In this document: positions 1 through 64,000 of the stretch, piece after piece
How the letters are laid out: each line of letters opens with the position of its first letter
Numbering within the stretch: the first letter of the stretch is position 1
Origin: Pseudomonadota bacterium
Lineage (GTDB): Bacteria; Bdellovibrionota; UBA1018
Direction: 5' to 3'
Length of the DNA: 64,000 nucleotides
Assembly: GCA_027485695.1 (NCBI GenBank)
Contig: JAIXQO010000003.1
Span: 866,932-930,931, forward strand
Translations under genes and position numbers: made by a program
The notes under the pieces: model-generated
Database searches by the model: none
Seen by the model: only the letters and a program-made list of their open reading frames with translations
Told to the model about the DNA's origin: nothing

Positions 1-83
1 GTACTCCAGTGATGAATCGCATCTGAGGACCCCTCTGGTAAGAGGATCTCACGAATCGGAAACAACAGAAACCCTGCGATCTT

Positions 84-1211
84 GTGAAACGAGTTCTCGC
101 TGGAGGACCCTTCTACAGATTGACTATAGTATCGCCTATGAAATTAGGGGCCAACCCGAAACGATCGGCTGTCATTTTTTCGCCGGACATTGCGTCTCTG
201 GATCGTGCAGACTTACAGCAGCTTTTCTTGGATTGGATATCTAAATTCGACTTTTCACGAATTTCTGGGCGTTCTGAGGAGATCGCGCTTCGTAGTTTTT
301 ACAATCAGGCGAATTCAGTTGCTCCGGAGCTCGGACGGCCCGAACGCCTCGATTTTTTCGGAGTGCTTGATCGCTCCGCATTTCTCAACTTTCCGATCAC
401 CATGGGAATGGGAGGCGATCAGGGGTATGAGGCACTCGCCGTTCTCTCGCTGAAGTGTGGAAATCGAGAGCCTTTTGCCGGTCCGTTCGGCTACCTGCGC
501 GATCTTCGTATTCAAGGTGGCTCACGTTGTTTCGCGCGTTGGAGAAGAATCTATCGATCACTTCTGGAGCACGAAGAATTATTTAGCGAGCGGTTCGGTT
601 TTCGCGGTTTCTATACCTTGGTTGCTAGTAACAATGAACGGTGGCGCGACTCGTTACCGCTCCTCGAGTCCTATGGAATTCACTACAATGAATTCGGACG
701 GCTAAACGAATACGTCGTTCCACCCTATGAAGGTGATCGGACGTTCGCGGATTGTTCCATCGAATCGTTAGAGAGCGAGCCGGAGGGTGGAGCGCATGTT
801 TTTACGGCGTATGACCTACATGTCGAGAATTTTTCGTCATTCGAATCGTACCTTCAGTTCCAGCGCGAGTGCAGCTGGGTGCGCGCGCAAACTCCGACGG
901 GAGATTGGGTGGCGGCATGGATTTGGAATAGTTCGAATACCAAGCTCTATCCCATTGATGGTGGTAAACCACGTCATTTTTTGATCGATCTGATTTCGAA
1001 CACTTCGGCAGAGTACGGCGCCTATTTGCTCTCCGCCATTCACCGTGCCAATGGCGACTACGCACTGAGCCTACCGGGATTTCCAGGGGTAGAGCAGTGG
1101 CTCAGATTCGAGGCTTCGGTCCAAGAAAAACTCTACCACCTCTACCGAGTTGAAAAGAGTTCTCGCTCGTATGCGATTGAGCAGTTAACCGGGTTATCGG
1201 CATTTATTTAG
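84..1211 (+). CDS. hypothetical protein (375 aa), first gene of putative tailoring locus
   Basis: Long ORF with GTG start. No motif I recognise. Only 18 nt separate its stop from the next gene, which is co-directional. Confidence 0.5.
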   Translation: MKRVLAGGPFYRLTIVSPMKLGANPKRSAVIFSPDIASLDRADLQQLFLDWISKFDFSRISGRSEEIALRSFYNQANSVAPELGRPERLDFFGVLDRSAFLNFPITMGMGGDQGYEALAVLSLKCGNREPFAGPFGYLRDLRIQGGSRCFARWRRIYRSLLEHEELFSERFGFRGFYTLVASNNERWRDSLPLLESYGIHYNEFGRLNEYVVPPYEGDRTFADCSIESLESEPEGGAHVFTAYDLHVENFSSFESYLQFQRECSWVRAQTPTGDWVAAWIWNSSNTKLYPIDGGKPRHFLIDLISNTSAEYGAYLLSAIHRANGDYALSLPGFPGVEQWLRFEASVQEKLYHLYRVEKSSRSYAIEQLTGLSAFI

Positions 1212-1228
1212 GGAAACGAGGAACGCAT

Positions 1229-1978
1229 ATGATTCAAACACAAGCATTCATCCAAGAGCTCCATGGGCTGATGTGGCAAGAGTGGAGCGAAGTCATTAAG
1301 ACCAACCCCCTCATGCGCGCAGCGATGAATGGTACGGGGGACAAGCGACTTTTTGCGATCTACTTGAGCCAGGTCTATCATTTCACGCGCGAGAATCCGG
1401 TGAATCAGGCACTGGTCGCACAGAACCTTCAGAGTCATCGCTGGAAAATGGATACCGGGACTAAGGTTCGATACATGAAATTCTGTTTCCATCATGCCGA
1501 AGAAGAAGCAGGTCACGAGTACATGGCGCTCCATGATCTCAAGGCATTTGGTCTGGATGTGGAAGAAGCCACCATACCGCCGGCGCTCCCGTCGACGAGT
1601 GCGTTCATTGCGCTGGTCAGCGAGATCGCAACACAGTGGCATCCCGCCGCGCGTCTCGGTTACTCCTACTGGGCTGAGAGTTGCTATGAGATATTTCGTC
1701 CGATTGCTGGAGATCTTCAGAGTTCTTTGGGGATCAAGCCACAGGCGATGACGTTTCTTCATCAACATGGGCAGATCGATGAAAAACATGCCGAAGAAGT
1801 GAACGTCGTCTTGGGTTATGTCGTGACGAACGAAGAGGCGGCCGCATCGGTCAAACGCGCGCTCATTGAAACAATCCGATCGACGGGCGAGATTCTCGCG
1901 CAAATCCATCAGGCCTATGTTGAACTCAAGGCGGATCCTGAAAAAAGCCCCTATTCTCTGATGGCGCGCCTCGGATGA
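1229..1978 (+). CDS. heme-oxygenase-like diiron (HDO / Haem_oxygenas_2 / CADD-TenA-PqqC-fold) family protein
   Basis: Helical protein. Paired carboxylate/His motifs typical of HDO diiron sites: 'FHHAEEEAGHEYMALHDL' (ExxH) and 'LHQHGQIDEKHAEE'. Its stop overlaps the next start (ATGA) at 1975-1978. Confidence 0.55.
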   Translation: MIQTQAFIQELHGLMWQEWSEVIKTNPLMRAAMNGTGDKRLFAIYLSQVYHFTRENPVNQALVAQNLQSHRWKMDTGTKVRYMKFCFHHAEEEAGHEYMALHDLKAFGLDVEEATIPPALPSTSAFIALVSEIATQWHPAARLGYSYWAESCYEIFRPIAGDLQSSLGIKPQAMTFLHQHGQIDEKHAEEVNVVLGYVVTNEEAAASVKRALIETIRSTGEILAQIHQAYVELKADPEKSPYSLMARLG

Positions 1979-3108
1979 ATGAGCTGAACTCGATCGATGT
2001 GCTCTTCTCGCACCGCGAATACGGTGCGGCTGAGCTTGCCGTGCGATTCCGTGACCGCGTGGATGGCCCCCGGCTTAAATCCTCGCTCGGGCAAGTTTCC
2101 GAGCTCTATCCGATATTATCCGCCCGACTTGAATACGGTGAACGGACTCGTTTCGTTCCGTCAGGTGAAATCAGTTTTGATGAAGTGGACTTGTCGGCGA
2201 GCGACATGTCCCTTGAGCAGAGTACAGAGCTTGCGAAATGGGTACCCCGGGTGAAATCCGGGAGTGAGCAACTCTTGTCTATTCGGTTGCTTCGAACTCT
2301 AAACGCAGATTTCCTGCTCATCAGTTTCGCGCACGTACTGGGAGACGGGCATTCGTTGTTCCAGTGGCTCAGTACTTGGGGGCAAGCGTACGGCGGTAAG
2401 TTCCTCACTCCCTGGGAAACGGACCGAAGCCTGATCTCAACCGCCCGTTTGGCGGCATCCGCGAGCGCCGAGCCTATGGCGCTTAAAGACTTGGGTTTCA
2501 CCGGGCGAGGTGAATACCGCTCATTTGATAACTCGGAACTCGAGCGGAGTCCGCTCAGACTGATACCGGATTCTGAAATCAAAGAGATTCGTAGTCGAGA
2601 TGCCGAAGTTTCGCGGTTTGATGCGATTTCCGCCTGGATTCTTCGGGAAAAAGCTCGCGAAATCCCGCAAGCTCAAATCGTTTTTATCTGCCCGATGAAT
2701 CTGAGGTTCGTGCTTCCTGAAATTCCGATCTACTATTTTGGAAACGCAGTCAAAGCTGAACTCGCCTGGTTCGATCGCGAACGACTGCTGACGGACGACC
2801 TTGCGGACATTGCGCGAGAGATCCGCGATCTCAAGCGCCGAATGACTCCGGAGAGAGTCGCGCAGGGACTAAAAACGCTGGACGCTCTTCGCGAGACAGA
2901 AGGCGACGATGCTCTCCGCGAGCTTCGGGTGACGGAAGAAGCATCGGTGCTCATTACTGATCTGACCAAGATCCCTCAAACGATTCCTTTTGGTGAGACC
3001 GTCGTCAACGGTGTCGTCATGCTCAGTAATTATCCCCGAGCCGTGGCTCTCGTACCTAGTCGTGATGGTTTGGCATACCAGGTCTGCCGATTCGTCGGGA
3101 AAACTTGA
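1975..3108 (+). CDS. standalone condensation-domain / CoA-dependent acyltransferase superfamily protein (HxxxDG motif)
   Basis: Motif 'FAHVLGDGHS' matches the HxxxDG catalytic signature of NRPS C-domains, PapA5, WS/DGAT and BAHD enzymes. Size 377 aa. Translationally coupled to the HDO gene. Confidence 0.5.
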   Translation: MNELNSIDVLFSHREYGAAELAVRFRDRVDGPRLKSSLGQVSELYPILSARLEYGERTRFVPSGEISFDEVDLSASDMSLEQSTELAKWVPRVKSGSEQLLSIRLLRTLNADFLLISFAHVLGDGHSLFQWLSTWGQAYGGKFLTPWETDRSLISTARLAASASAEPMALKDLGFTGRGEYRSFDNSELERSPLRLIPDSEIKEIRSRDAEVSRFDAISAWILREKAREIPQAQIVFICPMNLRFVLPEIPIYYFGNAVKAELAWFDRERLLTDDLADIAREIRDLKRRMTPERVAQGLKTLDALRETEGDDALRELRVTEEASVLITDLTKIPQTIPFGETVVNGVVMLSNYPRAVALVPSRDGLAYQVCRFVGKT

Positions 3109-4372
3109 GTCGAATAGGATTTCGCGACTGAAGCGTCGTATAGGGATAGAGGTCTGTTTCCGAAATCTCCGGACTCGATAGCGTGATATCGTAAGACTCT
3201 AAAATTTCGGACAAGATCCATTTCATTTCACGAAGCGCGAAACCGCGACCGACGCAAGAGCGCGCGCCCTTACCGAATGGAATGAATGCTTCTTCGCTCC
3301 AGCGTTTTGAGTCTTGGGGCCTGAGCGGGTCAAACCTCAGCGCGTCCGGGAAAAACCGCTCCATTCGGTGCAAGAGAAACGGGCTCACGGCCACGGAATC
3401 TCCCTTTCGAATGGAAGTCTCGCCCCAGGTATCGTCGGTGAATGCCGATCGACCGAAATTGGCGATCGCAGGATAGAGCCGTAGAGTCTCGAGAATCCAG
3501 TCCTCGAGAAAAGGGGTACTGGTCCGAGCCTGGGCTTGAAATTCCGGGCGACGCGCAAATTCATAGAGCGCGAACTGAAGCACGTTCGCCGACGTATCGT
3601 GACCTGCAATCAGGAGGTTGCGAAGATCGCCTTGGAGGCCCGCGTCTCCGATTCCGGCCTCGCGGTAGCTGGCTCGTAGTGGGTGGTTTTCGGGCATTGC
3701 CTGTACAATCGATTGGATGAGTTCGACGAAGGTACCGGTGAGGTGATTAAACGCAAACGAATAGTCGCCAAATAGTCGGATCGTGAGCGGGCTTGGGAAT
3801 TTTTGCCAAAGGACGAACCGCCGAAAAATCCCGTCCAAGGCCCGGCGAAGACGATCCGTTTTGGCGCGATCATCGAGTCTGAGTAAGTAGCGTGCGAACA
3901 GCTCCAGGGCGATTCGACTCATGAGCGGGCCGATCGGTATACTGTGGGGTTCTGTCAGGACTTCACTCAGGGTGTCTCGAACATGAGCACGGAGTTCCGA
4001 CTCTCGTGAATCAATTTGGGTCAGCCCGAAGTAACGGCCGAGGAGTTTTTGACTCTGTTTCCATTCGGTGCCTTCTTTGGTCACGATGCCGTGACCCAAG
4101 ATTTTCCGGAGTCGTTCGTAGCCTGGGCTGCGTTTACCGTACTGGGACGAGTGGGTCACTAAAACGCGCTCGATCAGTTCCGGGCGCAACGGAATCCAAT
4201 GGCTGCGTTCCGGAGTGATTCTAAAAACAATCACGTCAGCACGGCTTGCGAGAATCTTCGAATAGAGCTCGGGTCGTCCCAAGCCGAGTTGAATCAAATG
4301 CCCGGTCAGGAGACGACCGCTGATCGGATCCTGTGGCCATTCTTGAATCTGCAGAGGTGTTTGCTCGCTCAT
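3056..4372 (-). CDS. cytochrome P450 monooxygenase
   Basis: I-helix 'AGHDTS', K-helix 'ETLRLYP' (ExxR), and heme-binding loop 'FGKGARSCVGRGFA' (FxxGxRxCxG). Length 438 aa. Confidence 0.9.
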   Translation of the reverse strand: MSEQTPLQIQEWPQDPISGRLLTGHLIQLGLGRPELYSKILASRADVIVFRITPERSHWIPLRPELIERVLVTHSSQYGKRSPGYERLRKILGHGIVTKEGTEWKQSQKLLGRYFGLTQIDSRESELRAHVRDTLSEVLTEPHSIPIGPLMSRIALELFARYLLRLDDRAKTDRLRRALDGIFRRFVLWQKFPSPLTIRLFGDYSFAFNHLTGTFVELIQSIVQAMPENHPLRASYREAGIGDAGLQGDLRNLLIAGHDTSANVLQFALYEFARRPEFQAQARTSTPFLEDWILETLRLYPAIANFGRSAFTDDTWGETSIRKGDSVAVSPFLLHRMERFFPDALRFDPLRPQDSKRWSEEAFIPFGKGARSCVGRGFALREMKWILSEILESYDITLSSPEISETDLYPYTTLQSRNPIRLKFSRRIGRPGMPNHHD

Positions 4373-4375
4373 AGG

Positions 4376-5896
4376 TTAGCGATCTCTGGTCAGTGGAATG
4401 GGAATGGAGTTCAGCCAGTCGAGCACGTAGAGTTTCCTGTGTTCTTGGGCCAGTGCCTCTGAATAGCATGCTACCATGAGCTCCGTACTCTGGTCCTGCG
4501 ATTCGTCGTTGGCATTGTAGCTACCGATGACGGTCACCACACCATCGACGGAATAGCTCTTAGAATGTTGGTAGCCGTCGTACGCCCACCAATGGAAATT
4601 GTCCCGTTCCATGAGCGCGCGGATGGCTTGTCGAGCGGGCTCAATTTCGGATAGCGGTGACGGTGTCAGATGCTCGGCCGCCCAAATCACGGTTGTTTCA
4701 AACGCATTTCGAGGTTTTCTCGGCATCGAATGATCATCGGTAGGGCGACGAGAGTGGTTGGTTTGCATATCCACGCGGAGGTCAGGCCGCGCGTTCGCGA
4801 TTCGGATGATGAGTCGCAGGATTTCGCGACCGACGGATGATTTTTCCGGATGATCAAAATCGACGTGGATATTGTTGTAGAAGAGATGCTTTTTCGCGCG
4901 GCTGATCAGTTCGAAGATGAAATGGAGGATGCGGCGGTCCTGTTTGCTCGCGTCTTTTTCAATCACTCGGCAAGGGGTGGTTCCCGCCTTCGTGATGGGA
5001 GCAGGTAGTGGTAATGTCTCGCCAGTCGCGGTTTTCCATCGACGAGTGAACACTTTTGCTAACTCGCGGACTGCCGGGCCTTGAATGGACAGGTGAGAGT
5101 CTCTGAGTCCGTCATTGTTCGATCGCGCAGACACTTGAGCGCCGATCAAATTATCTCCGCTCACCCAGGCGGATTTTCCGTCAATGATACCCAATTTCTG
5201 ATGGTGGATCTTGAGTGTTCCCGGTGAATAGCGGACGACCGAGATGCGCGAACGAGTGAGTCTCTCTAGGCAACCCGGATCCGTTTGAGAAAAAATCGAA
5301 TCGAGTAGAACTCTCACCGAGACGCCCGAACGTGATTTTTGTTCAAGGAGTTGAATGAGAGGCTCAGTACCGGCGTCGCAATTGAGGAGAAATGTAGAAA
5401 TCCAAATCGATTGTCGGGCCGATTGAATGAGACCGAGTCGATAACGGGAAATGTCATCGACACCGAGCACATGAACTTGGTTTCCGATCACCGGCTGTGA
5501 TCGGGTCAAAACGTTCAGATGAGATGAATAAAACCAGGTTTGGAGCTCCTCGCGAGGTGCATTTTCCAGTTCTGCCGTAAACGCTTGAAAACTGTTTTTA
5601 GACCAACTCGTTTGTCTAGTCGTTGCGATGAGAGAGCCTTGAATCGACTGGGAACTCGGGTACTGATAGCGTGCAGTAATGGCATCATAGGGCCAGGCCG
5701 AATAAGCGTTCTCCCATTTGGTCAGGGATTTTTCGCCGTGACTTTTGGCCCAGTTCTCGACTTGGGTGGAGGGGGCAATGTCGAGCGCCTGGGTTTCGTA
5801 GGCCCAGCTGAGTGAGACGAATGCGATGAGAATCACATAGGTCCACCTACGTATTGTGTTTGCGCGGGAGGGGGTGCCTCGACCGGAAAAATTCAT
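4376..5896 (-). CDS. phospholipase D / cardiolipin synthase family protein (two HKD motifs) with N-terminal signal/TM
   Basis: Two HxKxxxxD motifs: 'HHQKLGIIDGKSAWVSGDN' and 'HSKSYSVDGVVTVIGSYNAND'. N-terminal hydrophobic segment 'WTYVILIAFVSLSWAY'. Confidence 0.8.
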   Translation of the reverse strand: MNFSGRGTPSRANTIRRWTYVILIAFVSLSWAYETQALDIAPSTQVENWAKSHGEKSLTKWENAYSAWPYDAITARYQYPSSQSIQGSLIATTRQTSWSKNSFQAFTAELENAPREELQTWFYSSHLNVLTRSQPVIGNQVHVLGVDDISRYRLGLIQSARQSIWISTFLLNCDAGTEPLIQLLEQKSRSGVSVRVLLDSIFSQTDPGCLERLTRSRISVVRYSPGTLKIHHQKLGIIDGKSAWVSGDNLIGAQVSARSNNDGLRDSHLSIQGPAVRELAKVFTRRWKTATGETLPLPAPITKAGTTPCRVIEKDASKQDRRILHFIFELISRAKKHLFYNNIHVDFDHPEKSSVGREILRLIIRIANARPDLRVDMQTNHSRRPTDDHSMPRKPRNAFETTVIWAAEHLTPSPLSEIEPARQAIRALMERDNFHWWAYDGYQHSKSYSVDGVVTVIGSYNANDESQDQSTELMVACYSEALAQEHRKLYVLDWLNSIPIPLTRDR

Positions 5897-6029
5897 CGGC
5901 CGCAGGTATCATGCGGTGCATTATAAATCTAGAAAACGTCGAAACGGGCTTCTGGTCTACCTAGCGGACCGAATCGGCGTGTCGGGTGAATTTGGGCGGT
6001 GAAAGTTTGACGTTAAAAATGAGCCTATC

Positions 6030-6144
6030 ACTTGAAATGATTCATGATTTTGTCTTGTTCTTTTTTTAATCTTCCGTCACTCTTTTAAAAAGAGAAGCGA
6101 ATTCAACGGTTTATCGAAACCAACGCTTAAGGAGGATCGAAGCC
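6030..6144 (+). promoter_or_regulatory. AT-rich divergent promoter region and strong RBS (AAGGAGG) for ihfA
   Basis: AT-rich stretch 'tcatgattttgtcttgttctttttttaatcttccgtcactcttttaaaaagag'. 'aaggagg' lies 9 nt upstream of the GTG start at 6145. Confidence 0.35.
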
Positions 6145-6498
6145 GTGGCCATGACGAAAGCAGACATCGTAGAAGCCCTTTATGAAAAAGTGGGTTTCTC
6201 GAAAAAAGAAGCGTCGGATCTCGTGGAATTGGTCTTTGATACCTTGAAAACGACGCTCGCCGAGAGCGAGAAGATCAAGATCTCGGGTTTCGGCAATTTC
6301 GTCGTTCGCGAAAAACGCTCCCGCATCGGCCGCAATCCGCAAACCGGCCAAAGCATTGAGATTTCCGCGCGTAAGGTTCTGACCTTTCGCCCGAGCCAAG
6401 TGCTGCGTGCCGAAGTGAATGCCGCCCTCGAAGGCAAGACGATCGATCGTTCCACCATCATCGAGGACGATGAGGATGATGAGGATGGCGAAGATTAA
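6145..6498 (+). CDS. ihfA: integration host factor alpha-like (HU/IHF family) DNA-binding protein with acidic C-terminal tail
   Basis: 'KISGFGNFVVREKRSRIGRNPQTGQSIEISARKVLTFRPSQVL' resembles E. coli IHF-alpha ('GFGNF...RPGRNPKTGE...TFRPGQKL') more than HU. It ends with 'EDDEDDEDGED'. Confidence 0.75.
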   Translation: MAMTKADIVEALYEKVGFSKKEASDLVELVFDTLKTTLAESEKIKISGFGNFVVREKRSRIGRNPQTGQSIEISARKVLTFRPSQVLRAEVNAALEGKTIDRSTIIEDDEDDEDGED

Positions 6499-7003
6499 GA
6501 GCCGCCCCGTCGCTCCATCATCGCTTCCCATTCGATTAACCGATTCCGTTTGGGAATCTCCGGATTCAGCCGCCCCGGTCGGATCCTGGGCTGCAGATCA
6601 ACTCGTTCGCGAATTCGACCTCGAAGCCGCCCTGGATGCACTTCCTCAGAAGCTTTTTTTCAAAATCGGAGAGGTCGCTGATTTGCTCGCGGTCAAGACG
6701 TCCGTGCTTCGCTATTGGGAAAAAGAGTTCACCGGCTTAAAACCGCAAAAGTCCGAGTCCGGCCAGCGTGTCTATCGCAAGAAGGACGTCGAGACGCTGA
6801 TTTTTATTAAACATCTTTTGTATACCGAGCGGTTTTCGCTCGAAGGCGCTCGCAAGCATCTGAAGAATTTCAAGAACCGAGTTCAAGCGCGTTCCCAGAC
6901 CCCGGTTGCTGCAGAAGAAACGCCGGCAAAACGCGAAGTTCCCACCCAGGTGCGTGAGCTGCTGGATCGGCGGCTTGGGCATTTTTTTAAGTGGGTATTT
7001 TAA
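6470..7003 (+). CDS. MerR-family transcriptional regulator (start uncertain; overlaps ihfA 3' end)
   Basis: MerR HTH 'KLFFKIGEVADLLAVKTSVLRYWEKEFTGLKPQKSESGQRVYRKKDVETLIFIKHLL'. In-frame ATGs lie only at 6419, 6470, 6476, 6479 and 6485. There is no ATG/GTG/TTG between 6485 and the HTH, so the protein carries an N-terminal extension of at least 50 aa. Confidence 0.65.
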   Translation: MRMMRMAKIKSRPVAPSSLPIRLTDSVWESPDSAAPVGSWAADQLVREFDLEAALDALPQKLFFKIGEVADLLAVKTSVLRYWEKEFTGLKPQKSESGQRVYRKKDVETLIFIKHLLYTERFSLEGARKHLKNFKNRVQARSQTPVAAEETPAKREVPTQVRELLDRRLGHFFKWVF

Positions 7004-7962
7004 CGACGAGCGCGCGTGAGATTGAGGATTTTTTTCGCCAAGTTCTCACCCAAGACCTGCTCCATTTGAACAATCAGTCCCGGCGACGTGAAGTTATAGT
7101 CCGTGATCAGTCCGTCGATCAAGTCGATGGCGGCCCAGCGGATTTTCGATTGCTTCAGCCGTTTGGAGATCGCCGGTAGGGCTCGTTTTTCTTTTGCCGT
7201 CAGTGGTGCTGCTCGAACACTGCCTCCCGAATCCATGTTGATGATGGACTCTCCAGATTTTGGCAGTTTTTGGGCAAATGCGAGGAGCTTGCCGTCGATC
7301 CACCAGGTGCGCTTCTCTCCGTCCAGGATCGCAGGGCGATAGGCTTGCAGAGCTTGAGGCAGGTCCATGGTGGAGTGGAGGTCTGCTTGCGAGGCAAGTG
7401 CGTGATGGAGATCTCGAGATGAGCGGAGGATAGCGACCCCTTTGCTCTGGGCGGTATTCAGTGGTTTTAGAACCACCGTGCCGTGTTGTTTTAGAAATGA
7501 TTCCATCTCGGCTCGGTCAACCGTAATTAAGGTCGCGGGAGTGAGCTTGCGATCAAACAGGCACTCGAGTTTCTCGCTGCGAGAAAAGAGTGATTCGAGC
7601 GGATTCACGAGCTCGGTCGTGCGCTCGAGTTCGGCAAGCCGCATGAGTTGTAGCGGGAGCAAATAGGAGAGATCAACCGGTGGATCCGGGCGGTAGAAAG
7701 CCTGGGAAAATCCCGAGAGAACACTCCGTTTCGGTGCAGAAAAAACAAAACTCCCCGCATCGAGTCTGTCGGGGGCGTTCTTAAGTTCGCGGATTTCTGC
7801 CGTGAGTCTCCCTTGGTTCCAGGTGATCGTTTTGAAATCGCACCAGTGAACGGATTCGCCCTGAATACGAGCCTCTTGCATGACCCGCAGGGAGGTATCG
7901 CGAGGGTGATCGAGGGTATTCCAGGGGTCCGTGATGAAGAGGCGTTTTAGGCGTTTTCGCAT
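7000..7962 (-). CDS. gshB: glutathione synthetase (ATP-grasp)
   Basis: Collinear with E. coli GshB: 'TPATLITVDRAEMESFLKQHGTVVLKPL' vs 'TPETLVTRNKAQLKAFWEKHSDIILKPL'; 'LQAYRPAILDGEKRTWWIDGKLL' vs '[23 protein letters not shown]'; 'DYNFTSPG' vs 'EINVTSPT'. Confidence 0.85.
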   Translation of the reverse strand: MRKRLKRLFITDPWNTLDHPRDTSLRVMQEARIQGESVHWCDFKTITWNQGRLTAEIRELKNAPDRLDAGSFVFSAPKRSVLSGFSQAFYRPDPPVDLSYLLPLQLMRLAELERTTELVNPLESLFSRSEKLECLFDRKLTPATLITVDRAEMESFLKQHGTVVLKPLNTAQSKGVAILRSSRDLHHALASQADLHSTMDLPQALQAYRPAILDGEKRTWWIDGKLLAFAQKLPKSGESIINMDSGGSVRAAPLTAKEKRALPAISKRLKQSKIRWAAIDLIDGLITDYNFTSPGLIVQMEQVLGENLAKKILNLTRARR

Positions 7963-8780
7963 TTCTTTGCGATCTCCTCGACAAAAGGTTCCAAGGACGA
8001 TCGAAGCTCGAGCGGCAAGCGCTCTAACTTTTTCCTCAGGTCTTGAAGCTGTTTTTTTGCAAGCTGTTCGACGTCGGTGCGCGAAGCGATACTGGCGATG
8101 TGAGCGAAGTCGAGGCTCTTCTCGTTCCAGTCGTCCTCAAGGTCATCGGCCAGTTGAAAGAGAATACCAATCTGGCGGCCGATCGCACCGAGTTCGCGCG
8201 TGAAATCGGCGGTTTTCTCGGATGCAACCGAGGTGAGCATGAGGCAGAGCCCGAAGAGTGCGCCGGTCTTGCGTGAAAAGATCGATTCCAGAGCCGCAAG
8301 CGAAGTGGGCGCATTCAATTCAAACTCGGCCACTTGCCCGCCGATCAACTCTCCGCCATCGATGGATTCCAGAACGATCGAGAGAAGGCGCATGCGGACC
8401 GTGTCGCTGACCGGCAGCTTAAAAAGTTCCTGGAGCGCAAGCGGAGTGAGCGCATCGCCCGCGAGGAGCGCAGTCGCCTCGCCAAAGAGTTTGTGATTCG
8501 TCGGTTTACCGCGCCTGAAATCGTCGTCGTCCATCGCAGGCAGATCGTCATGGATCAGTGTGTAGGTGTGAATGAATTCAACCAGCGCCGCAAGCGGGAA
8601 CAGTTCTCGGTCACTCAGGCCCAAGGCCAGACCGGAGGCGAAAATCAGCCGGGGCCGAATGCGTTTGCCGCCCGAGAAAACGCTGTAACGAACGGAGTTC
8701 CAGAGCGGAGCCGGAAACCGGTCTTTTTGAATCTGGAGGCGGTCTTCGAGATAGGCTTCGAAAGCGGAGGTTCGATCCAT
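7947..8780 (-). CDS. ispA: polyprenyl (farnesyl/geranylgeranyl) diphosphate synthase
   Basis: First Asp-rich motif 'LIHDDLPAMDDDDFRRGKPTNH' and second 'FQLADDLEDDW'. Its start overlaps the gspN stop (TAATG). Confidence 0.85.
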   Translation of the reverse strand: MDRTSAFEAYLEDRLQIQKDRFPAPLWNSVRYSVFSGGKRIRPRLIFASGLALGLSDRELFPLAALVEFIHTYTLIHDDLPAMDDDDFRRGKPTNHKLFGEATALLAGDALTPLALQELFKLPVSDTVRMRLLSIVLESIDGGELIGGQVAEFELNAPTSLAALESIFSRKTGALFGLCLMLTSVASEKTADFTRELGAIGRQIGILFQLADDLEDDWNEKSLDFAHIASIASRTDVEQLAKKQLQDLRKKLERLPLELRSSLEPFVEEIAKKCENA

Positions 8781-9703
8781 TAGGTATCTGGTTGTGGCAT
8801 GGATGCGTTCAAAGGGCCAATGAGTTTAAACTTGTAGCTGCCGTCTTTTTGCTTCATTTGCCCCAGAAGCGCATCGAGGAGCGAAAACGACTGCTGAAGC
8901 TTGGGAGAGAGCGAGAGCTCCACGCGGAGATTCGCATCGCTACTGTCGATGTATTGGGCGAGTTTCACGTCGCCTTTCAAGCTCACGTAGAGATCGTCAC
9001 TGGCGGCAGCGCGACCCAGTCGGAATGTCTTGATCTTGACGTTCGGTTGCGCGATTTCGATATCGATCGATCCCGTTGCCAAAGCGATTTTCGGAATTTG
9101 AAATCCTTGAATCTTGGTTTCATCAAGCGAGATGCGGCTCAGCTCCAGTCCGATCTGTCCGTTTTTCTCTTCGATTTGGATCGTACCTTTGACCTCGGCG
9201 GTGCCTTGAAGATCCGGGGATAAGAACGGCAGTACGCCGATTCGCCCGAGGTTCAATGACTCGATCTTGAGATCCGCTTCGGGTTTCTGGTTCTTGATGT
9301 AGACGGAGCCATAGATGCGGCCTTCGCCTTCTTCGAGAACAAGGTCTCCGCCGAGTTTGCCTTGAACGGCGGCGATGATCGATGGATGAAGCTCGAGTTT
9401 AGAAAAACTGAGGGCTTTTTGGGTGGCGGTCTTCAGGACTTTGACTCCGCTGAGTTCGTAATAAAGCCCGAAACCCAGCTTGATTTTGCCTTCGTCAGCC
9501 GACAGCGCATAGCCCATCGGAGCGATTTCTTGGTTGACCATGCCCAGAAGGGTAGCCGTGATCTTGGTTTGAGGAATGCGGAGTAGCGTAAAGAAAAGCA
9601 GGCAAAAAAGCGCGAAAAGCCCCCAGGAAACCGTCTTGAGGATGCGTTTAGATTTGGGTTCCTGAATTTCTTCGATCGAGATCGTATCTTCCATCAGATC
9701 CAT
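8780..9703 (-). CDS. gspN: type II secretion system protein N-like (membrane-anchored periplasmic protein)
   Basis: N-terminal TM 'VSWGLFALFCLLFFTLL'. It is the last gene of the gsp operon, directly after gspM, in the canonical position. The call rests on position and topology only. Confidence 0.5.
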   Translation of the reverse strand: MDLMEDTISIEEIQEPKSKRILKTVSWGLFALFCLLFFTLLRIPQTKITATLLGMVNQEIAPMGYALSADEGKIKLGFGLYYELSGVKVLKTATQKALSFSKLELHPSIIAAVQGKLGGDLVLEEGEGRIYGSVYIKNQKPEADLKIESLNLGRIGVLPFLSPDLQGTAEVKGTIQIEEKNGQIGLELSRISLDETKIQGFQIPKIALATGSIDIEIAQPNVKIKTFRLGRAAASDDLYVSLKGDVKLAQYIDSSDANLRVELSLSPKLQQSFSLLDALLGQMKQKDGSYKFKLIGPLNASMPQPDT

Positions 9704-9705
9704 TC

Positions 9706-10338
9706 CTACTTTTTCGGAGCTTGATAGGTGAGGAGCGAAAATTTGAGGTTCACATATCCGCTCTCATCCGGCTCGGTATCGACTTGGAGTGTCTTGACCT
9801 TGGCTGGACGTCCGCCGTTCTCGAGTTGAAAGACGAGTTTAACGAGTTGGCGTACGTTTACTTTTTTCACGTCGACATCGATCAGCTGCTCGCTGGGGGC
9901 TCCGTTTGATCCCGACTGAGCGGCTTGTTCGTTGACTTTGAGGTTCTCGGCCGCAATTCCCATTTGGGAGGCTTGCGTTTCAATGTACGCCGTCCACGGC
10001 TCGTCAGAGGCGCCCATCCCAGAGAGCGGATTGTTGTCGCGTAATCGACGAAGCTCATCTTGGGAGCGGTTGAGGTGTTTGATCAGCGCGAGTTTTTCAT
10101 CGAGTTCCGCTTGTTTGTCCGAGACCGAGCTATACATCAGGAGAGTGATGAGAACGAGGGCGGCAAACGATCCGAACACGCCCACCATCGAAGCGACTTG
10201 ACGATGTTTGGGGTCCAGTTCGTCCCATTTGGCGCGGATCTGTTGATACCAGACCTGTTCCTGGATCTTCTCTTGAAGCTGCTCGATCAGTTGAGAAAGC
10301 CTGGAGTTACTTGCCATCTTTCTTCCCTCCGGTTGCAC
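9706..10338 (-). CDS. gspM: type II secretion system protein M
   Basis: Bitopic topology: cytoplasmic N-terminus, TM 'VFGSFAALVLITLLMYS', and a periplasmic domain of about 130 aa. It follows gspL. The start may instead be the internal 'MASNSRL' methionine. Confidence 0.6.
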   Translation of the reverse strand: MQPEGRKMASNSRLSQLIEQLQEKIQEQVWYQQIRAKWDELDPKHRQVASMVGVFGSFAALVLITLLMYSSVSDKQAELDEKLALIKHLNRSQDELRRLRDNNPLSGMGASDEPWTAYIETQASQMGIAAENLKVNEQAAQSGSNGAPSEQLIDVDVKKVNVRQLVKLVFQLENGGRPAKVKTLQVDTEPDESGYVNLKFSLLTYQAPKK

Positions 10339-11956
10339 CGCTTGCAGACATGCGAAACACGAGTTTGTATTTCTTCAGTCCGTCGGCGCCGGTCACGTCC
10401 GTCATCGAATCCGTTTTGAATTGAGGGAACCGCGAGACGACGGCGTTTTTCAACCGTTCTCCTACCTGAGGAGACGCGACCCAGAACTCCATCTCAGAAG
10501 GGACTTGGCTGGTTGCAGTCGCCGAGCTTTGGGAGAATTTCATCAGATCAGTCACCACGTCGCGAGAAACGGCGGCGGAGAGATCCTTGAGAAAATCAAA
10601 AGGCGAAGAAGGATCCGGCTCCAGTAGCTTGAGGAGGCTTCGTTCCTTGTTGAGCTCGGAGTCGACGGCGCGTTTCAAACTCGAGGTGTTCGCCATGTAA
10701 TTTTTGAGAGTACCAGGGGCGATACCTGAGAAAAAATTTCGCGTCGCTTTTTCCAAGCCCGTGCTCGAGTCTTTGATCTGCGAATCGATCATCGAGGACT
10801 GGGTGAAAAGAATGATGATCGCGAGCACCATCGCGACTGAAAGCGTCTTCATCGGCTTGGCGACGAGCGATAGGTTGAGGCCGGGGCCTGAAGAGGTTCG
10901 CGCGAATTCTTTTTTGCGAAGGTTCACCAGAACGCTGCGTTCGGGGCTCGTCGCAGCAAGTGCGAGTCCAAGGGCGAGCGGGAAACGCACATCGGTTTGT
11001 TCAGAATAGGTGACCCGGCTCTCACCCAAGGAGCTGAGCGGTCTCAAGATGTGGGTCGAGATTTTCATTTCCTCCGCGAAAGTCGCGGAGAGGCCTGGCA
11101 TCAGTGCAGTGGGTCCAGCCAGGTAAATGGATCCGACACGTTGGGCGGTGACGGTTTTCGAACTCAGGTCCGCTTGCTTGACGTCGCGGATGAGTGGAGC
11201 GAGGCACTCGTAGACCGATGCCGCGAAATCGCGCTGCTCTTCGGAGACTTGCTCCATTTGAGTGATCGGAAGGACGAATCCGCTTTCGATTTTGGCTTTT
11301 TCGGCGGCTTCGATCGTTAGGTTGTAACGTTTCGAGAGTGCAATCGACATCTCGCGCGATCCCCAGGCGATCTCGCGACACAGGACAGGATTGCCCAAGT
11401 GCTGAACATAGATGGTCGTGCGTTCATGTCCAAGATTGACGAGCATGATCGGGCGATCCGTCGCCGTCAGTCCCGAAGAAATTTTTCTGAACAGAGCACG
11501 GTAGGCGGAAGCCTCCGTCGTGAGTACGTCCGGATCGACGCCAGATTCCCCGAGAAGCGCCAAATACTCGGCGACGTTCGTCTTCAAGGTCGCGGCCACG
11601 TGGATGGCCGTTTCATGGCCGACGGCGCCCAGGTTCACCCAGTCGTAAATCAAATCGTCTTCTTCGAATGGGAGGTCGTCCTCGATCTCGAAACGAACAC
11701 TGGATTGGATGGCTCTTTTGTCGCGGGTCGGAAGTTTGAGGTTCCGGAACGTGACCCGGTTGCTCTTGACGTTGGTGATGACACGGTCCGGTTTCTTTTT
11801 GAGCGAGGCAATCAGTTCGGCGGCCGCGACGGCGGGAGCGGTACCCGTCGGAACTTCGAGCTCATAGTACTCTTGTACTTCTGAGCGGCCAAAAGCCGAG
11901 TTCAGTTCAATCGCTTTGATACTGGTACTTCCAATGTCCAGTCCAAGAATTCTCAT
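10307..11956 (-). CDS. gspL: type II secretion system protein L (actin-like cytoplasmic domain + TM + periplasmic domain)
   Basis: N-terminus 'MRILGLDIGSTSIKAIEL' is an actin/ASKHA fold as in GspL/PilM. A mid-protein TM 'LSVAMVLAIIILF' is present. Position is between gspK and gspM. Confidence 0.75.
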   Translation of the reverse strand: MRILGLDIGSTSIKAIELNSAFGRSEVQEYYELEVPTGTAPAVAAAELIASLKKKPDRVITNVKSNRVTFRNLKLPTRDKRAIQSSVRFEIEDDLPFEEDDLIYDWVNLGAVGHETAIHVAATLKTNVAEYLALLGESGVDPDVLTTEASAYRALFRKISSGLTATDRPIMLVNLGHERTTIYVQHLGNPVLCREIAWGSREMSIALSKRYNLTIEAAEKAKIESGFVLPITQMEQVSEEQRDFAASVYECLAPLIRDVKQADLSSKTVTAQRVGSIYLAGPTALMPGLSATFAEEMKISTHILRPLSSLGESRVTYSEQTDVRFPLALGLALAATSPERSVLVNLRKKEFARTSSGPGLNLSLVAKPMKTLSVAMVLAIIILFTQSSMIDSQIKDSSTGLEKATRNFFSGIAPGTLKNYMANTSSLKRAVDSELNKERSLLKLLEPDPSSPFDFLKDLSAAVSRDVVTDLMKFSQSSATATSQVPSEMEFWVASPQVGERLKNAVVSRFPQFKTDSMTDVTGADGLKKYKLVFRMSASGATGGKKDGK

Positions 11957-11997
11957 GCGCGTGCACCCTCTGGCATTCTCGTGGTGTCAAAATCAGT

Positions 11998-12111
11998 ACT
12001 GAGAGATGAGAAATGGGTTCGTGAGTCCGCACCAGCGTGAAGCGTTCGCCTCGAAGAGGCGAGGGGCGGTAGGACAGGAGTCCGACGAACGAAAACATTT
12101 CTCATCTCTCA
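11998..12111 (-). ncRNA. intergenic structured element (copy 1): perfect 17-bp inverted repeat 'CTGAGAGATGAGAAATG' flanking a conserved core, in the gspL-gspK gap
   Basis: 11998-12014 is the exact reverse complement of 12095-12111. The core contains 'AGCGTGAAGCGTTCGCCTCGAAGAGGCGA' with an internal hairpin cgcctc-gaa-gaggcg. Confidence 0.45.
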
Positions 12112-13536
12112 GGATTCTCTCATAAAGGTGATTTTTAGGCCAATATTCGGCGTCGTAGTTGAGTTTGGATTTGCCGCCGCCGGGTCTTGTCCACCCGGAT
12201 TTTGGGGCTGTGCACCACTGCCGTCGGCCCCGTTTCCGCCAGCACCATTGGGGTTTGTCGTGTTGCCTTGGCGTCGGCCGGAATTGCTATCGGGTTTTAC
12301 CAGGGAGACCCAGGCCTCGATCACGCGCATGGCTTTATTGACTTCGGCGCTGACGGTGATCTTGAACGTCTCCTCATCGACGATGAAGTAAATGCCTTGA
12401 GAAGAGAATTTCTGTTTGAGTTCGGTCTCGGAGCGGCCAACGCTTCCAAACGCCTTGGCAATGTAGGTCCAGAATGCTTGAGCGTCCTTGAAGCGGTTAT
12501 CGGCTTCTTCGGAATCACGGAATTTGAAAAACTCCTCGACCTCCTCGTCGGTAACGCCTGGGAAAAGTGCACGTAGAAGAGGGGCTTCGAGCGTATTGAC
12601 GTTGATCCCGGTCGTCGGATTCGTCGTAAACAATGGTGCCAATAGCTGGTAGAGACCGTCATCAATCGGATGGATCATGCGAAGCTCGGAGACCGAGTAA
12701 AAAGGCGCACGTTTGTAAGGGATGACCTGACGACCGCTTCCGTTGCGTGGCTGGAACGAGGGGTCGATCCAACCAAAAATATTATCCATGAGCTCCTCAA
12801 TACTGAGGTCTCGGTACTCCTGGGCGAAATCGGTATCGTCTTTGAACTTCTGATTGATGGTGTTCGTGATGAACGCCGTGAGTTGCTCCCGGGCAGCTTT
12901 GGGGTCAGCCGAATTGGTCGGACTTGGATTCGGATTCGGGCGTCCGCGTGAACCGCCGCCCCCAAATCCACCGCCGCCGTCTTCGTCTTCGCGACCGCCG
13001 GCTCCTGCACTAGCACTCGGCGAAGGGGCTGGAGCTGCATAGGCGGGGAGCGCGGAGTTGATGTTCATGCGATTCGAATCGGACTCGATCGTCGCGGTGA
13101 ACCGACCCTGAAGACCGCTCTCGGTTTCGAACTTGGCAATCTCGTCCTTGGTGATGACGGGGATGCCGGGAACGTCTTTGGGGATCGGATAGGAGAACGG
13201 GAATTTCCAAACCTGTTCCAGCACCGTTGCTGGAATTGACGGCAGATTGGAGCCCTTGCCGCCCATGCCCCTGAGATTTTGATAGGCCTTGAGTCTGAGG
13301 AGGGAAATCTTAAGGCCGGTGAGCGCAAGGTAGTGAGCCTTGACCTGATCGGTGGCATCGAATGCAAGGCGCGCGTTCACTTGCGCGACGTATGTGAATT
13401 CGCTTACGAGCACCGAGAGAATCGTCACCGCCGAAAGCACCATGAATAGTGCGATCCCGGTTTCGTTCTTTTTCGGTTTGGACCGGAGGAGCGGAAAGCC
13501 CGTCCGGGCCCGCTCAATAAGTTTTTTCCAGTCCAT
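12109..13536 (-). CDS. gspK: type II secretion system minor pseudopilin K (with Gly/Pro-rich low-complexity insert)
   Basis: N-terminus 'GIALFMVLSAVTILSVLVSEFTYVAQVNARLA' is GspK-like. The ORF track extends to 13617, which would overlap gspJ by 104 nt, so I chose the internal start 'MDWKK' at 13536. Low-complexity segment 'GGREDEDGGGGFGGGGSRGRPNPNPSPTNS'. Confidence 0.7.
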   Translation of the reverse strand: MDWKKLIERARTGFPLLRSKPKKNETGIALFMVLSAVTILSVLVSEFTYVAQVNARLAFDATDQVKAHYLALTGLKISLLRLKAYQNLRGMGGKGSNLPSIPATVLEQVWKFPFSYPIPKDVPGIPVITKDEIAKFETESGLQGRFTATIESDSNRMNINSALPAYAAPAPSPSASAGAGGREDEDGGGGFGGGGSRGRPNPNPSPTNSADPKAAREQLTAFITNTINQKFKDDTDFAQEYRDLSIEELMDNIFGWIDPSFQPRNGSGRQVIPYKRAPFYSVSELRMIHPIDDGLYQLLAPLFTTNPTTGINVNTLEAPLLRALFPGVTDEEVEEFFKFRDSEEADNRFKDAQAFWTYIAKAFGSVGRSETELKQKFSSQGIYFIVDEETFKITVSAEVNKAMRVIEAWVSLVKPDSNSGRRQGNTTNPNGAGGNGADGSGAQPQNPGGQDPAAANPNSTTTPNIGLKITFMRES

Positions 13537-14377
13537 AAAAAGGCGTTCCCACATGAAGCGTGTATAGGCCGTCGAATCGAAGGCGTTGTCCTCCGATGAC
13601 TTCGATTTTGATTTCAACGAGGTCCGGATATTTTCCGTTCAGGTCGTCGTCGGTTTTTCCGTTATCCCATTTGTTCTGCCAGGATTTTTTATCGCGTCGA
13701 AAGTAGCGGAAAGTCATGGTCTTCACGCCAGGCAAGATATAATAGGCTTTTTTCCAGGTGTCTTTTTTCTCTTCGTCATCGAAGACGTTGGTGTCGACGA
13801 TCTTAACGAGCGTACGCGCGCCTTCTAAGCGGTAGTCTTCGTCTTTTTCTTCGCGAAGTTCATAGGTGACCTTGACGAATTCGCTCTCGGGACGGTCTTT
13901 GTAGAGTCGTTGATGCGAGGAAGTGATGAAACTCATCTTCTGCTCTTCGCCAACGAATCGAGAAAGCCTGACGCCGGTCTTAACGGTCGATGGGAGCCAG
14001 AAATCAGTGAGTTTTCCCAGTTCGGCGGCAGTCTCGAGTTCGTCCTGCGTGGGTGGTTGCGCTCCGGGCTGTTGTCCGAATCCACCCGGTTGACCTGGAA
14101 AACCCGGACGTTGCGGAGTTTTCGGCTTGGGGGGGAGGTAAGCGACCGGCGAAAAAAGCATGTTCAAGTCGCGCTCGACCAGTCCCATCGAGAGCCGAAT
14201 GCCGTTATAGAAATCGCCTTCGCGAATCAGCACGTCGCGCATACGAAACGTCTGGGTCATTGACTGATAGATCGCCAGACTGATGAAGATCAAAATCGTA
14301 ATCGAGATCAAAACTTCGAGAAGGGTGAAACCGGCTGTTCGTTCTCGTAGGCTTTGTTTTTTGCGCGCTGACACCAT
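13514..14377 (-). CDS. gspJ: type II secretion system minor pseudopilin J
   Basis: Prepilin N-terminus 'RERTAG|FTLLEVLISITILIFISLAIY'. I chose the internal start 'MVSARKK' (16-aa leader). The ORF track start at 14476 would give a 49-aa leader and an ATGA overlap with gspI. Confidence 0.7.
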   Translation of the reverse strand: MVSARKKQSLRERTAGFTLLEVLISITILIFISLAIYQSMTQTFRMRDVLIREGDFYNGIRLSMGLVERDLNMLFSPVAYLPPKPKTPQRPGFPGQPGGFGQQPGAQPPTQDELETAAELGKLTDFWLPSTVKTGVRLSRFVGEEQKMSFITSSHQRLYKDRPESEFVKVTYELREEKDEDYRLEGARTLVKIVDTNVFDDEEKKDTWKKAYYILPGVKTMTFRYFRRDKKSWQNKWDNGKTDDDLNGKYPDLVEIKIEVIGGQRLRFDGLYTLHVGTPFYGLEKTY

Positions 14378-14472
14378 GATGAAACTTTTTTCGACTTCCA
14401 AAAAAGCGTGATGCGTTCTCGCCGCAGGCGAGATTTTTGGGAGGATAGGAGTCCGGCAAGAAAAAAGTTTCA

Positions 14473-15018
14473 TCATGGTGTCAGACTAAATGGAGTTTCA
14501 AAATCCACCCAGTACATCGCGACCACGTAAGACTGTTCTCCTGCGCCTCGTTTCCATTTGACGGTGATCGTGATCTCTCGAATCGATTTCGAGAGGTAAT
14601 TGAAAATGACTTTGCCCATTTGCTCTTGCACGTTCGCATTCGACGAGCCGTCAGCGGGAGGTGCTTGATCTTCGGCCTCGGGATTCTGAAAAAGAGCCGA
14701 TATATTCGGGAACTCGATCTCCTTGACCTTACGTTCCCAGGAATAGTCTTGATAGGGGTCTTCGAACTGTCCCGATAGCTCCGTGCGAATCTCGCTGAAC
14801 GGTTTCCCGAGGATCTCGGCCTCAGTCATGGTCATGGCGTTTCGAGCGAGCATTCCGACGACGTTCATCTGTTTGGATTTCGCCGAAGTATTCAGGCTCG
14901 ATCGCTGGACCATGAGGATCGAGGCAAACGCGACAAGCATGATGGCCATGGCGATCATGACTTCAAGAAGCGTGAATCCTGAGCGGTTGTCGCGGAGGCG
15001 ACTCGGGAGGTGCCTCAT
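14473..15018 (-). CDS. gspI: type II secretion system minor pseudopilin I
   Basis: Prepilin motif 'NRSG|FTLLEVMIAMAIMLVAF'. Length 181 aa. 4-nt overlaps on both sides. Confidence 0.8.
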   Translation of the reverse strand: MRHLPSRLRDNRSGFTLLEVMIAMAIMLVAFASILMVQRSSLNTSAKSKQMNVVGMLARNAMTMTEAEILGKPFSEIRTELSGQFEDPYQDYSWERKVKEIEFPNISALFQNPEAEDQAPPADGSSNANVQEQMGKVIFNYLSKSIREITITVKWKRGAGEQSYVVAMYWVDFETPFSLTP

Positions 15019-15662
15019 TTTTGTGAGAAAACCTCCTCTTTGGGAATGTGCCGGTCATAGACGCGCGTGCGACCGACGATGGGTTGCACGACGAGCGTCG
15101 CTTTGTGACTGGAGTTATCTTGAAGGTGGATCATCGATTGCTCGATCATGCCGCCCGGGAAGAAGTGGATGTAGGCCTGGCCTTCAACGATCGCCTGGTC
15201 GTTTTGCTCGGTGATGACGTCCTCGAAGGAGACGCCTCGGGGCAGCGGGCGTTTGCCTTTGTTGATGCCTTTGATGATGACGAAAGATTCGGATTTTTTC
15301 TTTTCGGCTTCTTCGCGCTCTTTGAAGCTCATCCCGCGCGTGAGTCTTTCTTCGCGACGTTTGGAGTCTTCGGTGTCCATGAGGAATTGGGTCGGTCCCA
15401 TTTCAACCCAGAATTGGTTGGCCTTGATGTCAATTACGAGGCGATGAACCCGTTTGGTCATCATCGTCGTGTTGTAGGTTTCTTTGATGGTGGAGGCGAG
15501 TTCGCGAACGGAAGAGGAGAGGGAGATCTTGAATACGCCCGAGATGTTCGGGAGAGCGATGAGGCCCACGAGACCCAGGAGCGCGATCACGACGAGTAGC
15601 TCGATCAGCGTGAAGCCGGATCGACCACTGTTCGTGCGTGACCGCGCGTCCAGGAATCTCAT
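15015..15662 (-). CDS. gspH: type II secretion system minor pseudopilin H
   Basis: Prepilin motif 'GRSG|FTLIELLVVIALLGLVGLIALP'. Confidence 0.8.
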   Translation of the reverse strand: MRFLDARSRTNSGRSGFTLIELLVVIALLGLVGLIALPNISGVFKISLSSSVRELASTIKETYNTTMMTKRVHRLVIDIKANQFWVEMGPTQFLMDTEDSKRREERLTRGMSFKEREEAEKKKSESFVIIKGINKGKRPLPRGVSFEDVITEQNDQAIVEGQAYIHFFPGGMIEQSMIHLQDNSSHKATLVVQPIVGRTRVYDRHIPKEEVFSQK

Positions 15663-15666
15663 TTCG

Positions 15667-16128
15667 TTAGGTGTCCTCGGAGCTCAGATCTTTGTCGAGA
15701 TCTTCGCCTGCTTCTTTGCCGTCGGCGCCGAGCGATTTGATGACGTACTTGTTGCCGTCGCTCTCGTACATGAAGTCGTTGTTCCAGGAGTCTTTAGGAA
15801 CGGCTTTGTTCTTCATGTAGCCTTCGGGATCGTAGCTCTTGCACTCGCGACCGGTGGTTGGCTTGTGAATGAGTGCATCCAAACCTTGGTCGGTCGTCGG
15901 ATAGAATCCGCACTCGCGGCGGAAATCGTCGAGAACAACGCCCAGGTTCTTGATCTGGATCTTGGTTGAATCCACTTTTGCGCGGTTAAATTTATTGATG
16001 ACCGTTCCGCCGACGAACGTCGCCAAGATACCCAGGATCGCGATCACGATCAGGAGTTCGGTCAGGGTGAACGCTTGCGTGTTGCGAGCGACTTTGAGGA
16101 GGTTTTTCAATTTCATTTCGGTTTTCAT
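15667..16128 (-). CDS. gspG: type II secretion system major pseudopilin G
   Basis: 'AFTLTELLIVIAILGILATFV' with GspG-like length (153 aa). The -1 residue appears to be Ala rather than Gly. Confidence 0.85.
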   Translation of the reverse strand: MKTEMKLKNLLKVARNTQAFTLTELLIVIAILGILATFVGGTVINKFNRAKVDSTKIQIKNLGVVLDDFRRECGFYPTTDQGLDALIHKPTTGRECKSYDPEGYMKNKAVPKDSWNNDFMYESDGNKYVIKSLGADGKEAGEDLDKDLSSEDT

Positions 16129-16169
16129 AAACGTGTGGGTGGTTTCCTTTCTTAATACAGAGACGGGGA

Positions 16170-17405
16170 CTAGTTGATATTGCTCATATCGAGTAGAGGG
16201 AACATGACGGCCATCACGATGAAGCCGACGACGCCGCCCATGACGACGATCATCAGTGGTTCAAGTAGGGCAGTCATGCCTTCGATTCGGGCGGATACCT
16301 GCTCTTCGTAGGTTTCCGCGACGTTTTTCAGCATGTTCGGAAGTTCACCCGTTTTTTCGCCGATAGCGATCATGTGAATGACGACGGGAGGGAACTGTCC
16401 GCTCTTCTGAAGGGGGGATGCGATGGATTGACCCTCGGTGATGTTTTCGCGCGCGCTAGCGATCGCGTTTGCCATCTGGGTGTTGCCCACCAAGTTTCGT
16501 GAAATATTCATCGCCGACAAAATCGGTACGCCGGCTCCCAGTAGCGTCGACATCGTCGAAGCGAATCGGGTGACGCCGATCATTCGAACGAGCGTACCCA
16601 CGAGCGGGAGGCGGAGTTTGAACGCGTCCCACTGTGGTTTACCGTTTGGAGAATTGCTCCATCGATTGAAAAAGACGAGCCCACCAAACGCGCCTCCCAG
16701 GAGGAGCCACCAATAGCCGACCACGAAGTCACTCATATTGATGAGGACTTGGGTGATTGCGGGCATCGGCTTATTCATGCTGACGAAGATTTCTTTCATC
16801 TTCGGGATGACGAATGTGAACATCGCGATGAGAAGCAGGAACGCAACAGCCATCATGAGCGCGGGATAGGTCATGCCGGCTGCGACTTTGGAGCGAAGGC
16901 GCATCTGCGCTTCTTTGAGATCGGCAAGTTTAAGTAAGACTAGACCCAATGTGCCCGAGCTTTCGCCTGCTTCCACCATGTTCACGAAAATATTGTCGAA
17001 CACGCGCGGGTGCTTGCCGAGCGCCTTGGCGAGGCTCAGGCCCTCGTTGACGTCTTGTTTTACTTGAGCAAGCACGAGCTTGATCATCGGGTGTTCGGTT
17101 TGCTCGACCATCGCAGACAAACTCTCGACGAGCGTGATGTTGGCTTTGATCAAGCTTGCCAATTGGCGAGTCATCATCGCGACGTCCTTGACCGACGCCT
17201 TAGACGCAAAAAGCGAGTTTGCGGCTGCTTGCTCCGCTGCGCGACTTTGTTTAGACGACGCTGCCGCCGATTTCTCGGCAATCTCGAATACAGCCAGGCC
17301 CTGCTTCTTGAGCTTGAGGCGTGCGGCTTTCTGATTTTCTGAATCTACGATGCCGCGAGCAGGTTTTCCGGCGGAGTCGTAGGCTTTGTATTCGTAAATG
17401 GGCAC
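16170..17405 (-). CDS. gspF: type II secretion system inner-membrane platform protein F
   Basis: GspF/PilC family: 'MPIYEYKAYDSAGKPARGIVDSENQKAARLKLKKQGL'. Duplicated 4-helix cytoplasmic domains and 3 TM segments. Confidence 0.9.
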   Translation of the reverse strand: MPIYEYKAYDSAGKPARGIVDSENQKAARLKLKKQGLAVFEIAEKSAAASSKQSRAAEQAAANSLFASKASVKDVAMMTRQLASLIKANITLVESLSAMVEQTEHPMIKLVLAQVKQDVNEGLSLAKALGKHPRVFDNIFVNMVEAGESSGTLGLVLLKLADLKEAQMRLRSKVAAGMTYPALMMAVAFLLLIAMFTFVIPKMKEIFVSMNKPMPAITQVLINMSDFVVGYWWLLLGGAFGGLVFFNRWSNSPNGKPQWDAFKLRLPLVGTLVRMIGVTRFASTMSTLLGAGVPILSAMNISRNLVGNTQMANAIASARENITEGQSIASPLQKSGQFPPVVIHMIAIGEKTGELPNMLKNVAETYEEQVSARIEGMTALLEPLMIVVMGGVVGFIVMAVMFPLLDMSNIN

Positions 17406-17422
17406 GGTGGTTCAGTTTCTCC

Positions 17423-19138
17423 TTAAGCTTCGGCGTGCGTGGCGCGCATCAGTTCTTCGATCGTAGTGATCCCTTGTAAGACCTTGTTGATCGCGTCCTC
17501 ACGCAGTGTTTTCATCCCAGCCTGTACAGCAGCTTTTTTGATGAGACCCGCGTCCGCTTTTTTGACGATCAGCGACCGAATTTGGTCGTCGATCATCATG
17601 AGCTCGTGTGTAACCGTTCGCCCACTATACCCTGAATACGAGCAAGATGCACATCCAACTGCTTTGAAAATCGTCGCATCGGCCGGGATTTTCTGCATGC
17701 CCAGTTCCAGCTTCTCGAACTCGGTCGGCTCGTGTGGTTCTCGGCATTTAGGGCATACACGGCGGATCAGTCGTTGTGCGGCCACACCGAGGAGCGAGGA
17801 TGCCACGAGGAACGGTTCCACACCCATGTCGATGAGACGAGTCGAAACCCCGGGAGCGTCGTTGGTGTGGAGTGTGGAGAGAACCAAGTGACCAGTGAGC
17901 GAAGCTTCGATGGCGATCGTCGCGGTTTCTTTATCCCGGATCTCACCGACCATGATGACGTCGGGGTTCTGACGAAGAAAAGCACGCAAAACGCGGGCAA
18001 AGGTGAGTTCTATCTTGGAATTGACCTGAATTTGGTTGATGCCGTGAATCTGATACTCGACTGGATCTTCGACCGTCATGATGTTGCGTTCGGGCGAATT
18101 GAGTTTCGACAGGCACGCTGCGAGCGTCGAAGATTTACCGGAACCCGTCGGGCCGGTGACGAGGATGATTCCGTGCTTTTTGGAAATCAAACCTTCGATG
18201 AGATCCTTGCTCTGGATGGTGAATCCGAGCTGATCCAATGTCATGATGTTGCCCGTCTGCTGGAGAATACGCATGACGAGTCGTTCGCCGTGCGCGGCAG
18301 GGACGGTCGAGAGACGAATGTCGATGTCCTTGCCGGCGATCTTGATTTTGATGCGTCCGTCTTGAGGCAAGCGCTTCTCAGCGATGTCGAGCTGGCCCAT
18401 GACCTTGATACGCGAAGAGATGGCCGCGTGCGCTCGTTTAGGTTGGCGGATGACGTCGTAGAGCACGCCATCGACGCGGAATCGTACGACGAATTCTTTC
18501 TCGAACGGCTCGATGTGAATATCGCTCGCGTTTTCTTTGACGGCGCGGAACAAGAGCGAGTTCACGAATTTGATGACGGGCGCGTCGTCTTCGGTGGCTT
18601 CCAAGATATCGATTGGACCCTCTAGGTCCATCGCTTCTTCGAATTCCCCTTGAATTTCGGAAACGACGTTTCCGGAGTTGCGTTCATAAACGCGGTTGAT
18701 CGCGTCCTGGATCCTCATCGAAGTCGAGACGCAGATCTTGATCGGCATGCGCGTGAGCACTTGCAAATCGTCGATGATCGATTCGTTGAATGGGTCGGTT
18801 ACGCAGACAACGAGGATCTCACCATGCGTGGATTCCTCAGTCGAAAGCGGGATGACTTCTTTGGCTTTGGCGTAGTTGATCGGGATGTGCGTGACGAGTT
18901 TCGGATCGATATCGTTCGGCTTCAAGTCCTCGATGAACGGAATGCCGAGCTGAATGCAGAGCGCGCGCATGATTTCGTGCGGAAGAATCATGTTCCGACG
19001 GATCAGGATATCGCCGAGGAGTCCGCCTTCGGTCTCTTGAAGTCGCAGAGCCTCATCGAGCTGTTCTTCGGAGAGCGAAGTGTGCTTGAGAAGGATCTGT
19101 CCGAGCTTAGGTGCGGGCAGGCTGTGCGCTAAAGACAT
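17423..19138 (-). CDS. gspE: type II secretion system ATPase E
   Basis: Walker A 'VTGPTGSGKSST'. Tetracysteine zinc motif 'CPKCREP...CASC'. GspE/PilB family length (571 aa). Confidence 0.95.
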   Translation of the reverse strand: MSLAHSLPAPKLGQILLKHTSLSEEQLDEALRLQETEGGLLGDILIRRNMILPHEIMRALCIQLGIPFIEDLKPNDIDPKLVTHIPINYAKAKEVIPLSTEESTHGEILVVCVTDPFNESIIDDLQVLTRMPIKICVSTSMRIQDAINRVYERNSGNVVSEIQGEFEEAMDLEGPIDILEATEDDAPVIKFVNSLLFRAVKENASDIHIEPFEKEFVVRFRVDGVLYDVIRQPKRAHAAISSRIKVMGQLDIAEKRLPQDGRIKIKIAGKDIDIRLSTVPAAHGERLVMRILQQTGNIMTLDQLGFTIQSKDLIEGLISKKHGIILVTGPTGSGKSSTLAACLSKLNSPERNIMTVEDPVEYQIHGINQIQVNSKIELTFARVLRAFLRQNPDVIMVGEIRDKETATIAIEASLTGHLVLSTLHTNDAPGVSTRLIDMGVEPFLVASSLLGVAAQRLIRRVCPKCREPHEPTEFEKLELGMQKIPADATIFKAVGCASCSYSGYSGRTVTHELMMIDDQIRSLIVKKADAGLIKKAAVQAGMKTLREDAINKVLQGITTIEELMRATHAEA

Positions 19139-19183
19139 GGCTTAAGTTCTCGTCTCCGATTTCCTCTTACCCATTGCGTGGGG

Positions 19184-19355
19184 CTGAGAAAATGTTTTTG
19201 TTCGTCTGTACAAGCGTGACGCGTTCGACTCGAAGAGGCGATGTACAGGATTTTGAGCGCACGATGCGCGAGAAACCTGACTCTCCAGTGGAGAGTTCGT
19301 AAGCAGTATGCCTGCGAAAAGGCAGGACGTCCGGCAGGCAAAAACATTTTCTCAG
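19184..19355 (-). ncRNA. intergenic structured element (copy 2): perfect 17-bp inverted repeat 'CTGAGAAAATGTTTTTG' flanking a homologous core, in the gspE-gspD gap
   Basis: 19184-19200 is the exact reverse complement of 19339-19355. The core 'AGCGTGACGCGTTCGACTCGAAGAGGCGA' matches copy 1 at 27 of 29 positions. Extra hairpins: ctctcc-agt-ggagag and cctgc-gaaaa-ggcagg. Confidence 0.45.
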
Positions 19356-22030
19356 CCTCCGAAATCCGCTGCTGGAGGAGGCATGGGAGCTTGATCCATC
19401 GGGTATCCACCGTAGTTCGGGTCTCCGTAGTATTCCGTGCCGGGAGGAGGAAGTCCTTCTGGCATCACCGGAACTTGTCCGGGTTGAACGGGAGGAAGGC
19501 CGTTCGCCGGAGCAGCAGTTCCCATGTTACCGTCGGTCGCGCGTGTTCCCTGCTGCTGTGCTGGCGCGGAGGGTGCGCTCAGACCACCCGCCGAGGCTTG
19601 TTCGGCACGGTTGTCGATGGAGAAGTTCGTTTGCGGACGATTGTTCTTGAGAGCGTTTAAGTCCGGCAGACTGCGGATGATATCGTCGCGTTTTGCACGA
19701 TTCGTATCGTTTCCACCGACGGACGTCTCGATGAAATCGTCACGCTCTTTGAGCTTCTGATCCAGAACTGTTCGGATCTTCTCATATTGGCGAATGATCT
19801 TCGGCGTGATGAAGAGCAGGAGGTTGATCTTGTCCGATTCATCCTTGGTGGCGCGGAACAACCATCCAAGCACTGGGATATCACCCAAGAGCGGGATCTT
19901 AGAAACGGTTTTGGTTTGTTTATCGCGCGTAAGGCCGCCCATGACGACCGTATCTCCATCGGCGACGGTGATCGTAGTTTTCGCCTGGCGCGAGGTCGTA
20001 GCTAGACCGCCTTGACCGAGTGCCCCGGGAAGTTCGCGACCCGAGAAGTCTTGAAGCTTGGCTTCGATTTCGAGTCTCACGAAATTCGACATCTTATTGA
20101 TCGAAGGTTTGAGTTTGATTGAGATGCCGACGTCTTCTTTGGCGCCTGGAGTGGCTTGCTGAATACCGTTTGTGAGTGTCGTTTGAATGGTCGGGATTTT
20201 TTCGACCGAGTCAAACAATGCCTCGGTATTATCGAGGGTCAGGATTTGCGGTGTAGCGAGAACCGTTGCGTTCGAATTGGTCTGCATCGCATTGATCAGG
20301 CCCTCGACCGAGCGTACTTCGACGTTTTGTCCGCCGACATTAAAGGTCTTGGTACCGCCGGCTTTGAAACCGAGAATAGCGCCTGTGGACGAAAGGGGAT
20401 TCGCGACAAATTTCGCTAGATCTCCGTTCACGACCGATCCTAGACCGTTTTTCGGGCTCATGACGTTGACTGACATATCGAATTTCTTACTGAGCGACAT
20501 CTCCATGATGACGACTTCGGCGTAAACCTGGTCGCGTGGGATATCGAGGCGGTTGACGACCCGCTGAACAGTCGCGAAATCGTTCGGCGTGGCGGTGACC
20601 ACGAGCGAGTTCGTCGACTTATCAGCCGCGACCTTGATGGAGCCTTCGAAGAGCGAGGCTTGCACGGGGTTTGATCCCGTTCCACCTGCCGCACCACCGG
20701 CGCCACCTGGACGAGCAGCCGAACCGGCGGAAGAGCCGAGACCGTTCAGAGTGTTGGAGAGAGCTTCGGCGTCTGCGAACTGCAAGTAAATGACGTGAAC
20801 CTTGCCGCCGCCGATTTGTGCGGGGAGGGTTTTGTCGAGTTTCTTGACGAGGTCGCGGACCTGATCGGCACCGCGGCTGTTCGCGTGAACGATCAAGTTA
20901 TTGGTGCGTTCGTCGGCGATCACCGTATTGATGATGCCGCCTTCTTTGGTCTTGCGAGCCGTGAATCGCGATCCACCTGAACCAGGGAAACGCGGGCCCG
21001 CAGAAGGTCCAGCCGCATTGCCCGGAATGAGTGTATCCACCAGTTTCGCGAGTTCGGCGGCCGAAGCGAATTTAACCGGGATGACTTCGATGCCGGCGTC
21101 GTAGCCCTCGACGTCCAAGATGTCGAGGAGCTTGGAGAGCTTGGCGATGTTTGAACCAGTGTCGGTCACGATGACCGTGTTGGTTTGTTCATAAGGAATG
21201 ATCCGCGAGTTCGCTGGCATGAAACTTCGGAAGTTACGAGCGACTTCGTCGGCGGACAAGTACTTGAGGCGGAATAGGCGAGTGATCAGGGCATCGGAGT
21301 CCGGAGATTTTGCGCCCGTGAACGTGCGGAGCTGTTTATCTCGCGCATCGCGTTGGCGAGCGATCCGGATGAATTTGCCCGAAGGAATGAGGGCAAAGTT
21401 CGTCATATCCAGGGCCGTCAAGAATGCTCTCCAGGCTTCGCGAACCGTGATCGGTGAATTCGAAATAATAGAGATCTTGCCTTTGACGTCCTTATCGAGA
21501 ATGAAATTCTTGCCCGTCAATTTGCCGAGTGCTTTTGCGATATCGAGAATATCGGCATCGGGAAAATTGAAATCGGTGATGAGTTCGTTGGAACCGGAGC
21601 CACCTTCGTCATCGACCATGGCATAGGGTTGAGCGGCGCTTCGAGGGCCCTCGTTCACGATGCCTTTTTGGCTGCCGCCGATTTGAATTCCACCACCACC
21701 GCCACGATTCGAAGCGGTGTCGTAGGAAACGCCGCCTCCGCCCCCGGCACTACCGCCGCCATCTCGAGGCGGAAGTTGGGAGTTGCCGTAGTCCATCTCA
21801 AAATCTTCGTCATCTTCGTCGAAAAAAGGCTGGCCTGGCTGAGACGGCGGGGCAGCGTATGGATTATTAAAAGATTTTCCGCCTGGTTGAAATCCCGCCG
21901 GCGGGTCAATCGCATGTGCAGGGCTCGAGAGGAGAACAATGATCGCGGTGAGGGAGACGAAGAGAATCGCGCCCCCCAGGCATCGGATGCATTTCAAGTT
22001 TTGTTCAGTCGGTTCCATACGCGTCTCCAA
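19352..22030 (-). CDS. gspD: type II secretion system secretin D (long Gly-rich low-complexity N-terminal region)
   Basis: Secretin C-domain 'VVMGGLTRDKQTKTVSKIPLLGDIPVLGWLFRATKDESDKINLLLFITPKIIR'. Signal peptide present. N0-N3 region interrupted by Gly-runs 'GGGSAGGGGGVS...NRGGGGGIQIGG'. Confidence 0.9.
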   Translation of the reverse strand: METRMEPTEQNLKCIRCLGGAILFVSLTAIIVLLSSPAHAIDPPAGFQPGGKSFNNPYAAPPSQPGQPFFDEDDEDFEMDYGNSQLPPRDGGGSAGGGGGVSYDTASNRGGGGGIQIGGSQKGIVNEGPRSAAQPYAMVDDEGGSGSNELITDFNFPDADILDIAKALGKLTGKNFILDKDVKGKISIISNSPITVREAWRAFLTALDMTNFALIPSGKFIRIARQRDARDKQLRTFTGAKSPDSDALITRLFRLKYLSADEVARNFRSFMPANSRIIPYEQTNTVIVTDTGSNIAKLSKLLDILDVEGYDAGIEVIPVKFASAAELAKLVDTLIPGNAAGPSAGPRFPGSGGSRFTARKTKEGGIINTVIADERTNNLIVHANSRGADQVRDLVKKLDKTLPAQIGGGKVHVIYLQFADAEALSNTLNGLGSSAGSAARPGGAGGAAGGTGSNPVQASLFEGSIKVAADKSTNSLVVTATPNDFATVQRVVNRLDIPRDQVYAEVVIMEMSLSKKFDMSVNVMSPKNGLGSVVNGDLAKFVANPLSSTGAILGFKAGGTKTFNVGGQNVEVRSVEGLINAMQTNSNATVLATPQILTLDNTEALFDSVEKIPTIQTTLTNGIQQATPGAKEDVGISIKLKPSINKMSNFVRLEIEAKLQDFSGRELPGALGQGGLATTSRQAKTTITVADGDTVVMGGLTRDKQTKTVSKIPLLGDIPVLGWLFRATKDESDKINLLLFITPKIIRQYEKIRTVLDQKLKERDDFIETSVGGNDTNRAKRDDIIRSLPDLNALKNNRPQTNFSIDNRAEQASAGGLSAPSAPAQQQGTRATDGNMGTAAPANGLPPVQPGQVPVMPEGLPPPGTEYYGDPNYGGYPMDQAPMPPPAADFGG

Positions 22031-22034
22031 AGTC

Positions 22035-23228
22035 TTACCGAATCAGGTAACTAAAATTGTTCATTTTGCCGCCGCGGCGGACGCAGAGTTCGAGGTTGCT
22101 CTTGGTCTTGAGGCTAGCGAGAAGTTCAAACGCCTTGCCGGCGTCATTGATCGGATCGCCGTCGACGCCGCAGAGGATGTCGTTATCTTTGAGGCCGAGT
22201 TTGTCGTAGATAGAGCCCGGTACGATCTGGATGAGTTTGAATCCGGAGGGTACGCCGTTTTCTAGATGAGGGACGGCACGAGCTTCGGTGAGAATCTTGT
22301 TTAAATCAGAGAGGGCCTTGTCAATTTCCGTACGCGACACATTGAATTGGCTCGGGGAGAGTTGTTCGATACCGCCACCAGCCGGACCGCTGGCGGTCGT
22401 TTTCTTGGAGAGCGAGATCGAGTTTTGTTCGCCTTCGGGGAGATCGACGAACTCGCGTTTGCCTGTCGCTTTGTTCAAGAAGATGACTTTGTAAGGCTCG
22501 ATCGCAAGAATCTTGGCTTTGCCTGGAATTTCGTCGTCGATTCGAACCGGGTAAACGACATTCTCGTTACGGTCTTCGATCGTTGCCACCGAACGTAGTT
22601 CGTTCCTGAGCACCAATGTTCCAATCAGGTTAAAAGGGAGCGAGGTTTTGACCGGAACATTGTTCTGGTCCATCGGTCCACCCGGCAAATCGTCGCCTGG
22701 AATCAGTCCTTTGTTATTGAAAAGGTTGCGCGTGATGATGATCTGGTAGTCGGTCAGTGCCCGACGTTTGATAGTGCTTCCGCCGCTGGAGCGAAGTGAG
22801 CGAGCGGCCGGCGGTTCTGGGATGAGTCGCTCGATGAAAATCGAAAAGAGTCCCGCCGCCAAATAGGTGACTAAGAGAATCGCAAGGATGAGGGTAGCGA
22901 ATTGAAGCGTGTCCGCATTAAAAGAGAGCCCACGTCCACCCGCAAGAACCGCGGCGCCGCCGCCGAGACTGAGGTTCGGGCGACGAATGTTCGCCATCGT
23001 TTTATGGATGCGCGCACGCAGGGTTTTCGTCAGTGTGCCTTCGCGATCGGGTCCGGGGCGGTCGGTATAGTCGGCGTTGGATTTTTTTCGACCGATACCG
23101 CGCAAGCGCTCGCCGAACGAAGAGAATCGTTCTTTGAGCTTTGCTTTCCAATTCGGTTTTTCTTCAAACGGTAGATTGCCGGCCATCTCAGTGAGGGCTA
23201 GGAGCAAGCCCAGTGCCAGCACGATCAA
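22035..23228 (-). CDS. gspC: type II secretion system protein C (TM + HR domain + C-terminal PDZ)
   Basis: N-terminal TM 'FATLILAILLVTYLAAGLFSIFI'. C-terminal PDZ-like 'KLGLKDNDILCGVDGDPINDAGKAFELLASL'. It is the first gene of the operon. Confidence 0.75.
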   Translation of the reverse strand: MIVLALGLLLALTEMAGNLPFEEKPNWKAKLKERFSSFGERLRGIGRKKSNADYTDRPGPDREGTLTKTLRARIHKTMANIRRPNLSLGGGAAVLAGGRGLSFNADTLQFATLILAILLVTYLAAGLFSIFIERLIPEPPAARSLRSSGGSTIKRRALTDYQIIITRNLFNNKGLIPGDDLPGGPMDQNNVPVKTSLPFNLIGTLVLRNELRSVATIEDRNENVVYPVRIDDEIPGKAKILAIEPYKVIFLNKATGKREFVDLPEGEQNSISLSKKTTASGPAGGGIEQLSPSQFNVSRTEIDKALSDLNKILTEARAVPHLENGVPSGFKLIQIVPGSIYDKLGLKDNDILCGVDGDPINDAGKAFELLASLKTKSNLELCVRRGGKMNNFSYLIR

Positions 23229-23289
23229 ACGATTCGTGCGATCTAAGTTGATCTAAGTCGAATCATACCAATGAGTTATCGATAGTCAG

Positions 23290-23390
23290 TGGATTGTCGG
23301 CTCTGCAATTGGCTGGAGGGCTTTGACAATTTGTCAGGGTATGCAAATCACAAACCCCCTGTTTCGACAAATTGTCCAAACAGGGGGTCG
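23290..23390. promoter_or_regulatory. T2SS operon upstream region with three GACAA/TTGTC palindromic sites
   Basis: 'tgacaatttgtca' (23324-23336) and 'gacaaattgtc' (23366-23376) are perfect palindromes. A third half-site 'attgtc' lies at 23293. The region is 60-140 nt upstream of the gspC start. Confidence 0.35.
23341..23387 (-). terminator. hairpin terminator downstream of the repeat-protein gene
   Basis: 10-bp perfect stem ccccctgttt/aaacaggggg (23355-23387) enclosing the palindrome above. On the minus strand it is followed by TTTGTGATTTG. It sits 30 nt past the stop of the 23414-24571 gene. Confidence 0.5.
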
Positions 23391-23413
23391 AATGAAATCC
23401 GTTCAATTTTCCT

Positions 23414-24571
23414 TTAACGACGACGGGACGAAGGGAATAGATCCTCTCGGAGTGTCCAATCGACGGGGCCTTGGCTGAAGAACTGCGCCGTCCATTTTTG
23501 AACTTTGAGCGAGCTATTCGGTCGTTTGTAGCCCGAAACCCGGTGCATACGACGATGGGTTTCAAAAGAGATCTCATGGAAATCCATCCAGGCCTGGCGG
23601 TAGGGTTTCATCGTATCCACTGACTTGTCGTCATGGAGTACCAGGTCGAAGATGTGTGGCTTGTCGGTGCTCGACAACTGCAGTGTGAACTCGCCGGGAT
23701 TAAACCAGTTGATCACTTGTCTTGGACGGCGATCTTTCGAACTCAAATCGATTCCGACGTCGTAGCTCTGAGGAATGCCGAGCATATCGTAAGCTTCAGG
23801 ACCGATCTCTTGCTCGAATGCCTCCAGTGAAATGCTGATTCGATCGTACTCGGTCTTAGACTTCATCAGTTCCCAATAGAGCTCTTTGTCGAGCGTTCGA
23901 ACTTCTTTGAGTACTGCGTTCAAGATATCCTCGCGGGTGAGGCTCGGATTCCAGAGGCGTGCTTCACGATGAAGAATCTCGCGCGCGAAGGTCTCATCGT
24001 GCGGTTCAAGTTCATGAGTTTCGAGGTATTCCATGACGTAACCGCCGTTACCGGTTTTGTCGCCAAACTCTTGATCACGAGATCGTGAATCATCGCCATC
24101 CATCCCGTTACCGGTCTTATCGCCGCGAACACCCTCGGTGTTCTCTCGGTCAATTCCGTTACCGGTTTTGTCTCCGAAACTGTTCCCAGTCTTGTCTCCG
24201 AAACTGTTCCCAGTCTTGTCTCCGAAACTGTTCCCGGTCTTGTCTCCGAAACTGTTCCCGGTCTTGTCTCCGACACCGTTCCCAGTCTTATCTCCGACAC
24301 CGTTCCCAGTCTTATCTCCGACACCGTTCCCAGTCTTATCTCCGACACCGTTCCCGGTCTTGTCTCCGAAACTGTTCCCAGTCTTATCTCCGAAACTCTT
24401 TGTGCCTGGTTGAGACGATTCGCCTTCGTGACGTTTACGTCGAGAAGAGTCAGATTTTGCGGTGCTTTTGGTTGCATCGGTGGAGCGATTCTTGGGTCTA
24501 TCGCCTGCGTATACTCCAGTCGTGAGGACCAGAAACGCGCTGACTATGATCAGATGAACGGGGTGATTCAT
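23414..24571 (-). CDS. secreted protein with about 13 tandem 8-aa repeats (FGDKTGNS/GVGDKTGN) and a conserved C-terminal domain
   Basis: Signal peptide 'MNHPVHLIIVSAFLVLTTGVYA'. Repeat array 'GDKTGNSFGDKTGNGVGDKTGNGV...'. C-terminal globular domain of about 230 aa. Confidence 0.75.
   Translation of the reverse strand: MNHPVHLIIVSAFLVLTTGVYAGDRPKNRSTDATKSTAKSDSSRRKRHEGESSQPGTKSFGDKTGNSFGDKTGNGVGDKTGNGVGDKTGNGVGDKTGNGVGDKTGNSFGDKTGNSFGDKTGNSFGDKTGNSFGDKTGNGIDRENTEGVRGDKTGNGMDGDDSRSRDQEFGDKTGNGGYVMEYLETHELEPHDETFAREILHREARLWNPSLTREDILNAVLKEVRTLDKELYWELMKSKTEYDRISISLEAFEQEIGPEAYDMLGIPQSYDVGIDLSSKDRRPRQVINWFNPGEFTLQLSSTDKPHIFDLVLHDDKSVDTMKPYRQAWMDFHEISFETHRRMHRVSGYKRPNSSLKVQKWTAQFFSQGPVDWTLREDLFPSSRRR
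24045..24415 (-). repeat. perfect 24-bp in-frame tandem repeat array (core 24177-24410), units 'gtctccgaaactgttcccagtctt' / 'atctccgacaccgttcccagtctt'
   Basis: About 10 perfect and 4 degenerate 24-nt units are visible directly in the sequence. They create artefactual + strand ORFs (24085..24525, 24138..24413). Confidence 0.95.
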
Positions 24572-24574
24572 AAC

Positions 24575-25369
24575 CTAATTTTCCTTGCGTTTCTGAGTGA
24601 GGGGAAACAGCTGCATCGAGAGTCGGTAGACTTCGCTGCGATTCCCGGTTTCCATCAAATCAGATAGTTCGTCTTGGAAACGGCGGATACGTTCTTTGGC
24701 AATGGCCATTTTGGAGGGGTCGATCGCCATGGTGATCGTCGAAAAGTCTCGTTCATCGATTTCGCGTTCATTGAGGGCGTTTTTGGCGAGGTCGAGGTTT
24801 TCTTCGTAACATTTACGAAGGGACAAATCGACGATGTCATCCGAAGTGCGAACAGACTTCGTATCGCGAAGAAGGGCGCCATCGTCCGTTCGGCGAATCA
24901 AGCCAAGTTCCAAAAGACGAGACATGACTTCGGAAACTCGGTGGGTCGAGACGCCGAGTCGACGAGCGATCCACTCTTGGTCCGATTGGAAATCAGAGCA
25001 ATTCATCAATGATAAAAGGGCGTAGTGTTCCCACTCGGCGATCATGCGGAATTGTGCCGCCGAAAGCGCGAGGTAACGTGCTTCGTAGACGGCTTCCTCA
25101 ACGGTGAGTTCCATCCGGCGTTTTTCTGGGAAAAGCGAGAGCAGGTCGGCGCGCTCTTGTGGATCCGGAATGAGTTTCAGGGTAATTCGCTCAGCGAGAT
25201 CCTTTGAAACAGTTCGTTTTCCGTTCATGATCAGGCTCAGGGCTCCAGCGTTGATCCCGATGCGCTTGGAGTAAGCGCGGAGGGAAAATCTCGGATTGGC
25301 CAGCTGGATCTCGTACAGTTTCTTGCGGAGGGTTTGTTGGAGGGCGAGTTGTTCTTTCATGAAACGCAC
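24575..25369 (-). CDS. HTH-domain protein (XRE-like N-terminal HTH; resembles the TIGR02147 Fibrobacter/Bdellovibrio paralogous family)
   Basis: 'LRAYSKRIGINAGALSLIMNGKRTVSKDLAERI' is a helix-turn-helix. Size 264 aa. The family assignment is from memory and is uncertain. Confidence 0.55.
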   Translation of the reverse strand: MRFMKEQLALQQTLRKKLYEIQLANPRFSLRAYSKRIGINAGALSLIMNGKRTVSKDLAERITLKLIPDPQERADLLSLFPEKRRMELTVEEAVYEARYLALSAAQFRMIAEWEHYALLSLMNCSDFQSDQEWIARRLGVSTHRVSEVMSRLLELGLIRRTDDGALLRDTKSVRTSDDIVDLSLRKCYEENLDLAKNALNEREIDERDFSTITMAIDPSKMAIAKERIRRFQDELSDLMETGNRSEVYRLSMQLFPLTQKRKEN

Positions 25370-25576
25370 TGTAAGCGGTCATGAAACATTTTTCAATAAA
25401 CATTAGGTAACAAATCGTTTCCAACGATGAAACACCTGAAACCCCTCATGATTTGTATCACTGTCTATTTGTTTTACAGGTGGGGATTTCACGCTGTAGA
25501 CGCACCGTCCACGCAAACTGCGGGTGAGTGATAACTCCTGATCATAGACCGATCGATCCTCTGATAAGTTATTTTC

Positions 25577-26779
25577 ATGAGTTTATTTAAAATCACGCTG
25601 ATCGCCGTGGTGGCGCAAGTCTTGATCTCGAGCGCGAACGGGTATGCGCTGCCAGATTCTGGATTCGTGCCCATTGGACGCGGGTTTAAGAATGGGCACG
25701 AGACGCTGCACCTGGTGTCGGTCGGACGGCGCGACATCGATGGATACCGTGGTTTCGATCGAGTACAATTCTACTATCAGAACTCCTCGACCGGCGAAAA
25801 AGCACTGATGGGTCCTTCGGTTTATTTGTTTGGCGATTTATTGCAGTCATCGGACGCAAAAAAAGTCGAAGATCAGCTCCAGAGTTTCTATGACGCCAAT
25901 GGCCTAAAACGCGGTCGTGGCGGCGCCAACTACCTTGCGGTTACTTCGATGGTCTATCGTGACTTTTTTCGCGGTGAACTAGACGCGGAGGATGTCCTAG
26001 GCCTCGGCCTCATCTTGTACGTCACGGGCATGGTGATGAAGAACGCCACTGCCGAGCATTTTGATGTGAAACTCGACAACCTGGGTTTCGCTTTTATTGC
26101 CGCCGCTCCGCTCGCAGTGGATCTGGTGTTCGCGCCTTTTCGGTGGATCGTTTCACAACTGTCGTCTCGTGAGCGTTTCAATTACATGAAGTCCGGGGAG
26201 TTCAAACCGCTCCGCGAGGTGGCGCTTGAGAACTGGGGATTAAGAGCCCATCGTTTGCGCTCCAGAGTGTTCAGTACGCTCAAATCTGAGCTCATCAACG
26301 CGGGTACTGACTCACTTTTTGATGAGATTCCACGCGGTAGTTTCGATTGTGGCGTTGAACGGATCCGTTTCGTGACCAGTGAGCGACTCGCTCGTGAGGT
26401 CGCGCGCGAAAACCGCCGGGGCTCAAGAGGTACGGACAATCCGTGGCACCGCTATCCTTATGCGTGGGAATCGCGCGGATTTGCTCGCGAGGAACTGCTG
26501 AGCAATACGAGTCTCGAGCTGAAACATCAGGGCGCCTGGAGGATCGACGGAAATTTCGATTTCGAGCAGACTGCAGGCGAAAAAAACGCCGAGAAGGTTT
26601 GCCTGTCGGTCGCGCTAGATCATCCGAGCCGGGCGCAGCCGTTGATCACAAAACTCTGTGCAAAGGCGGAATCGTCGTACGAGAACGCGTACCCGATCTA
26701 TCAAACCATGCAGTCTCTCGCTCAGCAGTGGTCAGCCCGGATCCCGGGCGGCCTGTCTTGCGTTGAAAATCAGCGGTAA
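25577..26779 (+). CDS. secreted hypothetical protein (400 aa)
   Basis: Signal peptide 'MSLFKITLIAVVAQVLISSANGYA'. No recognisable catalytic motif. Confidence 0.6.
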   Translation: MSLFKITLIAVVAQVLISSANGYALPDSGFVPIGRGFKNGHETLHLVSVGRRDIDGYRGFDRVQFYYQNSSTGEKALMGPSVYLFGDLLQSSDAKKVEDQLQSFYDANGLKRGRGGANYLAVTSMVYRDFFRGELDAEDVLGLGLILYVTGMVMKNATAEHFDVKLDNLGFAFIAAAPLAVDLVFAPFRWIVSQLSSRERFNYMKSGEFKPLREVALENWGLRAHRLRSRVFSTLKSELINAGTDSLFDEIPRGSFDCGVERIRFVTSERLAREVARENRRGSRGTDNPWHRYPYAWESRGFAREELLSNTSLELKHQGAWRIDGNFDFEQTAGEKNAEKVCLSVALDHPSRAQPLITKLCAKAESSYENAYPIYQTMQSLAQQWSARIPGGLSCVENQR

Positions 26780-26796
26780 GAAAACTCCAGAGGCGG

Positions 26797-27645
26797 TCAA
26801 TCACGCACGCGTTTCAGCTGGTGGGAATCGATCGTGGAGATCGTCGCTTTTGCAGTCGTGGGGGCAAGCGTTGGAGCATTCGCTAATGCGATTTGTGTGA
26901 TGCCCGTCGGTAGTCCGAGCGACCAGAACTGAGTGCCCCGAACGTTGACGGTGAGGCGATTGAAGGGGGTTCTATCTGCGGTTTCTAGTTTAAATCTGCC
27001 CGGGCCTTTGCGCACGACTTGAATATCGAGTTGGCGGAGATCCGTTTTGGTCAGATTCTTCTGAGCTAAGTAAGTCAGTTCTAGTCGTCCGCCCGTTTTG
27101 CGGGAAAAATCAGCTCCTGTCTTAATCATGATCGCGGGTGTTCCACCGGGAAGTTCAATCAGTTTCAGTCCGTCGCTCAATTCTTCGAGCCGCAGCCCGA
27201 TGCAACGATAGCCGAGCTTGCGGTCTACGATGAAACGATTGCGCTCCAGGTTTACGCGGGTTCCGCCCGATATCTCCTCTAAATTGTGGCAGTAGATCAT
27301 GACATCGATTTCGGATTGGTTCGCTTGCAGACGGTAGGCGAGAAACCCGCCGTAGCCGTTCATTTTCGTGTCGGAAGGGTTTGCGTAGAGGTCGACGAGC
27401 AGATTTGCCCGGCGATCGATTAGGGACGAAGGAGTGCCTGTGCTCGAGTGGGCGGGAGAAGTTTCGAGACTTTCGGCCTCGTCGCCGGGTAGTTCATCTA
27501 GGTTCCATATCGTGGAACTTGAACTCGGCTCGCGACTCGCCGGAATGTTTACTCGCTCAATGACCTGTAGTGTTAGCCAGGTGCATAGAAATCCGAAAAA
27601 AGCGCTCAAAGAAAAGCTGCGTAATTCTTTGATTTTAGGGGACAT
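26797..27645 (-). CDS. membrane-anchored/secreted hypothetical protein
   Basis: Internal start 'MSPKIKELRSFSLSAFFGFLCTWLTL' is preceded by 'gagagg' 8 nt upstream. The ORF track begins at 27753 with 36 more residues. Confidence 0.5.
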   Translation of the reverse strand: MSPKIKELRSFSLSAFFGFLCTWLTLQVIERVNIPASREPSSSSTIWNLDELPGDEAESLETSPAHSSTGTPSSLIDRRANLLVDLYANPSDTKMNGYGGFLAYRLQANQSEIDVMIYCHNLEEISGGTRVNLERNRFIVDRKLGYRCIGLRLEELSDGLKLIELPGGTPAIMIKTGADFSRKTGGRLELTYLAQKNLTKTDLRQLDIQVVRKGPGRFKLETADRTPFNRLTVNVRGTQFWSLGLPTGITQIALANAPTLAPTTAKATISTIDSHQLKRVRD

Positions 27646-27889
27646 TTCTCTACCTCTCGCGATGGTCTGCCAATCCACTGATCGGAGGGGTGTAGAATAT
27701 GTAACGCTATGTGTCAATGTTTTGAATGAGTGACCAGAAATTTGACAGTTCATTACGGGGTGTGTTAAAAGTTTGGCCGGTTGAACTTCGGCCTACAGCG
27801 AAAGGTTGGATTCAGACGGCTCCGGGCAGGAGCCTCTGACGCTCAAGGAGAAGTTTTGGGTCTCTTAAGTTTTCTCGGAGGTTCAGGGC

Positions 27890-28372
27890 ATGTTTAAAGT
27901 CGGCGACAGCGCGGTCTATCCAGCACACGGAGTAGCAATCGTTAAGCGAATTGATGAACGTGAAGTGGGTGGGCGAGTGAAGCAGTTCTATGTCCTCCAA
28001 GTGATCGAAACCCAAATGACCATCATGGTTCCCGTCGACAACGCTGATTCTGTAGGCTTGCGCGAGATCATCTCCGATAAAGAGGTGTCGAATGTTTATA
28101 AGATCCTGAAAAAGCGCGACGTCAAGATCGACCAAACCACCTGGAACCGTCGTTACCGCGAGTACTCGGAAAAAATCAAGACCGGTTCCGTGTACGAAAT
28201 CGCCGAAGTGCTCCGCAATCTTTTTCTTCTTCGGTCTTCCAAAGACCTTTCGTTTGGCGAGCGCAAGATGCTCGATCAAGCGAAAGCTCTCCTCGTCAAA
28301 GAAATCTCCCTCGCTCGCCAAGCTCAAGAAGACGCGATCGAAGAGGAAATTCAGACGATATTTGCTTCGTAA
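27890..28372 (+). CDS. cdnL: CarD/CdnL-family RNA-polymerase-binding transcription factor
   Basis: 'MFKVGDSAVYPAHGVAIVKRIDEREVGGRVKQFYVLQV' is the RNAP-interacting tudor-like domain of CarD_CdnL_TRCF. Length 160 aa. RBS 'ggagg' lies 9 nt upstream. Confidence 0.85.
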   Translation: MFKVGDSAVYPAHGVAIVKRIDEREVGGRVKQFYVLQVIETQMTIMVPVDNADSVGLREIISDKEVSNVYKILKKRDVKIDQTTWNRRYREYSEKIKTGSVYEIAEVLRNLFLLRSSKDLSFGERKMLDQAKALLVKEISLARQAQEDAIEEEIQTIFAS

Positions 28373-28651
28373 AAAAATCGATTCGCTTGCCGGACTCCTG
28401 TCCTCCTGAAAATCCCGCCGGTGGCGGGAACGCCTCACGCTTTTTCAGAAGTCGCGAAGTCGATTTTTTTACTCAGAGTAGATAAGTGGGCGACAGATTC
28501 ACAGGCGCTCTCCGCACTCCGGAGGAGCGCCTTTTTTTCTACTCGTCACGCAACGTCATCGGTTTCCCCTCGACATTGGGCGGTGTTTTCGTTTGAAATG
28601 CCTGTTCAACGCAATTCACTGATCTTGGTTCCCACCATGCTTGAGGGTTTC

Positions 28652-30715
28652 ATGAAATCATCCATTTTAGGACTGCTACTGATGTTGACCGCTACCGGTT
28701 CGAGCTGTGCTCACGATCAATTCCAATTTTTAGAAGAAGTCCAAGGCGCACGCGCCCTCTCTTGGGTGGATGGGCAGAACGCGCGTTCACAGGGAGTTTT
28801 GAAAAACGATCTACGCTACGCGCGCTTGGAGAATGATCTCCGCGCCATTTATCTTTCTCCGGCTCGCTTGCCGAAACCTTGGTTCGTCGGCGAGCAGCTC
28901 TATAATTTCTGGCAGGACGCGAACCATGTACGTGGGATCATCCGCCGCACGTCGATGGAGAGTTTTAAAACCGCGAATCCAACTTGGGAACTTGTGCTCG
29001 ATCTCGATGCGCTCGCGGCTTCGGAACGCGAGAACTGGGTTTATCAGAGCATGAACTGTTATGAGACGGAGCGTTGCCTGCTGTCGCTTTCGCGCGGGGG
29101 AGGGGATGCGGCCGTCATTCGTGAATTCGACCTCACCACAAAAACTTTTGTCGCGGGCGGATTTGAAATGCCCGAGAGCAAAGGCTCCGTCGACTGGATC
29201 GATCGTGATCACGTCCTGGTTTCTCCCGACCTGGGCGAAGCATCGATGACGACGTCTGGTTATCCAAGACAAGTGCGCGTCTGGACGCGGGGAGCGCGTT
29301 TTCAAGATGCGCCTCTCGTCTATGAGTCCCAAAAAGACGATGTTTATGCGGCAGGTGCCACGTATTTCCGCTCGGCCGGCAATGTGTCGGTGATTTCACG
29401 AGGCAAGACATTCTACAGTGGCGAAACGCTCATCCTGCGAAACAATACGACGCTCGAGAAAGTTCCGGTCCAAGACGACGCCATTTTTCAAGGCGTGTTC
29501 GATGGCTATGCGCTTGTATCGCTTCGCTCGCGTTGGATCACGCACGGCAAGAAATTCCAAGCTGGATCCTTGCTTGCGATTCCGCTGAACAACTTGCATG
29601 CGAAACCGGAGCTCGTCTACGAACCAAACGCGCGCTCGTCTTTGAGTCAAGTCGCGTCGACGAACGATCGTCTCTACATATTTGCGTTTGAAAACGTCCA
29701 GGGCAAACTGCTCTCGTACCGCAAGAAACAAAATCGCTGGGTGAGTGAGGCTCTCTCGCTTCCGGGTGCAGGCTCGATTGAATCGGTGAGTAATCAAGGT
29801 CGTGGGACGAAGCTCGTCGCATACTACGAGGACTTCCTGACCCCGGCGTCGCTTCTCCTGGTCGATACAGCAGCCTCGACACGTGTGGAGTCCATCAAGG
29901 CTTCGGTGCACTGGTTCGATTCCTCTCGTTATGAAGTGACCCAGAATGAATCGACGAGCGCGGACGGCACGCGCATTCCGTATTTCATGATCTCCCGCAA
30001 GGGCCTGATCTTGGATGGTAAGAACCCGACCCTTCTCTACGGTTACGGCGGATTCGAGGTCTCGATGACGGCGACGTACTCGGGAGGCTTGGGCAAAGCA
30101 TGGCTCGATCAAGGAGGCGTTTACGTGCTCGCGAATATTCGCGGAGGCGGGGAGTTCGGCCCGAGATGGCACGAGTCTGCGATCCTGAAAAATCGTCAGA
30201 AGGCTTATGACGATTTCATTTCGGTCGCCGAAGATCTGATCCAACGTCAAGTCACGACTCCTCGTCGCTTGGGCATCAAGGGCGGAAGTAACGGCGGACT
30301 CTTGGTCGGTGCGGTCATGGTGCAACGGCCGGAGCTTTTCAATGCGGTGGTTTGCGAAGTTCCTTTGCTCGACATGTTCCGCTACCACTTACTGCCGGCC
30401 GGCGCGAGCTGGATGGCCGAGTACGGAAATCCCGAAGACCCGGAAATGGCGGCAGTCATTGGCCGCTACAGCCCGTATCAAAACGTGCGTGCTGGCGTGA
30501 ACTATCCGAAGCCGTTTTTCATGACCTCGACCGCGGATGACCGCGTTCATCCAGGCCACGCTCGTAAAATGGCGGCTAAAATGGAGTCGTTTGGCGAAGA
30601 TTTTCTTTTCTTCGAAAACCGCGAAGGCGGCCACGGTGGAGCGGCGAACCTCGAGCAGAAGGTGAAAAAAGATTCGCTCAGCTTCACCTATCTCTATCAA
30701 AGACTCGTCGACTAA
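28652..30715 (+). CDS. prolyl oligopeptidase (S9A) family serine peptidase with signal peptide
   Basis: Catalytic-Ser motif 'GGSNGGLLVGAV'. C-terminal His region 'REGGHGG'. Signal 'MKSSILGLLLMLTATGSSCA' gives the chosen start at 28652. The ORF track begins at 28421. Confidence 0.85.
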   Translation: MKSSILGLLLMLTATGSSCAHDQFQFLEEVQGARALSWVDGQNARSQGVLKNDLRYARLENDLRAIYLSPARLPKPWFVGEQLYNFWQDANHVRGIIRRTSMESFKTANPTWELVLDLDALAASERENWVYQSMNCYETERCLLSLSRGGGDAAVIREFDLTTKTFVAGGFEMPESKGSVDWIDRDHVLVSPDLGEASMTTSGYPRQVRVWTRGARFQDAPLVYESQKDDVYAAGATYFRSAGNVSVISRGKTFYSGETLILRNNTTLEKVPVQDDAIFQGVFDGYALVSLRSRWITHGKKFQAGSLLAIPLNNLHAKPELVYEPNARSSLSQVASTNDRLYIFAFENVQGKLLSYRKKQNRWVSEALSLPGAGSIESVSNQGRGTKLVAYYEDFLTPASLLLVDTAASTRVESIKASVHWFDSSRYEVTQNESTSADGTRIPYFMISRKGLILDGKNPTLLYGYGGFEVSMTATYSGGLGKAWLDQGGVYVLANIRGGGEFGPRWHESAILKNRQKAYDDFISVAEDLIQRQVTTPRRLGIKGGSNGGLLVGAVMVQRPELFNAVVCEVPLLDMFRYHLLPAGASWMAEYGNPEDPEMAAVIGRYSPYQNVRAGVNYPKPFFMTSTADDRVHPGHARKMAAKMESFGEDFLFFENREGGHGGAANLEQKVKKDSLSFTYLYQRLVD

Positions 30716-30729
30716 CGATTTTTGAATTC

Positions 30730-30772
30730 AAAAAAAATGAAACGGGCGGCTCGGGAATTTCCCGTCCGCCCG
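30730..30772 (-). terminator. rho-independent terminator for the 30782-34252 gene (also placed to terminate the convergent peptidase gene)
   Basis: GC-rich hairpin acgggcgg...ccgcccg (30743-30772). On the minus strand it is followed by an 8-nt T-run, the complement of a30-a37. Confidence 0.6.
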
Positions 30773-30781
30773 ATCAAATGC

Positions 30782-33700
30782 CTATTTTTTCTGCACCCGA
30801 TAGAGTTTGTTTCCTGCCAGGATCACCAATGAGCCATCCGGCTGTTCCACGATTGAGCGGATGGCGTCCTTCTTCAGCAAGCTTTTCAGATTGAGCGTAA
30901 ATTCTGGAATCACCTTTTCAGAGGGCAAGCGTTCAAACGTCGAATCAGCTCGGTAAAAGCGAATGATCTGGTCGTCTCCCGCCAGCGCCACTTGGCCGTT
31001 TTTAAGCGCAACCAAGGAACTCTCGATCCACTTGACTCCGGGGATCTCGACTGCTTTTGAAATTCCACGATTGGCTGAACCGAAAAACAGTTTTCCGCTC
31101 TCGCTGAAAACAGCGATGGAATCCGTTGGAAACAGGATGCGAGCTGATTTCCCTAAAAAGCTCTCATTCCCCCGAGGTTCAGCCGTTCGGATAAAACGAC
31201 CTTCGAGATCGCTGAATGCAAGTCCAGGTTTTCCTGGGAACACCACGGTTGATCGTCCGATTTGTGTCGGCAGTGAGCCCTCGAGAGAATATCCAGGTAT
31301 TGATGTCACCGATTCTCCTTGGACATCTGTTTCGGGCTGTTTACGAATCTGCGCAATAACGGCCTCATTTCTTGGATAGTTTGTCCCTGAGACCAGTGCT
31401 AGATCGGATTTAGTAAACACAAATTTCGATTTGGCGTATCGAGCGGTACCCGGATTGATCGCATTGGAGAGTCTCGGAGGATTGCCCTCATAGATAAGAA
31501 TAGCGCCGGCCTTATTAGTCGCCAGTACCTCGCTGTCGTTAGGAAATACTGTGAGCGTCTCTCGCACAATATCGCCGTTGAAATTAATCTCAGGTGCTAA
31601 AAATTTGAACGAAGTCGTGTTGGTTTTTACTCCAAAAAATAATGGCGGATTTCGCTTAAAGTTAAAGGTGTTTTTGATTCTTCTGATATCAGACGGCTTT
31701 TTCGGGTCAATGGAGACCAACTCAGAGCCGTTTGCGATGACGAAAGTTCCATCTTGAAGAGCCAGTGTTGAGAAAGTGGTGCTGAGGCTTCTCGAAGACT
31801 CTAGCGCTAAAACGGTCATTTTTTGGCCTTCTGGTGAATAGAGAACCCAGTTACTGTCACTGTCTTTCACAATAAAGTAGCCCTCGTCATTGATGATGAG
31901 TTCGGCCCGTTGATCAAGTTCGGTAGCAGTAGATACGATGGTCGGAGTTTCAAAACGAAGAGGAGAAATCACGGGCTTAGGGCGATCAATGACCGGAGCC
32001 ACCGTCCGAGCTTTGAAACTGACTGTGTTTTTGGAAGGTGTGCCGAAAGGGGAGCTTTTTTTGTCGGTTGCGGCACTTCGGTAATTCAATTCAATTTGAG
32101 TGAGGCCGAGTCCTGGGTCTGTATTGCCTTGAGTTGGTTTCTTCGGTGTGAATTCCAGTTTAAAATCTGCAATTTGAAAATTACGAGAGTTTTTCGAAAG
32201 GATCTTCGAGAGTTCCTCTAAGAGTTCAGGTGACATTCGAATCGACGTCAAGAGATCGTATTCATCCTCAAAGGATAGTCCAGGTTCTACGCGAATCAAA
32301 AAACCTGAAGCAGTGCCCTTAAAAAAGCGTACTCGCAGCTGATCACTCGGCAGGCTGCCCGGAACCACGCGGATGTTTTGGAAGATAGCAGCTAACTGTG
32401 ATTTCAAGCTGGTTTCGATGAGGGCGGCAGGGGGTTTATTCAGTGTTCTTTGTTTATAGTCCAAACGATAGTCCCGTACGTCACTGGGGTCGCCCTTGGA
32501 AGTTTCGATCGTAAATCGAGGCTTGCGAGTCGTGGGGGATTTCGGAGCTTTGGGTTGTATAACGCCGCCGAGATATTTGGCTAAATCTTGGGTTCTGGGA
32601 GCATTGTTGAACAGAGATACGACGTTCGCATCCACCCCTCGGAGATCTGCGTCTGTGACCAATCGTCCAGCCGCAGGAGCAGTGAAATAGATGTTGAGAT
32701 CTTTTCCATAGAGTGGGCCAGCTGCACTGCAGACCAAGCGTTTTCCCAGTGTTGACCCTCTTCTTGGGTTACTGAATGGTTTGAGTACGTCTGATTCGCG
32801 GTAACTATTCAGCGTCCCAAATGCGCGTCCGCGCAAATCCTTGGGTGTGAGATTACTTAGGAGCTCAGGATTGCCATCTTGAAATCCTGTGGCCACAATC
32901 ACGCGGTCGAACTCTTGAACCGAATCATCATTAAATTTAACCTGAAGTTTCCCGCTAGGAAGGCGAGTGACTGAAATGGCTTTTTTCGTGACCGGTTTTA
33001 AGACCTCGGATTTTACTCCACCGATGATCGGTCCCGAGTATCGAGAGCGAAGGGAATTGAGTAGCTCTTCGCAGGTGGTTTTGGATTGACCGGACCAGGT
33101 GATCGACCGAGGACGACCGGTTTGAGCGGTCGATTGACCGTAACTATCTTCGGGGCCGAACCCGAGGAAATCTTCTATGACTGTATTGCCAGAGTCTCCC
33201 GCACCAATAACGAGGATATCTTGATTCGCGTACTCTTCGAATGCCTTGCCATTGGTGTTTTTGTAGCGAAAGTATCCGGTCGCGCTGTCGAACACCGATG
33301 CTTGGCTCGGATCACGTAGCGCACGTTTCCGCTCTTCGCGATAAAATGATCGAGTTGCTTCATCAAACGCGCTTAAATCGAGTTCTCTCCCGAGGCCACT
33401 GGAGACAACCAGATGATCTGTATAGAAGTACCCGGCACTGGTGGTGATTCGAAAATCAGTTGGCCAGCCGACGGTATCTTCTGGAGGGAGCAGAGCCCGG
33501 TGCTCAACGGTATAAGCTTCTGTATTGAAAACAATTGAAGACTCCCGAAGGATTCCTCGGTTGATCGTCGAAACATCGGCGAGATCCTGAGCGTCTGGAT
33601 ACCCTGCAGCTGAAAAATCAGTAATTTGGACCGGAAGTCCGGCCAGGGCATTTTGATTGCCCACTCCACGTTGCGAGATCTGATTAATCGTTCCAGGGCG

Positions 33701-34252
33701 ATTTAAGCTATTGAGACGAAACCCAGGAGTATTGAAGGTATTGGCAACTGAGGAGCTCGCCTCGATCGTCAGAGTTTTTAGATTGGGATTCGCTCGCGCA
33801 AGGTTGTAATCGAATACAACACCTTGCGGGCCGGCGCCCAGAGTGATGATGTCATAGACCTGGGCGTCCATGTCGATTTGCCCCCGTTTGGTTGCATCGG
33901 CGACGCGTAACTTGATCTGATCGGAAATGATTCTCAAGTCTTGAAGCAGAGCTCGGACCATTTCCTTACGAGATTTTTTGTCTTTGATGAACGGAACGAA
34001 AAACTGTCGAATACTGTAGTCCTGGCTATTCGGCGGAATGCCGTAGGTATCGGACTTACTGAATGTAGCCAAATTGTCGTTAATTCCCCACGCGGCGTAG
34101 GGGTCACGTAAGAGCCAATCGGCCGTTGCCTGGGTGCAGTCTCCCAGTTCAATCGGTGGATCTGCGGTGAGAGCAGGGCTCGCAAACAGCAGGGAGACCA
34201 GGACGTAAATGGCGAGTTTTACTCGTGCGAAATGGCGAATCGGGCGTTCCAT
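30782..34252 (-). CDS. large exported multidomain protein: N-terminal two-dinucleotide-binding flavoprotein (FMO/N-hydroxylase-like) module + C-terminal beta-rich domain
   Basis: Signal/TM 'VKLAIYVLVSLLFASPALTA'. 'DIITLGAGPQGVV' (GxGxxG), 'DILVIGAGDSGNTV' (second GxGxxG) and 'RVIVATGFQ' (ATG motif) occur in the order seen in class B flavin monooxygenases. The C-terminal ~600 aa is repeat/beta-strand rich. Confidence 0.6.
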   Translation of the reverse strand: MERPIRHFARVKLAIYVLVSLLFASPALTADPPIELGDCTQATADWLLRDPYAAWGINDNLATFSKSDTYGIPPNSQDYSIRQFFVPFIKDKKSRKEMVRALLQDLRIISDQIKLRVADATKRGQIDMDAQVYDIITLGAGPQGVVFDYNLARANPNLKTLTIEASSSVANTFNTPGFRLNSLNRPGTINQISQRGVGNQNALAGLPVQITDFSAAGYPDAQDLADVSTINRGILRESSIVFNTEAYTVEHRALLPPEDTVGWPTDFRITTSAGYFYTDHLVVSSGLGRELDLSAFDEATRSFYREERKRALRDPSQASVFDSATGYFRYKNTNGKAFEEYANQDILVIGAGDSGNTVIEDFLGFGPEDSYGQSTAQTGRPRSITWSGQSKTTCEELLNSLRSRYSGPIIGGVKSEVLKPVTKKAISVTRLPSGKLQVKFNDDSVQEFDRVIVATGFQDGNPELLSNLTPKDLRGRAFGTLNSYRESDVLKPFSNPRRGSTLGKRLVCSAAGPLYGKDLNIYFTAPAAGRLVTDADLRGVDANVVSLFNNAPRTQDLAKYLGGVIQPKAPKSPTTRKPRFTIETSKGDPSDVRDYRLDYKQRTLNKPPAALIETSLKSQLAAIFQNIRVVPGSLPSDQLRVRFFKGTASGFLIRVEPGLSFEDEYDLLTSIRMSPELLEELSKILSKNSRNFQIADFKLEFTPKKPTQGNTDPGLGLTQIELNYRSAATDKKSSPFGTPSKNTVSFKARTVAPVIDRPKPVISPLRFETPTIVSTATELDQRAELIINDEGYFIVKDSDSNWVLYSPEGQKMTVLALESSRSLSTTFSTLALQDGTFVIANGSELVSIDPKKPSDIRRIKNTFNFKRNPPLFFGVKTNTTSFKFLAPEINFNGDIVRETLTVFPNDSEVLATNKAGAILIYEGNPPRLSNAINPGTARYAKSKFVFTKSDLALVSGTNYPRNEAVIAQIRKQPETDVQGESVTSIPGYSLEGSLPTQIGRSTVVFPGKPGLAFSDLEGRFIRTAEPRGNESFLGKSARILFPTDSIAVFSESGKLFFGSANRGISKAVEIPGVKWIESSLVALKNGQVALAGDDQIIRFYRADSTFERLPSEKVIPEFTLNLKSLLKKDAIRSIVEQPDGSLVILAGNKLYRVQKK

Positions 34253-34355
34253 ATAACGCTATCGGAAAATGGAAACGCCACCTTAAAACAAGATCTGGAG
34301 TCTGCCGCGCTCAGGCCCCGAGCGTTCCGGTTTTGACGGAGCGCTCGGGATGTTC

Positions 34356-34811
34356 CTATTCTTTTTGGACCGTCAATTGAGCGCTCCGTCGATTTCCAGA
34401 GGTTGAAATCGAAACGGTGAGGGGCGTGTAACGAGCGCTGAGTTGCTCATAGGGACGACCGTTTGCGACGAAAAAATCTCCTTTGACCATTTTCTTCAAG
34501 ACCTTGCAGTATTCGGGTCCACAGCGACCGGTCAAAACGTTGTCGACGTTGTTTTTGCCGTCTCGTTCCTGAGAAAACGCGGCCAGGCGGTAGTTCTCAC
34601 GGTCGAATAGTTCGACGTACCAAATGACGTCTGTTTGATGATTGCCGAGAAATCCGTCGGTCGAGGTTACGCAGACTTTGACGACCTCATCACCGAGCTG
34701 AATCGGTCCGAGTGTGCGAGTGGGTTGGTCGAGCGGAAAACAAAGCACAGCCATGGCAGGGCTTGCGGCGAAACTCAAAAGACACGAAGCGATCAAAGAA
34801 AACGACTTCAT
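34356..34811 (-). CDS. small secreted hypothetical protein (151 aa)
   Basis: Signal peptide 'MKSFSLIASCLLSFAASPAMA'. An imperfect 12-bp hairpin (34318-34348) lies between it and the downstream large gene. Confidence 0.55.
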   Translation of the reverse strand: MKSFSLIASCLLSFAASPAMAVLCFPLDQPTRTLGPIQLGDEVVKVCVTSTDGFLGNHQTDVIWYVELFDRENYRLAAFSQERDGKNNVDNVLTGRCGPEYCKVLKKMVKGDFFVANGRPYEQLSARYTPLTVSISTSGNRRSAQLTVQKE

Positions 34812-35017
34812 AACGCAGTTACTCCTTTGGACGAATGGAATGGGTCTTCGGAATGACTGATGGCGTTATTTTTGTACGATCGTTCAATTTTAGTGTCAAC
34901 TCATTTGTTTTAGGTCCTGTCTGTAGTATCGAGCCTGGTCGACCGTGATGTCTCATGAGGATTGCCCATGCTTCAGGGTTAAAATTCACGTCGAATTGAG
35001 TTAGTCTCTGAGCACCT

Positions 35018-36538
35018 ATGTCTCAAAAATCCAATGTTCGCGTTCGTTTCGCTCCATCTCCGACCGGATTCCTCCACGTCGGGGGGGCACGCTCCCTTTT
35101 GTTCAACTACCTCTACGCCAAGAAAACGAATGGCACCCTCGTGCTTCGCATCGAAGACACGGACCAAGCTCGTTCGACTCGCGAGAGCGAACGCATGATT
35201 TTCGAAGACATTGCCGAGATCAACTTGCCGTCGGACGAGAGTCCGATCGTCGGTGGTCCGTTCCCTCCGTATCGCCAATCGGATCGCATGAGCATTTACG
35301 CGGATCACGCGAAACAGCTCCTCGACCGCAATATGGCTTATTATTGCTTCTGCCCGGAAGAGGAACTGGGTCGTAAACGCGAACTCGCACTCAAACTCGG
35401 CAAAGTGCCTCAGTACGACGGCACCTGCGCCGGGATCACGATTGAGGACGCACGCGCTCGCTTGAAAAAAGGCGAGAAGGCGGGCCTACGTTTCCGCGCT
35501 TTCAAAAAAGATTACATCTTAAAAGATATCGTCAAAGGCGACGTCTCGTTCCAAGAAAACGTCGTGGGAGATTTCTTCATCACGCGCACGCCTCGTGAAG
35601 ACGAAAAAGAAATCGCGGACGGCATCGGCATGCCAGTCTACAATTTCTGCTGCGTGATCGACGATCACTTGATGAACATCACGCATGTCATCCGCGGCGA
35701 CGACCACCTGTCGAATACCGCGCGCCAACTTCAAATTTACGATGCATTTGGCTGGGAACTCCCGACGTTCGCTCACATCGCGATGGTTTTGGGCTCTGAC
35801 CGCCAGAAGCTCTCCAAGCGGAATGGCGATTCGTCCGTGCACGAATACCTCGCGAATGGCTACCTCCCGCAGGCCTTGCTCAATTTCCTCGTGCTCCTCG
35901 GTTGGTCGACAGGTGCGGAGATCAAAACCGCGAGCGGTCACCCGGAACTCTTCACGATGGAAGAGATGATTTCTCTTTTCGATTTGAAAGGTCTTCAGAA
36001 ATCTCCAGCCGTTTTTGACGTGACGAAACTTCAGTGGATGAACTCGCAGTATATGCGTTCGCTCCCACTCGACGAAATCTACACACGTGGCCTGCGCTTC
36101 TTGGAAGCTGAATTCGGCGTCGATCACGTCGCCGCAAAATCTCAAGAGTGGCTGAAGCGCGTCGTGGACTTGGTCCGTGGAGAATCCACGTTGCTCTCCG
36201 ATCTTCCGAAGAACATCCGTCCTTATTTCACGGGCGATGCAGGCACCGAGGCCGAAGCGGCAGAGCTCCTCAAGAAGCCTGAGTCTGCAGCGGTTATTGG
36301 CGCGGTCGAAGCTTCGCTTGCCGAGCTCGCCGAGCCGATTACTTCGGAATCGATCGACGCATTCCAGAAAAAAGTCGGCGAGAAATCCGGCGCCAAGGGC
36401 AAGGGTCTCTTCATGCCGATGCGTGCGATTTTGACGGGTAAAACCCACGGACCAGAACTGAAGAAGTCATTGCCGCTTTTCACGAAGCAGCAGCTGATGG
36501 CTCAAGTTCAAACCCGAAAGGCGCAATCGCTGACATGA
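35018..36538 (+). CDS. gltX: glutamyl-tRNA synthetase
   Basis: HIGH region 'PSPTGFLHVGGAR'. KMSKS equivalent 'KLSKRNGD'. Length 506 aa. Confidence 0.92.
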   Translation: MSQKSNVRVRFAPSPTGFLHVGGARSLLFNYLYAKKTNGTLVLRIEDTDQARSTRESERMIFEDIAEINLPSDESPIVGGPFPPYRQSDRMSIYADHAKQLLDRNMAYYCFCPEEELGRKRELALKLGKVPQYDGTCAGITIEDARARLKKGEKAGLRFRAFKKDYILKDIVKGDVSFQENVVGDFFITRTPREDEKEIADGIGMPVYNFCCVIDDHLMNITHVIRGDDHLSNTARQLQIYDAFGWELPTFAHIAMVLGSDRQKLSKRNGDSSVHEYLANGYLPQALLNFLVLLGWSTGAEIKTASGHPELFTMEEMISLFDLKGLQKSPAVFDVTKLQWMNSQYMRSLPLDEIYTRGLRFLEAEFGVDHVAAKSQEWLKRVVDLVRGESTLLSDLPKNIRPYFTGDAGTEAEAAELLKKPESAAVIGAVEASLAELAEPITSESIDAFQKKVGEKSGAKGKGLFMPMRAILTGKTHGPELKKSLPLFTKQQLMAQVQTRKAQSLT

Positions 36539-38058
36539 GTGTCAAGACGCCGCGCCCGTTCCATGTCGTGAATTCCAAAGGCCACGTTCGCGAGGCTTTT
36601 CAGCCGATTACGCCGGGTAAAGTCACGCTCTATTCGTGCGGGCCAACGGTTTATGGATTGATTCACATCGGGAACTTGCGAGCGGCGATCACTGCGGATC
36701 TTTTTTACCGAACGTTGAAGAAGTTCGGTTACGAAGTGAATTTCATCCGCAACTACACGGACGTCGACGATAAGATCATCCAAAAAGCGGCGTCCGAAAA
36801 CTCCACCTCTGATTTGATCGCCAAGAAATATATTTCCGAAGTCGAACGTGATTATCTGGCGGCAGGATTGGCAGAACCCACTCGTAAGACGCTCGTCACC
36901 GATCATATGCCCGAGATTATTTCGATGATCGAGTCGATCATTAAAAACAATCACGGCTACGTAGCGGATGACGGTGAGGTGTTGTTCTCGGTGGAGAGCT
37001 ACGAACGCTACGGATCACTCTCGGGCAAAAAAAAGGAAGACCTCCTCGAAGGCATGGGTCACCGAGTCGCTGTGACAGACAAGAAAAAGTCCGGCCTCGA
37101 TTTCACTCTCTGGAAACCCGCAAAACCGGGCGAGCCCTCGTGGGATAGCCCTTGGGGCAAAGGTCGCCCGGGGTGGCACATCGAGTGCTCGGCGATGTCT
37201 TCCAAGTGGTTTGGTCCCAGCATGGATATCCATCATGGCGGTACGGACCTGATTTTCCCGCACCATGAAAACGAGATCGCGCAATCCGAGTGCGCTACTC
37301 ATGAGCACCCGTACGTTCGTTACTGGCTCCACTCGGCGATGCTCAACATCCAGTCCGAAAAGATGAGTAAGAGTTTGGGCAATGTCGTGACGGCTCGCGA
37401 TTTTTTGACCGAGTTCGGCGGGGAGATCACCCGCTATTTCTTGCTGTCCGTTCACTACCGATCGGTCGCTGATTTCAGCGAAGAGGCACTCGGTACGACT
37501 TACTCAAGCCTAGCACGCATCTACGAAGCCAAAGAAAAAGCTCAGGAGCTCCTCAAGCTCAAAGCTGCACTCCCAGACCCGCGCGCTGAGGCGGCGTGGG
37601 GCAGTTTCTTAAGCTCGGTCGAAAAAGCGAAAACGGATTTCCTCGATCAGATGGCGAATGATTTCAATACACCGGGCGCTCTCGCAGTGATTTTCACGCT
37701 GATCCGCGATTGGAATCGAACGATTGCCGAACCTCGCGCAACGGGAACGCCTGCGGCGGTACTCGCGGCTCAAGAATTCATCTCGTTCTTGGAGAGCGAT
37801 GTATTTGATGTCCTCGGTATTGGACGCGCAAATCCGCGTTCGGTTCTCGACCGGATTCGCGACGTAAAACTCAAGCGCTCCGGTGGCTCTGTAACTGATC
37901 GTCCGGATGAGGCTTGGATTCTGTCGCAGATCGAAGCCCGCAAGGCCGCTCGCGCGGCCAAGGATTTCGCGGCTGCCGATGATATCCGAAAAGCCATGCT
38001 CGCCAAGGGCGTTGCGATCAAGGATTCGCCGCAAGGGACGACTTGGGAATACGTTTGA
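36535..38058 (+). CDS. cysS: cysteinyl-tRNA synthetase
   Basis: 'YSCGPTVYGLIHIGNLR' (HIGH), 'KMSKSLGN', and Zn-ligand Cys/His 'HIECSAM...HHEN'. ATGA overlap with gltX. Confidence 0.92.
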   Translation: MSVKTPRPFHVVNSKGHVREAFQPITPGKVTLYSCGPTVYGLIHIGNLRAAITADLFYRTLKKFGYEVNFIRNYTDVDDKIIQKAASENSTSDLIAKKYISEVERDYLAAGLAEPTRKTLVTDHMPEIISMIESIIKNNHGYVADDGEVLFSVESYERYGSLSGKKKEDLLEGMGHRVAVTDKKKSGLDFTLWKPAKPGEPSWDSPWGKGRPGWHIECSAMSSKWFGPSMDIHHGGTDLIFPHHENEIAQSECATHEHPYVRYWLHSAMLNIQSEKMSKSLGNVVTARDFLTEFGGEITRYFLLSVHYRSVADFSEEALGTTYSSLARIYEAKEKAQELLKLKAALPDPRAEAAWGSFLSSVEKAKTDFLDQMANDFNTPGALAVIFTLIRDWNRTIAEPRATGTPAAVLAAQEFISFLESDVFDVLGIGRANPRSVLDRIRDVKLKRSGGSVTDRPDEAWILSQIEARKAARAAKDFAAADDIRKAMLAKGVAIKDSPQGTTWEYV

Positions 38059-38131
38059 AGCCGAAGCGCAGCAGTGTTGAGCCAATCCTCTGACGATTGC
38101 GAACTGCACTCGAAATCTTTAGTCTAGTGAG

Positions 38132-39424
38132 ATGAGCGTTTGGTGTCGCGGGTCCGCTTGGTTCTTGCTTTTTTGTGGTGTAGCGATTTCACCAGGCATC
38201 GTTCAAGCAACCATCACTCCCAGTATCGCTCGTCAGATCTGCGAAGTTTACGTGAAGTCTCCGGTATCGGCAGCCATTACGGAGTTCGGTCACCCGAATC
38301 CTTATGAGTCTCTGCTCTCCAAGCAATTTACTCAGAACCTTGACCGCATGGCCGTTCCGACCTTCATTATGAACGAGGTAGACGTTCCGACGATCAGGAC
38401 GCATGTTTTTGATTTTCAGATCGCGTTTATGCAGCACTATTTTAATCAAACGCCTGAACTCAAGTCGCTCTTCGAGATTCTCTACAGGAAGAACGCCTCG
38501 AGAAAAGACGTAGATCGATGGGTGACTGAGAATATTCCGGGCTATCAGTTGATCTGGCCGGACGAACTTCAATTGTTGGAAAAATCTACCCGCCAGGAAA
38601 TTCGTGAACTCTATCGACGGGTTCAAGATATTACCAAGAAATCGACGTTGGTCGGACCATCTGGATTTGTCGATTATTTGTTGTATTTTCGTCTGATCAA
38701 CTCAAAATACATCCCGATCGGGAATGATCACGATCTGTCAGTTCACTTAGCGCAATTTGCTAGTTCTAGGCAGCGAGTAATCGCCGACCAACTCAGTGCA
38801 AAAATTGTGGACGAATTTGAAAGTAACGCCGACCAACTGAAGCGTTACAGTTGGTCTCCCGAATTCCCACAGCGAATTGACGACCTACTCTCCGTTTGGG
38901 AAGCCATGCAGGAGAATCGCATCATCGCGATCCCCGATACGGATCATTTCGCGCTGATGGGAGGAGTTTTCACGGCTTTTTCTCCGAGTCATCTGCGGGG
39001 AAAATCGACGGAAAGTCAGTTTTCGGCCTATCGTTTCTTAGCCGATCGTCGACCGAAAATTGCGCTTAATCCACAAGGCGCGGATTGGGAAAAAATACGT
39101 CTGGCTTTTGTGCGGGCCGGATTTCCAAATTTCGACCTCTCTGATCTTCACTTAGTGATGTCGGAAATGAATAACGCCTACATGAAACGCGCGAGCGAGC
39201 TTCATAACCTGATGCAGTATCGTGGGAACGCCAATATCGGTACGAAACTCGATGATTGGATGGGGGGGCTACGCCAAATGAAAACCCAAAAACGCGTGTC
39301 AGAAAGGGCCTATCCCGATGAATCCTATTTACATCGACTCAGGATTGGTGACGCCGCTGCTCAAATCTTTCTCCTAGAAGAGTACCAATATGCACTCCTG
39401 GGGATGATGGCGAGAGATCTGTAG
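38132..39424 (+). CDS. secreted hypothetical protein (430 aa)
   Basis: Signal peptide 'MSVWCRGSAWFLLFCGVAISPGIVQA'. No recognisable motif. Confidence 0.55.
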   Translation: MSVWCRGSAWFLLFCGVAISPGIVQATITPSIARQICEVYVKSPVSAAITEFGHPNPYESLLSKQFTQNLDRMAVPTFIMNEVDVPTIRTHVFDFQIAFMQHYFNQTPELKSLFEILYRKNASRKDVDRWVTENIPGYQLIWPDELQLLEKSTRQEIRELYRRVQDITKKSTLVGPSGFVDYLLYFRLINSKYIPIGNDHDLSVHLAQFASSRQRVIADQLSAKIVDEFESNADQLKRYSWSPEFPQRIDDLLSVWEAMQENRIIAIPDTDHFALMGGVFTAFSPSHLRGKSTESQFSAYRFLADRRPKIALNPQGADWEKIRLAFVRAGFPNFDLSDLHLVMSEMNNAYMKRASELHNLMQYRGNANIGTKLDDWMGGLRQMKTQKRVSERAYPDESYLHRLRIGDAAAQIFLLEEYQYALLGMMARDL

Positions 39425-39990
39425 TAACCGTTGCTTGTTCGTGTCGACCCATTCTGAAAATATCTACTCAGTAGACGAAGTCTAGAGCGTTGCGTTCAAC
39501 GACTTGGTCCCGGATCGAACTGTTCACTTGAACTGTACTATTTCCACGCCTCCGTGGGAGGCGGGTAGGGAAACCAAACGACCGAATCTTCGCGCAGAAA
39601 ATTTCCCCTTCGCGGGATTCGGAAGTCGTCGATATCCGTATCAAAAAAACTCGACGCGTGTCTCGATAGAGTTTAAAAGGACGCACGTTCGCATCACCTC
39701 GCCGCTTGCGAATCAGGATCTCCAACGCGTATTCGGGGAATGGGTTGAGAAGCTGATTAACCGTAGATTCCGAATAACCAACTGATCGAAGTTCGGCGCC
39801 GGCGCGAGTAGGGATAGAAGAATGGCCAATCGGAAAATGCGCATCATTCAATATGGTTGAAGAGTGCAGCGCGTGAGTCAAGCTGTGAGTGTTGTGTCGA
39901 TTTATTGACGGAATGGCGACTGCTTTATCAGCCCACGTCCCTGGATTCCCCCACTGATCTTGCATATAGTCGAAGCACGGAGTTGCGTTC

Positions 39991-42117
39991 ATGGCCATTT
40001 TCACCGATCGAAAATTCGAACTCGCGACTCCGTTTGAGCCCCGGGGTGATCAACCTCAGGCGATCGAAAAATTGGTCGAGAACTTGGATGCAGGTAAAAA
40101 ATCCTCGGTCCTTCTCGGAGTCACCGGTTCGGGCAAGACCTATACGATGGCGAATGTCATCGCTCGTACGAATCGTCCGACGTTGATCCTCTCGCATAAC
40201 AAGACCTTGGCCGCGCAGTTGTTTTCCGAGATGCGTGAGTTTTTCCCGAATAACGCCGTCGAATATTTCGTCTCTTACTACGATTACTATCAGCCTGAGG
40301 CCTACATTCCAGGCACCGACACCTACATCGAAAAAGACTCCCAGATCAACGATGAGATTGATAAGCTCCGCCACTCGGCGACCCGAAGCTTGCTCGAGCG
40401 TAACGACGTCATCATCGTCACGTCCATTTCCTGCATCTACGGTCTCGGGAGTCCCGAGGCCTACGAAGGCATGCTCCTGTATCTTGAAGCTGGCAAAGAT
40501 GCGAATCGCCAAGATGTGCTTCGTAAGCTCGTTGAAATCCAATACGAGCGAAACGATGTGGATTTTCACCGCGGAACATTCCGGGTACGGGGCGACGTAG
40601 TTGAGATTTTCCCGGCCTACGAAGAAGAGCGTGCCATTCGCGTGGAGTTCTTCGGCGACGAAGTGGAGGCAATCTCCGAGTTCGACCCGCTTCGGGGCGT
40701 CCGGATCGCTAAGATCCCAAGAGTGACGATCTATCCGGCGAGCCATTACGTGACGTCGATCGAAAGTCGTCGAAGCGCGATGCATACGATCCGCGAAGAG
40801 CTCGGGCATCGCCTCAATGAACTGAAGAGTCAAAACAAGCTCGTCGAAGCTCAACGACTCGAGCAGCGTACGATGTTTGATCTCGAGATGATGGAGCAGA
40901 TCGGATTCTGCCAAGGCATCGAGAACTACTCGCGCCACCTGACGGGCCGTGGACCGGGCGAACCTCCTCCGACACTGATGGACTATTTCCCGAAAAATTG
41001 GCTCTTGATCGTTGATGAGAGTCACGTGTCAGTGCCACAGATCGGCGGCATGTACCGAGGCGACCGCGCGCGCAAGATGAACCTCGTCGAACACGGATTT
41101 CGATTGCCGTCTGCGCTCGATAACCGCCCGCTCAATTTTCAAGAGTGGGAGAAGCTGATCAATCAAACGGTCTACGTCTCAGCAACTCCAGGTGAGTATG
41201 AGCTGGAGAAAGCTCAAGGCGAGGTGATTGAGCAAGTGATCCGCCCGACGGGGCTCGTGGATCCGCTTGTCGAAGTTCGCCGGGCCAATACGCAAGTGGA
41301 TGATCTTTTGACGGAGATCAGAAAACGAGTCGAGCGCCAGGAACGCGTCCTCGTCACGACGCTGACCAAGAAATTCTCCGAGGACCTCACTCGGTACTAC
41401 ACGGAGCAGAAGGTGCGGGTGAAATACTTGCACTCCGACATCGATACGCTCGAGCGGATCGATATTCTGCGTGATCTGAGGCTTGGGCATTTCGATGTGC
41501 TGATCGGTATCAATCTCCTGAGAGAAGGTCTCGACTTACCAGAGGTCAGCCTGGTTGCGATTCTGGACGCCGACAAAGAAGGGTTTCTGCGTTCGGAGCG
41601 CTCTCTCATTCAGACGATCGGTCGCGCAGCTCGTAACTCAAACGGGTTCGTGATTCTCTACGCAGAGAGGATCACCGATAGCATGCGAGTGGCGATCGAC
41701 GAGACGGCTCGGCGACGCGAGATCCAGACCAGGTACAACGAAGAGCACGGCATTACCCCAACGACGGTATCGAAAGCGATCCGAGAAAACGTCGCCCCCA
41801 ATATGGGCGAAGCAGCCGCATCTGGACGCGCGGATATCGCCAAAAAAGCGCTCGGAACCGGCCGCAAGGGCGAGAAGATCCAGTCGAGCCTCTGGGCCGC
41901 AGAGAACGACTGGATGGATACGCTCTCGCTCGAGGAGCAGGCCAAAGAAGCAGGCGGCGAGTTCTTAAGCACCATCGATCAGCTCAGGTCCGCCATCAAT
42001 AAGATGGAAAAGCAGATGAAAGAAGAAGCCAAGCAACTCAACTTCGAGAAGGCTGGCGAGCTTCGCGATCGGCTTAAGCGCTTGCGTGATATTTCGGTGA
42101 AATTGGGGAGTCCTTGA
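39991..42117 (+). CDS. uvrB: excinuclease ABC subunit B
   Basis: '[12 protein letters not shown]', Walker A '[15 protein letters not shown]', the beta-hairpin region '[10 protein letters not shown]', and a C-terminal UVR domain '[16 protein letters not shown]'. Confidence 0.95.
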
Positions 42118-42268
42118 TTCGGTTTGTTTGCGGCGTTGAAATGGGCGTGTGTCGGTACGTTGACGCCTGTTTCGGGATGAGTATTTTTGGGAAGAACCAA
42201 TAACAGCTCATGATGTTGTTATTCTGCGAGAGTTGATAGAAAGTACGAATTCTGCTGAAATGTTGTAG

Positions 42269-44104
42269 GTGATTCGAAAGTATTGGACGCAAGGAAAATG
42301 CCTAGTCAGCTGGTCGTTGATCGCCTCAGGTGTAAATTCGGCGTTCGGCTACGATCTTGAATCGACCATCGAGCAATTCGAAAAATCAGCATTTTCAAGC
42401 GTATCGACGTGCGAGGAGTCGCTGTCGGCTGACAGCGTTCTATCCGAACGAAGACGTGAATTGAAATCGAAATCTCGATATGGAATCGAACAGGTTCTCG
42501 AAGCGGCGGGGCTCACTCCAGAGAAAAGAAGGCTCTATCAAGCGCGTCGTGTGGTGGGGGATTATTACGACGAAGTGCCATTGAAAACGCCAGACTTGTT
42601 CCTGAAAAGGCTCCGTTCAATTCTGACGGAAAGAGAATACTTAGATGTATCTGGGCAAATAAAGGCGTGGAATAGAAACGAGTTATCGGCATTTAATGAA
42701 CGTTTAGAAGCCCTTTTTTTTGATTTGTTTTCTGACCTCAGTAGCCGGCGATCCGAGTTGAGTCTCATTGAAATGCGCAAAGAGCTGCTGGACCTTTGTC
42801 GACTGTACTCGAATATCTTTGATCGGAGTAGTTCGGTCTACGAGCGCGCAATCTGGATCTCTCAATGGGCAAGTAAACAAGAGGATCGGGCACGTTTTGC
42901 GTATGAAACGATGCTGAGTTTTACTCGGGATCGGGAGCCAAAGCTGGTCCTGGGTTTCATGCAGGCGAACCCATTTTTTAAAGATGCAGTTCGTTTGAGG
43001 CACGATCCGACTCTCATAGTGACGACTGCTTTTGAAAAAGAGACACCTAACGCAGCAGTTGTGAGCTTTTACAGAAATATGCGCTATTCCGATGAAGCTT
43101 GGTTGGCCATGAGCGTAGACGCACGAAAAGTCATTCTGGATAAAATGAGTGATCACTTTGTATCTACGGTCTACGATACTGAGAAATTGCGGTCCACTCC
43201 AGATTACTTTGCGAATAAGCTTAAAACAGAGGGTATGGTAAGTGGACGAGTTATTTTTGAGTTCACACAAGATGGATACGCAATTTCTCCAACTGCGACG
43301 ATTCGTCGTATTGAAGAAGTCGCAAAGATTACCAACGAGACTCACTCCTTTCATGGCCATATCGTCGGAGAAGTTCCCAGCTCGGATCCACAAGAGTTCT
43401 TGAAATTCGATGCGTGGTTTAAAGATGCTAACTGGCAGCTCATGTTTCAAGGATTTGAAGAAGGGCTTTTTCCAAATAAATACACTCAAATTAAAAAAAC
43501 AAGTTATTGGGAAACATTTGGTGACGCTGCCGAGAACAAGTTTCTTACGTTGGGCTATAGGACTGGTATCTATGGAAACGCTCGAACACCCGGCTATATT
43601 AAGGTCGGCTTGGAACTTCGAGATCCTACCCGAAAAATCGCTCGATGGGATGGGTTGATCCAACGGATAGCGGAAGTGATTGCTCAGCGGAAGTGGAATG
43701 TCCTGGCTGATAACTTATCGACCGGCATCAAGAGTCTCAAGATCGATGAGATCGAGTCTATACTTTGGAGCGCGGGCATCGAACAGGAGTATATGATCAA
43801 GATGCTGGTGAGCGAGGAATCAAATTCCCGTTCGATCGGCGTACCTTTGTCTAACTTTCGAGAGTTGATGATCACTAACTGGAAGAATGGAAAATCGCGG
43901 CCTATTCCCGGCGCTGTCATGGATCGTTTGGATCGGGCCAGAAAAATATATTTAGATGGCCTTGTTCATCTCAGTCGAGAAATAGCGATATTGGATCGAC
44001 GTGGTGAATCTTATTCGAGCGAAGATATTCGGAGTGCGATTCTTCACTGGGTTACCGAATGGGCTCAGCAAGCGAGGCCAGCTGAAATTTTTTCGGCGCT
44101 ATGA
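42269..44104 (+). CDS. exported hypothetical protein, paralog A of a tandem pair (611 aa)
   Basis: Shares long collinear blocks with the next gene: 'REPKLVLGF..PFF..AVR...DPTLIVTT.FEKET', 'HSFHGHIVGEVP', 'GLELRD.TRK'. Confidence 0.65.
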   Translation: MIRKYWTQGKCLVSWSLIASGVNSAFGYDLESTIEQFEKSAFSSVSTCEESLSADSVLSERRRELKSKSRYGIEQVLEAAGLTPEKRRLYQARRVVGDYYDEVPLKTPDLFLKRLRSILTEREYLDVSGQIKAWNRNELSAFNERLEALFFDLFSDLSSRRSELSLIEMRKELLDLCRLYSNIFDRSSSVYERAIWISQWASKQEDRARFAYETMLSFTRDREPKLVLGFMQANPFFKDAVRLRHDPTLIVTTAFEKETPNAAVVSFYRNMRYSDEAWLAMSVDARKVILDKMSDHFVSTVYDTEKLRSTPDYFANKLKTEGMVSGRVIFEFTQDGYAISPTATIRRIEEVAKITNETHSFHGHIVGEVPSSDPQEFLKFDAWFKDANWQLMFQGFEEGLFPNKYTQIKKTSYWETFGDAAENKFLTLGYRTGIYGNARTPGYIKVGLELRDPTRKIARWDGLIQRIAEVIAQRKWNVLADNLSTGIKSLKIDEIESILWSAGIEQEYMIKMLVSEESNSRSIGVPLSNFRELMITNWKNGKSRPIPGAVMDRLDRARKIYLDGLVHLSREIAILDRRGESYSSEDIRSAILHWVTEWAQQARPAEIFSAL

Positions 44105-44159
44105 GTGATCTTGATGGGCGCCATTTCAATGGCGCTCGATCTTATTAGGACGCTGAAAC

Positions 44160-46028
44160 TTGAAACATTATCTCCAACCGTGCTTTCATTTGATGATGGC
44201 GCGACAGCGCAAATTACTCTTGGCATTATGGCTATCATTAAACTTGCTGCTATGTTCGTCCAAGATTTCTGTCGCCTACGACTGGGAAAGCGGCACGTTA
44301 GATGAGTTGGATCGTTCGGCGCTTTCTCCACTCTCCGGATGCGAGGAGGCGATCCTTAGTTCTGAAACAGTCCTGAGGGTTCGCCAGGCGGCGCGGTTAG
44401 AGGCTCGCCGTGACCTCGAAAAAGTATTGGAATCAGCGGGGCTCCCTCCCGAAATCAGAAATCAATATCGAGCAGCTCGAGTAAACGCTCGATCAGAGAG
44501 CCTATTTGGCGCGGTTTTTTCTTGGGCGAGCTTCAATCGGGAGATTCAGGCGGTCCTGACGGATCGCGAGTTTGCACTCGTTTCAGGTGTCGCGAAGACC
44601 TGGAGCAATGATTTGATGAAAGAGCTCGGCCAACGGCTGATGTACGATTTTTTGGCGGATATTCAGTCTCTCAAACGCCAAAGTGAGTTTTGGAGCGTTC
44701 AAAGACAAGAGCTTGGACTCCGACAACTCATGCGGACTTATTCGTTAGTCATTGAAAAAAATACCTCGGTTTATGCTCGCGCCGCGGAGCTTGCCGCGCA
44801 AGCGACGACTGATGTGCAGGCAAGACGGGTATACGAACTTCTCCTTCGTTACTCAAGGGATCGCGAACCTAAACTCGTGCTCGGGTTTTTGGACGCAAGC
44901 CCGTTTTTTCGGGAGGCGGTTCGGTTCGAGGATGACCCGACTCTCATCGTGACCACGTCGTTTGAAAAAGAAACCTTCCAAGCAAAAATCCTCAAGTACT
45001 ATAAGCACTCAAAATTCACCAACCAACAGTGGCGTTTCATGAGTGATGAGCAACGGGTAAGCGAGATCTCCGAGTTTCGAGAGCTCATCGGTTACTTGCA
45101 CGGAACCAATAAAACACCCACTGCTCCGTCATATTTCGCCGAGAACCTCAAAAGCGAAAGCATCAAGAACGGTCGACACCTTTACGAGGTCGTGCAAGAT
45201 CGCTACGCACTTACGCCGCAGGAAACCATTCGTCGTGTGCGCGAAGTCGCGGCGATCACCGGTGAAATGCATTCATTTCACGTGCATGTAGTCGGCGAAG
45301 TTCCCAAGGTATCGGAACCGGAGTTCTCACGGTTCGCGATCTGGCACTGGGAAGCCAATATTCAGAGTATGTTGCAGGGAATGGAAGAAGGACTCTTTGG
45401 TACGACGTTGACGGGCTACCCGGTGCGGCCAATTGAGGGTGGTACATTTGCTCGGTCGGATATGAATAAGCTTCTCACCGTTGGTTATCGGCGAGATATC
45501 TACGGCTATTCGCTCCGTCGTGGATTCATGAAGATTGGTCTCGAGCTTCGCGATGTCACTCGCAAATTGGAAGTTCTTTCGGATTTGATACTGAGATTTT
45601 CACGAGCGATGGCAGGCCGAATTTGGAAAAATACCGGTGTAATCTCTTACTCTTCGCTCGCCCTGCCCGATTCCAATCTGAAATTCATTTTGAGGGGGCG
45701 TGGAATCTCTGAGGAGGCGATCGATCAGTTGAGATTCACGCCGAATTATCCGGCCGTGCTGCAGCTTCCACTTCTCAACTTTCATCAAATGAGAGTGGTG
45801 GATTGGAAAACGGGTCAAATGCGCTCGATCGACGAATCCGTTTTAGCGCGTTTAGACGAAGGTCGTGAATACTACTTGAGTGGTCTAGTCGCCCTAGGTA
45901 AAGAAATCGACCAATATCGAGAAAGTGGAACTCCCGTCTCAAATGTGGAGCTCTCCAGTGCAATCAAAATGTGGCTCCAGGAATGGGCGGTGCGATACCG
46001 TCCTAGAGAAATCTATTCTGCTTATTGA
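44160..46028 (+). CDS. exported hypothetical protein, paralog B of a tandem pair (622 aa)
   Basis: Signal-like 'RKLLLALWLSLNLLLCSS'. The start may be the internal 'MMARQRK' near 44193. Paralogous to 42269-44104. Confidence 0.65.
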   Translation: MKHYLQPCFHLMMARQRKLLLALWLSLNLLLCSSKISVAYDWESGTLDELDRSALSPLSGCEEAILSSETVLRVRQAARLEARRDLEKVLESAGLPPEIRNQYRAARVNARSESLFGAVFSWASFNREIQAVLTDREFALVSGVAKTWSNDLMKELGQRLMYDFLADIQSLKRQSEFWSVQRQELGLRQLMRTYSLVIEKNTSVYARAAELAAQATTDVQARRVYELLLRYSRDREPKLVLGFLDASPFFREAVRFEDDPTLIVTTSFEKETFQAKILKYYKHSKFTNQQWRFMSDEQRVSEISEFRELIGYLHGTNKTPTAPSYFAENLKSESIKNGRHLYEVVQDRYALTPQETIRRVREVAAITGEMHSFHVHVVGEVPKVSEPEFSRFAIWHWEANIQSMLQGMEEGLFGTTLTGYPVRPIEGGTFARSDMNKLLTVGYRRDIYGYSLRRGFMKIGLELRDVTRKLEVLSDLILRFSRAMAGRIWKNTGVISYSSLALPDSNLKFILRGRGISEEAIDQLRFTPNYPAVLQLPLLNFHQMRVVDWKTGQMRSIDESVLARLDEGREYYLSGLVALGKEIDQYRESGTPVSNVELSSAIKMWLQEWAVRYRPREIYSAY

Positions 46029-46034
46029 AGAAGC

Positions 46035-47387
46035 CTAAGCCAAAATCGAAGTCAAAACCGGGGCGTTCACGGTCTCTTTGCCGTTCTTACGCCAAAGCGA
46101 TGGGTCGACATTGAATAGCGAACAAAGCGTATTTACGATGCTAGCGCTCGTGATGTAGTCGCTCAGGTTCACGGTTGGTGGTAAGTCCGTGCGCACGGTT
46201 TGACTTGCGAAATCAAATGGACGCCCCATGAGATTCAATTTCTGAGGATCGATTTTGAGGCGCGCGGGTGAGAGTGTCTCGTTCACGGTTTCGAAATCCG
46301 AGGCTCCGATCGTAAGGCCGCCGCGGATACCTTTGCCGCCGATCAAGAACGAATTGTTGTACGGATTGTGGTCCGTGCCAGTGTCATCAATCGGCCGCCC
46401 CACCTGACGATTCGTTCGTCCAAACTCTGTACCCACCAGCACCGTTGTCACATCGAGGAAACTTCGCGTGGAATCAAACGGAGTTTCGGAGAGGACCTTA
46501 AATGCAGTGACGACGCTGTCGAGGCATTTTTGTACGGTTTTGGGTGTTTGTTTTGTAGACTCCGAGTCATGCGTATCAATGGTTTGCCCGCCTGCCGTGA
46601 GCGAGAGGTACGCCGTGCGAGTTGAGTGGAGTTTCATCAAATTCATGAGACGTCCGACGTAGGCTGCGAAATTTTCTCCACCCGTGGTCACCGGATCGGG
46701 ACCGAGCTGGCCCAGTTGAGAGTGGAGTTCTGTCTGACCCGTCAAACCACCGTATAAGAGCTGAGAGCCCAGTGCCATTCGACTCGAGCCTAGGCCAACG
46801 GCCTGATAACGGTTCTTGAGCGCTTCAAAAAGCGGATTTCCCGCGACGAGCGCTTGAGAACGAGAGACACGTTCTTGGAGCGTGTTGAGGGTGGTACGTG
46901 AAAGTGGCGCGACTTTTGAGAGGTTATTGAGTGGATAGGGAATGCCTCGATTGGTGATCGAATCGAGTGGGGTCGTGTTGCCATTCAGGTGCGGCACGAA
47001 AAAACTTCCGCCAAATGGATTGCCTGAGAGCATGAGGTTCACGTTCTGTTGGTGTCCGTCGAAATCCGGGCTCATCCAGACTCCGCGAACGATCGAGAAT
47101 CGGTTTGCATAGGTGCGTAGCGGGTCAAACGCCGAGGTCACGAGTGTGTTTCCGTAAGGCACTGGCTCGACGCCGAAATTTTCCGCACGAAGTCCCGCCG
47201 CTTTGAAGGCGAGTGGTCGCGAGTCCCAAACGTGAGTGAGGTCCAAGCCGTTTGGGAAAAAGAGCATGAGAAAAAAATGCGGTTCCGGCGGGGGCGTCGT
47301 GGATGCTCCAAGAGCCGTGTTCGACGACAGAAGTGCCGGGAGCAGTGGGAGAGCCGAGAGGGTCGTGAGGAATTCTCTTCTTTGCAT
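46035..47387 (-). CDS. Tat-signal protein of the DUF1501/DUF1552 type (sulfatase/alkaline-phosphatase-like superfamily)
   Basis: Twin-arginine signal 'MQRREFLTTLSALPLLPALLS'. Length 450 aa. Last gene of a 3-gene operon. The family assignment is from memory. Confidence 0.6.
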   Translation of the reverse strand: MQRREFLTTLSALPLLPALLSSNTALGASTTPPPEPHFFLMLFFPNGLDLTHVWDSRPLAFKAAGLRAENFGVEPVPYGNTLVTSAFDPLRTYANRFSIVRGVWMSPDFDGHQQNVNLMLSGNPFGGSFFVPHLNGNTTPLDSITNRGIPYPLNNLSKVAPLSRTTLNTLQERVSRSQALVAGNPLFEALKNRYQAVGLGSSRMALGSQLLYGGLTGQTELHSQLGQLGPDPVTTGGENFAAYVGRLMNLMKLHSTRTAYLSLTAGGQTIDTHDSESTKQTPKTVQKCLDSVVTAFKVLSETPFDSTRSFLDVTTVLVGTEFGRTNRQVGRPIDDTGTDHNPYNNSFLIGGKGIRGGLTIGASDFETVNETLSPARLKIDPQKLNLMGRPFDFASQTVRTDLPPTVNLSDYITSASIVNTLCSLFNVDPSLWRKNGKETVNAPVLTSILA

Positions 47388-47393
47388 GATAGC

Positions 47394-48020
47394 CTACTCC
47401 AGAATCACGTAAGGGTTGAGAAGGATGAGAGCGAGCGCGAATCGAAGTCGATCCGTCCCATCGGTCGCGGCGCCCGGTTGCGGGAATGCAGCGACATCTC
47501 CGAGCCAAGCGGTGTATTCACTCATAGGCGCATCGAATCCTGCGAGGGATGTCCAAATCTGCGAGAGCAGCGACTCACTGAGAGGTCCTGCGACACAGCC
47601 TGATTCAAGGAGTGCGATCCATTCAGGCGTGACCACCGGATTCGGCGGACGACTCGTGGAGCCCGGGCAAAAATTCAGCTGATCTTCGACGAATCCGCTG
47701 ATCAACAAATTCCAAAGCAAAAAACTGAGCGAATTCGGTGCACCGTTTTTGATCGTGACGTCGCTATCGTAGTAACCCAAGAGTGACAAGATCGGACGAT
47801 CGGTCAGCGATTCAGAGACACCTAAGTATTGTCCGAGATCGATCCGCGTGCCGATCCCACCGATTCGATCCTGTAACATTTGCTCGTAAGGGATAAATCC
47901 TCGGTAATGAGCGGCGCGGGGATCCGGGCTCAAGGCCGATCGCGAGAGTGGCGCCGCGAGCGTCGTATGCGCTAAGCCGACGGATAAGATTAAATATAGA
48001 AAACCGATCCAGTTTTTCAT
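47394..48020 (-). CDS. small secreted hypothetical protein (208 aa), middle gene of operon
   Basis: Signal peptide 'MKNWIGFLYLILSVGLAHTTLA'. ATGA overlap with the upstream gene. Confidence 0.5.
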   Translation of the reverse strand: MKNWIGFLYLILSVGLAHTTLAAPLSRSALSPDPRAAHYRGFIPYEQMLQDRIGGIGTRIDLGQYLGVSESLTDRPILSLLGYYDSDVTIKNGAPNSLSFLLWNLLISGFVEDQLNFCPGSTSRPPNPVVTPEWIALLESGCVAGPLSESLLSQIWTSLAGFDAPMSEYTAWLGDVAAFPQPGAATDGTDRLRFALALILLNPYVILE

Positions 48021-49981
48021 TTCTGTGCCTCCCGGTCCGCCCAGAGGTAAAGAGTTTCGCGTTCTTTGGTAGGGATTTCCATTCGAAGCGGCATGCGACG
48101 AGCGGGATCCGAATGCGAGAGTCGTTGGACGATTCGAGAAAACGTCTCACGGCGAGGCACGGGGTTTCCGGCAGCGTCGCGATGCGAGAACCCGGTAGAG
48201 CCGTCGGCGAGCAGGATTTGGCGATCGAGCGCAAGTCCCGCCGCTGGTCCGGCCGAGGAGTGGCACATCACGCAGCGGCTCTGAAGCAAGCTCGAGACTT
48301 CGCAAGGGAGGCTCGGATCAGCGGTTTCTCCAGGAGCGAAGTCATAGCACTGGTTGGTCACCCGTGCGCCGTTCTTGAATGACTCACTGGTCAGGATTTT
48401 CTTCCAGACGTTTTTGAGAGCGAGGTTCGGAGTGGTTCCGTGCGAGCCACGGTCGCGAATGAATTCTCGGGTGAGGTAGTTGAGGTAGCCCGGGCTAACG
48501 GATTGATCTTCGCCCACGGAGTATTCAAATAGCCTACGAACGAAACAGCTTTTGACCTCGGGGGCCGATTTCAAAATAGCCTCCAAGTCCGCGATGGATT
48601 CGCCGTATTGGTTCAAGCTTGGGTTCGTGGTCGAGCGAACGTAGCCGACTTCGTAAGTGCGGCCAGTACCCGGCGCCGCTTTCCACTGTTGGTCATAGTC
48701 GGCCATTTTGATTTTAGCGCCGTCGGTGAATGTGAGCGTGTCCCAGTTTTTGTAATCGAAAAACCAGCGACCGAATCCGCGAAAAAACCCTGCCATGGGA
48801 TCCAGTTTGTAGTGGCAGGCAAAACACGAAGGATCGCTCCCGTGACGACCGCCTCCGGAGTGCGAACTCGGGATCTCCACTCCGACCGGAGTGAGGTCAT
48901 CGCAGAAGTAGGTCTTCAGCATATAGGCGGAACGTTTACGGTTGAAATTGGTCGAAGAATTGCCTTTGTCGGCGAAAATCTCGAACGTCGTCGTAAACGC
49001 CAATTGCTGAGCGGGCCCGCCGATGGGCGAGTAATCTATGGTTCGCAGGTCCAAGATGGAGTTCAGCGTGTAGGTACTCGGCTCAAAAGGAGCAAGCTGA
49101 GTGAAAAGCCAATCGAATGCCTGAATCGTGCGCTCGGTATCACGAACACGATCAAACCCAATCGGTGTGTTGCCACGGCAAGCGGACTGAACCGGATTCA
49201 AAAGAAAATCGTAGGTGAAGTAATTGTCGACGATCGTCCCGTCCATTCCGATTCCGTAGGCGGCGCTGAAAATACCTTTTTCGCCGGCGAGCACGGTGGC
49301 GCAGTACTGATCCCAGGTGACGTTTGTATCGGCAGCGAGTGTTCTCCAGTCCATGAACCAACCGCGAATTTCCGCATAGCGACGAGTGCGCGCCGCTTCT
49401 ACAGATTCGCCGGGATTCTGAAGTTTATCGGAAAGTTTTTTCGAGAGCGGGCGCATGTAGACAGGAGTCCGAAGGGAAACGAGCGCGTCGAAATAGTCTT
49501 TGCCGCGGAAGTACTCTTGCACCGAATGGGTCGCCACCGGCGATCCGAAAACCTTGTCGTCATAACCATCGAACGTGGCGTCCGGGCGACGGATTTCGCT
49601 CACGCGTTGACCCAGGTAAGAGAGGGTGAACATGAGGAGCGAGTTCTCAAAATCCCGCTGCCCCATCCATTCATCCAGGATGTCGTTTTCGCTCATGGTG
49701 TCCCAGCGCGTGATCGGGTCGCGCGGGCTTAAGCTTTTGCCGTTTCGTAGAATGCGCGAGGCGCGTTCCATCCAAACGCGTTTCTCATAGAGGGGATCAG
49801 TCGGTGGCACCGCGGCTGCGATCGGAAGCGTCGTGATCGATACTCGGGTTGTTCGGGGAGACAGAGTTTCCGATGGAATTCGGCGAGGAAGGGGGCGGCT
49901 GAATTCGGCAGAGTGAACGGAGCCCGAACTTATGAAAATAGCCAACAACACGAATCGCGCGCACAGCGACCAGAGCTTCAT
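48017..49981 (-). CDS. secreted protein with two CxxCH motifs (Planctomycete-cytochrome-like DUF1549/DUF1553/DUF1588-type partner of DUF1501/1552 proteins)
   Basis: Signal 'MKLWSLCARFVLLAIFISSGSVHS'. Motifs 'CFACHYKLDP' and 'CVMCHSSAGP'. Adjacent to and co-oriented with the Tat-signal gene, as is typical of these gene pairs. Confidence 0.55.
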   Translation of the reverse strand: MKLWSLCARFVLLAIFISSGSVHSAEFSRPLPRRIPSETLSPRTTRVSITTLPIAAAVPPTDPLYEKRVWMERASRILRNGKSLSPRDPITRWDTMSENDILDEWMGQRDFENSLLMFTLSYLGQRVSEIRRPDATFDGYDDKVFGSPVATHSVQEYFRGKDYFDALVSLRTPVYMRPLSKKLSDKLQNPGESVEAARTRRYAEIRGWFMDWRTLAADTNVTWDQYCATVLAGEKGIFSAAYGIGMDGTIVDNYFTYDFLLNPVQSACRGNTPIGFDRVRDTERTIQAFDWLFTQLAPFEPSTYTLNSILDLRTIDYSPIGGPAQQLAFTTTFEIFADKGNSSTNFNRKRSAYMLKTYFCDDLTPVGVEIPSSHSGGGRHGSDPSCFACHYKLDPMAGFFRGFGRWFFDYKNWDTLTFTDGAKIKMADYDQQWKAAPGTGRTYEVGYVRSTTNPSLNQYGESIADLEAILKSAPEVKSCFVRRLFEYSVGEDQSVSPGYLNYLTREFIRDRGSHGTTPNLALKNVWKKILTSESFKNGARVTNQCYDFAPGETADPSLPCEVSSLLQSRCVMCHSSAGPAAGLALDRQILLADGSTGFSHRDAAGNPVPRRETFSRIVQRLSHSDPARRMPLRMEIPTKERETLYLWADREAQK

Positions 49982-50342
49982 AGCGTCTCATCCTCAAAGG
50001 ATATCGATGGAGTGAGGGACCGCACGCCGGATCGAATCGTTTATCAGTGTTTCCGTCGGATGGTGATTTTTGTAAAGTGTGAATTCAATGGTTTCGACCG
50101 ATGACATTTCTAAGTGCGTCATGAAGGCAGAGCACCAGATTCTAAAAATCGTCTGCTGCACTGGATCGCCTACTCGTGGTCATTTGCGCTATCGAGCTCG
50201 TTCACGAGATTTTTCCGCCTATTGAACCTATGTTAAGACTCATTCGATGGATTTCGGAAAACTCTCTCCTCATACCGGCATTGATTTCTCGTTGGCAATG
50301 ACGAGTGATTTTCGTCGGAATCGCGGAAAAATAAATCGCCCG

Positions 50343-51149
50343 ATGCAGGTCTATCTCGGGTGTCCGGTCTGGCAACACCCCACCTGGATGGGGCGAGTGT
50401 TTTTGCCAGGTACACCGTCGCGGGAATTTCTATCGGTCTATTCTCGCATGTTCAACGCGGTCGAGGTGAATGCGACCTTTTACAAGATTCCCGATCCTAC
50501 ATCAGTGGAGCGTTGGGCCGATCAAGTTCCGGATGACTTTCGATTCGTCGTGAAAATACCTCGTCAGATTTCACACGATGCGGCGATATCGGCAGGAATG
50601 GGAGCACTGCGCGCATTGATCGAATCTGTCGCTCATTTCGGTGCCAAGCTCGGAATGATTTTTCTACAGCTTCCTCCGTATTTCGGTCCGGACGATCGGA
50701 GGGAGCTTGCGGCATTCTGCCGGCAGTTTCCGGAGTCGTTGAAACTCGCGATCGAGTTCCGTGATCCGCGTTGGTTCGAGAGACGTGAATTTAATCCGCG
50801 AACAGCCGAGTGGTTCGCCGAGAAGAATATTTCGCTCGTGATCACCGATACGGCGGGTAGGCGTGACGTCAGTCATGGCGTGGTCACTTCGCCGACGATG
50901 ATGGTGCGATTCTTAGGGAACGAACTTCATCCCACCGACTATGACCGCGCTCGTGCCTGGATCGATCGCTTAGGCGAATGGGCGGAATCCGGTGTACGCG
51001 AGACCTATTTTTTCATGCACCAACCGAACGAGGAGACGGCGCCCGATCTCGTAGCGTGGATCTACGACCAATTAAAAAGCGATCCGAGGTTTGCGGTTCG
51101 GTTTCAGTGGACTCCCGCACCAGTCGATGTTCAACCGTCGCTGTTTTAG
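50343..51149 (+). CDS. DUF72 (UPF0759) family protein
   Basis: 'MQVYLGCPVWQHPTWMGRVFLPGTPSREFLSVYSRMFNAVEVNATFY' matches the DUF72 N-terminus. The ORF track begins 32 codons earlier, at 50247. Confidence 0.65.
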   Translation: MQVYLGCPVWQHPTWMGRVFLPGTPSREFLSVYSRMFNAVEVNATFYKIPDPTSVERWADQVPDDFRFVVKIPRQISHDAAISAGMGALRALIESVAHFGAKLGMIFLQLPPYFGPDDRRELAAFCRQFPESLKLAIEFRDPRWFERREFNPRTAEWFAEKNISLVITDTAGRRDVSHGVVTSPTMMVRFLGNELHPTDYDRARAWIDRLGEWAESGVRETYFFMHQPNEETAPDLVAWIYDQLKSDPRFAVRFQWTPAPVDVQPSLF

Positions 51150-52003
51150 CGCCAGCGGATCGTGGGTAGTACGTAGTAGATTCGCTGGTTTTCCACCGCG
51201 GTCGTCGTGCGAACGTCCGAAAACTTCGCTCGAGCCGGTAGGCCGAGTGGAAAATTCTGATCACAGAGATGGTGGGTTTGAGCGCAGTTCGGATTGGCCT
51301 CGGGCGAGGATTTCATCGAAATGCGAAGCTTCTCGGTCGAAACATCCTGGCAGAACGGGCGACTCCGATTCAGGTCGAGTGGATCCACCGTGATCTGTTC
51401 TGCAGCGAGCGCCGTCTCGATCAAATCAATGCAAGCGCGGCGATTGGGAGAGTTCGGCGAATCGAGTCGTGAGTAGCTCGCTCCGACCGGATCCTGTTTT
51501 TGTTCGCTCTTCGCATAGAGGTAAGCTCCGAATTGCGTCGTAAACGTGCCTCCGCCGAATTGGTAGAGGAGGCTTGCAGCATCAAACGTCTGTCCGACAT
51601 GAAGCGGTCCGAGTTGGCAACTCACGCGGAGGAGCTGGGGAGACGAATCGGTTACGGATTTGAGGATGAGTCGGGTGGTGGAGGACCATCCGCCGATATT
51701 GAAACGACCGACCACTTGGTAGTCGCCGCTTAAGCGGGAAATGCCGGAGAGATCGTCGCTGGGGATGGAGCACCAACGCTCGAGGCGGGGATGGCTGCTT
51801 GAAACTGCACCATTCACGAAATAGTAGGTGCCTTGCGCCTGGGAAGTGACCTCGGTCGGGAGATCAATGCCGTTTAAGCGAATGATGGTAGAGCGGATGG
51901 GAGTTTTTGAAATCGCGAGATCCAGGCCGATTTGAGCGGGGCCCGCGGCGCTCGCCGAGGCTTGGCTAAACCCAAGGGCCAAGATGAAAACAATCAAACG
52001 CAT
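51146..52003 (-). CDS. secreted hypothetical protein (285 aa)
   Basis: Signal peptide 'MRLIVFILALGFSQASASAAG'. Confidence 0.5.
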   Translation of the reverse strand: MRLIVFILALGFSQASASAAGPAQIGLDLAISKTPIRSTIIRLNGIDLPTEVTSQAQGTYYFVNGAVSSSHPRLERWCSIPSDDLSGISRLSGDYQVVGRFNIGGWSSTTRLILKSVTDSSPQLLRVSCQLGPLHVGQTFDAASLLYQFGGGTFTTQFGAYLYAKSEQKQDPVGASYSRLDSPNSPNRRACIDLIETALAAEQITVDPLDLNRSRPFCQDVSTEKLRISMKSSPEANPNCAQTHHLCDQNFPLGLPARAKFSDVRTTTAVENQRIYYVLPTIRWR

Positions 52004-52078
52004 GAGATCTGTTTTAAATTACACATATGTAAAAAACAAGAGTGATCACGCTAGACTTAAGTTCCGGATTCCCTGGAG

Positions 52079-53671
52079 CTATTCGGATGCCTGGCTGGGG
52101 CGCCTGACCCAGGCAAAAGCACGAGTGCGGGCGGCACCCATCCAAGAGCGCTCCTGGTCGATCTGAGTTCCCGGCTGAAGGCTCATGCGAACCTCGACCC
52201 AGCGAGCAAGTCGGACGAACGGCAATCCCAAGAGTAGATAAAATCCTGCCACAAGGATACCGGTTCCCAGGAAGTCATAGTAGGTCGATGCGAGCTGACC
52301 GTAGAGTTTCGTCAGCTCGACCATCGTGATGACAGAAACGAGGGACGAGTCCTTGAGGAGAGCGATGAAATCGTTCGTGATCGGAGGAATCACGATGCGG
52401 ATTGCCTGCGGGAGAACGATGTATCGAAGCGTCTGACGACGGCCCATGCCGAGAGCGGCGGCCGCTTCGCTCTGGGCGCGGGGGACGCCCAAGATTCCCG
52501 CGCGATAGTTCTCGGATTCGCTTGCAGCGTAGTTGAGCCCAAGCCCAAGAACGGCGGCAAAAAAGGGCGAGAGTTTCAGGCCCAAGTGAGGGAGCGCGTA
52601 GAAAATGAAAAAAAGCTGGATCAGGAGCGGCGTGCCTCGAATCAACTCGACGTACGTAATGGCAAGCCATTGCATGGGCTTCGGGCCATAGAGGCGTACG
52701 AGCGCCAGAATGAGGCCAAAAAGTACGGCGACGCACATCGCGGCAACCGAGATTTCGAGCGTCGTGACGGCGCCTTTAGCCAAGATCGGCAGGAACGATT
52801 GATAGAGTTCCAAACGCTCGCCCATCGTGCGGGATCGATTCGGCTGGGTGGCGTTCAGGAAATACTCGTACATCGTCGGACCCTCGAGGGCGGGTCCAGG
52901 GTCCTTGAACGCCTTGGCCATCAGCGGATTCCAAAGCGAATAGCGATCGTAGATGCGGCGAAGTTCACCGTCTCGAACCATGTCGGCGAGCGCTTGGTTC
53001 ACCTGTGCGACGAGTTCGGGTTCATTTTTGCGAATTCCGATTCCGTAAAGGATTTCACCGATGGGTCCGCCGACCAATTCTAATTTTGGATTCGGTTTTG
53101 CCAGGTACTGCGCGATCGGAGCGTCAATGAGCACTGCGGTCACGCGACCGTGCTCGAGGTCCGCGTATGCGTTCGTCTCGGCCTCATAAGTGACGGCTTC
53201 GATGCCGCCGAATTGTTCGAGCATCCGGTGCGCGAGTGAGAATTTGAGGGTGCCGACTTTTTTACCGCGGCAGTCTTCCAGGCTTGCGATGCCCTGGGTG
53301 CCCTTGAGCACGGTGAGCTGTTGGGCAGTGATGTAGTAGGGAGTGGAGAAGGCGATTTCGCGTTTACGCTCTTCGGTGATCTCCAGGCCGTTGATGATCA
53401 AGTCATAGTTGCCGCGCTCAAGGCCAGGTACGAGACCGTCCCAGGAGTTCTGAACGAATTGACCGGGGCGTCCGAGACGTTTGGCGACTCCGTCGATGAT
53501 TTCTTTTTCAAATCCAATCAGACGCTCGGGGTTCTTGGGATCTTGGAAAACGAACGGAGCGCCGCTTTCGGTATCGGCGGCCCAACGAATCGGTGTGTCC
53601 GCGTGCGTAAGCGACGCTGATAGTGAGGCAAGGACGAAAGCTGCAAGTCGTGTTAGACCCCGGAATTTCAT
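52079..53671 (-). CDS. amino-acid ABC transporter, fused periplasmic substrate-binding domain + permease
   Basis: N-terminal signal plus a type-3 solute-binding-protein domain (about 260 aa). C-terminal His/Gln-type permease with the EAA-like region 'YVELIRGTPLLIQLFFIFYALP'. Confidence 0.8.
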   Translation of the reverse strand: MKFRGLTRLAAFVLASLSASLTHADTPIRWAADTESGAPFVFQDPKNPERLIGFEKEIIDGVAKRLGRPGQFVQNSWDGLVPGLERGNYDLIINGLEITEERKREIAFSTPYYITAQQLTVLKGTQGIASLEDCRGKKVGTLKFSLAHRMLEQFGGIEAVTYEAETNAYADLEHGRVTAVLIDAPIAQYLAKPNPKLELVGGPIGEILYGIGIRKNEPELVAQVNQALADMVRDGELRRIYDRYSLWNPLMAKAFKDPGPALEGPTMYEYFLNATQPNRSRTMGERLELYQSFLPILAKGAVTTLEISVAAMCVAVLFGLILALVRLYGPKPMQWLAITYVELIRGTPLLIQLFFIFYALPHLGLKLSPFFAAVLGLGLNYAASESENYRAGILGVPRAQSEAAAALGMGRRQTLRYIVLPQAIRIVIPPITNDFIALLKDSSLVSVITMVELTKLYGQLASTYYDFLGTGILVAGFYLLLGLPFVRLARWVEVRMSLQPGTQIDQERSWMGAARTRAFAWVRRPSQASE

Positions 53672-53686
53672 TACTTCATCTTCCTC

Positions 53687-54448
53687 TTACAAAAATTTCC
53701 TTAGGAACTGCTTGGTACGCTCGTCTTTTGGTTCGGAGAAAATCTGGTCGGAATGGCCGCTTTCGACGATCAGGCCTTCTTCCATATAAACAATGTAATC
53801 GGACGCGTCCCGCGCAAATCGCATCTCATGGGTAACGGCGATTTGAGTCATGCCGTCTTGGTCGAGTTGCTTCATGGTTTGGAGAACTTCGTCCACCAGT
53901 TCCGGGTCGAGCGCCGAAGTCGGCTCGTCATAGAGCATGACGAGAGGGTTCAGAGCTAGGGCGCGCGCGATGGCGCCGCGCTGGGATTGGCCGCCGGAGA
54001 GCTGCGATGGGAGTTTTCTCTCGTGCGCGGCTAGGCCGACCTTGGAGAGGAGCTGGCGTGCTTTTTCGATCGCCTCGTCTTTGGGCGTATCTTTCACGAT
54101 CGTCTGCGCGCAGACGATGTTGTCGAGGAGTGAGAGGTGGGGGAATAGTCGGAAGTCCTGGAAAACCATTCCGCAGTTCTTTCGGAGCGCTTGGGCTTTC
54201 TTCTCAAACTCGGTTGGGTCGATCTTTTCGCCCTTTTTGTGTTCAAGGCGCTGGTCCACGACCGTGACCGAACCTTCGTCCAGGATTTCGAGGCCGTTGA
54301 TGCAACGGAGGAGCGTCGATTTACCGCAACCGGACCGGCCGATGAAGCAAACCAGGTCGCCTTTTTGAATTTCTAAGGAAATTCCTCGGAGAACTTCGTG
54401 ACTTCCAAAGCTCTTACGGAGGTTTTCGATCGAAACGATTCCGGCCAT
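53687..54448 (-). CDS. amino-acid ABC transporter ATP-binding protein
   Basis: Walker A 'GRSGCGKST', signature 'LSGGQSQRGAIARAL', Walker B 'LYDEPTSALD'. Length 253 aa. Confidence 0.9.
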   Translation of the reverse strand: MAGIVSIENLRKSFGSHEVLRGISLEIQKGDLVCFIGRSGCGKSTLLRCINGLEILDEGSVTVVDQRLEHKKGEKIDPTEFEKKAQALRKNCGMVFQDFRLFPHLSLLDNIVCAQTIVKDTPKDEAIEKARQLLSKVGLAAHERKLPSQLSGGQSQRGAIARALALNPLVMLYDEPTSALDPELVDEVLQTMKQLDQDGMTQIAVTHEMRFARDASDYIVYMEEGLIVESGHSDQIFSEPKDERTKQFLRKFL

Positions 54449-54570
54449 ACGATCGATTTAGCTAATTTGACTCGGTTTGTCATTAAGAAAGGGGGACGAG
54501 AATAGTCCGGCTCCATTCTAGAGGCGGCTCTCACGAAAACCTAACAGAACGTCGAGTCGCAAGGGGCGAT

Positions 54571-55047
54571 TTAACCCGTTTTCGGGCCGCCACAGATCAG
54601 CGTTTTGATGTCCATTTCGAAAATGATCTCAGCCTTGTTCGGATGAATGTGTTTCAGAACCACGCCTTCGCCGAAGGTCGGATGCGCGATGCGATCACCG
54701 ATCGAGACCTGGAGTTTTGCCGAATAAGTCTGAAGCGGTCTGGAACGATGGGAGTTCATCGCATTTCTCCATTCGGTACCAACGCTGTGATCGGCTTTTT
54801 CGCCGCTGGCCGTGCGACCAGCACGGGTTTTCGGTGGAGGTGCTTTGGATGGATCGGTCACGCCTTTGGGAGCCTTGTAGAGGCGTTCACCACGGCAGGT
54901 TTTGCACTGAACCTTGATGATCTGATCGCCTTTCATCGCTACGACGGTCGCTCGCAGGTCCAGGCGACAAGAACTACAGTAGGACAGGACTTCTTCGGCA
55001 ACGCGAGCCATCGAGTGGTATCTCCGGGATAATTCAGTTAGATTCAA
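54571..55047 (-). CDS. small Zn-ribbon protein with UvrD-C-terminal-like (DUF3553-type) domain
   Basis: 'CSSCRL...CKTCRGE' is a four-Cys ribbon. The C-terminal 'GDRIAHPTFGEGVVLK' resembles the conserved GxxVxHxxFGxGxV tail of UvrD/PcrA helicases. Confidence 0.5.
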   Translation of the reverse strand: MNLTELSRRYHSMARVAEEVLSYCSSCRLDLRATVVAMKGDQIIKVQCKTCRGERLYKAPKGVTDPSKAPPPKTRAGRTASGEKADHSVGTEWRNAMNSHRSRPLQTYSAKLQVSIGDRIAHPTFGEGVVLKHIHPNKAEIIFEMDIKTLICGGPKTG

Positions 55048-55077
55048 AGGTAGAACGAATTCTTCTCACAAAACTAG

Positions 55078-56832
55078 ATGGAAGATCAAGGTCAAGCCCC
55101 CCTGAATGACCGTGCTCGATTGCTTGAGCACGCCAAAGAAGCCCCAAAAGAGCCCGGTGTCTACCTGATGAAGGACGCGGCCGGGGTGATTCTCTACGTC
55201 GGTAAGGCAAAAAACCTCAAAAACCGTTTGACCACCTACTTCAGTCGGATTCCGCATGAAATCACGCGGATTGAATTCCTCGTTCAGGGGATCCGCCGTT
55301 TCGAGGTCATCCTAACCGAGACCGAGAGCGAAGCACTCATCCTCGAGTGCACGCTCATCAAGAAGCACAAACCCAAGTACAACATCCGTCTCAAGGACGA
55401 TAAACACTATCCGTACCTGAAAATCCGGATCGAAGAGTCTTTTCCTCGCATCGAGTGGACGAGGAAAGTTAAACGAGACGGTGCCCGCTATTTCGGCCCA
55501 TTTCCCTCGGCCTGGGCGGCTCGCAATACACTCCAATTGTTGAACGAACATTTCTTGCTTCGCGACTGTTCGGATAATACCTTTCGCCATCGTTCGCGGC
55601 CATGCATTCAGTACCAAATCGGTAAATGTACCGCACCTTGCGTACTCAAGGTGAGCACGGATGAATACCGCGAACAGATTCAAGGCGCGATACAGGTGCT
55701 CGACGGCAAGAGCGATGAGCTTGAGATCGAATTGAAAAAAGAAATGACCGCCGCCGCCGAGGAAGAGCGATTCGAAGAAGCCGCGTTCTTCCGCGATCGA
55801 CTGCAGAGCCTGCATTCAGTGACCGCGATTCAGGTGGTCGATGAGTCCGGTCGTTCTCGCTACCGCGACGTCGTAGGGATCGCGCGAGATGGCGTGAACG
55901 CGCACGTTGCCGTCCTTCAGGTCCGAGCCGGAAAACTCATCGCCGTTAAGCACGTTCACGTTCAGAACTCGGATGATACGCAATTAGACTCCGAGGTATT
56001 ATCAGAGTTTCTGGCGCAGTATTACTTGCAGGCGCAGGCCGATAGCGCCGACCAAAAACGAGAGGCACAGCCGGGTGACGTTTCGCTCGACGGAGTAACG
56101 GGTCCCACCGATGTTCTCGTGAGTACTGCTCCTAATGATTTGGATCTGATCGAGAAAACGATCGGTCTCTCGGTACTGATTCCAGATACCGACGCGGAAA
56201 AACAACTCATGCAGGTCGCTCTTACTAACGCGCGCCACGCGCTCGAGCAGGCCAAGAAAACCGAGAATGGCCACGGCATTCAGGCGCTCGAGGAGATCCA
56301 GTCCAAGCTGAATCTGGAGAAAGTTCCGCTGCGGATCGAGTGCTACGACATTTCGAATTTCCAAGGTGCAGATTCGGTCGCGTCTCGTGTCGTGTTCATG
56401 GACGGTGCACCGGAAAAAACGCTCTATCGTCGTTACAAGATCAAGACCGTCGAAGGTCAAAACGATTTTGCGATGATGAAAGAGGTCTTAGGAAGGCGTT
56501 TCTCAAATGCCGAAGAGCAGTTGCCCGATCTCGTTGTCGTCGATGGTGGACGAGGGCAGTTAGCCCAAGCCGTCGATATTCTCAAGGAACTGGGGCTCGA
56601 GAGCGTTCCGACGGTTGGCCTCGCCAAAGCGCGCACAGAAAGCGATTTTCAAGCTGCAGAGGTTGAGAGCTCGCTCGAGCGGATTTTCATTCCGGGGCGC
56701 AAGAATCCCATCCCGCTCCTCCCGCATATGAAAGCCTATCAGTTACTCACACATATTCGTGATGAAGCACATCGGTTCGCGATCACTTATCACCGCAGTC
56801 TCCGCGATAAGCGCGGAATGGGGCGCGCGTAA
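55078..56832 (+). CDS. uvrC: excinuclease ABC subunit C
   Basis: GIY-YIG motif 'GVYLMKDAAGVILYVGKAKNLKNRLTTYF', UVR domain 'EERFEEAAFFRDRLQSL', and C-terminal RNase H-like and HhH regions. Confidence 0.93.
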   Translation: MEDQGQAPLNDRARLLEHAKEAPKEPGVYLMKDAAGVILYVGKAKNLKNRLTTYFSRIPHEITRIEFLVQGIRRFEVILTETESEALILECTLIKKHKPKYNIRLKDDKHYPYLKIRIEESFPRIEWTRKVKRDGARYFGPFPSAWAARNTLQLLNEHFLLRDCSDNTFRHRSRPCIQYQIGKCTAPCVLKVSTDEYREQIQGAIQVLDGKSDELEIELKKEMTAAAEEERFEEAAFFRDRLQSLHSVTAIQVVDESGRSRYRDVVGIARDGVNAHVAVLQVRAGKLIAVKHVHVQNSDDTQLDSEVLSEFLAQYYLQAQADSADQKREAQPGDVSLDGVTGPTDVLVSTAPNDLDLIEKTIGLSVLIPDTDAEKQLMQVALTNARHALEQAKKTENGHGIQALEEIQSKLNLEKVPLRIECYDISNFQGADSVASRVVFMDGAPEKTLYRRYKIKTVEGQNDFAMMKEVLGRRFSNAEEQLPDLVVVDGGRGQLAQAVDILKELGLESVPTVGLAKARTESDFQAAEVESSLERIFIPGRKNPIPLLPHMKAYQLLTHIRDEAHRFAITYHRSLRDKRGMGRA

Positions 56833-56849
56833 GGAATGTTTTAGTAAAA

Positions 56850-57365
56850 TTACTCTCTTGGAACGTAAGTGGCAGGTCTTCCGCATTTGCTCGGGTCAGC
56901 GTTCGGAAAATCTTTGAGTGCTTGGCTGATCGCGGTTGCTTGAGGTCCATCGAGTGAAAATCCATATAGAGGTGCCAGTACATCGATTTGTTTGAAGAAT
57001 TTCTCTTTGTCTTTGACGCTCTGTCGGTAGCTGACTTGTCTAACGTTTCCGAAGAACTCGTAGAGGCTCTCTCCTGATTCGTTCGTATCTACAAACGCCC
57101 CGCTTGAATCGCGGGTGACGTGCTTACGAAGGGTGATCTTCCATTCCAGGATGTAATCCGCGTCATCCGTGGATACAGTGAGCTCATAGCCTTTTTGTTC
57201 AGCGATTTCTTGGAGTTTTTCGGGGGCAAAGACACCCATGGATTTCATGTAAGCGAAGATCTTACAGGGGGCTAGAGATGCGTCACTGAATGCATCCGAT
57301 TCAGATGCCGTTGCCGACGTGCCGCTCACCAAACCGATGAGAACGAGGGATAGAAATTTTTTCAT
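56850..57365 (-). CDS. small secreted hypothetical protein
   Basis: Internal start 'MKKFLSLVLIGLVSGTSATA' is a signal peptide. The ORF track begins 25 codons upstream. Confidence 0.5.
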   Translation of the reverse strand: MKKFLSLVLIGLVSGTSATASESDAFSDASLAPCKIFAYMKSMGVFAPEKLQEIAEQKGYELTVSTDDADYILEWKITLRKHVTRDSSGAFVDTNESGESLYEFFGNVRQVSYRQSVKDKEKFFKQIDVLAPLYGFSLDGPQATAISQALKDFPNADPSKCGRPATYVPRE

Positions 57366-57478
57366 AGGAAAAGATCTATCACCAATGTGTAAAAAATAAA
57401 ACGACAGATTTTGATTGGCGTCGCTGCATTCACTCATCACTCAAGTGTCGAACTCCTCGACAGTCTCGAATAGGCTCT

Positions 57479-57510
57479 CTCCCCCTGGGAAGTGAGTTCT
57501 TCAGGGGGAG
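57479..57510 (-). terminator. hairpin terminator-like structure downstream of the 57523-57972 gene
   Basis: 9-bp stem ctccccctg/cagggggag with a 14-nt loop. It begins 13 nt past the stop codon. Its sequence resembles the hairpin at 23355 (CCCCCTG...CAGGGGG..TCGAA). Confidence 0.4.
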
Positions 57511-57522
57511 ATCGAAATGAAG

Positions 57523-57972
57523 CTATCTCAATTTGCAATTCACGTTGACGAAATGGCCGAACGATTGGGACAGGCTGGAAATGACGCGTGATCCTTTGGT
57601 GACAGCCACTGAGACAAAGTGTGGCGAGTGGGCGGTTTCCAGTGAGTTTGGAATGAATCTGGCCTTGAGAAAAATCATGCCTTGATAGAGGAGGTCAGTC
57701 TCCGGAGTGGTGCCGCGTCCCCCCGGAACATAGTCGAAGATTTGCACGTCAACTGCGCCTTTTGGGAAATCGGTGAGATCCGTAGAGGCGATTCGCACCT
57801 CAGGGGCATTTACGGTGAGTAAGGCATGTTCAATGATGATCTGATTTTTAAGACGAGCCTCGGGAGAGGAAGTATCTAGACCGACATCCGTATTGATGGT
57901 GCAATCGTAAACCTCGGCAAAACTGGTGGACGCGACCAAGCTCAAGAGAAGGGTAGTGATCAGGGATTTCAT
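57523..57972 (-). CDS. small secreted hypothetical protein (149 aa)
   Basis: Signal peptide 'MKSLITTLLLSLVASTSFA'. Confidence 0.5.
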   Translation of the reverse strand: MKSLITTLLLSLVASTSFAEVYDCTINTDVGLDTSSPEARLKNQIIIEHALLTVNAPEVRIASTDLTDFPKGAVDVQIFDYVPGGRGTTPETDLLYQGMIFLKARFIPNSLETAHSPHFVSVAVTKGSRVISSLSQSFGHFVNVNCKLR

Positions 57973-58213
57973 TCGAATTCAGTAGTGTGGACCGTTTGGA
58001 GAGTCAAGGCGATGAGGTTTCATCTGTCGCAGGAGTGAGAACACCTGGGAAACGGTAAACAGAATTCTATCGGGTTGCGCCAAAATAGAATTGTATTCCC
58101 GAGATTGTCTTCCGGACCGTGGAACCGATCGTTGACGCGTGTCTACTGAAAAGACGGACTGCGATGGTTTTTGTACGGTATTTCGGTAGGTGATCTGCTA
58201 CTAAATACAGCCT

Positions 58214-59026
58214 ATGTATTTAAAACTATCCCGGCTCTTTTTGATGCTGTGTTTTGCTCTTTCCGCTCACGCAAGCGAGGTAGAGTTTATTCCGACCGCA
58301 GAAACGCGCATCGCTCCAGGGATCGTGAGTAGCGACGACGTGATCTTGGCTCCGTTCTGCGTCAAGCCAGGCGCGAATCGGCTTTGCCAGGAGGCGATCT
58401 TCTACAAGCTCACCGCGCGCAAATCCAAGAATTCTCGGATGGTTCGTGACCGTTTCAGTTTTGAATCGATCGACAAAAAACGCGAGTACTTTGAGAACGG
58501 CAAAATCTATCAGTACACCGAAGCCTCCCGCCCCCTGTCGGGCGCTTACATCCAGAAGTCTCTGGAGCTTTTCCAGGGGAAACTGGAGCAAGCCGGATAC
58601 CGGGTGCTCAAGCCGCATTTCAAACAAGTGAATGAAAATCGAAAAGGGCTCGTCGGCCCTTGGTATAATTATCTTTGGTTCGCCCCGATCAGTGGTGGTC
58701 TCGCCGGGGGGTTCACCCGAATGGTCGTTGATTTCGGAAGTCAACGCGAAGAGTGGTCAAACCCCTTCGCCATCAAGGTGGGAATTTCGGTTGCGAGCGC
58801 TCTGCTTCTTTATGGAACCGGCGAGTCGCTCATCTTGAATGCCCGAGCAAACAAGCGATCCAAGCACTACGAGGAAAATTTGACTGATGCAGTCGAGGCA
58901 CTGTTTTCTTCGCAACAGCGTGAGCCGGTCCGCGTAAAAGACTATATCTTCCGAGATGTACTTGGATTCGTTCAGTCCGATTTTTGGGGATGGTACGCAG
59001 TCAGTCCGTCCGAGGAAGAGTTATGA
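58214..59026 (+). CDS. secreted hypothetical protein, paralog 1 of small tandem pair
   Basis: Signal 'MYLKLSRLFLMLCFALSAHA'. Shares 'C.KPG....C.E..F..L' with the next gene. Confidence 0.55.
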   Translation: MYLKLSRLFLMLCFALSAHASEVEFIPTAETRIAPGIVSSDDVILAPFCVKPGANRLCQEAIFYKLTARKSKNSRMVRDRFSFESIDKKREYFENGKIYQYTEASRPLSGAYIQKSLELFQGKLEQAGYRVLKPHFKQVNENRKGLVGPWYNYLWFAPISGGLAGGFTRMVVDFGSQREEWSNPFAIKVGISVASALLLYGTGESLILNARANKRSKHYEENLTDAVEALFSSQQREPVRVKDYIFRDVLGFVQSDFWGWYAVSPSEEEL

Positions 59027-59631
59027 TCCGGTTATCGACCATGGTTGCGTCGTTCGTTTTTGCCCTTGTTTCTTCCTCGGTGATCGCCGACGACGGTACT
59101 GAGGTTGGCATGCCGATGGGTGCGGGCGTCACCAATGGTCGGGGGCTCTACTTGCGTCCGATTTGTCTCAAGCCTGGCGAGAAGCAAGGCTGTGCGGAAA
59201 TGTGTTTTCGCCGGTTGATTCCCACTTCTGAGAAGAAAGTCGAAAACGTACGTGGCGTGCAGTTTCAACTGAGCGGGGTAGACGTCGACTACTGGAACGA
59301 AAACGATCAAAAGAAGTACAATCAACTCGTCGAGGGATTCTCAGAACAAAAAGCGCGTTCGCATCGGGTGCGTTCGGCGACGGACCCAGAGTGCTTCGGC
59401 CCGAAATTGAGCGGTGCAGCTTGGGCTCAAGTATTCGCCTGCAAAGAAATCGATCGCGATTGGCGCGACTTGATGGAGGTGTCGCTCAAGCAGGACGAGA
59501 ATTGGTTGCTCTGGTCGAATGCCGCCGTATTAAAGCGCAAGGCCTTCCGCAAATTCGCTGAGTACATCGGCGGCGATGGCTGGGATTTCCAGAGTGATCT
59601 GAAACGTTGCGGGATCATTCCGGGACGCTGA
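59023..59631 (+). CDS. secreted hypothetical protein, paralog 2 of small tandem pair
   Basis: Start 'MIRLSTMVASFVFALVSSSVIA' overlaps the previous stop (ATGA). 'ICLKPGEKQGCAEMCFRRL' parallels 'FCVKPGANRLCQEAIFYKL'. Confidence 0.55.
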   Translation: MIRLSTMVASFVFALVSSSVIADDGTEVGMPMGAGVTNGRGLYLRPICLKPGEKQGCAEMCFRRLIPTSEKKVENVRGVQFQLSGVDVDYWNENDQKKYNQLVEGFSEQKARSHRVRSATDPECFGPKLSGAAWAQVFACKEIDRDWRDLMEVSLKQDENWLLWSNAAVLKRKAFRKFAEYIGGDGWDFQSDLKRCGIIPGR

Positions 59632-59635
59632 CCTT

Positions 59636-62600
59636 TTAAGGATTGACCCATTCGGCGATGCCGTACATCGAGTTTTGGACATAGATGAAAATGAGAGAAT
59701 TGCGGCCCTCGTGATAGTGGAGCGCGTGGCCGTTACAACTGATCGTCGAGGACGGAAACGCGAGTTCCGTCTCTACGTTCGTATCGACATTGCGTTTGTA
59801 GAGTTTTCCATCCGTCGCGCAGTAGTAAATGAATGAATCGGCGCCGACTCGACGGAAATCAAATGCACGAATCCCCCTTGAGGTGGCTTCGAACGTAGAA
59901 ATCGTTCCTCCGTCATGTGGGATCGCTCGAACATTTGCTGCATCTCGGTAGGCGAGGAGCCATTGGTTGGTGACGGAGTCGTATTTGTACTGGAGCGCGA
60001 CTTCGAGTCCCATCGATCGATCGAGAAAACAGTCGGTGCCGAGTTGGTCGTTGCAAAGATTGAAAACGGGCGAAGGCGAATCCGCAGTTTTACCGTAAAT
60101 GATGGTATTGGAGTGATCGGTCGGATTAATCGTACGGATGTTATTGGCGCCGTACTGACCGCTATTAGCTGTCAGGTAGCTGATGATTCGAGTTGGACTC
60201 TGACCTGCATAACTAATTCGCCCGTTTGTCTGCACCGTCCCCGAAGGAATCACCCATCGACCCGTGCTTAAGTCTAAGTAGGAGAGTGATCCCCAGGAAA
60301 TGGTGTAGTAAAGTCGCTGGAGCGTCGGATTGACGACAAATCCGCAGGGCATTCCCCATCCGCATTCAGGAATATTGGACTGTGCGGCTACCGCGTTGTG
60401 GCCCGGGCTTCCGTGAACTCCCGTTCCGGCGACATTCACGAGATTCCCTCCGGCGAGAGGGAATTTCACCAGCTGGTGTTCGAGTTTGTTTTTGACATAA
60501 ACTTCGGTGTCTGTAGCGGCGAAATAGTTGATTTGAGAGAAGCGCGCACTGACCGGGTTTTCTCCGATTCCATAGTTCCGAGGCTGACCGGCGAGCGTTT
60601 GAACCTTGCCGTCGGCATCGATGGTCCGAATCACTCCCATATCTAGAAAATATATTTTTCCGAATTCGTTGACGTGTACAGACATGATTGTGGCAGGGCA
60701 GCTCAGTGCGGCTGTTCCATCCGCGCATCGCCCATTTTGACCGTTTCCAATCACGTTATTAAATGTATTGGTCGTGGGTTCGTAGATTCTGAGGTTGGCA
60801 CGGCTATGAGCCAGGAGGTAGAGGCGACCGTTCAGTCCGGTATAAAACGATCCGCTCCAATCAACTGCCGTACTGTGAGGCGTTTGTGCGAGTCCCGTGT
60901 TGATATCAAAATTGGTTGCAGCACTCGCGAAGTTCGGTACGTTGCTTGGTTGGCTGAGGCACTCGGTCCCAATGCCTCCACCCGATTTGCGCATGATTTT
61001 GGTGATGGAGGAGGATGCCTTGTCGTAGGCGATTCCGGTTCCGTTCATGGGACAGGTTCCGTTGTTAAACGAAGCGTACAATCCCGACATATTACCGGTT
61101 CCGAGGCCCTCTAGAGTGAGGTGTTTGACGACGGTTGCGTCCGCAAGAGTGGCTCCAGGCAAGTAGTACCAAATCTCTTTGCCGCGCTGAAAATAGATGC
61201 GCCCGTCTGGTGTCGGAGTTAGCATCAGATAGTTTGGATTGGCGCTTCCCAAGTTAAATGAACGAGCGAGTGAGCCGCTCGTGGTATTTGCTCCGCCTCC
61301 GATCAGGTGCTCGAGCGTCCAGGGGGTTTGACTGAGATTGAGTCTGAGTAGTCTTGTGAAGTCCCAGATGAGGAGGTTCCCTTGATGGTCGAGTACGATC
61401 TGCGCAAGGCTTGCGAGCGTTGCGTTTGCAGCTGTTCCTCCGACACCCGATTGCGTTCCGGTTTGAGGGATCAAGAGTCTCAGAAGTCCGTCCTCTGGGG
61501 AGACATACGCAAGCCCTTGGCCCGGATATTTATAAAAAATATAACCTTGATTGGTCACGGCAACGGCCCCGTTGTCGGCGGCATCGTTGAATCCTCCTTC
61601 GTTCGCGCCCAAGAGTAGAGCACTCCTTGCGGATCCATTGATCCCCAAGCTCGTATTGCCGGCGAGGAAACGGATGCTACCTGTGTTCAGGGCGTTCGAA
61701 GTGGAAAACACCTGTGAAACACCGCTGTCTTGGACGCGCACTTGAATCTTAAAATAGCTGCTCGTCGGTGAACCGTTCGTCCATTTAAAACAACCCGTCG
61801 CGCCACCGCTCGGTGTACATGCGCCATTTGCGCTGTTGCTCAATCCCGAGCTCGCCAAAACGAATGTGGATTCGTTCGTCGTGTAGTAAATAGAGATGTT
61901 TCCTGCGGGAATGGCTGAATTGTCTTCGATTTTCCACTGGATGAAGACGCTTGATCCGGATGGCACGGTTGTGTCCGACGAACTGAGCGGAGATGCTGGA
62001 GCATCAGAATTCGCTGCGGTTACACCTGAGATCGTGGGAGGCGGATCGGGAGTGTAGTTGATCGTATAGAAATCTTGCAGTGTCGTATCGGTTCCGGTGG
62101 AGGTGTTTCCCAGCTCGTCTCGAAACCAAATGCGGATGTCATAGGCACCGTTAATAGTACCGATTTGAAAAGGATAGTTGGAAATACTGAGACTCAGGGT
62201 GTTTGATTCCGAAATAGAGCTCAGTGTCGTCCAGCACGAATCATTCGATGGTGGCGTCGAGCTGTAGTTGTATTTCAAACAGAATGCTGCGATCGGAGTG
62301 ACGTTCGCCGTACTCTGGAAATTGAGCAGCAAGTTATTGTTACCGGTGGTCGTCAGATCGCCGACGACTCGGAGCTGAGTTGCATTCGGTGGGACAGAAT
62401 CGTAAGTGAGAGTAAGCGCGGAGGACGTTGCCGAAATGTTCCCGACCGCGTCTTTGGCCCAAGCCCTGAGAGCACGAGCTCCTTCGCTCGTGTCTGTGAG
62501 TGTAAATGCGATTCCGCCTGCCGTGGTGACACAAGATTTCCATCGGGAGTCGCCTGCAAGCGGTGCAGCGCCGTTTTCAGAAATGAGAACATGGGTGCGA

Positions 62601-64000
62601 TCCGTGCAGCTGGTGACCGTTAAGGTCGTCGCAATCGTGTTCCGTTTTTCTGTCGTCGTTGAATTCGATGAGAATGCGATGGTGGGTGGTGACGGAGCAG
62701 TCGTATCACTCGACCAAGAGTGACTAGCAGCTGTACCGGTATTACCAGCCGCATCCACGGCGCGGATCAAAACCGTGTGCGCGCCATCGGCAAGGCCGGT
62801 ATAGCTCATCGGAGAAACGCAGTCGGCGTAGCTGCCCGAATCGAGCTTGCATTCAAAACGAGCGATGCCGGAACCACCCGTGTCAGCACCCGTAAATACG
62901 AGGCTTGCCGAAGCAAGTGCAATGGCCGACGAGGGGCCCGAAGAAATAGTAACGGTCGGAGCGCTCTGATCTATTGTCCAGCTGCGTGTGGTTTCGGTTC
63001 CCGTGTTGCCGGCCGTATCGATCGCACGGACGGAGACGCTGTGAGCTCCGGTTGAAAGCGAGGTATAGGATTTGGGACTCGTGCAGGCTGAATAGGCGCC
63101 ACTATCGATCGAGCATTCGTAAGAAGCCACGGTTCCGCCACCTGAATCCGTGGCGCTGAAGGTGAGGCTCGCGCTAGTCGTATTCACGTAGGTTGCGGGT
63201 CCAGTTGAAATCGTGGTCGTCGGAGCCGTCTGATCGATGGTCCAAGACCGGCTCACCACCGAGCCCGTATTGCCAACCGAGTCGATCGCTCGAATGGATA
63301 AAACATGTGAGCCGGCAGTGAGTCCTGTGAGTCCATGCGGAGAAGTGCAAGCTGCGTAAGTCGCCGAGTTCAGAGAACACTCGTAAGATGCGACGGTCCC
63401 GCCACCCGAATCGGTTGCAGTAAATGCGACGGATGCGGTCGATGTATTCACGATGCTTGCAGGGCCAGAGGAGATCGTCGTAGTTGGGCCAATTTGGTCA
63501 ATCGTCCAGGTAAACGTTTGTGCTGCGCTCGTATTGTCGGCGCTATCAACGACCCGAATCTGAACCGTATGAGCGCCAGTTGAAAGCGCATTGATCGAGT
63601 GTGGAGAAGTGCAAGTCGCAAACGAGCCACTATCGGTTTTGCATTCAAATCGAGAGACTTCGCCGCCGCCGGAATCCGTCGCCGTAAACGTGAAACTCGC
63701 GCTCGTCGTAGCGACTAGGGCCGCCGGCGATTGGGAGACCGTCATCGTAGGTGCCGTGGTATCAATGATCCAACTATAAGAGACTGCCGTGCCCGCGTTC
63801 GAGCTTCCATCGATGGGGCGAACGAGGAACGTGTGATTGCCGGCTGAAACGCCGGAGTAAGATTGTGGAGAGCTACAAGCTGTATAGGATCCAGAGTCGA
63901 GTTTGCATTCGAAACTCGCCGCGCCCGATGAGGCGCTTGCACTGAATGTAAATGATGGGTTCGTCTGCTTGGTAATAGAATCTGGTTTCGTATTGATGGA
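59636..64000 (-). CDS. giant cell-surface protein (>1450 aa, 5' end beyond window): at least 5 tandem ~92-aa Ig-like repeats followed by a large beta-propeller-like C-terminal region
   Basis: The frame stays open upstream of the first Met to the window edge, with no in-frame stop from 63746 to 64000. The repeat 'TDSGGG.V..(Y/F)EC..DSG....C.SP.....L..G.H...(I/V)RA.D..GN' recurs in tandem. Confidence 0.7.
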   Translation of the reverse strand, partial: SINTKPDSITKQTNPSFTFSASASSGAASFECKLDSGSYTACSSPQSYSGVSAGNHTFLVRPIDGSSNAGTAVSYSWIIDTTAPTMTVSQSPAALVATTSASFTFTATDSGGGEVSRFECKTDSGSFATCTSPHSINALSTGAHTVQIRVVDSADNTSAAQTFTWTIDQIGPTTTISSGPASIVNTSTASVAFTATDSGGGTVASYECSLNSATYAACTSPHGLTGLTAGSHVLSIRAIDSVGNTGSVVSRSWTIDQTAPTTTISTGPATYVNTTSASLTFSATDSGGGTVASYECSIDSGAYSACTSPKSYTSLSTGAHSVSVRAIDTAGNTGTETTRSWTIDQSAPTVTISSGPSSAIALASASLVFTGADTGGSGIARFECKLDSGSYADCVSPMSYTGLADGAHTVLIRAVDAAGNTGTAASHSWSSDTTAPSPPTIAFSSNSTTTEKRNTIATTLTVTSCTDRTHVLISENGAAPLAGDSRWKSCVTTAGGIAFTLTDTSEGARALRAWAKDAVGNISATSSALTLTYDSVPPNATQLRVVGDLTTTGNNNLLLNFQSTANVTPIAAFCLKYNYSSTPPSNDSCWTTLSSISESNTLSLSISNYPFQIGTINGAYDIRIWFRDELGNTSTGTDTTLQDFYTINYTPDPPPTISGVTAANSDAPASPLSSSDTTVPSGSSVFIQWKIEDNSAIPAGNISIYYTTNESTFVLASSGLSNSANGACTPSGGATGCFKWTNGSPTSSYFKIQVRVQDSGVSQVFSTSNALNTGSIRFLAGNTSLGINGSARSALLLGANEGGFNDAADNGAVAVTNQGYIFYKYPGQGLAYVSPEDGLLRLLIPQTGTQSGVGGTAANATLASLAQIVLDHQGNLLIWDFTRLLRLNLSQTPWTLEHLIGGGANTTSGSLARSFNLGSANPNYLMLTPTPDGRIYFQRGKEIWYYLPGATLADATVVKHLTLEGLGTGNMSGLYASFNNGTCPMNGTGIAYDKASSSITKIMRKSGGGIGTECLSQPSNVPNFASAATNFDINTGLAQTPHSTAVDWSGSFYTGLNGRLYLLAHSRANLRIYEPTTNTFNNVIGNGQNGRCADGTAALSCPATIMSVHVNEFGKIYFLDMGVIRTIDADGKVQTLAGQPRNYGIGENPVSARFSQINYFAATDTEVYVKNKLEHQLVKFPLAGGNLVNVAGTGVHGSPGHNAVAAQSNIPECGWGMPCGFVVNPTLQRLYYTISWGSLSYLDLSTGRWVIPSGTVQTNGRISYAGQSPTRIISYLTANSGQYGANNIRTINPTDHSNTIIYGKTADSPSPVFNLCNDQLGTDCFLDRSMGLEVALQYKYDSVTNQWLLAYRDAANVRAIPHDGGTISTFEATSRGIRAFDFRRVGADSFIYYCATDGKLYKRNVDTNVETELAFPSSTISCNGHALHYHEGRNSLIFIYVQNSMYGIAEWVNP
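62640..64000 (-). repeat. tandem ~276-bp coding repeats (Ig-like domain units) within the giant surface protein gene
   Basis: Four units lie between 62640 and 63745, and at least one more between 63746 and 64000. The translated units are clearly homologous but not identical. Confidence 0.8.

Follow-up and report, generated by a model that had tools for sequence, protein, structure and literature searches.

Flavoenzymes with two Rossmann domains (the N-hydroxylase, FMO and thioredoxin-reductase types) are regarded as cytoplasmic and driven by NAD(P)H, which is normally unavailable outside the cytoplasm. An open reading frame in the window (the whole stretch of DNA that was analysed, 64,000 nucleotides) raises the question of what such a fold would be doing in an exported protein. 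We hold, with moderate confidence, that its product is a Sec-exported modular protein in which a cleavable signal peptide would be followed by a four-helix region, a predicted flavoprotein module of two Rossmann domains, a tail of ~150 aa, a flexible linker and an orphan all-beta region of ~370 aa (Table 1).

Table 1. Position of the reading frame, its predicted parts and the downstream terminator within the window.
Feature	Residues	Coordinates	Strand	Remarks
Entire reading frame (1156 aa and stop codon)		30782..34252	(-)	Earliest possible start codon used
Sec-type signal peptide (MERPIRHFARVK / LAIYVLVSLLFA / SPALTA)	1-30	34163..34252	(-)	Predicted
N-terminal four-helix region	38-122	33887..34141	(-)	Cys39 (34136..34138), R82, R95, S110 conserved
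Two-dinucleotide-binding-domain (FAD-type and NAD(P)H-type) flavoprotein-like module	131-564	32561..33862	(-)	
First dinucleotide-binding motif, GAGPQG	139-144	33821..33838	(-)	Strand YDIITL before; E164 at end of beta-2
Second dinucleotide-binding motif, GAGDSG	350-355	33188..33205	(-)	Family consensus GxGDSA
Cys394	394	33071..33073	(-)	Just after beta-2 of second Rossmann domain; conserved R402-x-R404-Y405 next
DRVIVATGF, the D(x)3-h-ATG-[YF] motif	449-457	32882..32908	(-)	ATG at 454-456
Family-specific alpha/beta tail domain	~580-726	32075..32515	(-)	AF2 strands and helices, pLDDT 55-82
Pro/Ser/Lys-rich linker	727-789	31886..32074	(-)	AF2 pLDDT <50 at C-terminal end of model; composition
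Lineage-specific all-beta C-terminal region (~370 aa)	790-1156	30785..31885	(-)	Weak blade-like repeats x[DN]Gxhhhhxxxxhhxh
Intrinsic terminator, GC-rich hairpin and U-run		30730..30776	(-)	Between convergent genes

Export signal and domain architecture

The reading frame of 1156 aa and the signal-like segment at its N terminus, both reported in the preliminary description, are real. The sole hydrophobic segment of the protein covers residues ~12-30, with the positively charged n-region before it and SPALTA|D after it, and cleavage is predicted after A27 or A30 (called by eye with von Heijne rules, without a trained predictor). Neither a twin-arginine motif nor a lipobox was found in the signal segment, residues 1-30 being free of RR. 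A protein of identical sequence (P0001) has been recorded on a single NCBI contig. Across the family, the hydrophobicity test for an export signal was passed by 41 of the 50 closest relatives and by 112 of 172 members overall; those of the closest 50 that failed it were mostly visibly signal-bearing or truncated. A lipobox-like motif occurs in 24 of the 172 relatives and an RR-type pattern in only six. Nearly all close family members bear Sec or lipoprotein signals, and the description of the protein as an exported version of its fold is therefore valid family-wide.

The two glycine motifs, each preceded by a hydrophobic strand, lie 211 aa apart, and ATG follows another 104 aa on. When the protein was shuffled 20,000 times, a pair of such motifs separated by 150-260 aa never arose (a single motif: 2.4%), which bears out the motifs and spacing first described from the sequence. 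Around the first motif, the protein matches Thi4, GMC and thioredoxin reductase (TrxR) entries in their FAD Rossmann region; the second motif lines up with GSGQSAAE in N-hydroxylases and with GGGDSA in TrxR, and DRVIVATGF aligns to DVVIFATGY of IucD. An AlphaFold (AF2) model of residues 31-760 (pTM 0.84, mean pLDDT 76.8) predicts two Rossmann-type domains at the motif regions, the first with the FAD-type and the second with the NAD(P)H-type fingerprint. The predicted fold is that of the two-dinucleotide-binding-domain flavoprotein superfamily: a Foldseek search of the model against the PDB gave 764 matches at E ≤ 0.001, the best 50 of which were all flavoproteins of this kind. Among solved structures, it comes closest to low-Mr thioredoxin reductase, small class-B FMOs, Bdr/YpdA and the N-hydroxylases NbtG, DesB and SidA, and the best whole-module matches are all NAD(P)H-dependent enzymes. 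When the PDB was searched by sequence with the protein, the module alone or the family profile, matches were confined to the first Rossmann motif; Pfam gave a weak Pyr_redox_3 match at residues 333-460 of the protein. An ApbE-type flavinylation motif was sought in the protein and not found.

In front of the module, AF2 places helices at model residues 8-19, 21-36, 46-59 and 62-92 (pLDDT 70-89). The only cysteines of the protein are at positions 39, 394 and 508. Cys394 never varies in alignments A1 and A2, and 88% of 130 relatives keep it; of these 130, 85 have both it and the N-terminal Cys, 29 have Cys394 only, 16 have neither and none has the N-terminal Cys only. This co-occurrence suggests that Cys39 and Cys394 probably form a disulfide, which would tie the N-terminal helices to the second nucleotide domain and would suit an oxidising compartment; the 29 relatives that keep Cys394 with no N-terminal partner speak against such a pairing.

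Behind the module, the tail gave no Pfam match but is kept in relatives, whose alignments reach query residues ~700-745, and it belongs with the enzyme module. For the all-beta region, no Pfam match was obtained at E ≤ 10, no homologue was found among 171 relatives and no internal repeat was detected by BLAST; its best off-diagonal self-alignment score was 66, against 41.2 ± 6.9 in shuffles (z ~3.6). A single-sequence AF2 prediction of residues 761-1156 gave strands only and was unreliable (pLDDT 36.6). The region is possibly a beta-propeller. What had been taken for one 600-aa C-terminal repeat domain was thus mis-delimited, comprising the tail, the linker and an orphan region with weak repeats. 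The window holds no paralogue of the protein.

An uncharacterised family and its gene neighbourhood

The N-terminal helices, two-Rossmann module and tail form a conserved cassette that defines an uncharacterised family comprising 450 or more clusters at 50% identity (representatives at E ≤ 1e-3; 49 at E ≤ 1e-30). No Pfam or NCBIfam model exists for it, so its members presently carry 'hypothetical' labels or generic Rossmann matches. Relatives match with E-values between 1e-95 and 1e-30, and the conserved part covers query residues ~70-570, in some relatives to ~745. The family blocks are the signal peptide, the N-terminal helices with Cys, FxxNSxxR...GxGNxN, TGLG, GxGDSA, WxGQ(x)4C(x)7RxRY, ATG, GPxAG...NxVSxFNNAPR and the alpha/beta tail, all of which our protein retains save that position 525, Gly in 98% of relatives (GPxAG motif), is Ala. 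Positions P195, P337 and K344 deviate from the consensus as well, and this copy may therefore be less constrained. In the 130 relatives (~25% identity to the query), both glycine fingerprints and a further ~40 positions show conservation of 80% or more (first motif: G139 100%, G141 98%; second motif: G350 97%, G352 98%, D353 95%, S354 88%), and D(x)3-h-ATG-[YF] is retained in 88 of 172. A search with the relative P0036 as query yielded 48 usable relatives. A homologue word-index search with the protein or a 36-sequence full-length alignment as query returned only the query itself, a metagenome scan with the closest subfamily gave no match, and a literature search found no paper on the family.

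Eight of nine genome loci belong to Bdellovibrionales, Bdellovibrio or Bdellovibrionaceae MAGs and one to a 'Myxococcales' MAG; one relative is named as a Bdellovibrionales bacterium protein. Located members are thus almost all from Bdellovibrionota, which are predatory bacteria, and from these relatives the host of our protein would be a predator as well. The C-terminal fusions vary (FGE-sulfatase in three relatives, ankyrin repeats in one), and the cassette also lies internally or C-terminally in proteins of 1000-1800 aa; Pfam detected no known fused domains in seven long relatives with an internal cassette. An enzyme fold appears to have been relocated outside the cell and joined to varied C-terminal domains.

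Downstream of the gene, a hairpin at 30743..30772 followed by UUUCAUUUUUUUU (-23.9 kcal/mol, z -3.07) confirms the clean terminator that had been ascribed to it. A gene for an S9 prolyl oligopeptidase runs towards the ORF and ends at 30715; given this convergent arrangement the terminator may serve both genes. The neighbouring genes encode an orphan secreted protein and the S9 peptidase, together with gltX and cysS; there are no siderophore or thioredoxin genes near the ORF, and an Rfam search of the window gave no match. No conserved gene context was found in the relatives' loci examined. A conserved operon was rejected, the neighbours being different in each of these loci, and the gene therefore stands alone.

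Possible activities outside the cytoplasm

Motif conservation points to putative binding of FAD and a pyridine nucleotide by the module. In the mechanism that we propose, FAD would be bound after export, and the module would work as an oxidoreductase or oxygenase beyond the cytoplasm of its producer, tethered or targeted by the variable C-terminal domain. Reducing equivalents might come from the pyridine nucleotide of permeabilised prey, or the second domain may have been re-purposed. Speaking against this mechanism are the usual lack of NAD(P)H outside the cytoplasm, the absence of a Tat signal and, for this copy, its departures from the family consensus and the GxGxxD of its closest relatives at the first motif. 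A bolder version, which we think improbable, would cast the cassette as a secreted flavin monooxygenase 'warhead' specific to predators, which would reach the periplasm, the cell surface or the invaded prey and take up FAD there. Prey NAD(P)H would then drive oxidation or hydroxylation of some molecule of the prey, for instance an envelope amine, lipid, peptide or protein side chain, with interchangeable beta-propeller-like, FGE-sulfatase-like, ankyrin and helical-repeat C-terminal domains picking the target. The family would then be the first of class-B-like flavin monooxygenases to work outside its producer's cytoplasm. A family that keeps both nucleotide fingerprints, is systematically exported, is largely confined to predatory Bdellovibrionota and has shuffled C-termini would imply undescribed extracellular or in-prey flavin chemistry, the question being the source of flavin and electrons.

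The proposed mechanism has to be set against readings that dispense with NAD(P)H, with catalysis or with export. In an NAD(P)H-independent secreted oxidase or dehydrogenase, which we consider unlikely, the FAD domain would oxidise a substrate and pass electrons to O2 (giving H2O2) or another acceptor, as in periplasmic sulfide dehydrogenases and secreted amino-acid oxidases, and the second domain would be substrate-binding or structural. Family-wide export and the absence of pyridine nucleotides outside the cytoplasm would favour it, as would an invariant polar cluster (F173, N181, S182, G198, N199, N201, Q209, D212) that has no counterpart in N-hydroxylases or TrxR. However, GxGDSA is 88-98% conserved and aligned to the NADPH motifs of both groups, the structural neighbours of the whole module depend on NAD(P)H, and R402-x-R404-Y405 would sit where related enzymes have their 2'-phosphate-binding arginine. 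A pseudoenzyme, in which the flavoprotein fold would serve without catalysis as a scaffold or binding module of a secreted adhesin-like protein, also seems to us a poor bet. The substitution G525A and the other three departures from consensus, the sequence GxGxxD at the first motif of the closest relatives, the fusion to a large, non-catalytic-looking beta region and the lack of a catalytic signature (FMO motif, CxxC, N-hydroxylase residues) would all suit such a role. Against it, the fingerprints, TGLG, ATG and the polar residues are 80-100% conserved in the 130 relatives, a pattern typical of ligand or catalytic sites rather than of scaffolds, and near-invariant glycine fingerprints at such low identity argue against the decayed fold that had been suggested. 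Our protein itself retains G139, G141, E164, G350, G352, D353, S354, D449, T455 and G456.

The preliminary description had offered the option of a cytoplasmic protein anchored in the inner membrane, which would here be an ordinary class-B N-hydroxylase or thioredoxin-reductase-type enzyme whose N-terminal anchor stays uncleaved. The single N-terminal hydrophobic segment and the likeness in fold and profile to both enzyme groups are compatible with it, but we judge it very improbable, because the N terminus carries positive charge, many of the relatives are lipoproteins and the Cys pair is conserved. Under the positive-inside rule, a positively charged n-region leads to an N-in orientation, which here would leave the bulk of the protein outside; the lipobox-like signals of the 24 relatives and the correlated cysteines point the same way. 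The lack of nearby siderophore or thioredoxin genes, of CxxC, of the N-hydroxylase signature residues and of a PF13434 match counts further against a cytoplasmic enzyme of either type.

Comparison with known flavoproteins

The cassette of the exported modular protein is distantly homologous to class-B flavin monooxygenases (SidA/IucD/PvdA type) and to thioredoxin-reductase-like enzymes and belongs to neither group. In hhalign comparisons the family matched the N-hydroxylase profile over both nucleotide domains up to D(x)3-h-ATG-[YF] (probability 96.8%, E = 2.9e-10, 296 columns) and the TrxR profile up to the second glycine motif (probability 95.6%, E = 1.3e-8, 167 columns), a slight preference for the former. 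The N-hydroxylase/FMO reading of the preliminary description thus holds for the fold and the best profile match, but not for Pfam matches (PF13434, searched at E ≤ 1, and PF00743 were both without a match to the protein), the FMO motif or the signature residues; the order of domains and motifs is that of lysine and ornithine N-hydroxylases. TrxR-like enzymes score almost equally by fold and profile.

Class-B N-hydroxylases (SidA/IucD/PvdA/NbtG/DesB) share with our protein the order of FAD-type Rossmann domain, NADPH-type Rossmann domain (GxGxSA) and, past the latter, D(x)3(L/F)ATG(Y/F), with which DRVIVATGF agrees. Their invariants GxGxGPxN, W42/M46 of FxWHPGM and H168 of the FH-S motif (IucD numbering, alignment A4) are unconserved in the family, which by hhalign has GaGVHG, a gap or NSSNR, and TFED in place of the His. 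Lysine/ornithine N-hydroxylase membership was rejected on these residues and the missing PF13434 match, which appeared weakly in 17 of 49 relatives (best E = 7.4e-7). N-hydroxylases are cytoplasmic and encoded in siderophore or natural-product clusters, whereas our protein is exported, is extended by a helical region at the N terminus and by a C-terminal tail domain, and its gene lies outside any siderophore cluster. FMO/BVMO membership was likewise rejected: a PF00743 match and FxGxxxHxxx(Y/F), or its BVMO counterpart with W as the last residue, are absent from the protein, and the FMO-identifying motif occurs in only two of 172 relatives.

Low-Mr TrxR, Bdr/YpdA and small class-B FMOs (SMFMO 4a9w, 3d1c; Pyr_redox_2 / Pyr_redox_3) resemble the module by Foldseek with TM-scores of at most 0.69 (target-normalised). 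Our protein differs from these enzymes in being exported, in being about twice the size and in lacking the FMO-identifying motif. A redox-active CxxC (as in the NADPH domain) or CxxxxC (as in the FAD domain) is missing from it, on which ground a thioredoxin/glutathione-type disulfide reductase was rejected, and the C-terminal GD motif is replaced by GPxAG in the family.

Among exported flavoproteins, Tat is the usual route for those that leave the cytoplasm loaded with cofactor, and the S/T-R-R-x-F-L-K signal of Tat-exported periplasmic flavoproteins is absent from our protein. Shewanella FccA-type periplasmic flavoproteins, which acquire FAD after Sec export, are extracytoplasmic without a Tat signal and offer a functional analogy only; their fold class is different. 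FccA draws electrons from haem domains, whereas our protein, having no CxxC, has no haem-binding CxxCH. Export of FAD to the periplasm is itself documented, Shewanella Bfe being an FAD exporter (PMC3551548).

Open reading frame, signal peptide and topology

The open reading frame of the 1156-aa protein studied here (the target) is real. Because it begins at the first start codon past an upstream stop, an N-terminal extension is impossible; no obvious Shine-Dalgarno sequence precedes the gene. The dinucleotide-binding motifs and the ATG motif lie exactly where the preliminary description had placed them: GAGPQG (FAD type) at residues 139 to 144, GAGDSG (NAD(P)H type) at 350 to 355, and ATG at 454 to 456 within DRVIVATGF. 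Each glycine motif is preceded by a hydrophobic strand. Two strand-preceded glycine motifs 150 to 260 aa apart never arose in 20,000 shuffles of the target, and one such motif arose in 2.4%.

The sole hydrophobic stretch of the protein (residues ∼12 to 30) is situated between a basic n-region (MERPIRHFARVK) and SPALTA|D, which gives the N terminus the layout of a predicted Sec signal peptide, with neither a twin-arginine motif nor a lipobox. A simple hydrophobicity test, which rejects five cytoplasmic proteins of the window, finds a signal-like N terminus in 41 of the 50 closest representatives; the rest are mostly signal-bearing on inspection or N-terminally truncated. Signal frequency is lower in the most distant family members, and a lipobox-like motif and an RR motif were found in 24 and only 6 of 172 relatives, respectively. 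Judged from sequence, export is a trait of the family. A counterpart of Cys39 (a Cys 70 to 135 residues upstream of the first glycine motif) occurs only alongside Cys394 (both residues in 85 relatives, Cys394 only in 29, neither in 16, the N-terminal Cys alone in 0), and a disulfide joining the N-terminal helices to the loop after β-2 of the second Rossmann domain is therefore probable. An inner-membrane-anchored cytoplasmic topology, earlier considered as an option, is unlikely given the basic n-region, the existence of lipoprotein relatives and the Cys pair.

A conserved cassette and its distribution

Database models recognized little of the target. Pfam returned a borderline Thi4 match of 26 bits at the first Rossmann motif, a Pyr_redox_3 match below threshold (residues 333 to 460) and nothing further, searches of NCBIfam and PDB sequences found nothing past the first Rossmann motif, and a word-index protein search matched only the target itself. 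An exhaustive HMMER search over 1.84 billion cluster representatives recovered 450 relatives at E ≤ 1e-3, of which 197 reached E ≤ 1e-10 and 49 reached E ≤ 1e-30; the names given at source read “hypothetical protein”. The relatives are 400 to 1800 aa long and always share query residues ∼70 to 570, often out to ∼700 to 745. The family lacks a curated model in both Pfam and NCBIfam; generic marginal Pfam matches among 49 relatives were to Pyr_redox_2 (35), NAD_binding_9 (35), DAO (34) and Lys_Orn_oxgnase (17), with an FMO-like match in 0 of 49.

In the family alignments the shared cassette comprises, in order, an N-terminal helical region with Cys, YDxVIVGAGxHG, FxINSSNR, PGxGNxNE...Q..D, TGLG, GxGDSA...E, Y...Q...WxGQxxxxC...RxRY, DxxIxATGF, GPxAG, NxVSIFNNAPR and a tail of ∼150 aa. 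Across 130 relatives at about 25% identity to the query, conservation reached 100% for G139, 98% for G141, 97% for G350, 98% for G352, 95% for D353 and 98% for G456. Position 525, Gly in 98% of relatives, is Ala in the target alone; with this and three other departures from the consensus, reduced constraint on this copy of the cassette is possible. In the alignment of the closest relatives (P0002 to P0005) the first nucleotide motif reads GxGxxD (GAGPHD, GSGPHD or GAGVHD), not GxGxxG.

An AF2 model of residues 31 to 760, built with a 49-sequence alignment (pTM 0.84, mean pLDDT 76.8), predicts two Rossmann domains, as the proposed flavoprotein module called for, together with four N-terminal helices and an alpha/beta tail. 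Among nine family loci in species-representative genomes, eight lie in MAGs assigned to Bdellovibrionales, Bdellovibrio or Bdellovibrionaceae and the ninth carries the label Myxococcales; one named relative is from a Bdellovibrionales bacterium. DUF4423 domains are common in Bdellovibrio-like genomes, and the DUF4423 regulator in the window is consistent with the taxonomy to which the relatives point.

Variable C termini and gene surroundings

The 600-aa C-terminal repeat domain proposed earlier holds only in part, as residues ∼580 to 726 belong to the family cassette and residues 727 to 789 form a Pro/Ser/Lys-rich linker of low model confidence, while a weak internal repeat does occur in the remainder (top off-diagonal score 66 versus 41.2 ± 6.9 in shuffles). 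Residues 790 to 1156 had no Pfam match even at E ≤ 10 and no similarity to 171 relatives, and single-sequence AF2 gave strands only, an unreliable prediction. Six or seven hairpin-like segments (x[DN]Gxhhhh...hhxh) in this region suggest a propeller. C-terminal additions vary across the family: the close relatives P0002, P0003 and P0005 have long helical-repeat C termini and no beta-rich region (P0004 is a 541-aa fragment), P0036 and P0039 have tails judged propeller-like by eye, three relatives (including P0034 and P0154) carry a formylglycine-generating-enzyme-like (FGE-sulfatase) domain, one (P0025) carries ankyrin repeats, and others bear unknown domains on either flank of the cassette. 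The FGE-sulfatase and ankyrin fusions might point to targets among proteins or small molecules.

Features of the window around the target gene
Feature	Position	Strand	Observation
GspD-type secretin gene	19352..22030	-	892 aa; assigned by eye from translation only; both ends carry long low-complexity extensions rich in Gly/Pro/Ala
Repeat protein gene	23414..24571	-	385 aa; secreted-looking
Tandem repeat in repeat protein gene	24168..24397		9.6 copies of a 24-nt unit, 94% matches; encodes octapeptide GDKTGN[GS][FV]
DUF4423/winged-helix regulator gene	24575..25369	-	E 5.9e-45
S9 prolyl-oligopeptidase gene	28421..30715	+	Convergent with target gene
Terminator hairpin	30730..30776		10 nt past target stop codon; -23.9 kcal/mol, z -3.07
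Target gene	30782..34252	-	1156 aa
Orphan gene	34356..34811	-	151 aa; signal peptide; good Shine-Dalgarno; 100 nt upstream of target
First paralogue gene	42269..44104	+	611 aa; signal-like N terminus
Second paralogue gene	44160..46028	+	622 aa; signal-like N terminus

The terminator reported for the gene was recovered as a GC-rich hairpin followed by a U-run, lying between the target and S9 genes; since A-runs and T-runs flank both its sides, it may serve both transcripts. Between the upstream orphan gene and the target gene there is an imperfect hairpin without a T-run. Gene neighborhoods of the relatives differed in every locus examined and no tandem copies of the family gene were found at these loci; the gene therefore stands alone. 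Besides the regulator and the secretin, the window encodes many orphan secreted proteins. The adjacent paralogues (38% identity, E 2e-125), without a Pfam match, are another orphan secreted family in tandem duplicate, and the octapeptide repeat protein showed in Pfam a weak likeness to the prion copper-binding octapeptide model and nothing else.

Relation to known flavoenzymes

Foldseek comparison of the AF2 model with the PDB gave 764 matches at E ≤ 0.001, of which the best 50 were all flavoproteins with two dinucleotide-binding domains. The matches listed included a thioredoxin reductase (TrxR)-like FNR (2.9e-13), TrxR, AIF, SidA and a bacterial FMO, and among them SidA had the top query-normalized TM-score (0.34). 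Values in the structure table were 20.8 for TrxR 3cty, 20.0 for SMFMO 4a9w, 19.7 for Bdr/YpdA 7a76, 19.0 for 3d1c, 16.5 for NbtG, 15.6 for DesB, 15.4 for lysine monooxygenase 5cqf and 15.3 for SidA, with the N-hydroxylases aligning over the greatest length (294 to 323 residues) and at the highest identity (up to 18%). Two profiles of nine sequences each, similar in depth, were compared with the family, one of SidA/IucD/PvdA monooxygenases and one of TrxRs, both from annotated plasmid genes (members checked: an IucD and a TrxB sequence, each at 100% identity). The hhalign match to the N-hydroxylases (probability 96.8%, E 2.9e-10, 296 columns) began at the first Rossmann motif and reached the ATG motif, whereas that to TrxR (probability 95.6%, E 1.3e-8, 167 columns) went no further than the second glycine motif. 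With IucD as the only comparison sequence, just the D(x)3-h-ATG-[YF] block matched, and with TrxB just the first Rossmann motif. “N-hydroxylase-like”, as the protein had been called, thus fits slightly better than the close TrxR alternative, but membership fails on signature residues. CxxC or CxxxxC and the FMO-identifying motif are absent from the target, and its family does not conserve the residues that are invariant in N-hydroxylases (GxGxGPxN, those of the WHPGM region and the FH-S block His), for which reason a lysine/ornithine N-hydroxylase was rejected. The preliminary description was thus essentially right in its observation and right in part in its interpretation.

The best-supported reading makes the target a modular, exported oxidoreductase that is flavoprotein-like and belongs to a new family of Bdellovibrionota. 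From its conserved fingerprints the target may bind both FAD and NAD(P)H; we infer that it would act on prey, with the variable C-terminal domain most likely targeting or tethering it. FAD could plausibly be loaded once the protein has been exported through Sec, since Shewanella is documented to export FAD to the periplasm (PMC3551548). Electrons could come from prey-derived NAD(P)H inside a permeabilised prey cell; alternatively, the second domain may have taken on another role. On motif and profile evidence, the target is a distant exported relative of the N-hydroxylases that defines an uncurated family. The cassette family would be a variant of a known fold class, apparently exported.

Follow-up and report, generated by a model that had tools for sequence, protein, structure and literature searches.

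The stretch of DNA analysed here (the window, 64,000 nucleotides) carries on its minus strand three adjacent genes, referred to as A, B and C, and the intergenic region that precedes them:

48017..49981, minus strand: gene A, 654 aa, a candidate exported di-haem c-type cytochrome
47394..48020, minus strand: gene B, 208 aa, a small protein exported by Sec, from a family not yet described
46035..47387, minus strand: gene C, 450 aa, a divergent DUF1501 protein that is exported by Tat and has an alkaline-phosphatase-superfamily (AP) fold
49982..50246, minus strand: 5′ intergenic region of A, common to A and a divergent DUF72 gene

The A stop codon and the B start codon share the sequence ATGA, a 4-nt overlap (48017-48020), and a GGGAGG ribosome-binding site lies 9 nt 5′ of the B ATG. 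B and C are separated by 6 nt (47388-47393), a GGAG being present within the 3′ end of B. These three minus-strand ORFs and both junctions agree in their coordinates with the first-pass annotation, which had also proposed a translationally coupled operon, transcribed as a unit, whose products are exported; that proposal is supported. A is preceded by a Shine-Dalgarno sequence (GAGGA, 49995-49991) located 9 nt 5′ of its start codon. One sigma-70-like match was found upstream of A (50236-50209); since the number of such matches was not above the shuffled expectation, the promoter of A is unproven. The N-termini of A and B were judged by eye to be of the Sec type. A, B and C form a real, tightly coupled three-gene operon, the products of which are all exported. 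A type II secretion cluster is present within the same 64-kb window.

In protein A, the Sec signal is followed by a disordered linker (about residues 19-59) and then by a helical core of a novel kind, and a cytochrome c domain occupies the C-terminal part; its features are:

48767..49024, minus strand: PSCyt3/DUF1588-like segment, about residues 320-405 (Pfam PSCyt3, 14.5 bits)
48812..48826, minus strand: putative haem motif 1, C386-F-A-C389-H390; C386, C389 and H390 invariant in 53/53 homologues
48020..48349, minus strand: C-terminal class-I cytochrome c/PSCyt1-like domain, about residues 545-654 (Pfam PSCyt1, 20.0 bits, cutoff 22)
48260..48274, minus strand: putative haem motif 2, C570-V-M-C573-H574; C570, C573 and H574 invariant in 53/53 homologues

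The two CxxCH motifs, at residues 386-390 (CFACHYKLDP) and 570-574 (CVMCHSSAGP), had already been pointed out in the first-pass annotation; both proved invariant in 53 homologues of 31-47% identity. Motif 1 belongs to the family's best-conserved block, NSSTNFNRKR...FCDDLxP...H380...C386xxC389H390xKLDPM396AGFF, which lies inside the PSCyt3-like segment and offers H380 (53/53 homologues) and M396 (51/53) as candidate distal ligands. For motif 2, the distal pair Met630-Pro631 (codons at 48089-48094) is likewise invariant (53/53). Cytochrome_CBB3 matches were obtained for 35/53 homologues and PSCyt1 matches for 15/53; when the family profile was compared with mitochondrial cytochrome c (E 0.06), the CxxCH and the Met were in register. 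Judged from these sequence features, it is almost certain that two c-type haems are bound covalently to A, one in the novel helical core and the other in the His/Met class-I cytochrome c domain.

No solved structure resembled the core of A. In the window protein, the matches to PSCyt3 (14.5 bits, cutoff 27) and PSD2 (16.3 bits, cutoff 25.8) were both sub-threshold. At E <= 0.01, PSCyt3 was found in 39/53 homologues (best 27.2 bits) and PSD2 in 11/53; a few just made the Pfam cutoff (P0007, 27.2; P0119, 26.0), and the PSCyt3-then-PSD2 order was kept. DUF1800 (PF08811) gave no match in window A and was found in 11/53 homologues at E <= 0.01 (best 24.1 bits, cutoff 26.1), over profile positions of about 226-294 of 419 only, on the same segment that matches PSD2. 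DUF1549 and DUF1553 were found neither in window A (E <= 0.1) nor in the 53 homologues (E <= 0.01), and PSD3/PSD4/PSD5 (DUF1587/1592/1595) were absent from A and these same homologues. When A was aligned with a canonical DUF1553 protein by hhalign, only the cytochrome domain (PSCyt1) aligned. The A family is largely unannotated, with a core that appears distantly related to PSCyt3/DUF1588, PSD2/DUF1585 and DUF1800. A lipobox-like motif was seen in 23/53 A homologues, as well as in 17/67 B homologues.

The 208-aa protein B had been regarded in the first-pass annotation as an extra protein inserted between two partners. A first, word-indexed search did return one B relative only, a sparse result caused by the word pre-filter; with E <= 1e-3 as the limit, the B family in fact comprises 182 cluster representatives, nearly all of them stand-alone proteins of 165-270 aa, and B is present in 57/61 loci, which refutes the insertion claim. 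B is a conserved third component, not a local insertion. Its conserved features are NGxPN (N92, P95, N96), C118, C142, W156, W172 and a C-terminal NPY(F/V)(L/I)L, Cys142 being invariant in the family and Cys118 and the two Trp nearly so. No Pfam or NCBIfam model matched B in the scans performed, no relative was found in the PDB, and no relation to A was detected. One natural fusion was found on a single short metagenomic contig, in which the C-terminus of A is joined through a linker to a B without its signal peptide.

Three features of gene C bear on its assignment:

47304..47387, minus strand: twin-arginine signal peptide (MQRREFLTTLSALPLLPALLSSNTALGA), R3 and R4 nearly invariant
46365..46577, minus strand: conserved Asp/His motif region, with D271-x-H273, E321-F-G-R324 and G337-T-[D/N]-H340-N (invariant columns)
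46260..46262, minus strand: R376 codon; His in 51/52 family members

That C is a Tat-signal, DUF1501-type protein, as previously annotated, was borne out by its N-terminus (MQRREFL; an RRxFL-like motif is present in 43/52 homologues) and by its score against DUF1501 (PF07394; 52.7 bits, cutoff 27, E 5e-14). All of the C homologues among the matches listed (120/120) have a precomputed PF07394 match, and the N-terminal part of C matches DUF1552 weakly (17.2 bits, cutoff 30). The DUF1501 alignment spans profile positions 246-338 of 390 only, and in an hhalign comparison with canonical DUF1501 the sole aligned part was the Asp/His region (94% probability, 35% identity, 84 aa). The Pfam scan that had been proposed as a check thus returned DUF1501 above threshold, but DUF1552, PSCyt1, PSD2 and PSCyt3 (DUF1588) below it, and neither DUF1549 nor DUF1553.

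The core alpha/beta fold of the AP superfamily is present in C, the closest folds being those of NPP, PafA, sulfatases, PMH and PlcH; identity to the enzymes of this superfamily is only 8-15%, and no PDB entry matches C at the sequence level. The earlier description of C as sulfatase-like holds at the level of the fold only, since the formylglycine motif (C/S)-x-(P/A)-x-R is absent from C and corresponds to no conserved column in 52 homologues. The residues D49, D55, H112, D271, H273, E321, R324, T338 and H340 are invariant in the family. D49, D271, H273, [D/N]339-H340 and H376 are arranged in the same order as the motifs of alkaline phosphatase/NPP, by analogy with which the Asp/His motifs of C would be metal ligands. 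The helix after strand 97-104 begins with the invariant H112, which, from the secondary-structure order only, appears to occupy the usual position of the Ser/Thr/formylglycine nucleophile; S/T51 is an alternative candidate. The window protein has Arg where 51/52 relatives have His376, so this copy of C may have an altered site. The same Arg is found in an independent sister assembly (P0245), and the next relative (P0124) has His.

The order A>B>C was colinear in 57/61 evaluable GTDB loci, from Bdellovibrionota, Alphaproteobacteria and Myxococcaceae, and in 5/5 metagenome loci, the commonest A/B junction being the ATGA overlap (28/69 loci); the flanking genes vary from locus to locus. When the search was begun from B, the three B relatives sampled lay in an A-B-C context wherever the contig allowed. 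As the three genes and both CxxCH motifs are conserved among homologues, the operon is beyond chance. Pairwise distances computed for any one of the three proteins track those of the other two (r about 0.9), which indicates that A, B and C are inherited as a unit, with no partner swapping. Several MAGs (SMAG_U1352, GL94_DN_concoct_230, CA_2019_TPBF_148) contain 2-3 paralogous triads. Four A homologues have no B or C nearby; A can thus be encoded, if not also function, without them. The window contains one copy of this three-gene operon, which is conserved and inherited autonomously.

The Planctomycete PSCyt/DUF1501 module is known and has no function assigned (PMC3542564, PMC5615132). The branches described combine PSCyt with DUF1501 or DUF1552 (Planctomycetes/Verrucomicrobia), or DUF1800 with DUF1501 (Proteobacteria). 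The first-pass annotation had taken the locus to reproduce the Planctomycete pair; kinship with the module was upheld, but A lacks DUF1549/DUF1553 and matches a canonical DUF1553 partner through its cytochrome c domain only. In the PSCyt1-PSCyt2(DUF1549)-PSD1(DUF1553) + DUF1501 module (Kamneva et al. 2012, PMC3542564), as in the triad, a haem-motif partner lies directly upstream of a Tat-type DUF1501 gene, and the two have in common a cytochrome c domain of the PSCyt1 type and, in DUF1501, the C-terminal EFGRT...GxDH core. In contrast, A has no DUF1549/DUF1553 region, C aligns over 84 residues only, and the canonical DUF1553 + DUF1501 locus used for comparison (Catenovulum adriaticum plasmid pCadTS8_2) has no B. 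The PSCyt3(DUF1588)/PSD2(DUF1585) + DUF1552 (HXXSHH) system of Planctomycetes/Verrucomicrobia, also with no function assigned (PMC5615132), resembles the triad in its large exported partner with a CxxCH in a PSCyt3-like block, in the PSCyt3-then-PSD2 order, in the adjoining Tat-type AP-like protein, and in the weak DUF1552 match of the N-terminal part of C. It differs in that the matches of A are mostly sub-threshold, PSD3/PSD4/PSD5 are not detected, the cytochrome c domain of A lies at the C-terminus, the enzyme partner is recognised as a DUF1501 and not a DUF1552 protein, and the triad has a conserved third gene and other host phyla. The DUF1800 + DUF1501 pairs of Proteobacteria and Actinobacteria consist of two genes, one for a helical partner and the other for a DUF1501 protein exported by Tat (PMC5122149). 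The sub-threshold DUF1800 matches of 11/53 A homologues, on their PSD2-matching segment, recall these pairs, which, unlike the triad, have no B gene. To our knowledge, DUF1800 proteins have neither CxxCH motifs nor a cytochrome domain.

Relative to the AP-superfamily enzymes with which it was compared (NPP/ENPP, PafA, S1 sulfatases, phosphonate monoester hydrolase, EptA/MCR-1, LtaS and PlcH), C stands apart by a seemingly His residue at the nucleophile position, the lack of a formylglycine motif and an obligate haem-protein partner. In layout only, the triad is like the SoxAX/SoxYZ/SoxB, QHNDH and MauG-type systems, which in the periplasm combine a c-type cytochrome and a small Cys protein with a metallo-hydrolase or catalytic subunit that is exported by Tat; Pfam and NCBIfam scans detected no homology between the Sox, Qhp or Mau families and the triad proteins. 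The triad is the Bdellovibrionota/Alphaproteobacteria branch of a 'haem partner + AP-fold Tat enzyme' module, and this three-component form of the uncharacterised 'haem partner + DUF1501/DUF1552' module is new. We hold its anatomy and family placement with high confidence.

Other explanations of the locus were considered. A canonical Planctomycete-type PSCyt1/DUF1549/DUF1553 + DUF1501 pair bearing a lineage-specific 208-aa insertion would agree with the DUF1501 score of C, with the weak PSCyt1 match at the C-terminus of A and with the single B relative of the first search; it is rendered highly improbable by the lack of DUF1549/DUF1553 in A and its 53 homologues, by the restriction of the DUF1553 alignment to the cytochrome domain and by the 84-aa extent of the match of C to canonical DUF1501. 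It is also very hard to sustain that the CxxCH motifs are metal-binding or disulfide Cys and A a non-redox helical scaffold. Every cytochrome Pfam match in window A is indeed sub-threshold, and motif 1 lies in PSCyt3, a domain for which haem binding has never been demonstrated; however, the Cys, Cys and His of both motifs are invariant, an invariant Met-Pro lies at the expected distance, the ligand register agrees with that of solved cytochromes c, most A homologues match Cytochrome_CBB3 or PSCyt1, and A is exported by Sec, as c-type cytochrome maturation requires.

Three further readings concern what the proteins do. C might be a plain periplasmic or secreted hydrolase (phosphatase, phosphodiesterase or sulfo-esterase) for nutrient scavenging, with A as a substrate-binding or haem-sensing helper that transfers no electrons to it and B as a chaperone or stabiliser. 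The nearest folds of C (NPP, PafA, sulfatases, PMH, PlcH), the 2-3 paralogous triads of several MAGs, as expected of substrate-diversified scavenging enzymes, and the type II secretion cluster of the window speak for this, and PlcH, a Tat-exported AP-fold phospholipase with the small partner PlcR, provides an analogue for C and B. We nevertheless consider it unlikely, as it leaves unexplained both the invariance of two haem sites and a distal Met and the retention of a haem or helical partner in every branch of the module, and no canonical O-nucleophile motif is evident in C. A role in envelope glycan or lipid modification, in which C would act like the AP-fold transferases EptA/MCR-1, LtaS and BcsG on a periplasmic polyprenyl-phosphate-linked or polysaccharide substrate, with A and B as accessories, seems quite unlikely: an association with a GT87 cluster occurs neither in the window nor in any of the Bdellovibrionota loci and may be clade-specific synteny, and C, unlike EptA and LtaS, has no membrane domain. 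Finally, A could be a MauG-like di-haem oxidant that equips B or C with a protein-derived cofactor or a cross-link, or could attach a substrate oxidatively, as in Sox, to a Cys of B for subsequent hydrolysis by C. The di-haem MauG or QHNDH systems and SoxAX/SoxYZ/SoxB offer parallels of layout, and the invariant Cys142, the nearly invariant Cys118 and two Trp of B and the natural A-B fusion would fit. This remains improbable, given that the simplest explanation for both Cys of B is a structural disulfide in a periplasmic protein, that B lacks a SoxY-like C-terminal Cys arm, that the sister branches DUF1800 + DUF1501 and PSCyt + DUF1501 work without B, and that radical-SAM or other maturation genes are absent nearby.

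Taken as a whole, the best explanation is a conserved triad with the following proposed periplasmic mechanism, to which we give about an even chance. C is exported folded via Tat, and A and B via Sec; the three would assemble in the periplasm, tethered by a lipid anchor in many species. C would bind metal and act on an anionic substrate, probably of the phospho- or sulfo-ester type. A would couple this step to electron transfer via its two haems, its C-terminal cytochrome domain serving as a relay to the respiratory chain or to an oxidant, and B would be a structural or adaptor subunit bound beside that domain. That C binds metal, that A has a redox role and that B serves as an adaptor is inferred. 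A physical A-B-C complex, likewise deduced, seems somewhat probable, and redox-coupled catalysis, as opposed to plain hydrolysis, is put forward tentatively. Literature searches returned no functional study of any triad member. All the characterised AP-superfamily enzymes that we know of are hydrolases, transferases or mutases, and none is a redox enzyme; a redox partner is therefore without precedent. At its most speculative, and with little probability, the triad would be a periplasmic haemo-enzyme of a new, three-subunit kind in which an AP-fold C takes part in redox chemistry wired through a di-haem A of unsolved fold, with B bearing a protein-derived Cys/Trp cofactor or acting as a covalent substrate carrier. 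If true, the AP fold would for the first time be seen to form the basis of an oxidoreductase, and the whole PSCyt/DUF1800 + DUF1501/DUF1552 module would gain a mechanism.

Reading of the ORFs confirmed the three genes proposed in the first-pass annotation, all on the minus strand and here termed A, B and C in operon order. Coordinates of the triad and its nearest neighbours are as follows:

49981..48017, minus strand: gene A, ORF of 654 aa
48020..47394, minus strand: gene B, ORF of 208 aa
47387..46035, minus strand: gene C, ORF of 450 aa
50247-51149, plus strand: DUF72 gene, divergent from gene A
51146-52003, minus strand: 285-aa secreted protein with no family match
42269-44104 and 44160-46028, plus strand: tandem paralogous secreted proteins of 611 and 622 aa, adjoining C

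A and B overlap in the sequence ATGA, which holds the stop codon of the former and the start codon of the latter, and the B ATG is preceded by GGGAGG, 9 nt upstream. B and C lie 6 nt apart, and the end of B contains GGAG; GAGGA lies 9 nt upstream of the ATG of A. All three products bear export signals, namely Sec-type signals at the N-termini of A (MKLWSLCARFVLLAIFISSGSVHS/AEF) and B (MKNWIGFLYLILSVGLAHTTLA/AP), and in C a classical twin-arginine motif (MQRREFL). The latter had been predicted by the annotation, as had the presence of CxxCH motifs in the partner protein; A contains two (residues 386-390 and 570-574). A lipobox-like motif is missing from the window proteins but occurs among the homologues of A (23 of 53) and of B (17 of 67). 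Promoter- and terminator-like matches were no commoner at the locus than in shuffled sequence, and a search of the window for tRNA or Rfam elements found none.

The annotation had read the 208-aa gene as an insertion between the two partners of a known gene pair, a reading that was not borne out. A scan with the A profile of one genome per GTDB species returned 125 relatives and 80 loci, whose hosts include Oligoflexia, Bdellovibrionales, Bacteriovoracia, Silvanigrellales, Hyphomicrobiaceae, Rhodomicrobium, Xanthobacteraceae, Parvibaculaceae, Myxococcaceae and others. When the ORFs of the 61 loci with enough downstream sequence were searched with HMMs, A, B and C were colinear in 57; the commonest A/B junction was the ATGA overlap (28/69 loci). 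A word-indexed search detected a single B relative because of its pre-filter. Exhaustive phmmer rendered 182 B cluster representatives (E ≤ 1e-3), almost all of them stand-alone proteins of 165-270 aa, and three sampled from this list lay between A and C wherever the contig permitted. All five metagenome or MAG loci fetched via A homologues were just as tightly coupled, with a gene encoding 189-213 aa placed between the A-like gene and the DUF1501 gene; the products of these middle genes are 26-40% identical to B. Since the neighbouring genes vary between loci, while pairwise distances are correlated among the three proteins (r ∼0.9), the triad is the inherited unit. Four loci from MAGs of Xanthobacteraceae and other Alphaproteobacteria (L018, L022, L041 and L059) contain an A homologue but neither B nor C in the 6 kb downstream of it; in L041, A begins 7 nt downstream of a gene for a GT87 membrane glycosyltransferase. 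Some MAGs of Bdellovibrionales, Oligoflexales and 'Pseudomonadota' bear two or three separate triads (loci L010/L042/L053, L033/L048/L070, L024/L037 and L055/L074), and the triad has therefore undergone paralogous expansion in some genomes.

The window is otherwise ordinary chromosome, with uvrB, cysS, gltX, uvrC, an amino-acid ABC transporter, a type II secretion cluster, a P450 gene and others. The type II secretion system, DUF4423 and the closest homologues point tentatively to Bdellovibrionota. The DUF72 gene and the 285-aa gene, which end in a convergent 4-nt overlap, are kept beside the triad in a sister strain (locus L087). The 611- and 622-aa proteins both carry the motif HSFH(G/V)H(I/V)VGEVP and have no Pfam or NCBIfam match; the GC content around their genes is 0.46, versus ∼0.53 elsewhere. 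These two genes were considered as members of the system and ruled out by their absence from the sister strain, in which uvrB adjoins C directly; the pair is thus a 3.9-kb insertion outside the system. Elsewhere in the window, the type II secretion cluster is complete (∼10307-23228, minus strand: GspC, secretin GspD, ATPase GspE, GspF, GspK-like and PilM/GspL-like proteins). An ORF of 1156 aa (30782-34252, minus strand) gave a marginal Thi4/NAD-binding match as its sole signal, and a 1369-aa protein (59636-63745, minus strand) has Ig-like repeats and an NHL-like region, both being otherwise unannotated. Adjacent genes for an acyltransferase-family protein, a cytochrome P450 and a PLD-like protein (1975-5896) may form a small lipid or secondary-metabolite cluster.

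At least 483 full-length proteins are homologous to A (31-48% identity), and nearly all of them bear the label 'hypothetical'. The Pfam matches of A itself are sub-threshold: PSCyt1 at residues 570-631 (20.0 bits, cutoff 22), PSD2/DUF1585 at 461-491 (16.3 bits, cutoff 25.8) and PSCyt3/DUF1588 at 379-403 (14.5 bits, cutoff 27). Neither A nor any of 53 homologues scanned singly matched DUF1549 or DUF1553 in Pfam, and NCBIfam gave no match for A, B or C. Among these 53 homologues, matches were obtained to PSCyt3 (39), Cytochrome_CBB3 (35), PSCyt1 (15), PSD2 (11) and DUF1800 (11), and the domain order was constant. It reads:

N-terminal half: helical, unannotated
Residues ∼320-400: PSCyt3 segment
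Residues ∼450-520: PSD2 segment, overlapping the DUF1800 signal (profile positions 226-294)
Residues ∼545-650: cytochrome c domain

Both CxxCH motifs (C386, C389, H390; C570, C573, H574) are invariant in the 53 homologues, as are M630, P631, H380 and K392, while M396 is found in 51. Six more cysteines are invariant (227, 268, 360, 479, 545 and 560) and probably form three disulfides. A Foldseek search of the PDB with A found nothing, and when PDB sequences were searched with profiles of the three proteins, the cytochrome c domain alone was matched. Judged from its sequence, A is very probably a c-type cytochrome that carries two haems and has a new core fold.

Conserved features of B comprise an NGxPN motif, C118, C142, two Trp residues and a C-terminal NPYFLL-like motif. 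Searches of Pfam, NCBIfam and the PDB found no B relatives above weak Pfam matches. A relationship between B and A was also considered and rejected, hhalign showing nothing shared beyond the signal peptide. Two of 67 B homologues gave weak matches to Pfam PSD5/DUF1595 (E ∼0.09). Since the large PSCyt3 proteins of Planctomycetes contain PSD5 as a domain, B might be a split-off PSD5-like domain. A fourth representative from the phmmer list, the metagenomic protein P0382 (JGI sample 3300047160, 1.7-kb contig), is a natural in-frame fusion, made up of the last 258 residues of an A homologue (43% identity to A), a short linker and a B domain devoid of a signal peptide; this is a single instance known from the protein sequence alone, and might reflect an assembly error.

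Protein C belongs to Pfam DUF1501 (52.7 bits, cutoff 27), although only profile positions 246-338 of 390 are aligned; its N-terminal part gave a sub-threshold DUF1552/HXXSHH match. The predicted structure shows an alkaline-phosphatase (AP) fold, and an Asp/His constellation is conserved in the sequence. Residues D49, D55, R57, H112, N115, D271, H273, T315, E321, R324, T338, H340, D364 and N419 are invariant in the family, and position 339 is Asp or Asn. Alkaline phosphatases and NPP enzymes have a characteristic bimetallo ligand pattern, which the motif order of C (D...D-x-H...[D/N]-H...H) resembles, the comparison being one of motif order without structural superposition. Since no formylglycine motif was found in C, and the helix that normally opens with the Ser, Thr or formylglycine nucleophile appears to open with the invariant H112, the catalytic chemistry of C may differ from that of known AP members; S/T51 is a candidate alternative nucleophile. 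At position 376 the window protein has Arg (codon 46260-46262), although His occupies this site in 51 of 52 members of the family. An independent sister assembly (P0245) shares the Arg, whereas His is found in the next relative (P0124); the substitution may mean that the metal or substrate site is altered in this lineage.

Modules in which a haem partner is paired with a DUF1501 or DUF1552 protein were first noted some twenty years ago, reach high copy numbers among Planctomycetes and Verrucomicrobia and, to our knowledge, have been assigned no function as yet. The papers describing them give the function as unknown (PMC3542564, PMC5615132), in line with the annotation, and our literature search found no functional study of any branch. 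As a comparator, a canonical PSCyt/DUF1553 plus DUF1501 locus on a Catenovulum plasmid was used, obtained by tblastn of C and the A core against plasmids, which otherwise rendered noise. In hhalign comparisons A shared only the cytochrome c domain with the canonical DUF1553 partner, the similarity of C to the canonical DUF1501 protein was confined to 84 C-terminal residues, and B shared nothing with this locus. Given so limited an overlap, the triad belongs to the same broad module but to a separate branch. The proposed Planctomycete-type pair therefore holds at the level of the module, while the branch is a different, poorly annotated one whose A protein lacks DUF1549 and DUF1553; among the Pfam families named in the annotation, DUF1501 alone exceeded its cutoff in the window proteins, DUF1552, DUF1588 and PSCyt1 remaining below theirs. 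By sequence comparison this branch is nearest the PSCyt3/PSD2 and DUF1800 partner types. The triad is a conserved three-component variant of the module and does not represent a canonical Planctomycete pair into which a gene was inserted.

As to mechanism, we consider it rather likely that A, B and C assemble together in the periplasm. In such an assembly C would be the metal-dependent catalytic subunit and B an adaptor docked by the C-terminal domain of A. That A relays electrons via its two haems, the overall reaction including a redox step, is a more tentative proposal, which we hold to be possible. The last ∼90 residues of the A family profile align to mitochondrial cytochromes c (E 0.06), with the CxxCH and the distal Met in register, and CxxCH motifs of a non-haem nature appear highly improbable. 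Plain hydrolysis by C, with a non-redox helper, is unlikely; a maturation or carrier scheme of the MauG or Sox type has a slim chance of being correct.

The triad might instead modify an envelope glycan or lipid, which seems distinctly unlikely. Of 83 related loci, 21 have a GT87 gene near the triad, which hints at a tie to envelope glycans; all 21 are alphaproteobacterial (within L012-L077; for example L023:2302-12397). The arrangements vary: 10 of these loci contain a GDSL/SGNH (AlgX-like) hydrolase gene, 10 a UbiA prenyltransferase gene, nine a 514-aa gene of no known family directly after C, and nine a 128-aa gene, also of no known family, just upstream of A. DUF1800/DUF1501 pairs are reported to be linked with bacterial chitin synthases (PMC5122149), which points likewise to envelope glycans. 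However, the GT87 association was not found in the window or in the Bdellovibrionota loci.

Should the haem partner indeed exchange electrons with an AP-fold enzyme, this would be new chemistry in a very well studied superfamily. The triad adds to the module a conserved third protein family (B) without a database model, a probable di-haem partner (A) whose core fold has no solved relative, and sub-threshold sequence links between the PSCyt3/PSD2 and DUF1800 partner families. The branch it represents, found in Bdellovibrionota, Alphaproteobacteria and Myxococcaceae, is compact and single-copy and has three components. Its presence in the genome of at least one isolate (Rhodomicrobium sp. R_RK_3, locus L032) makes it more tractable experimentally than the many Planctomycete paralogues.
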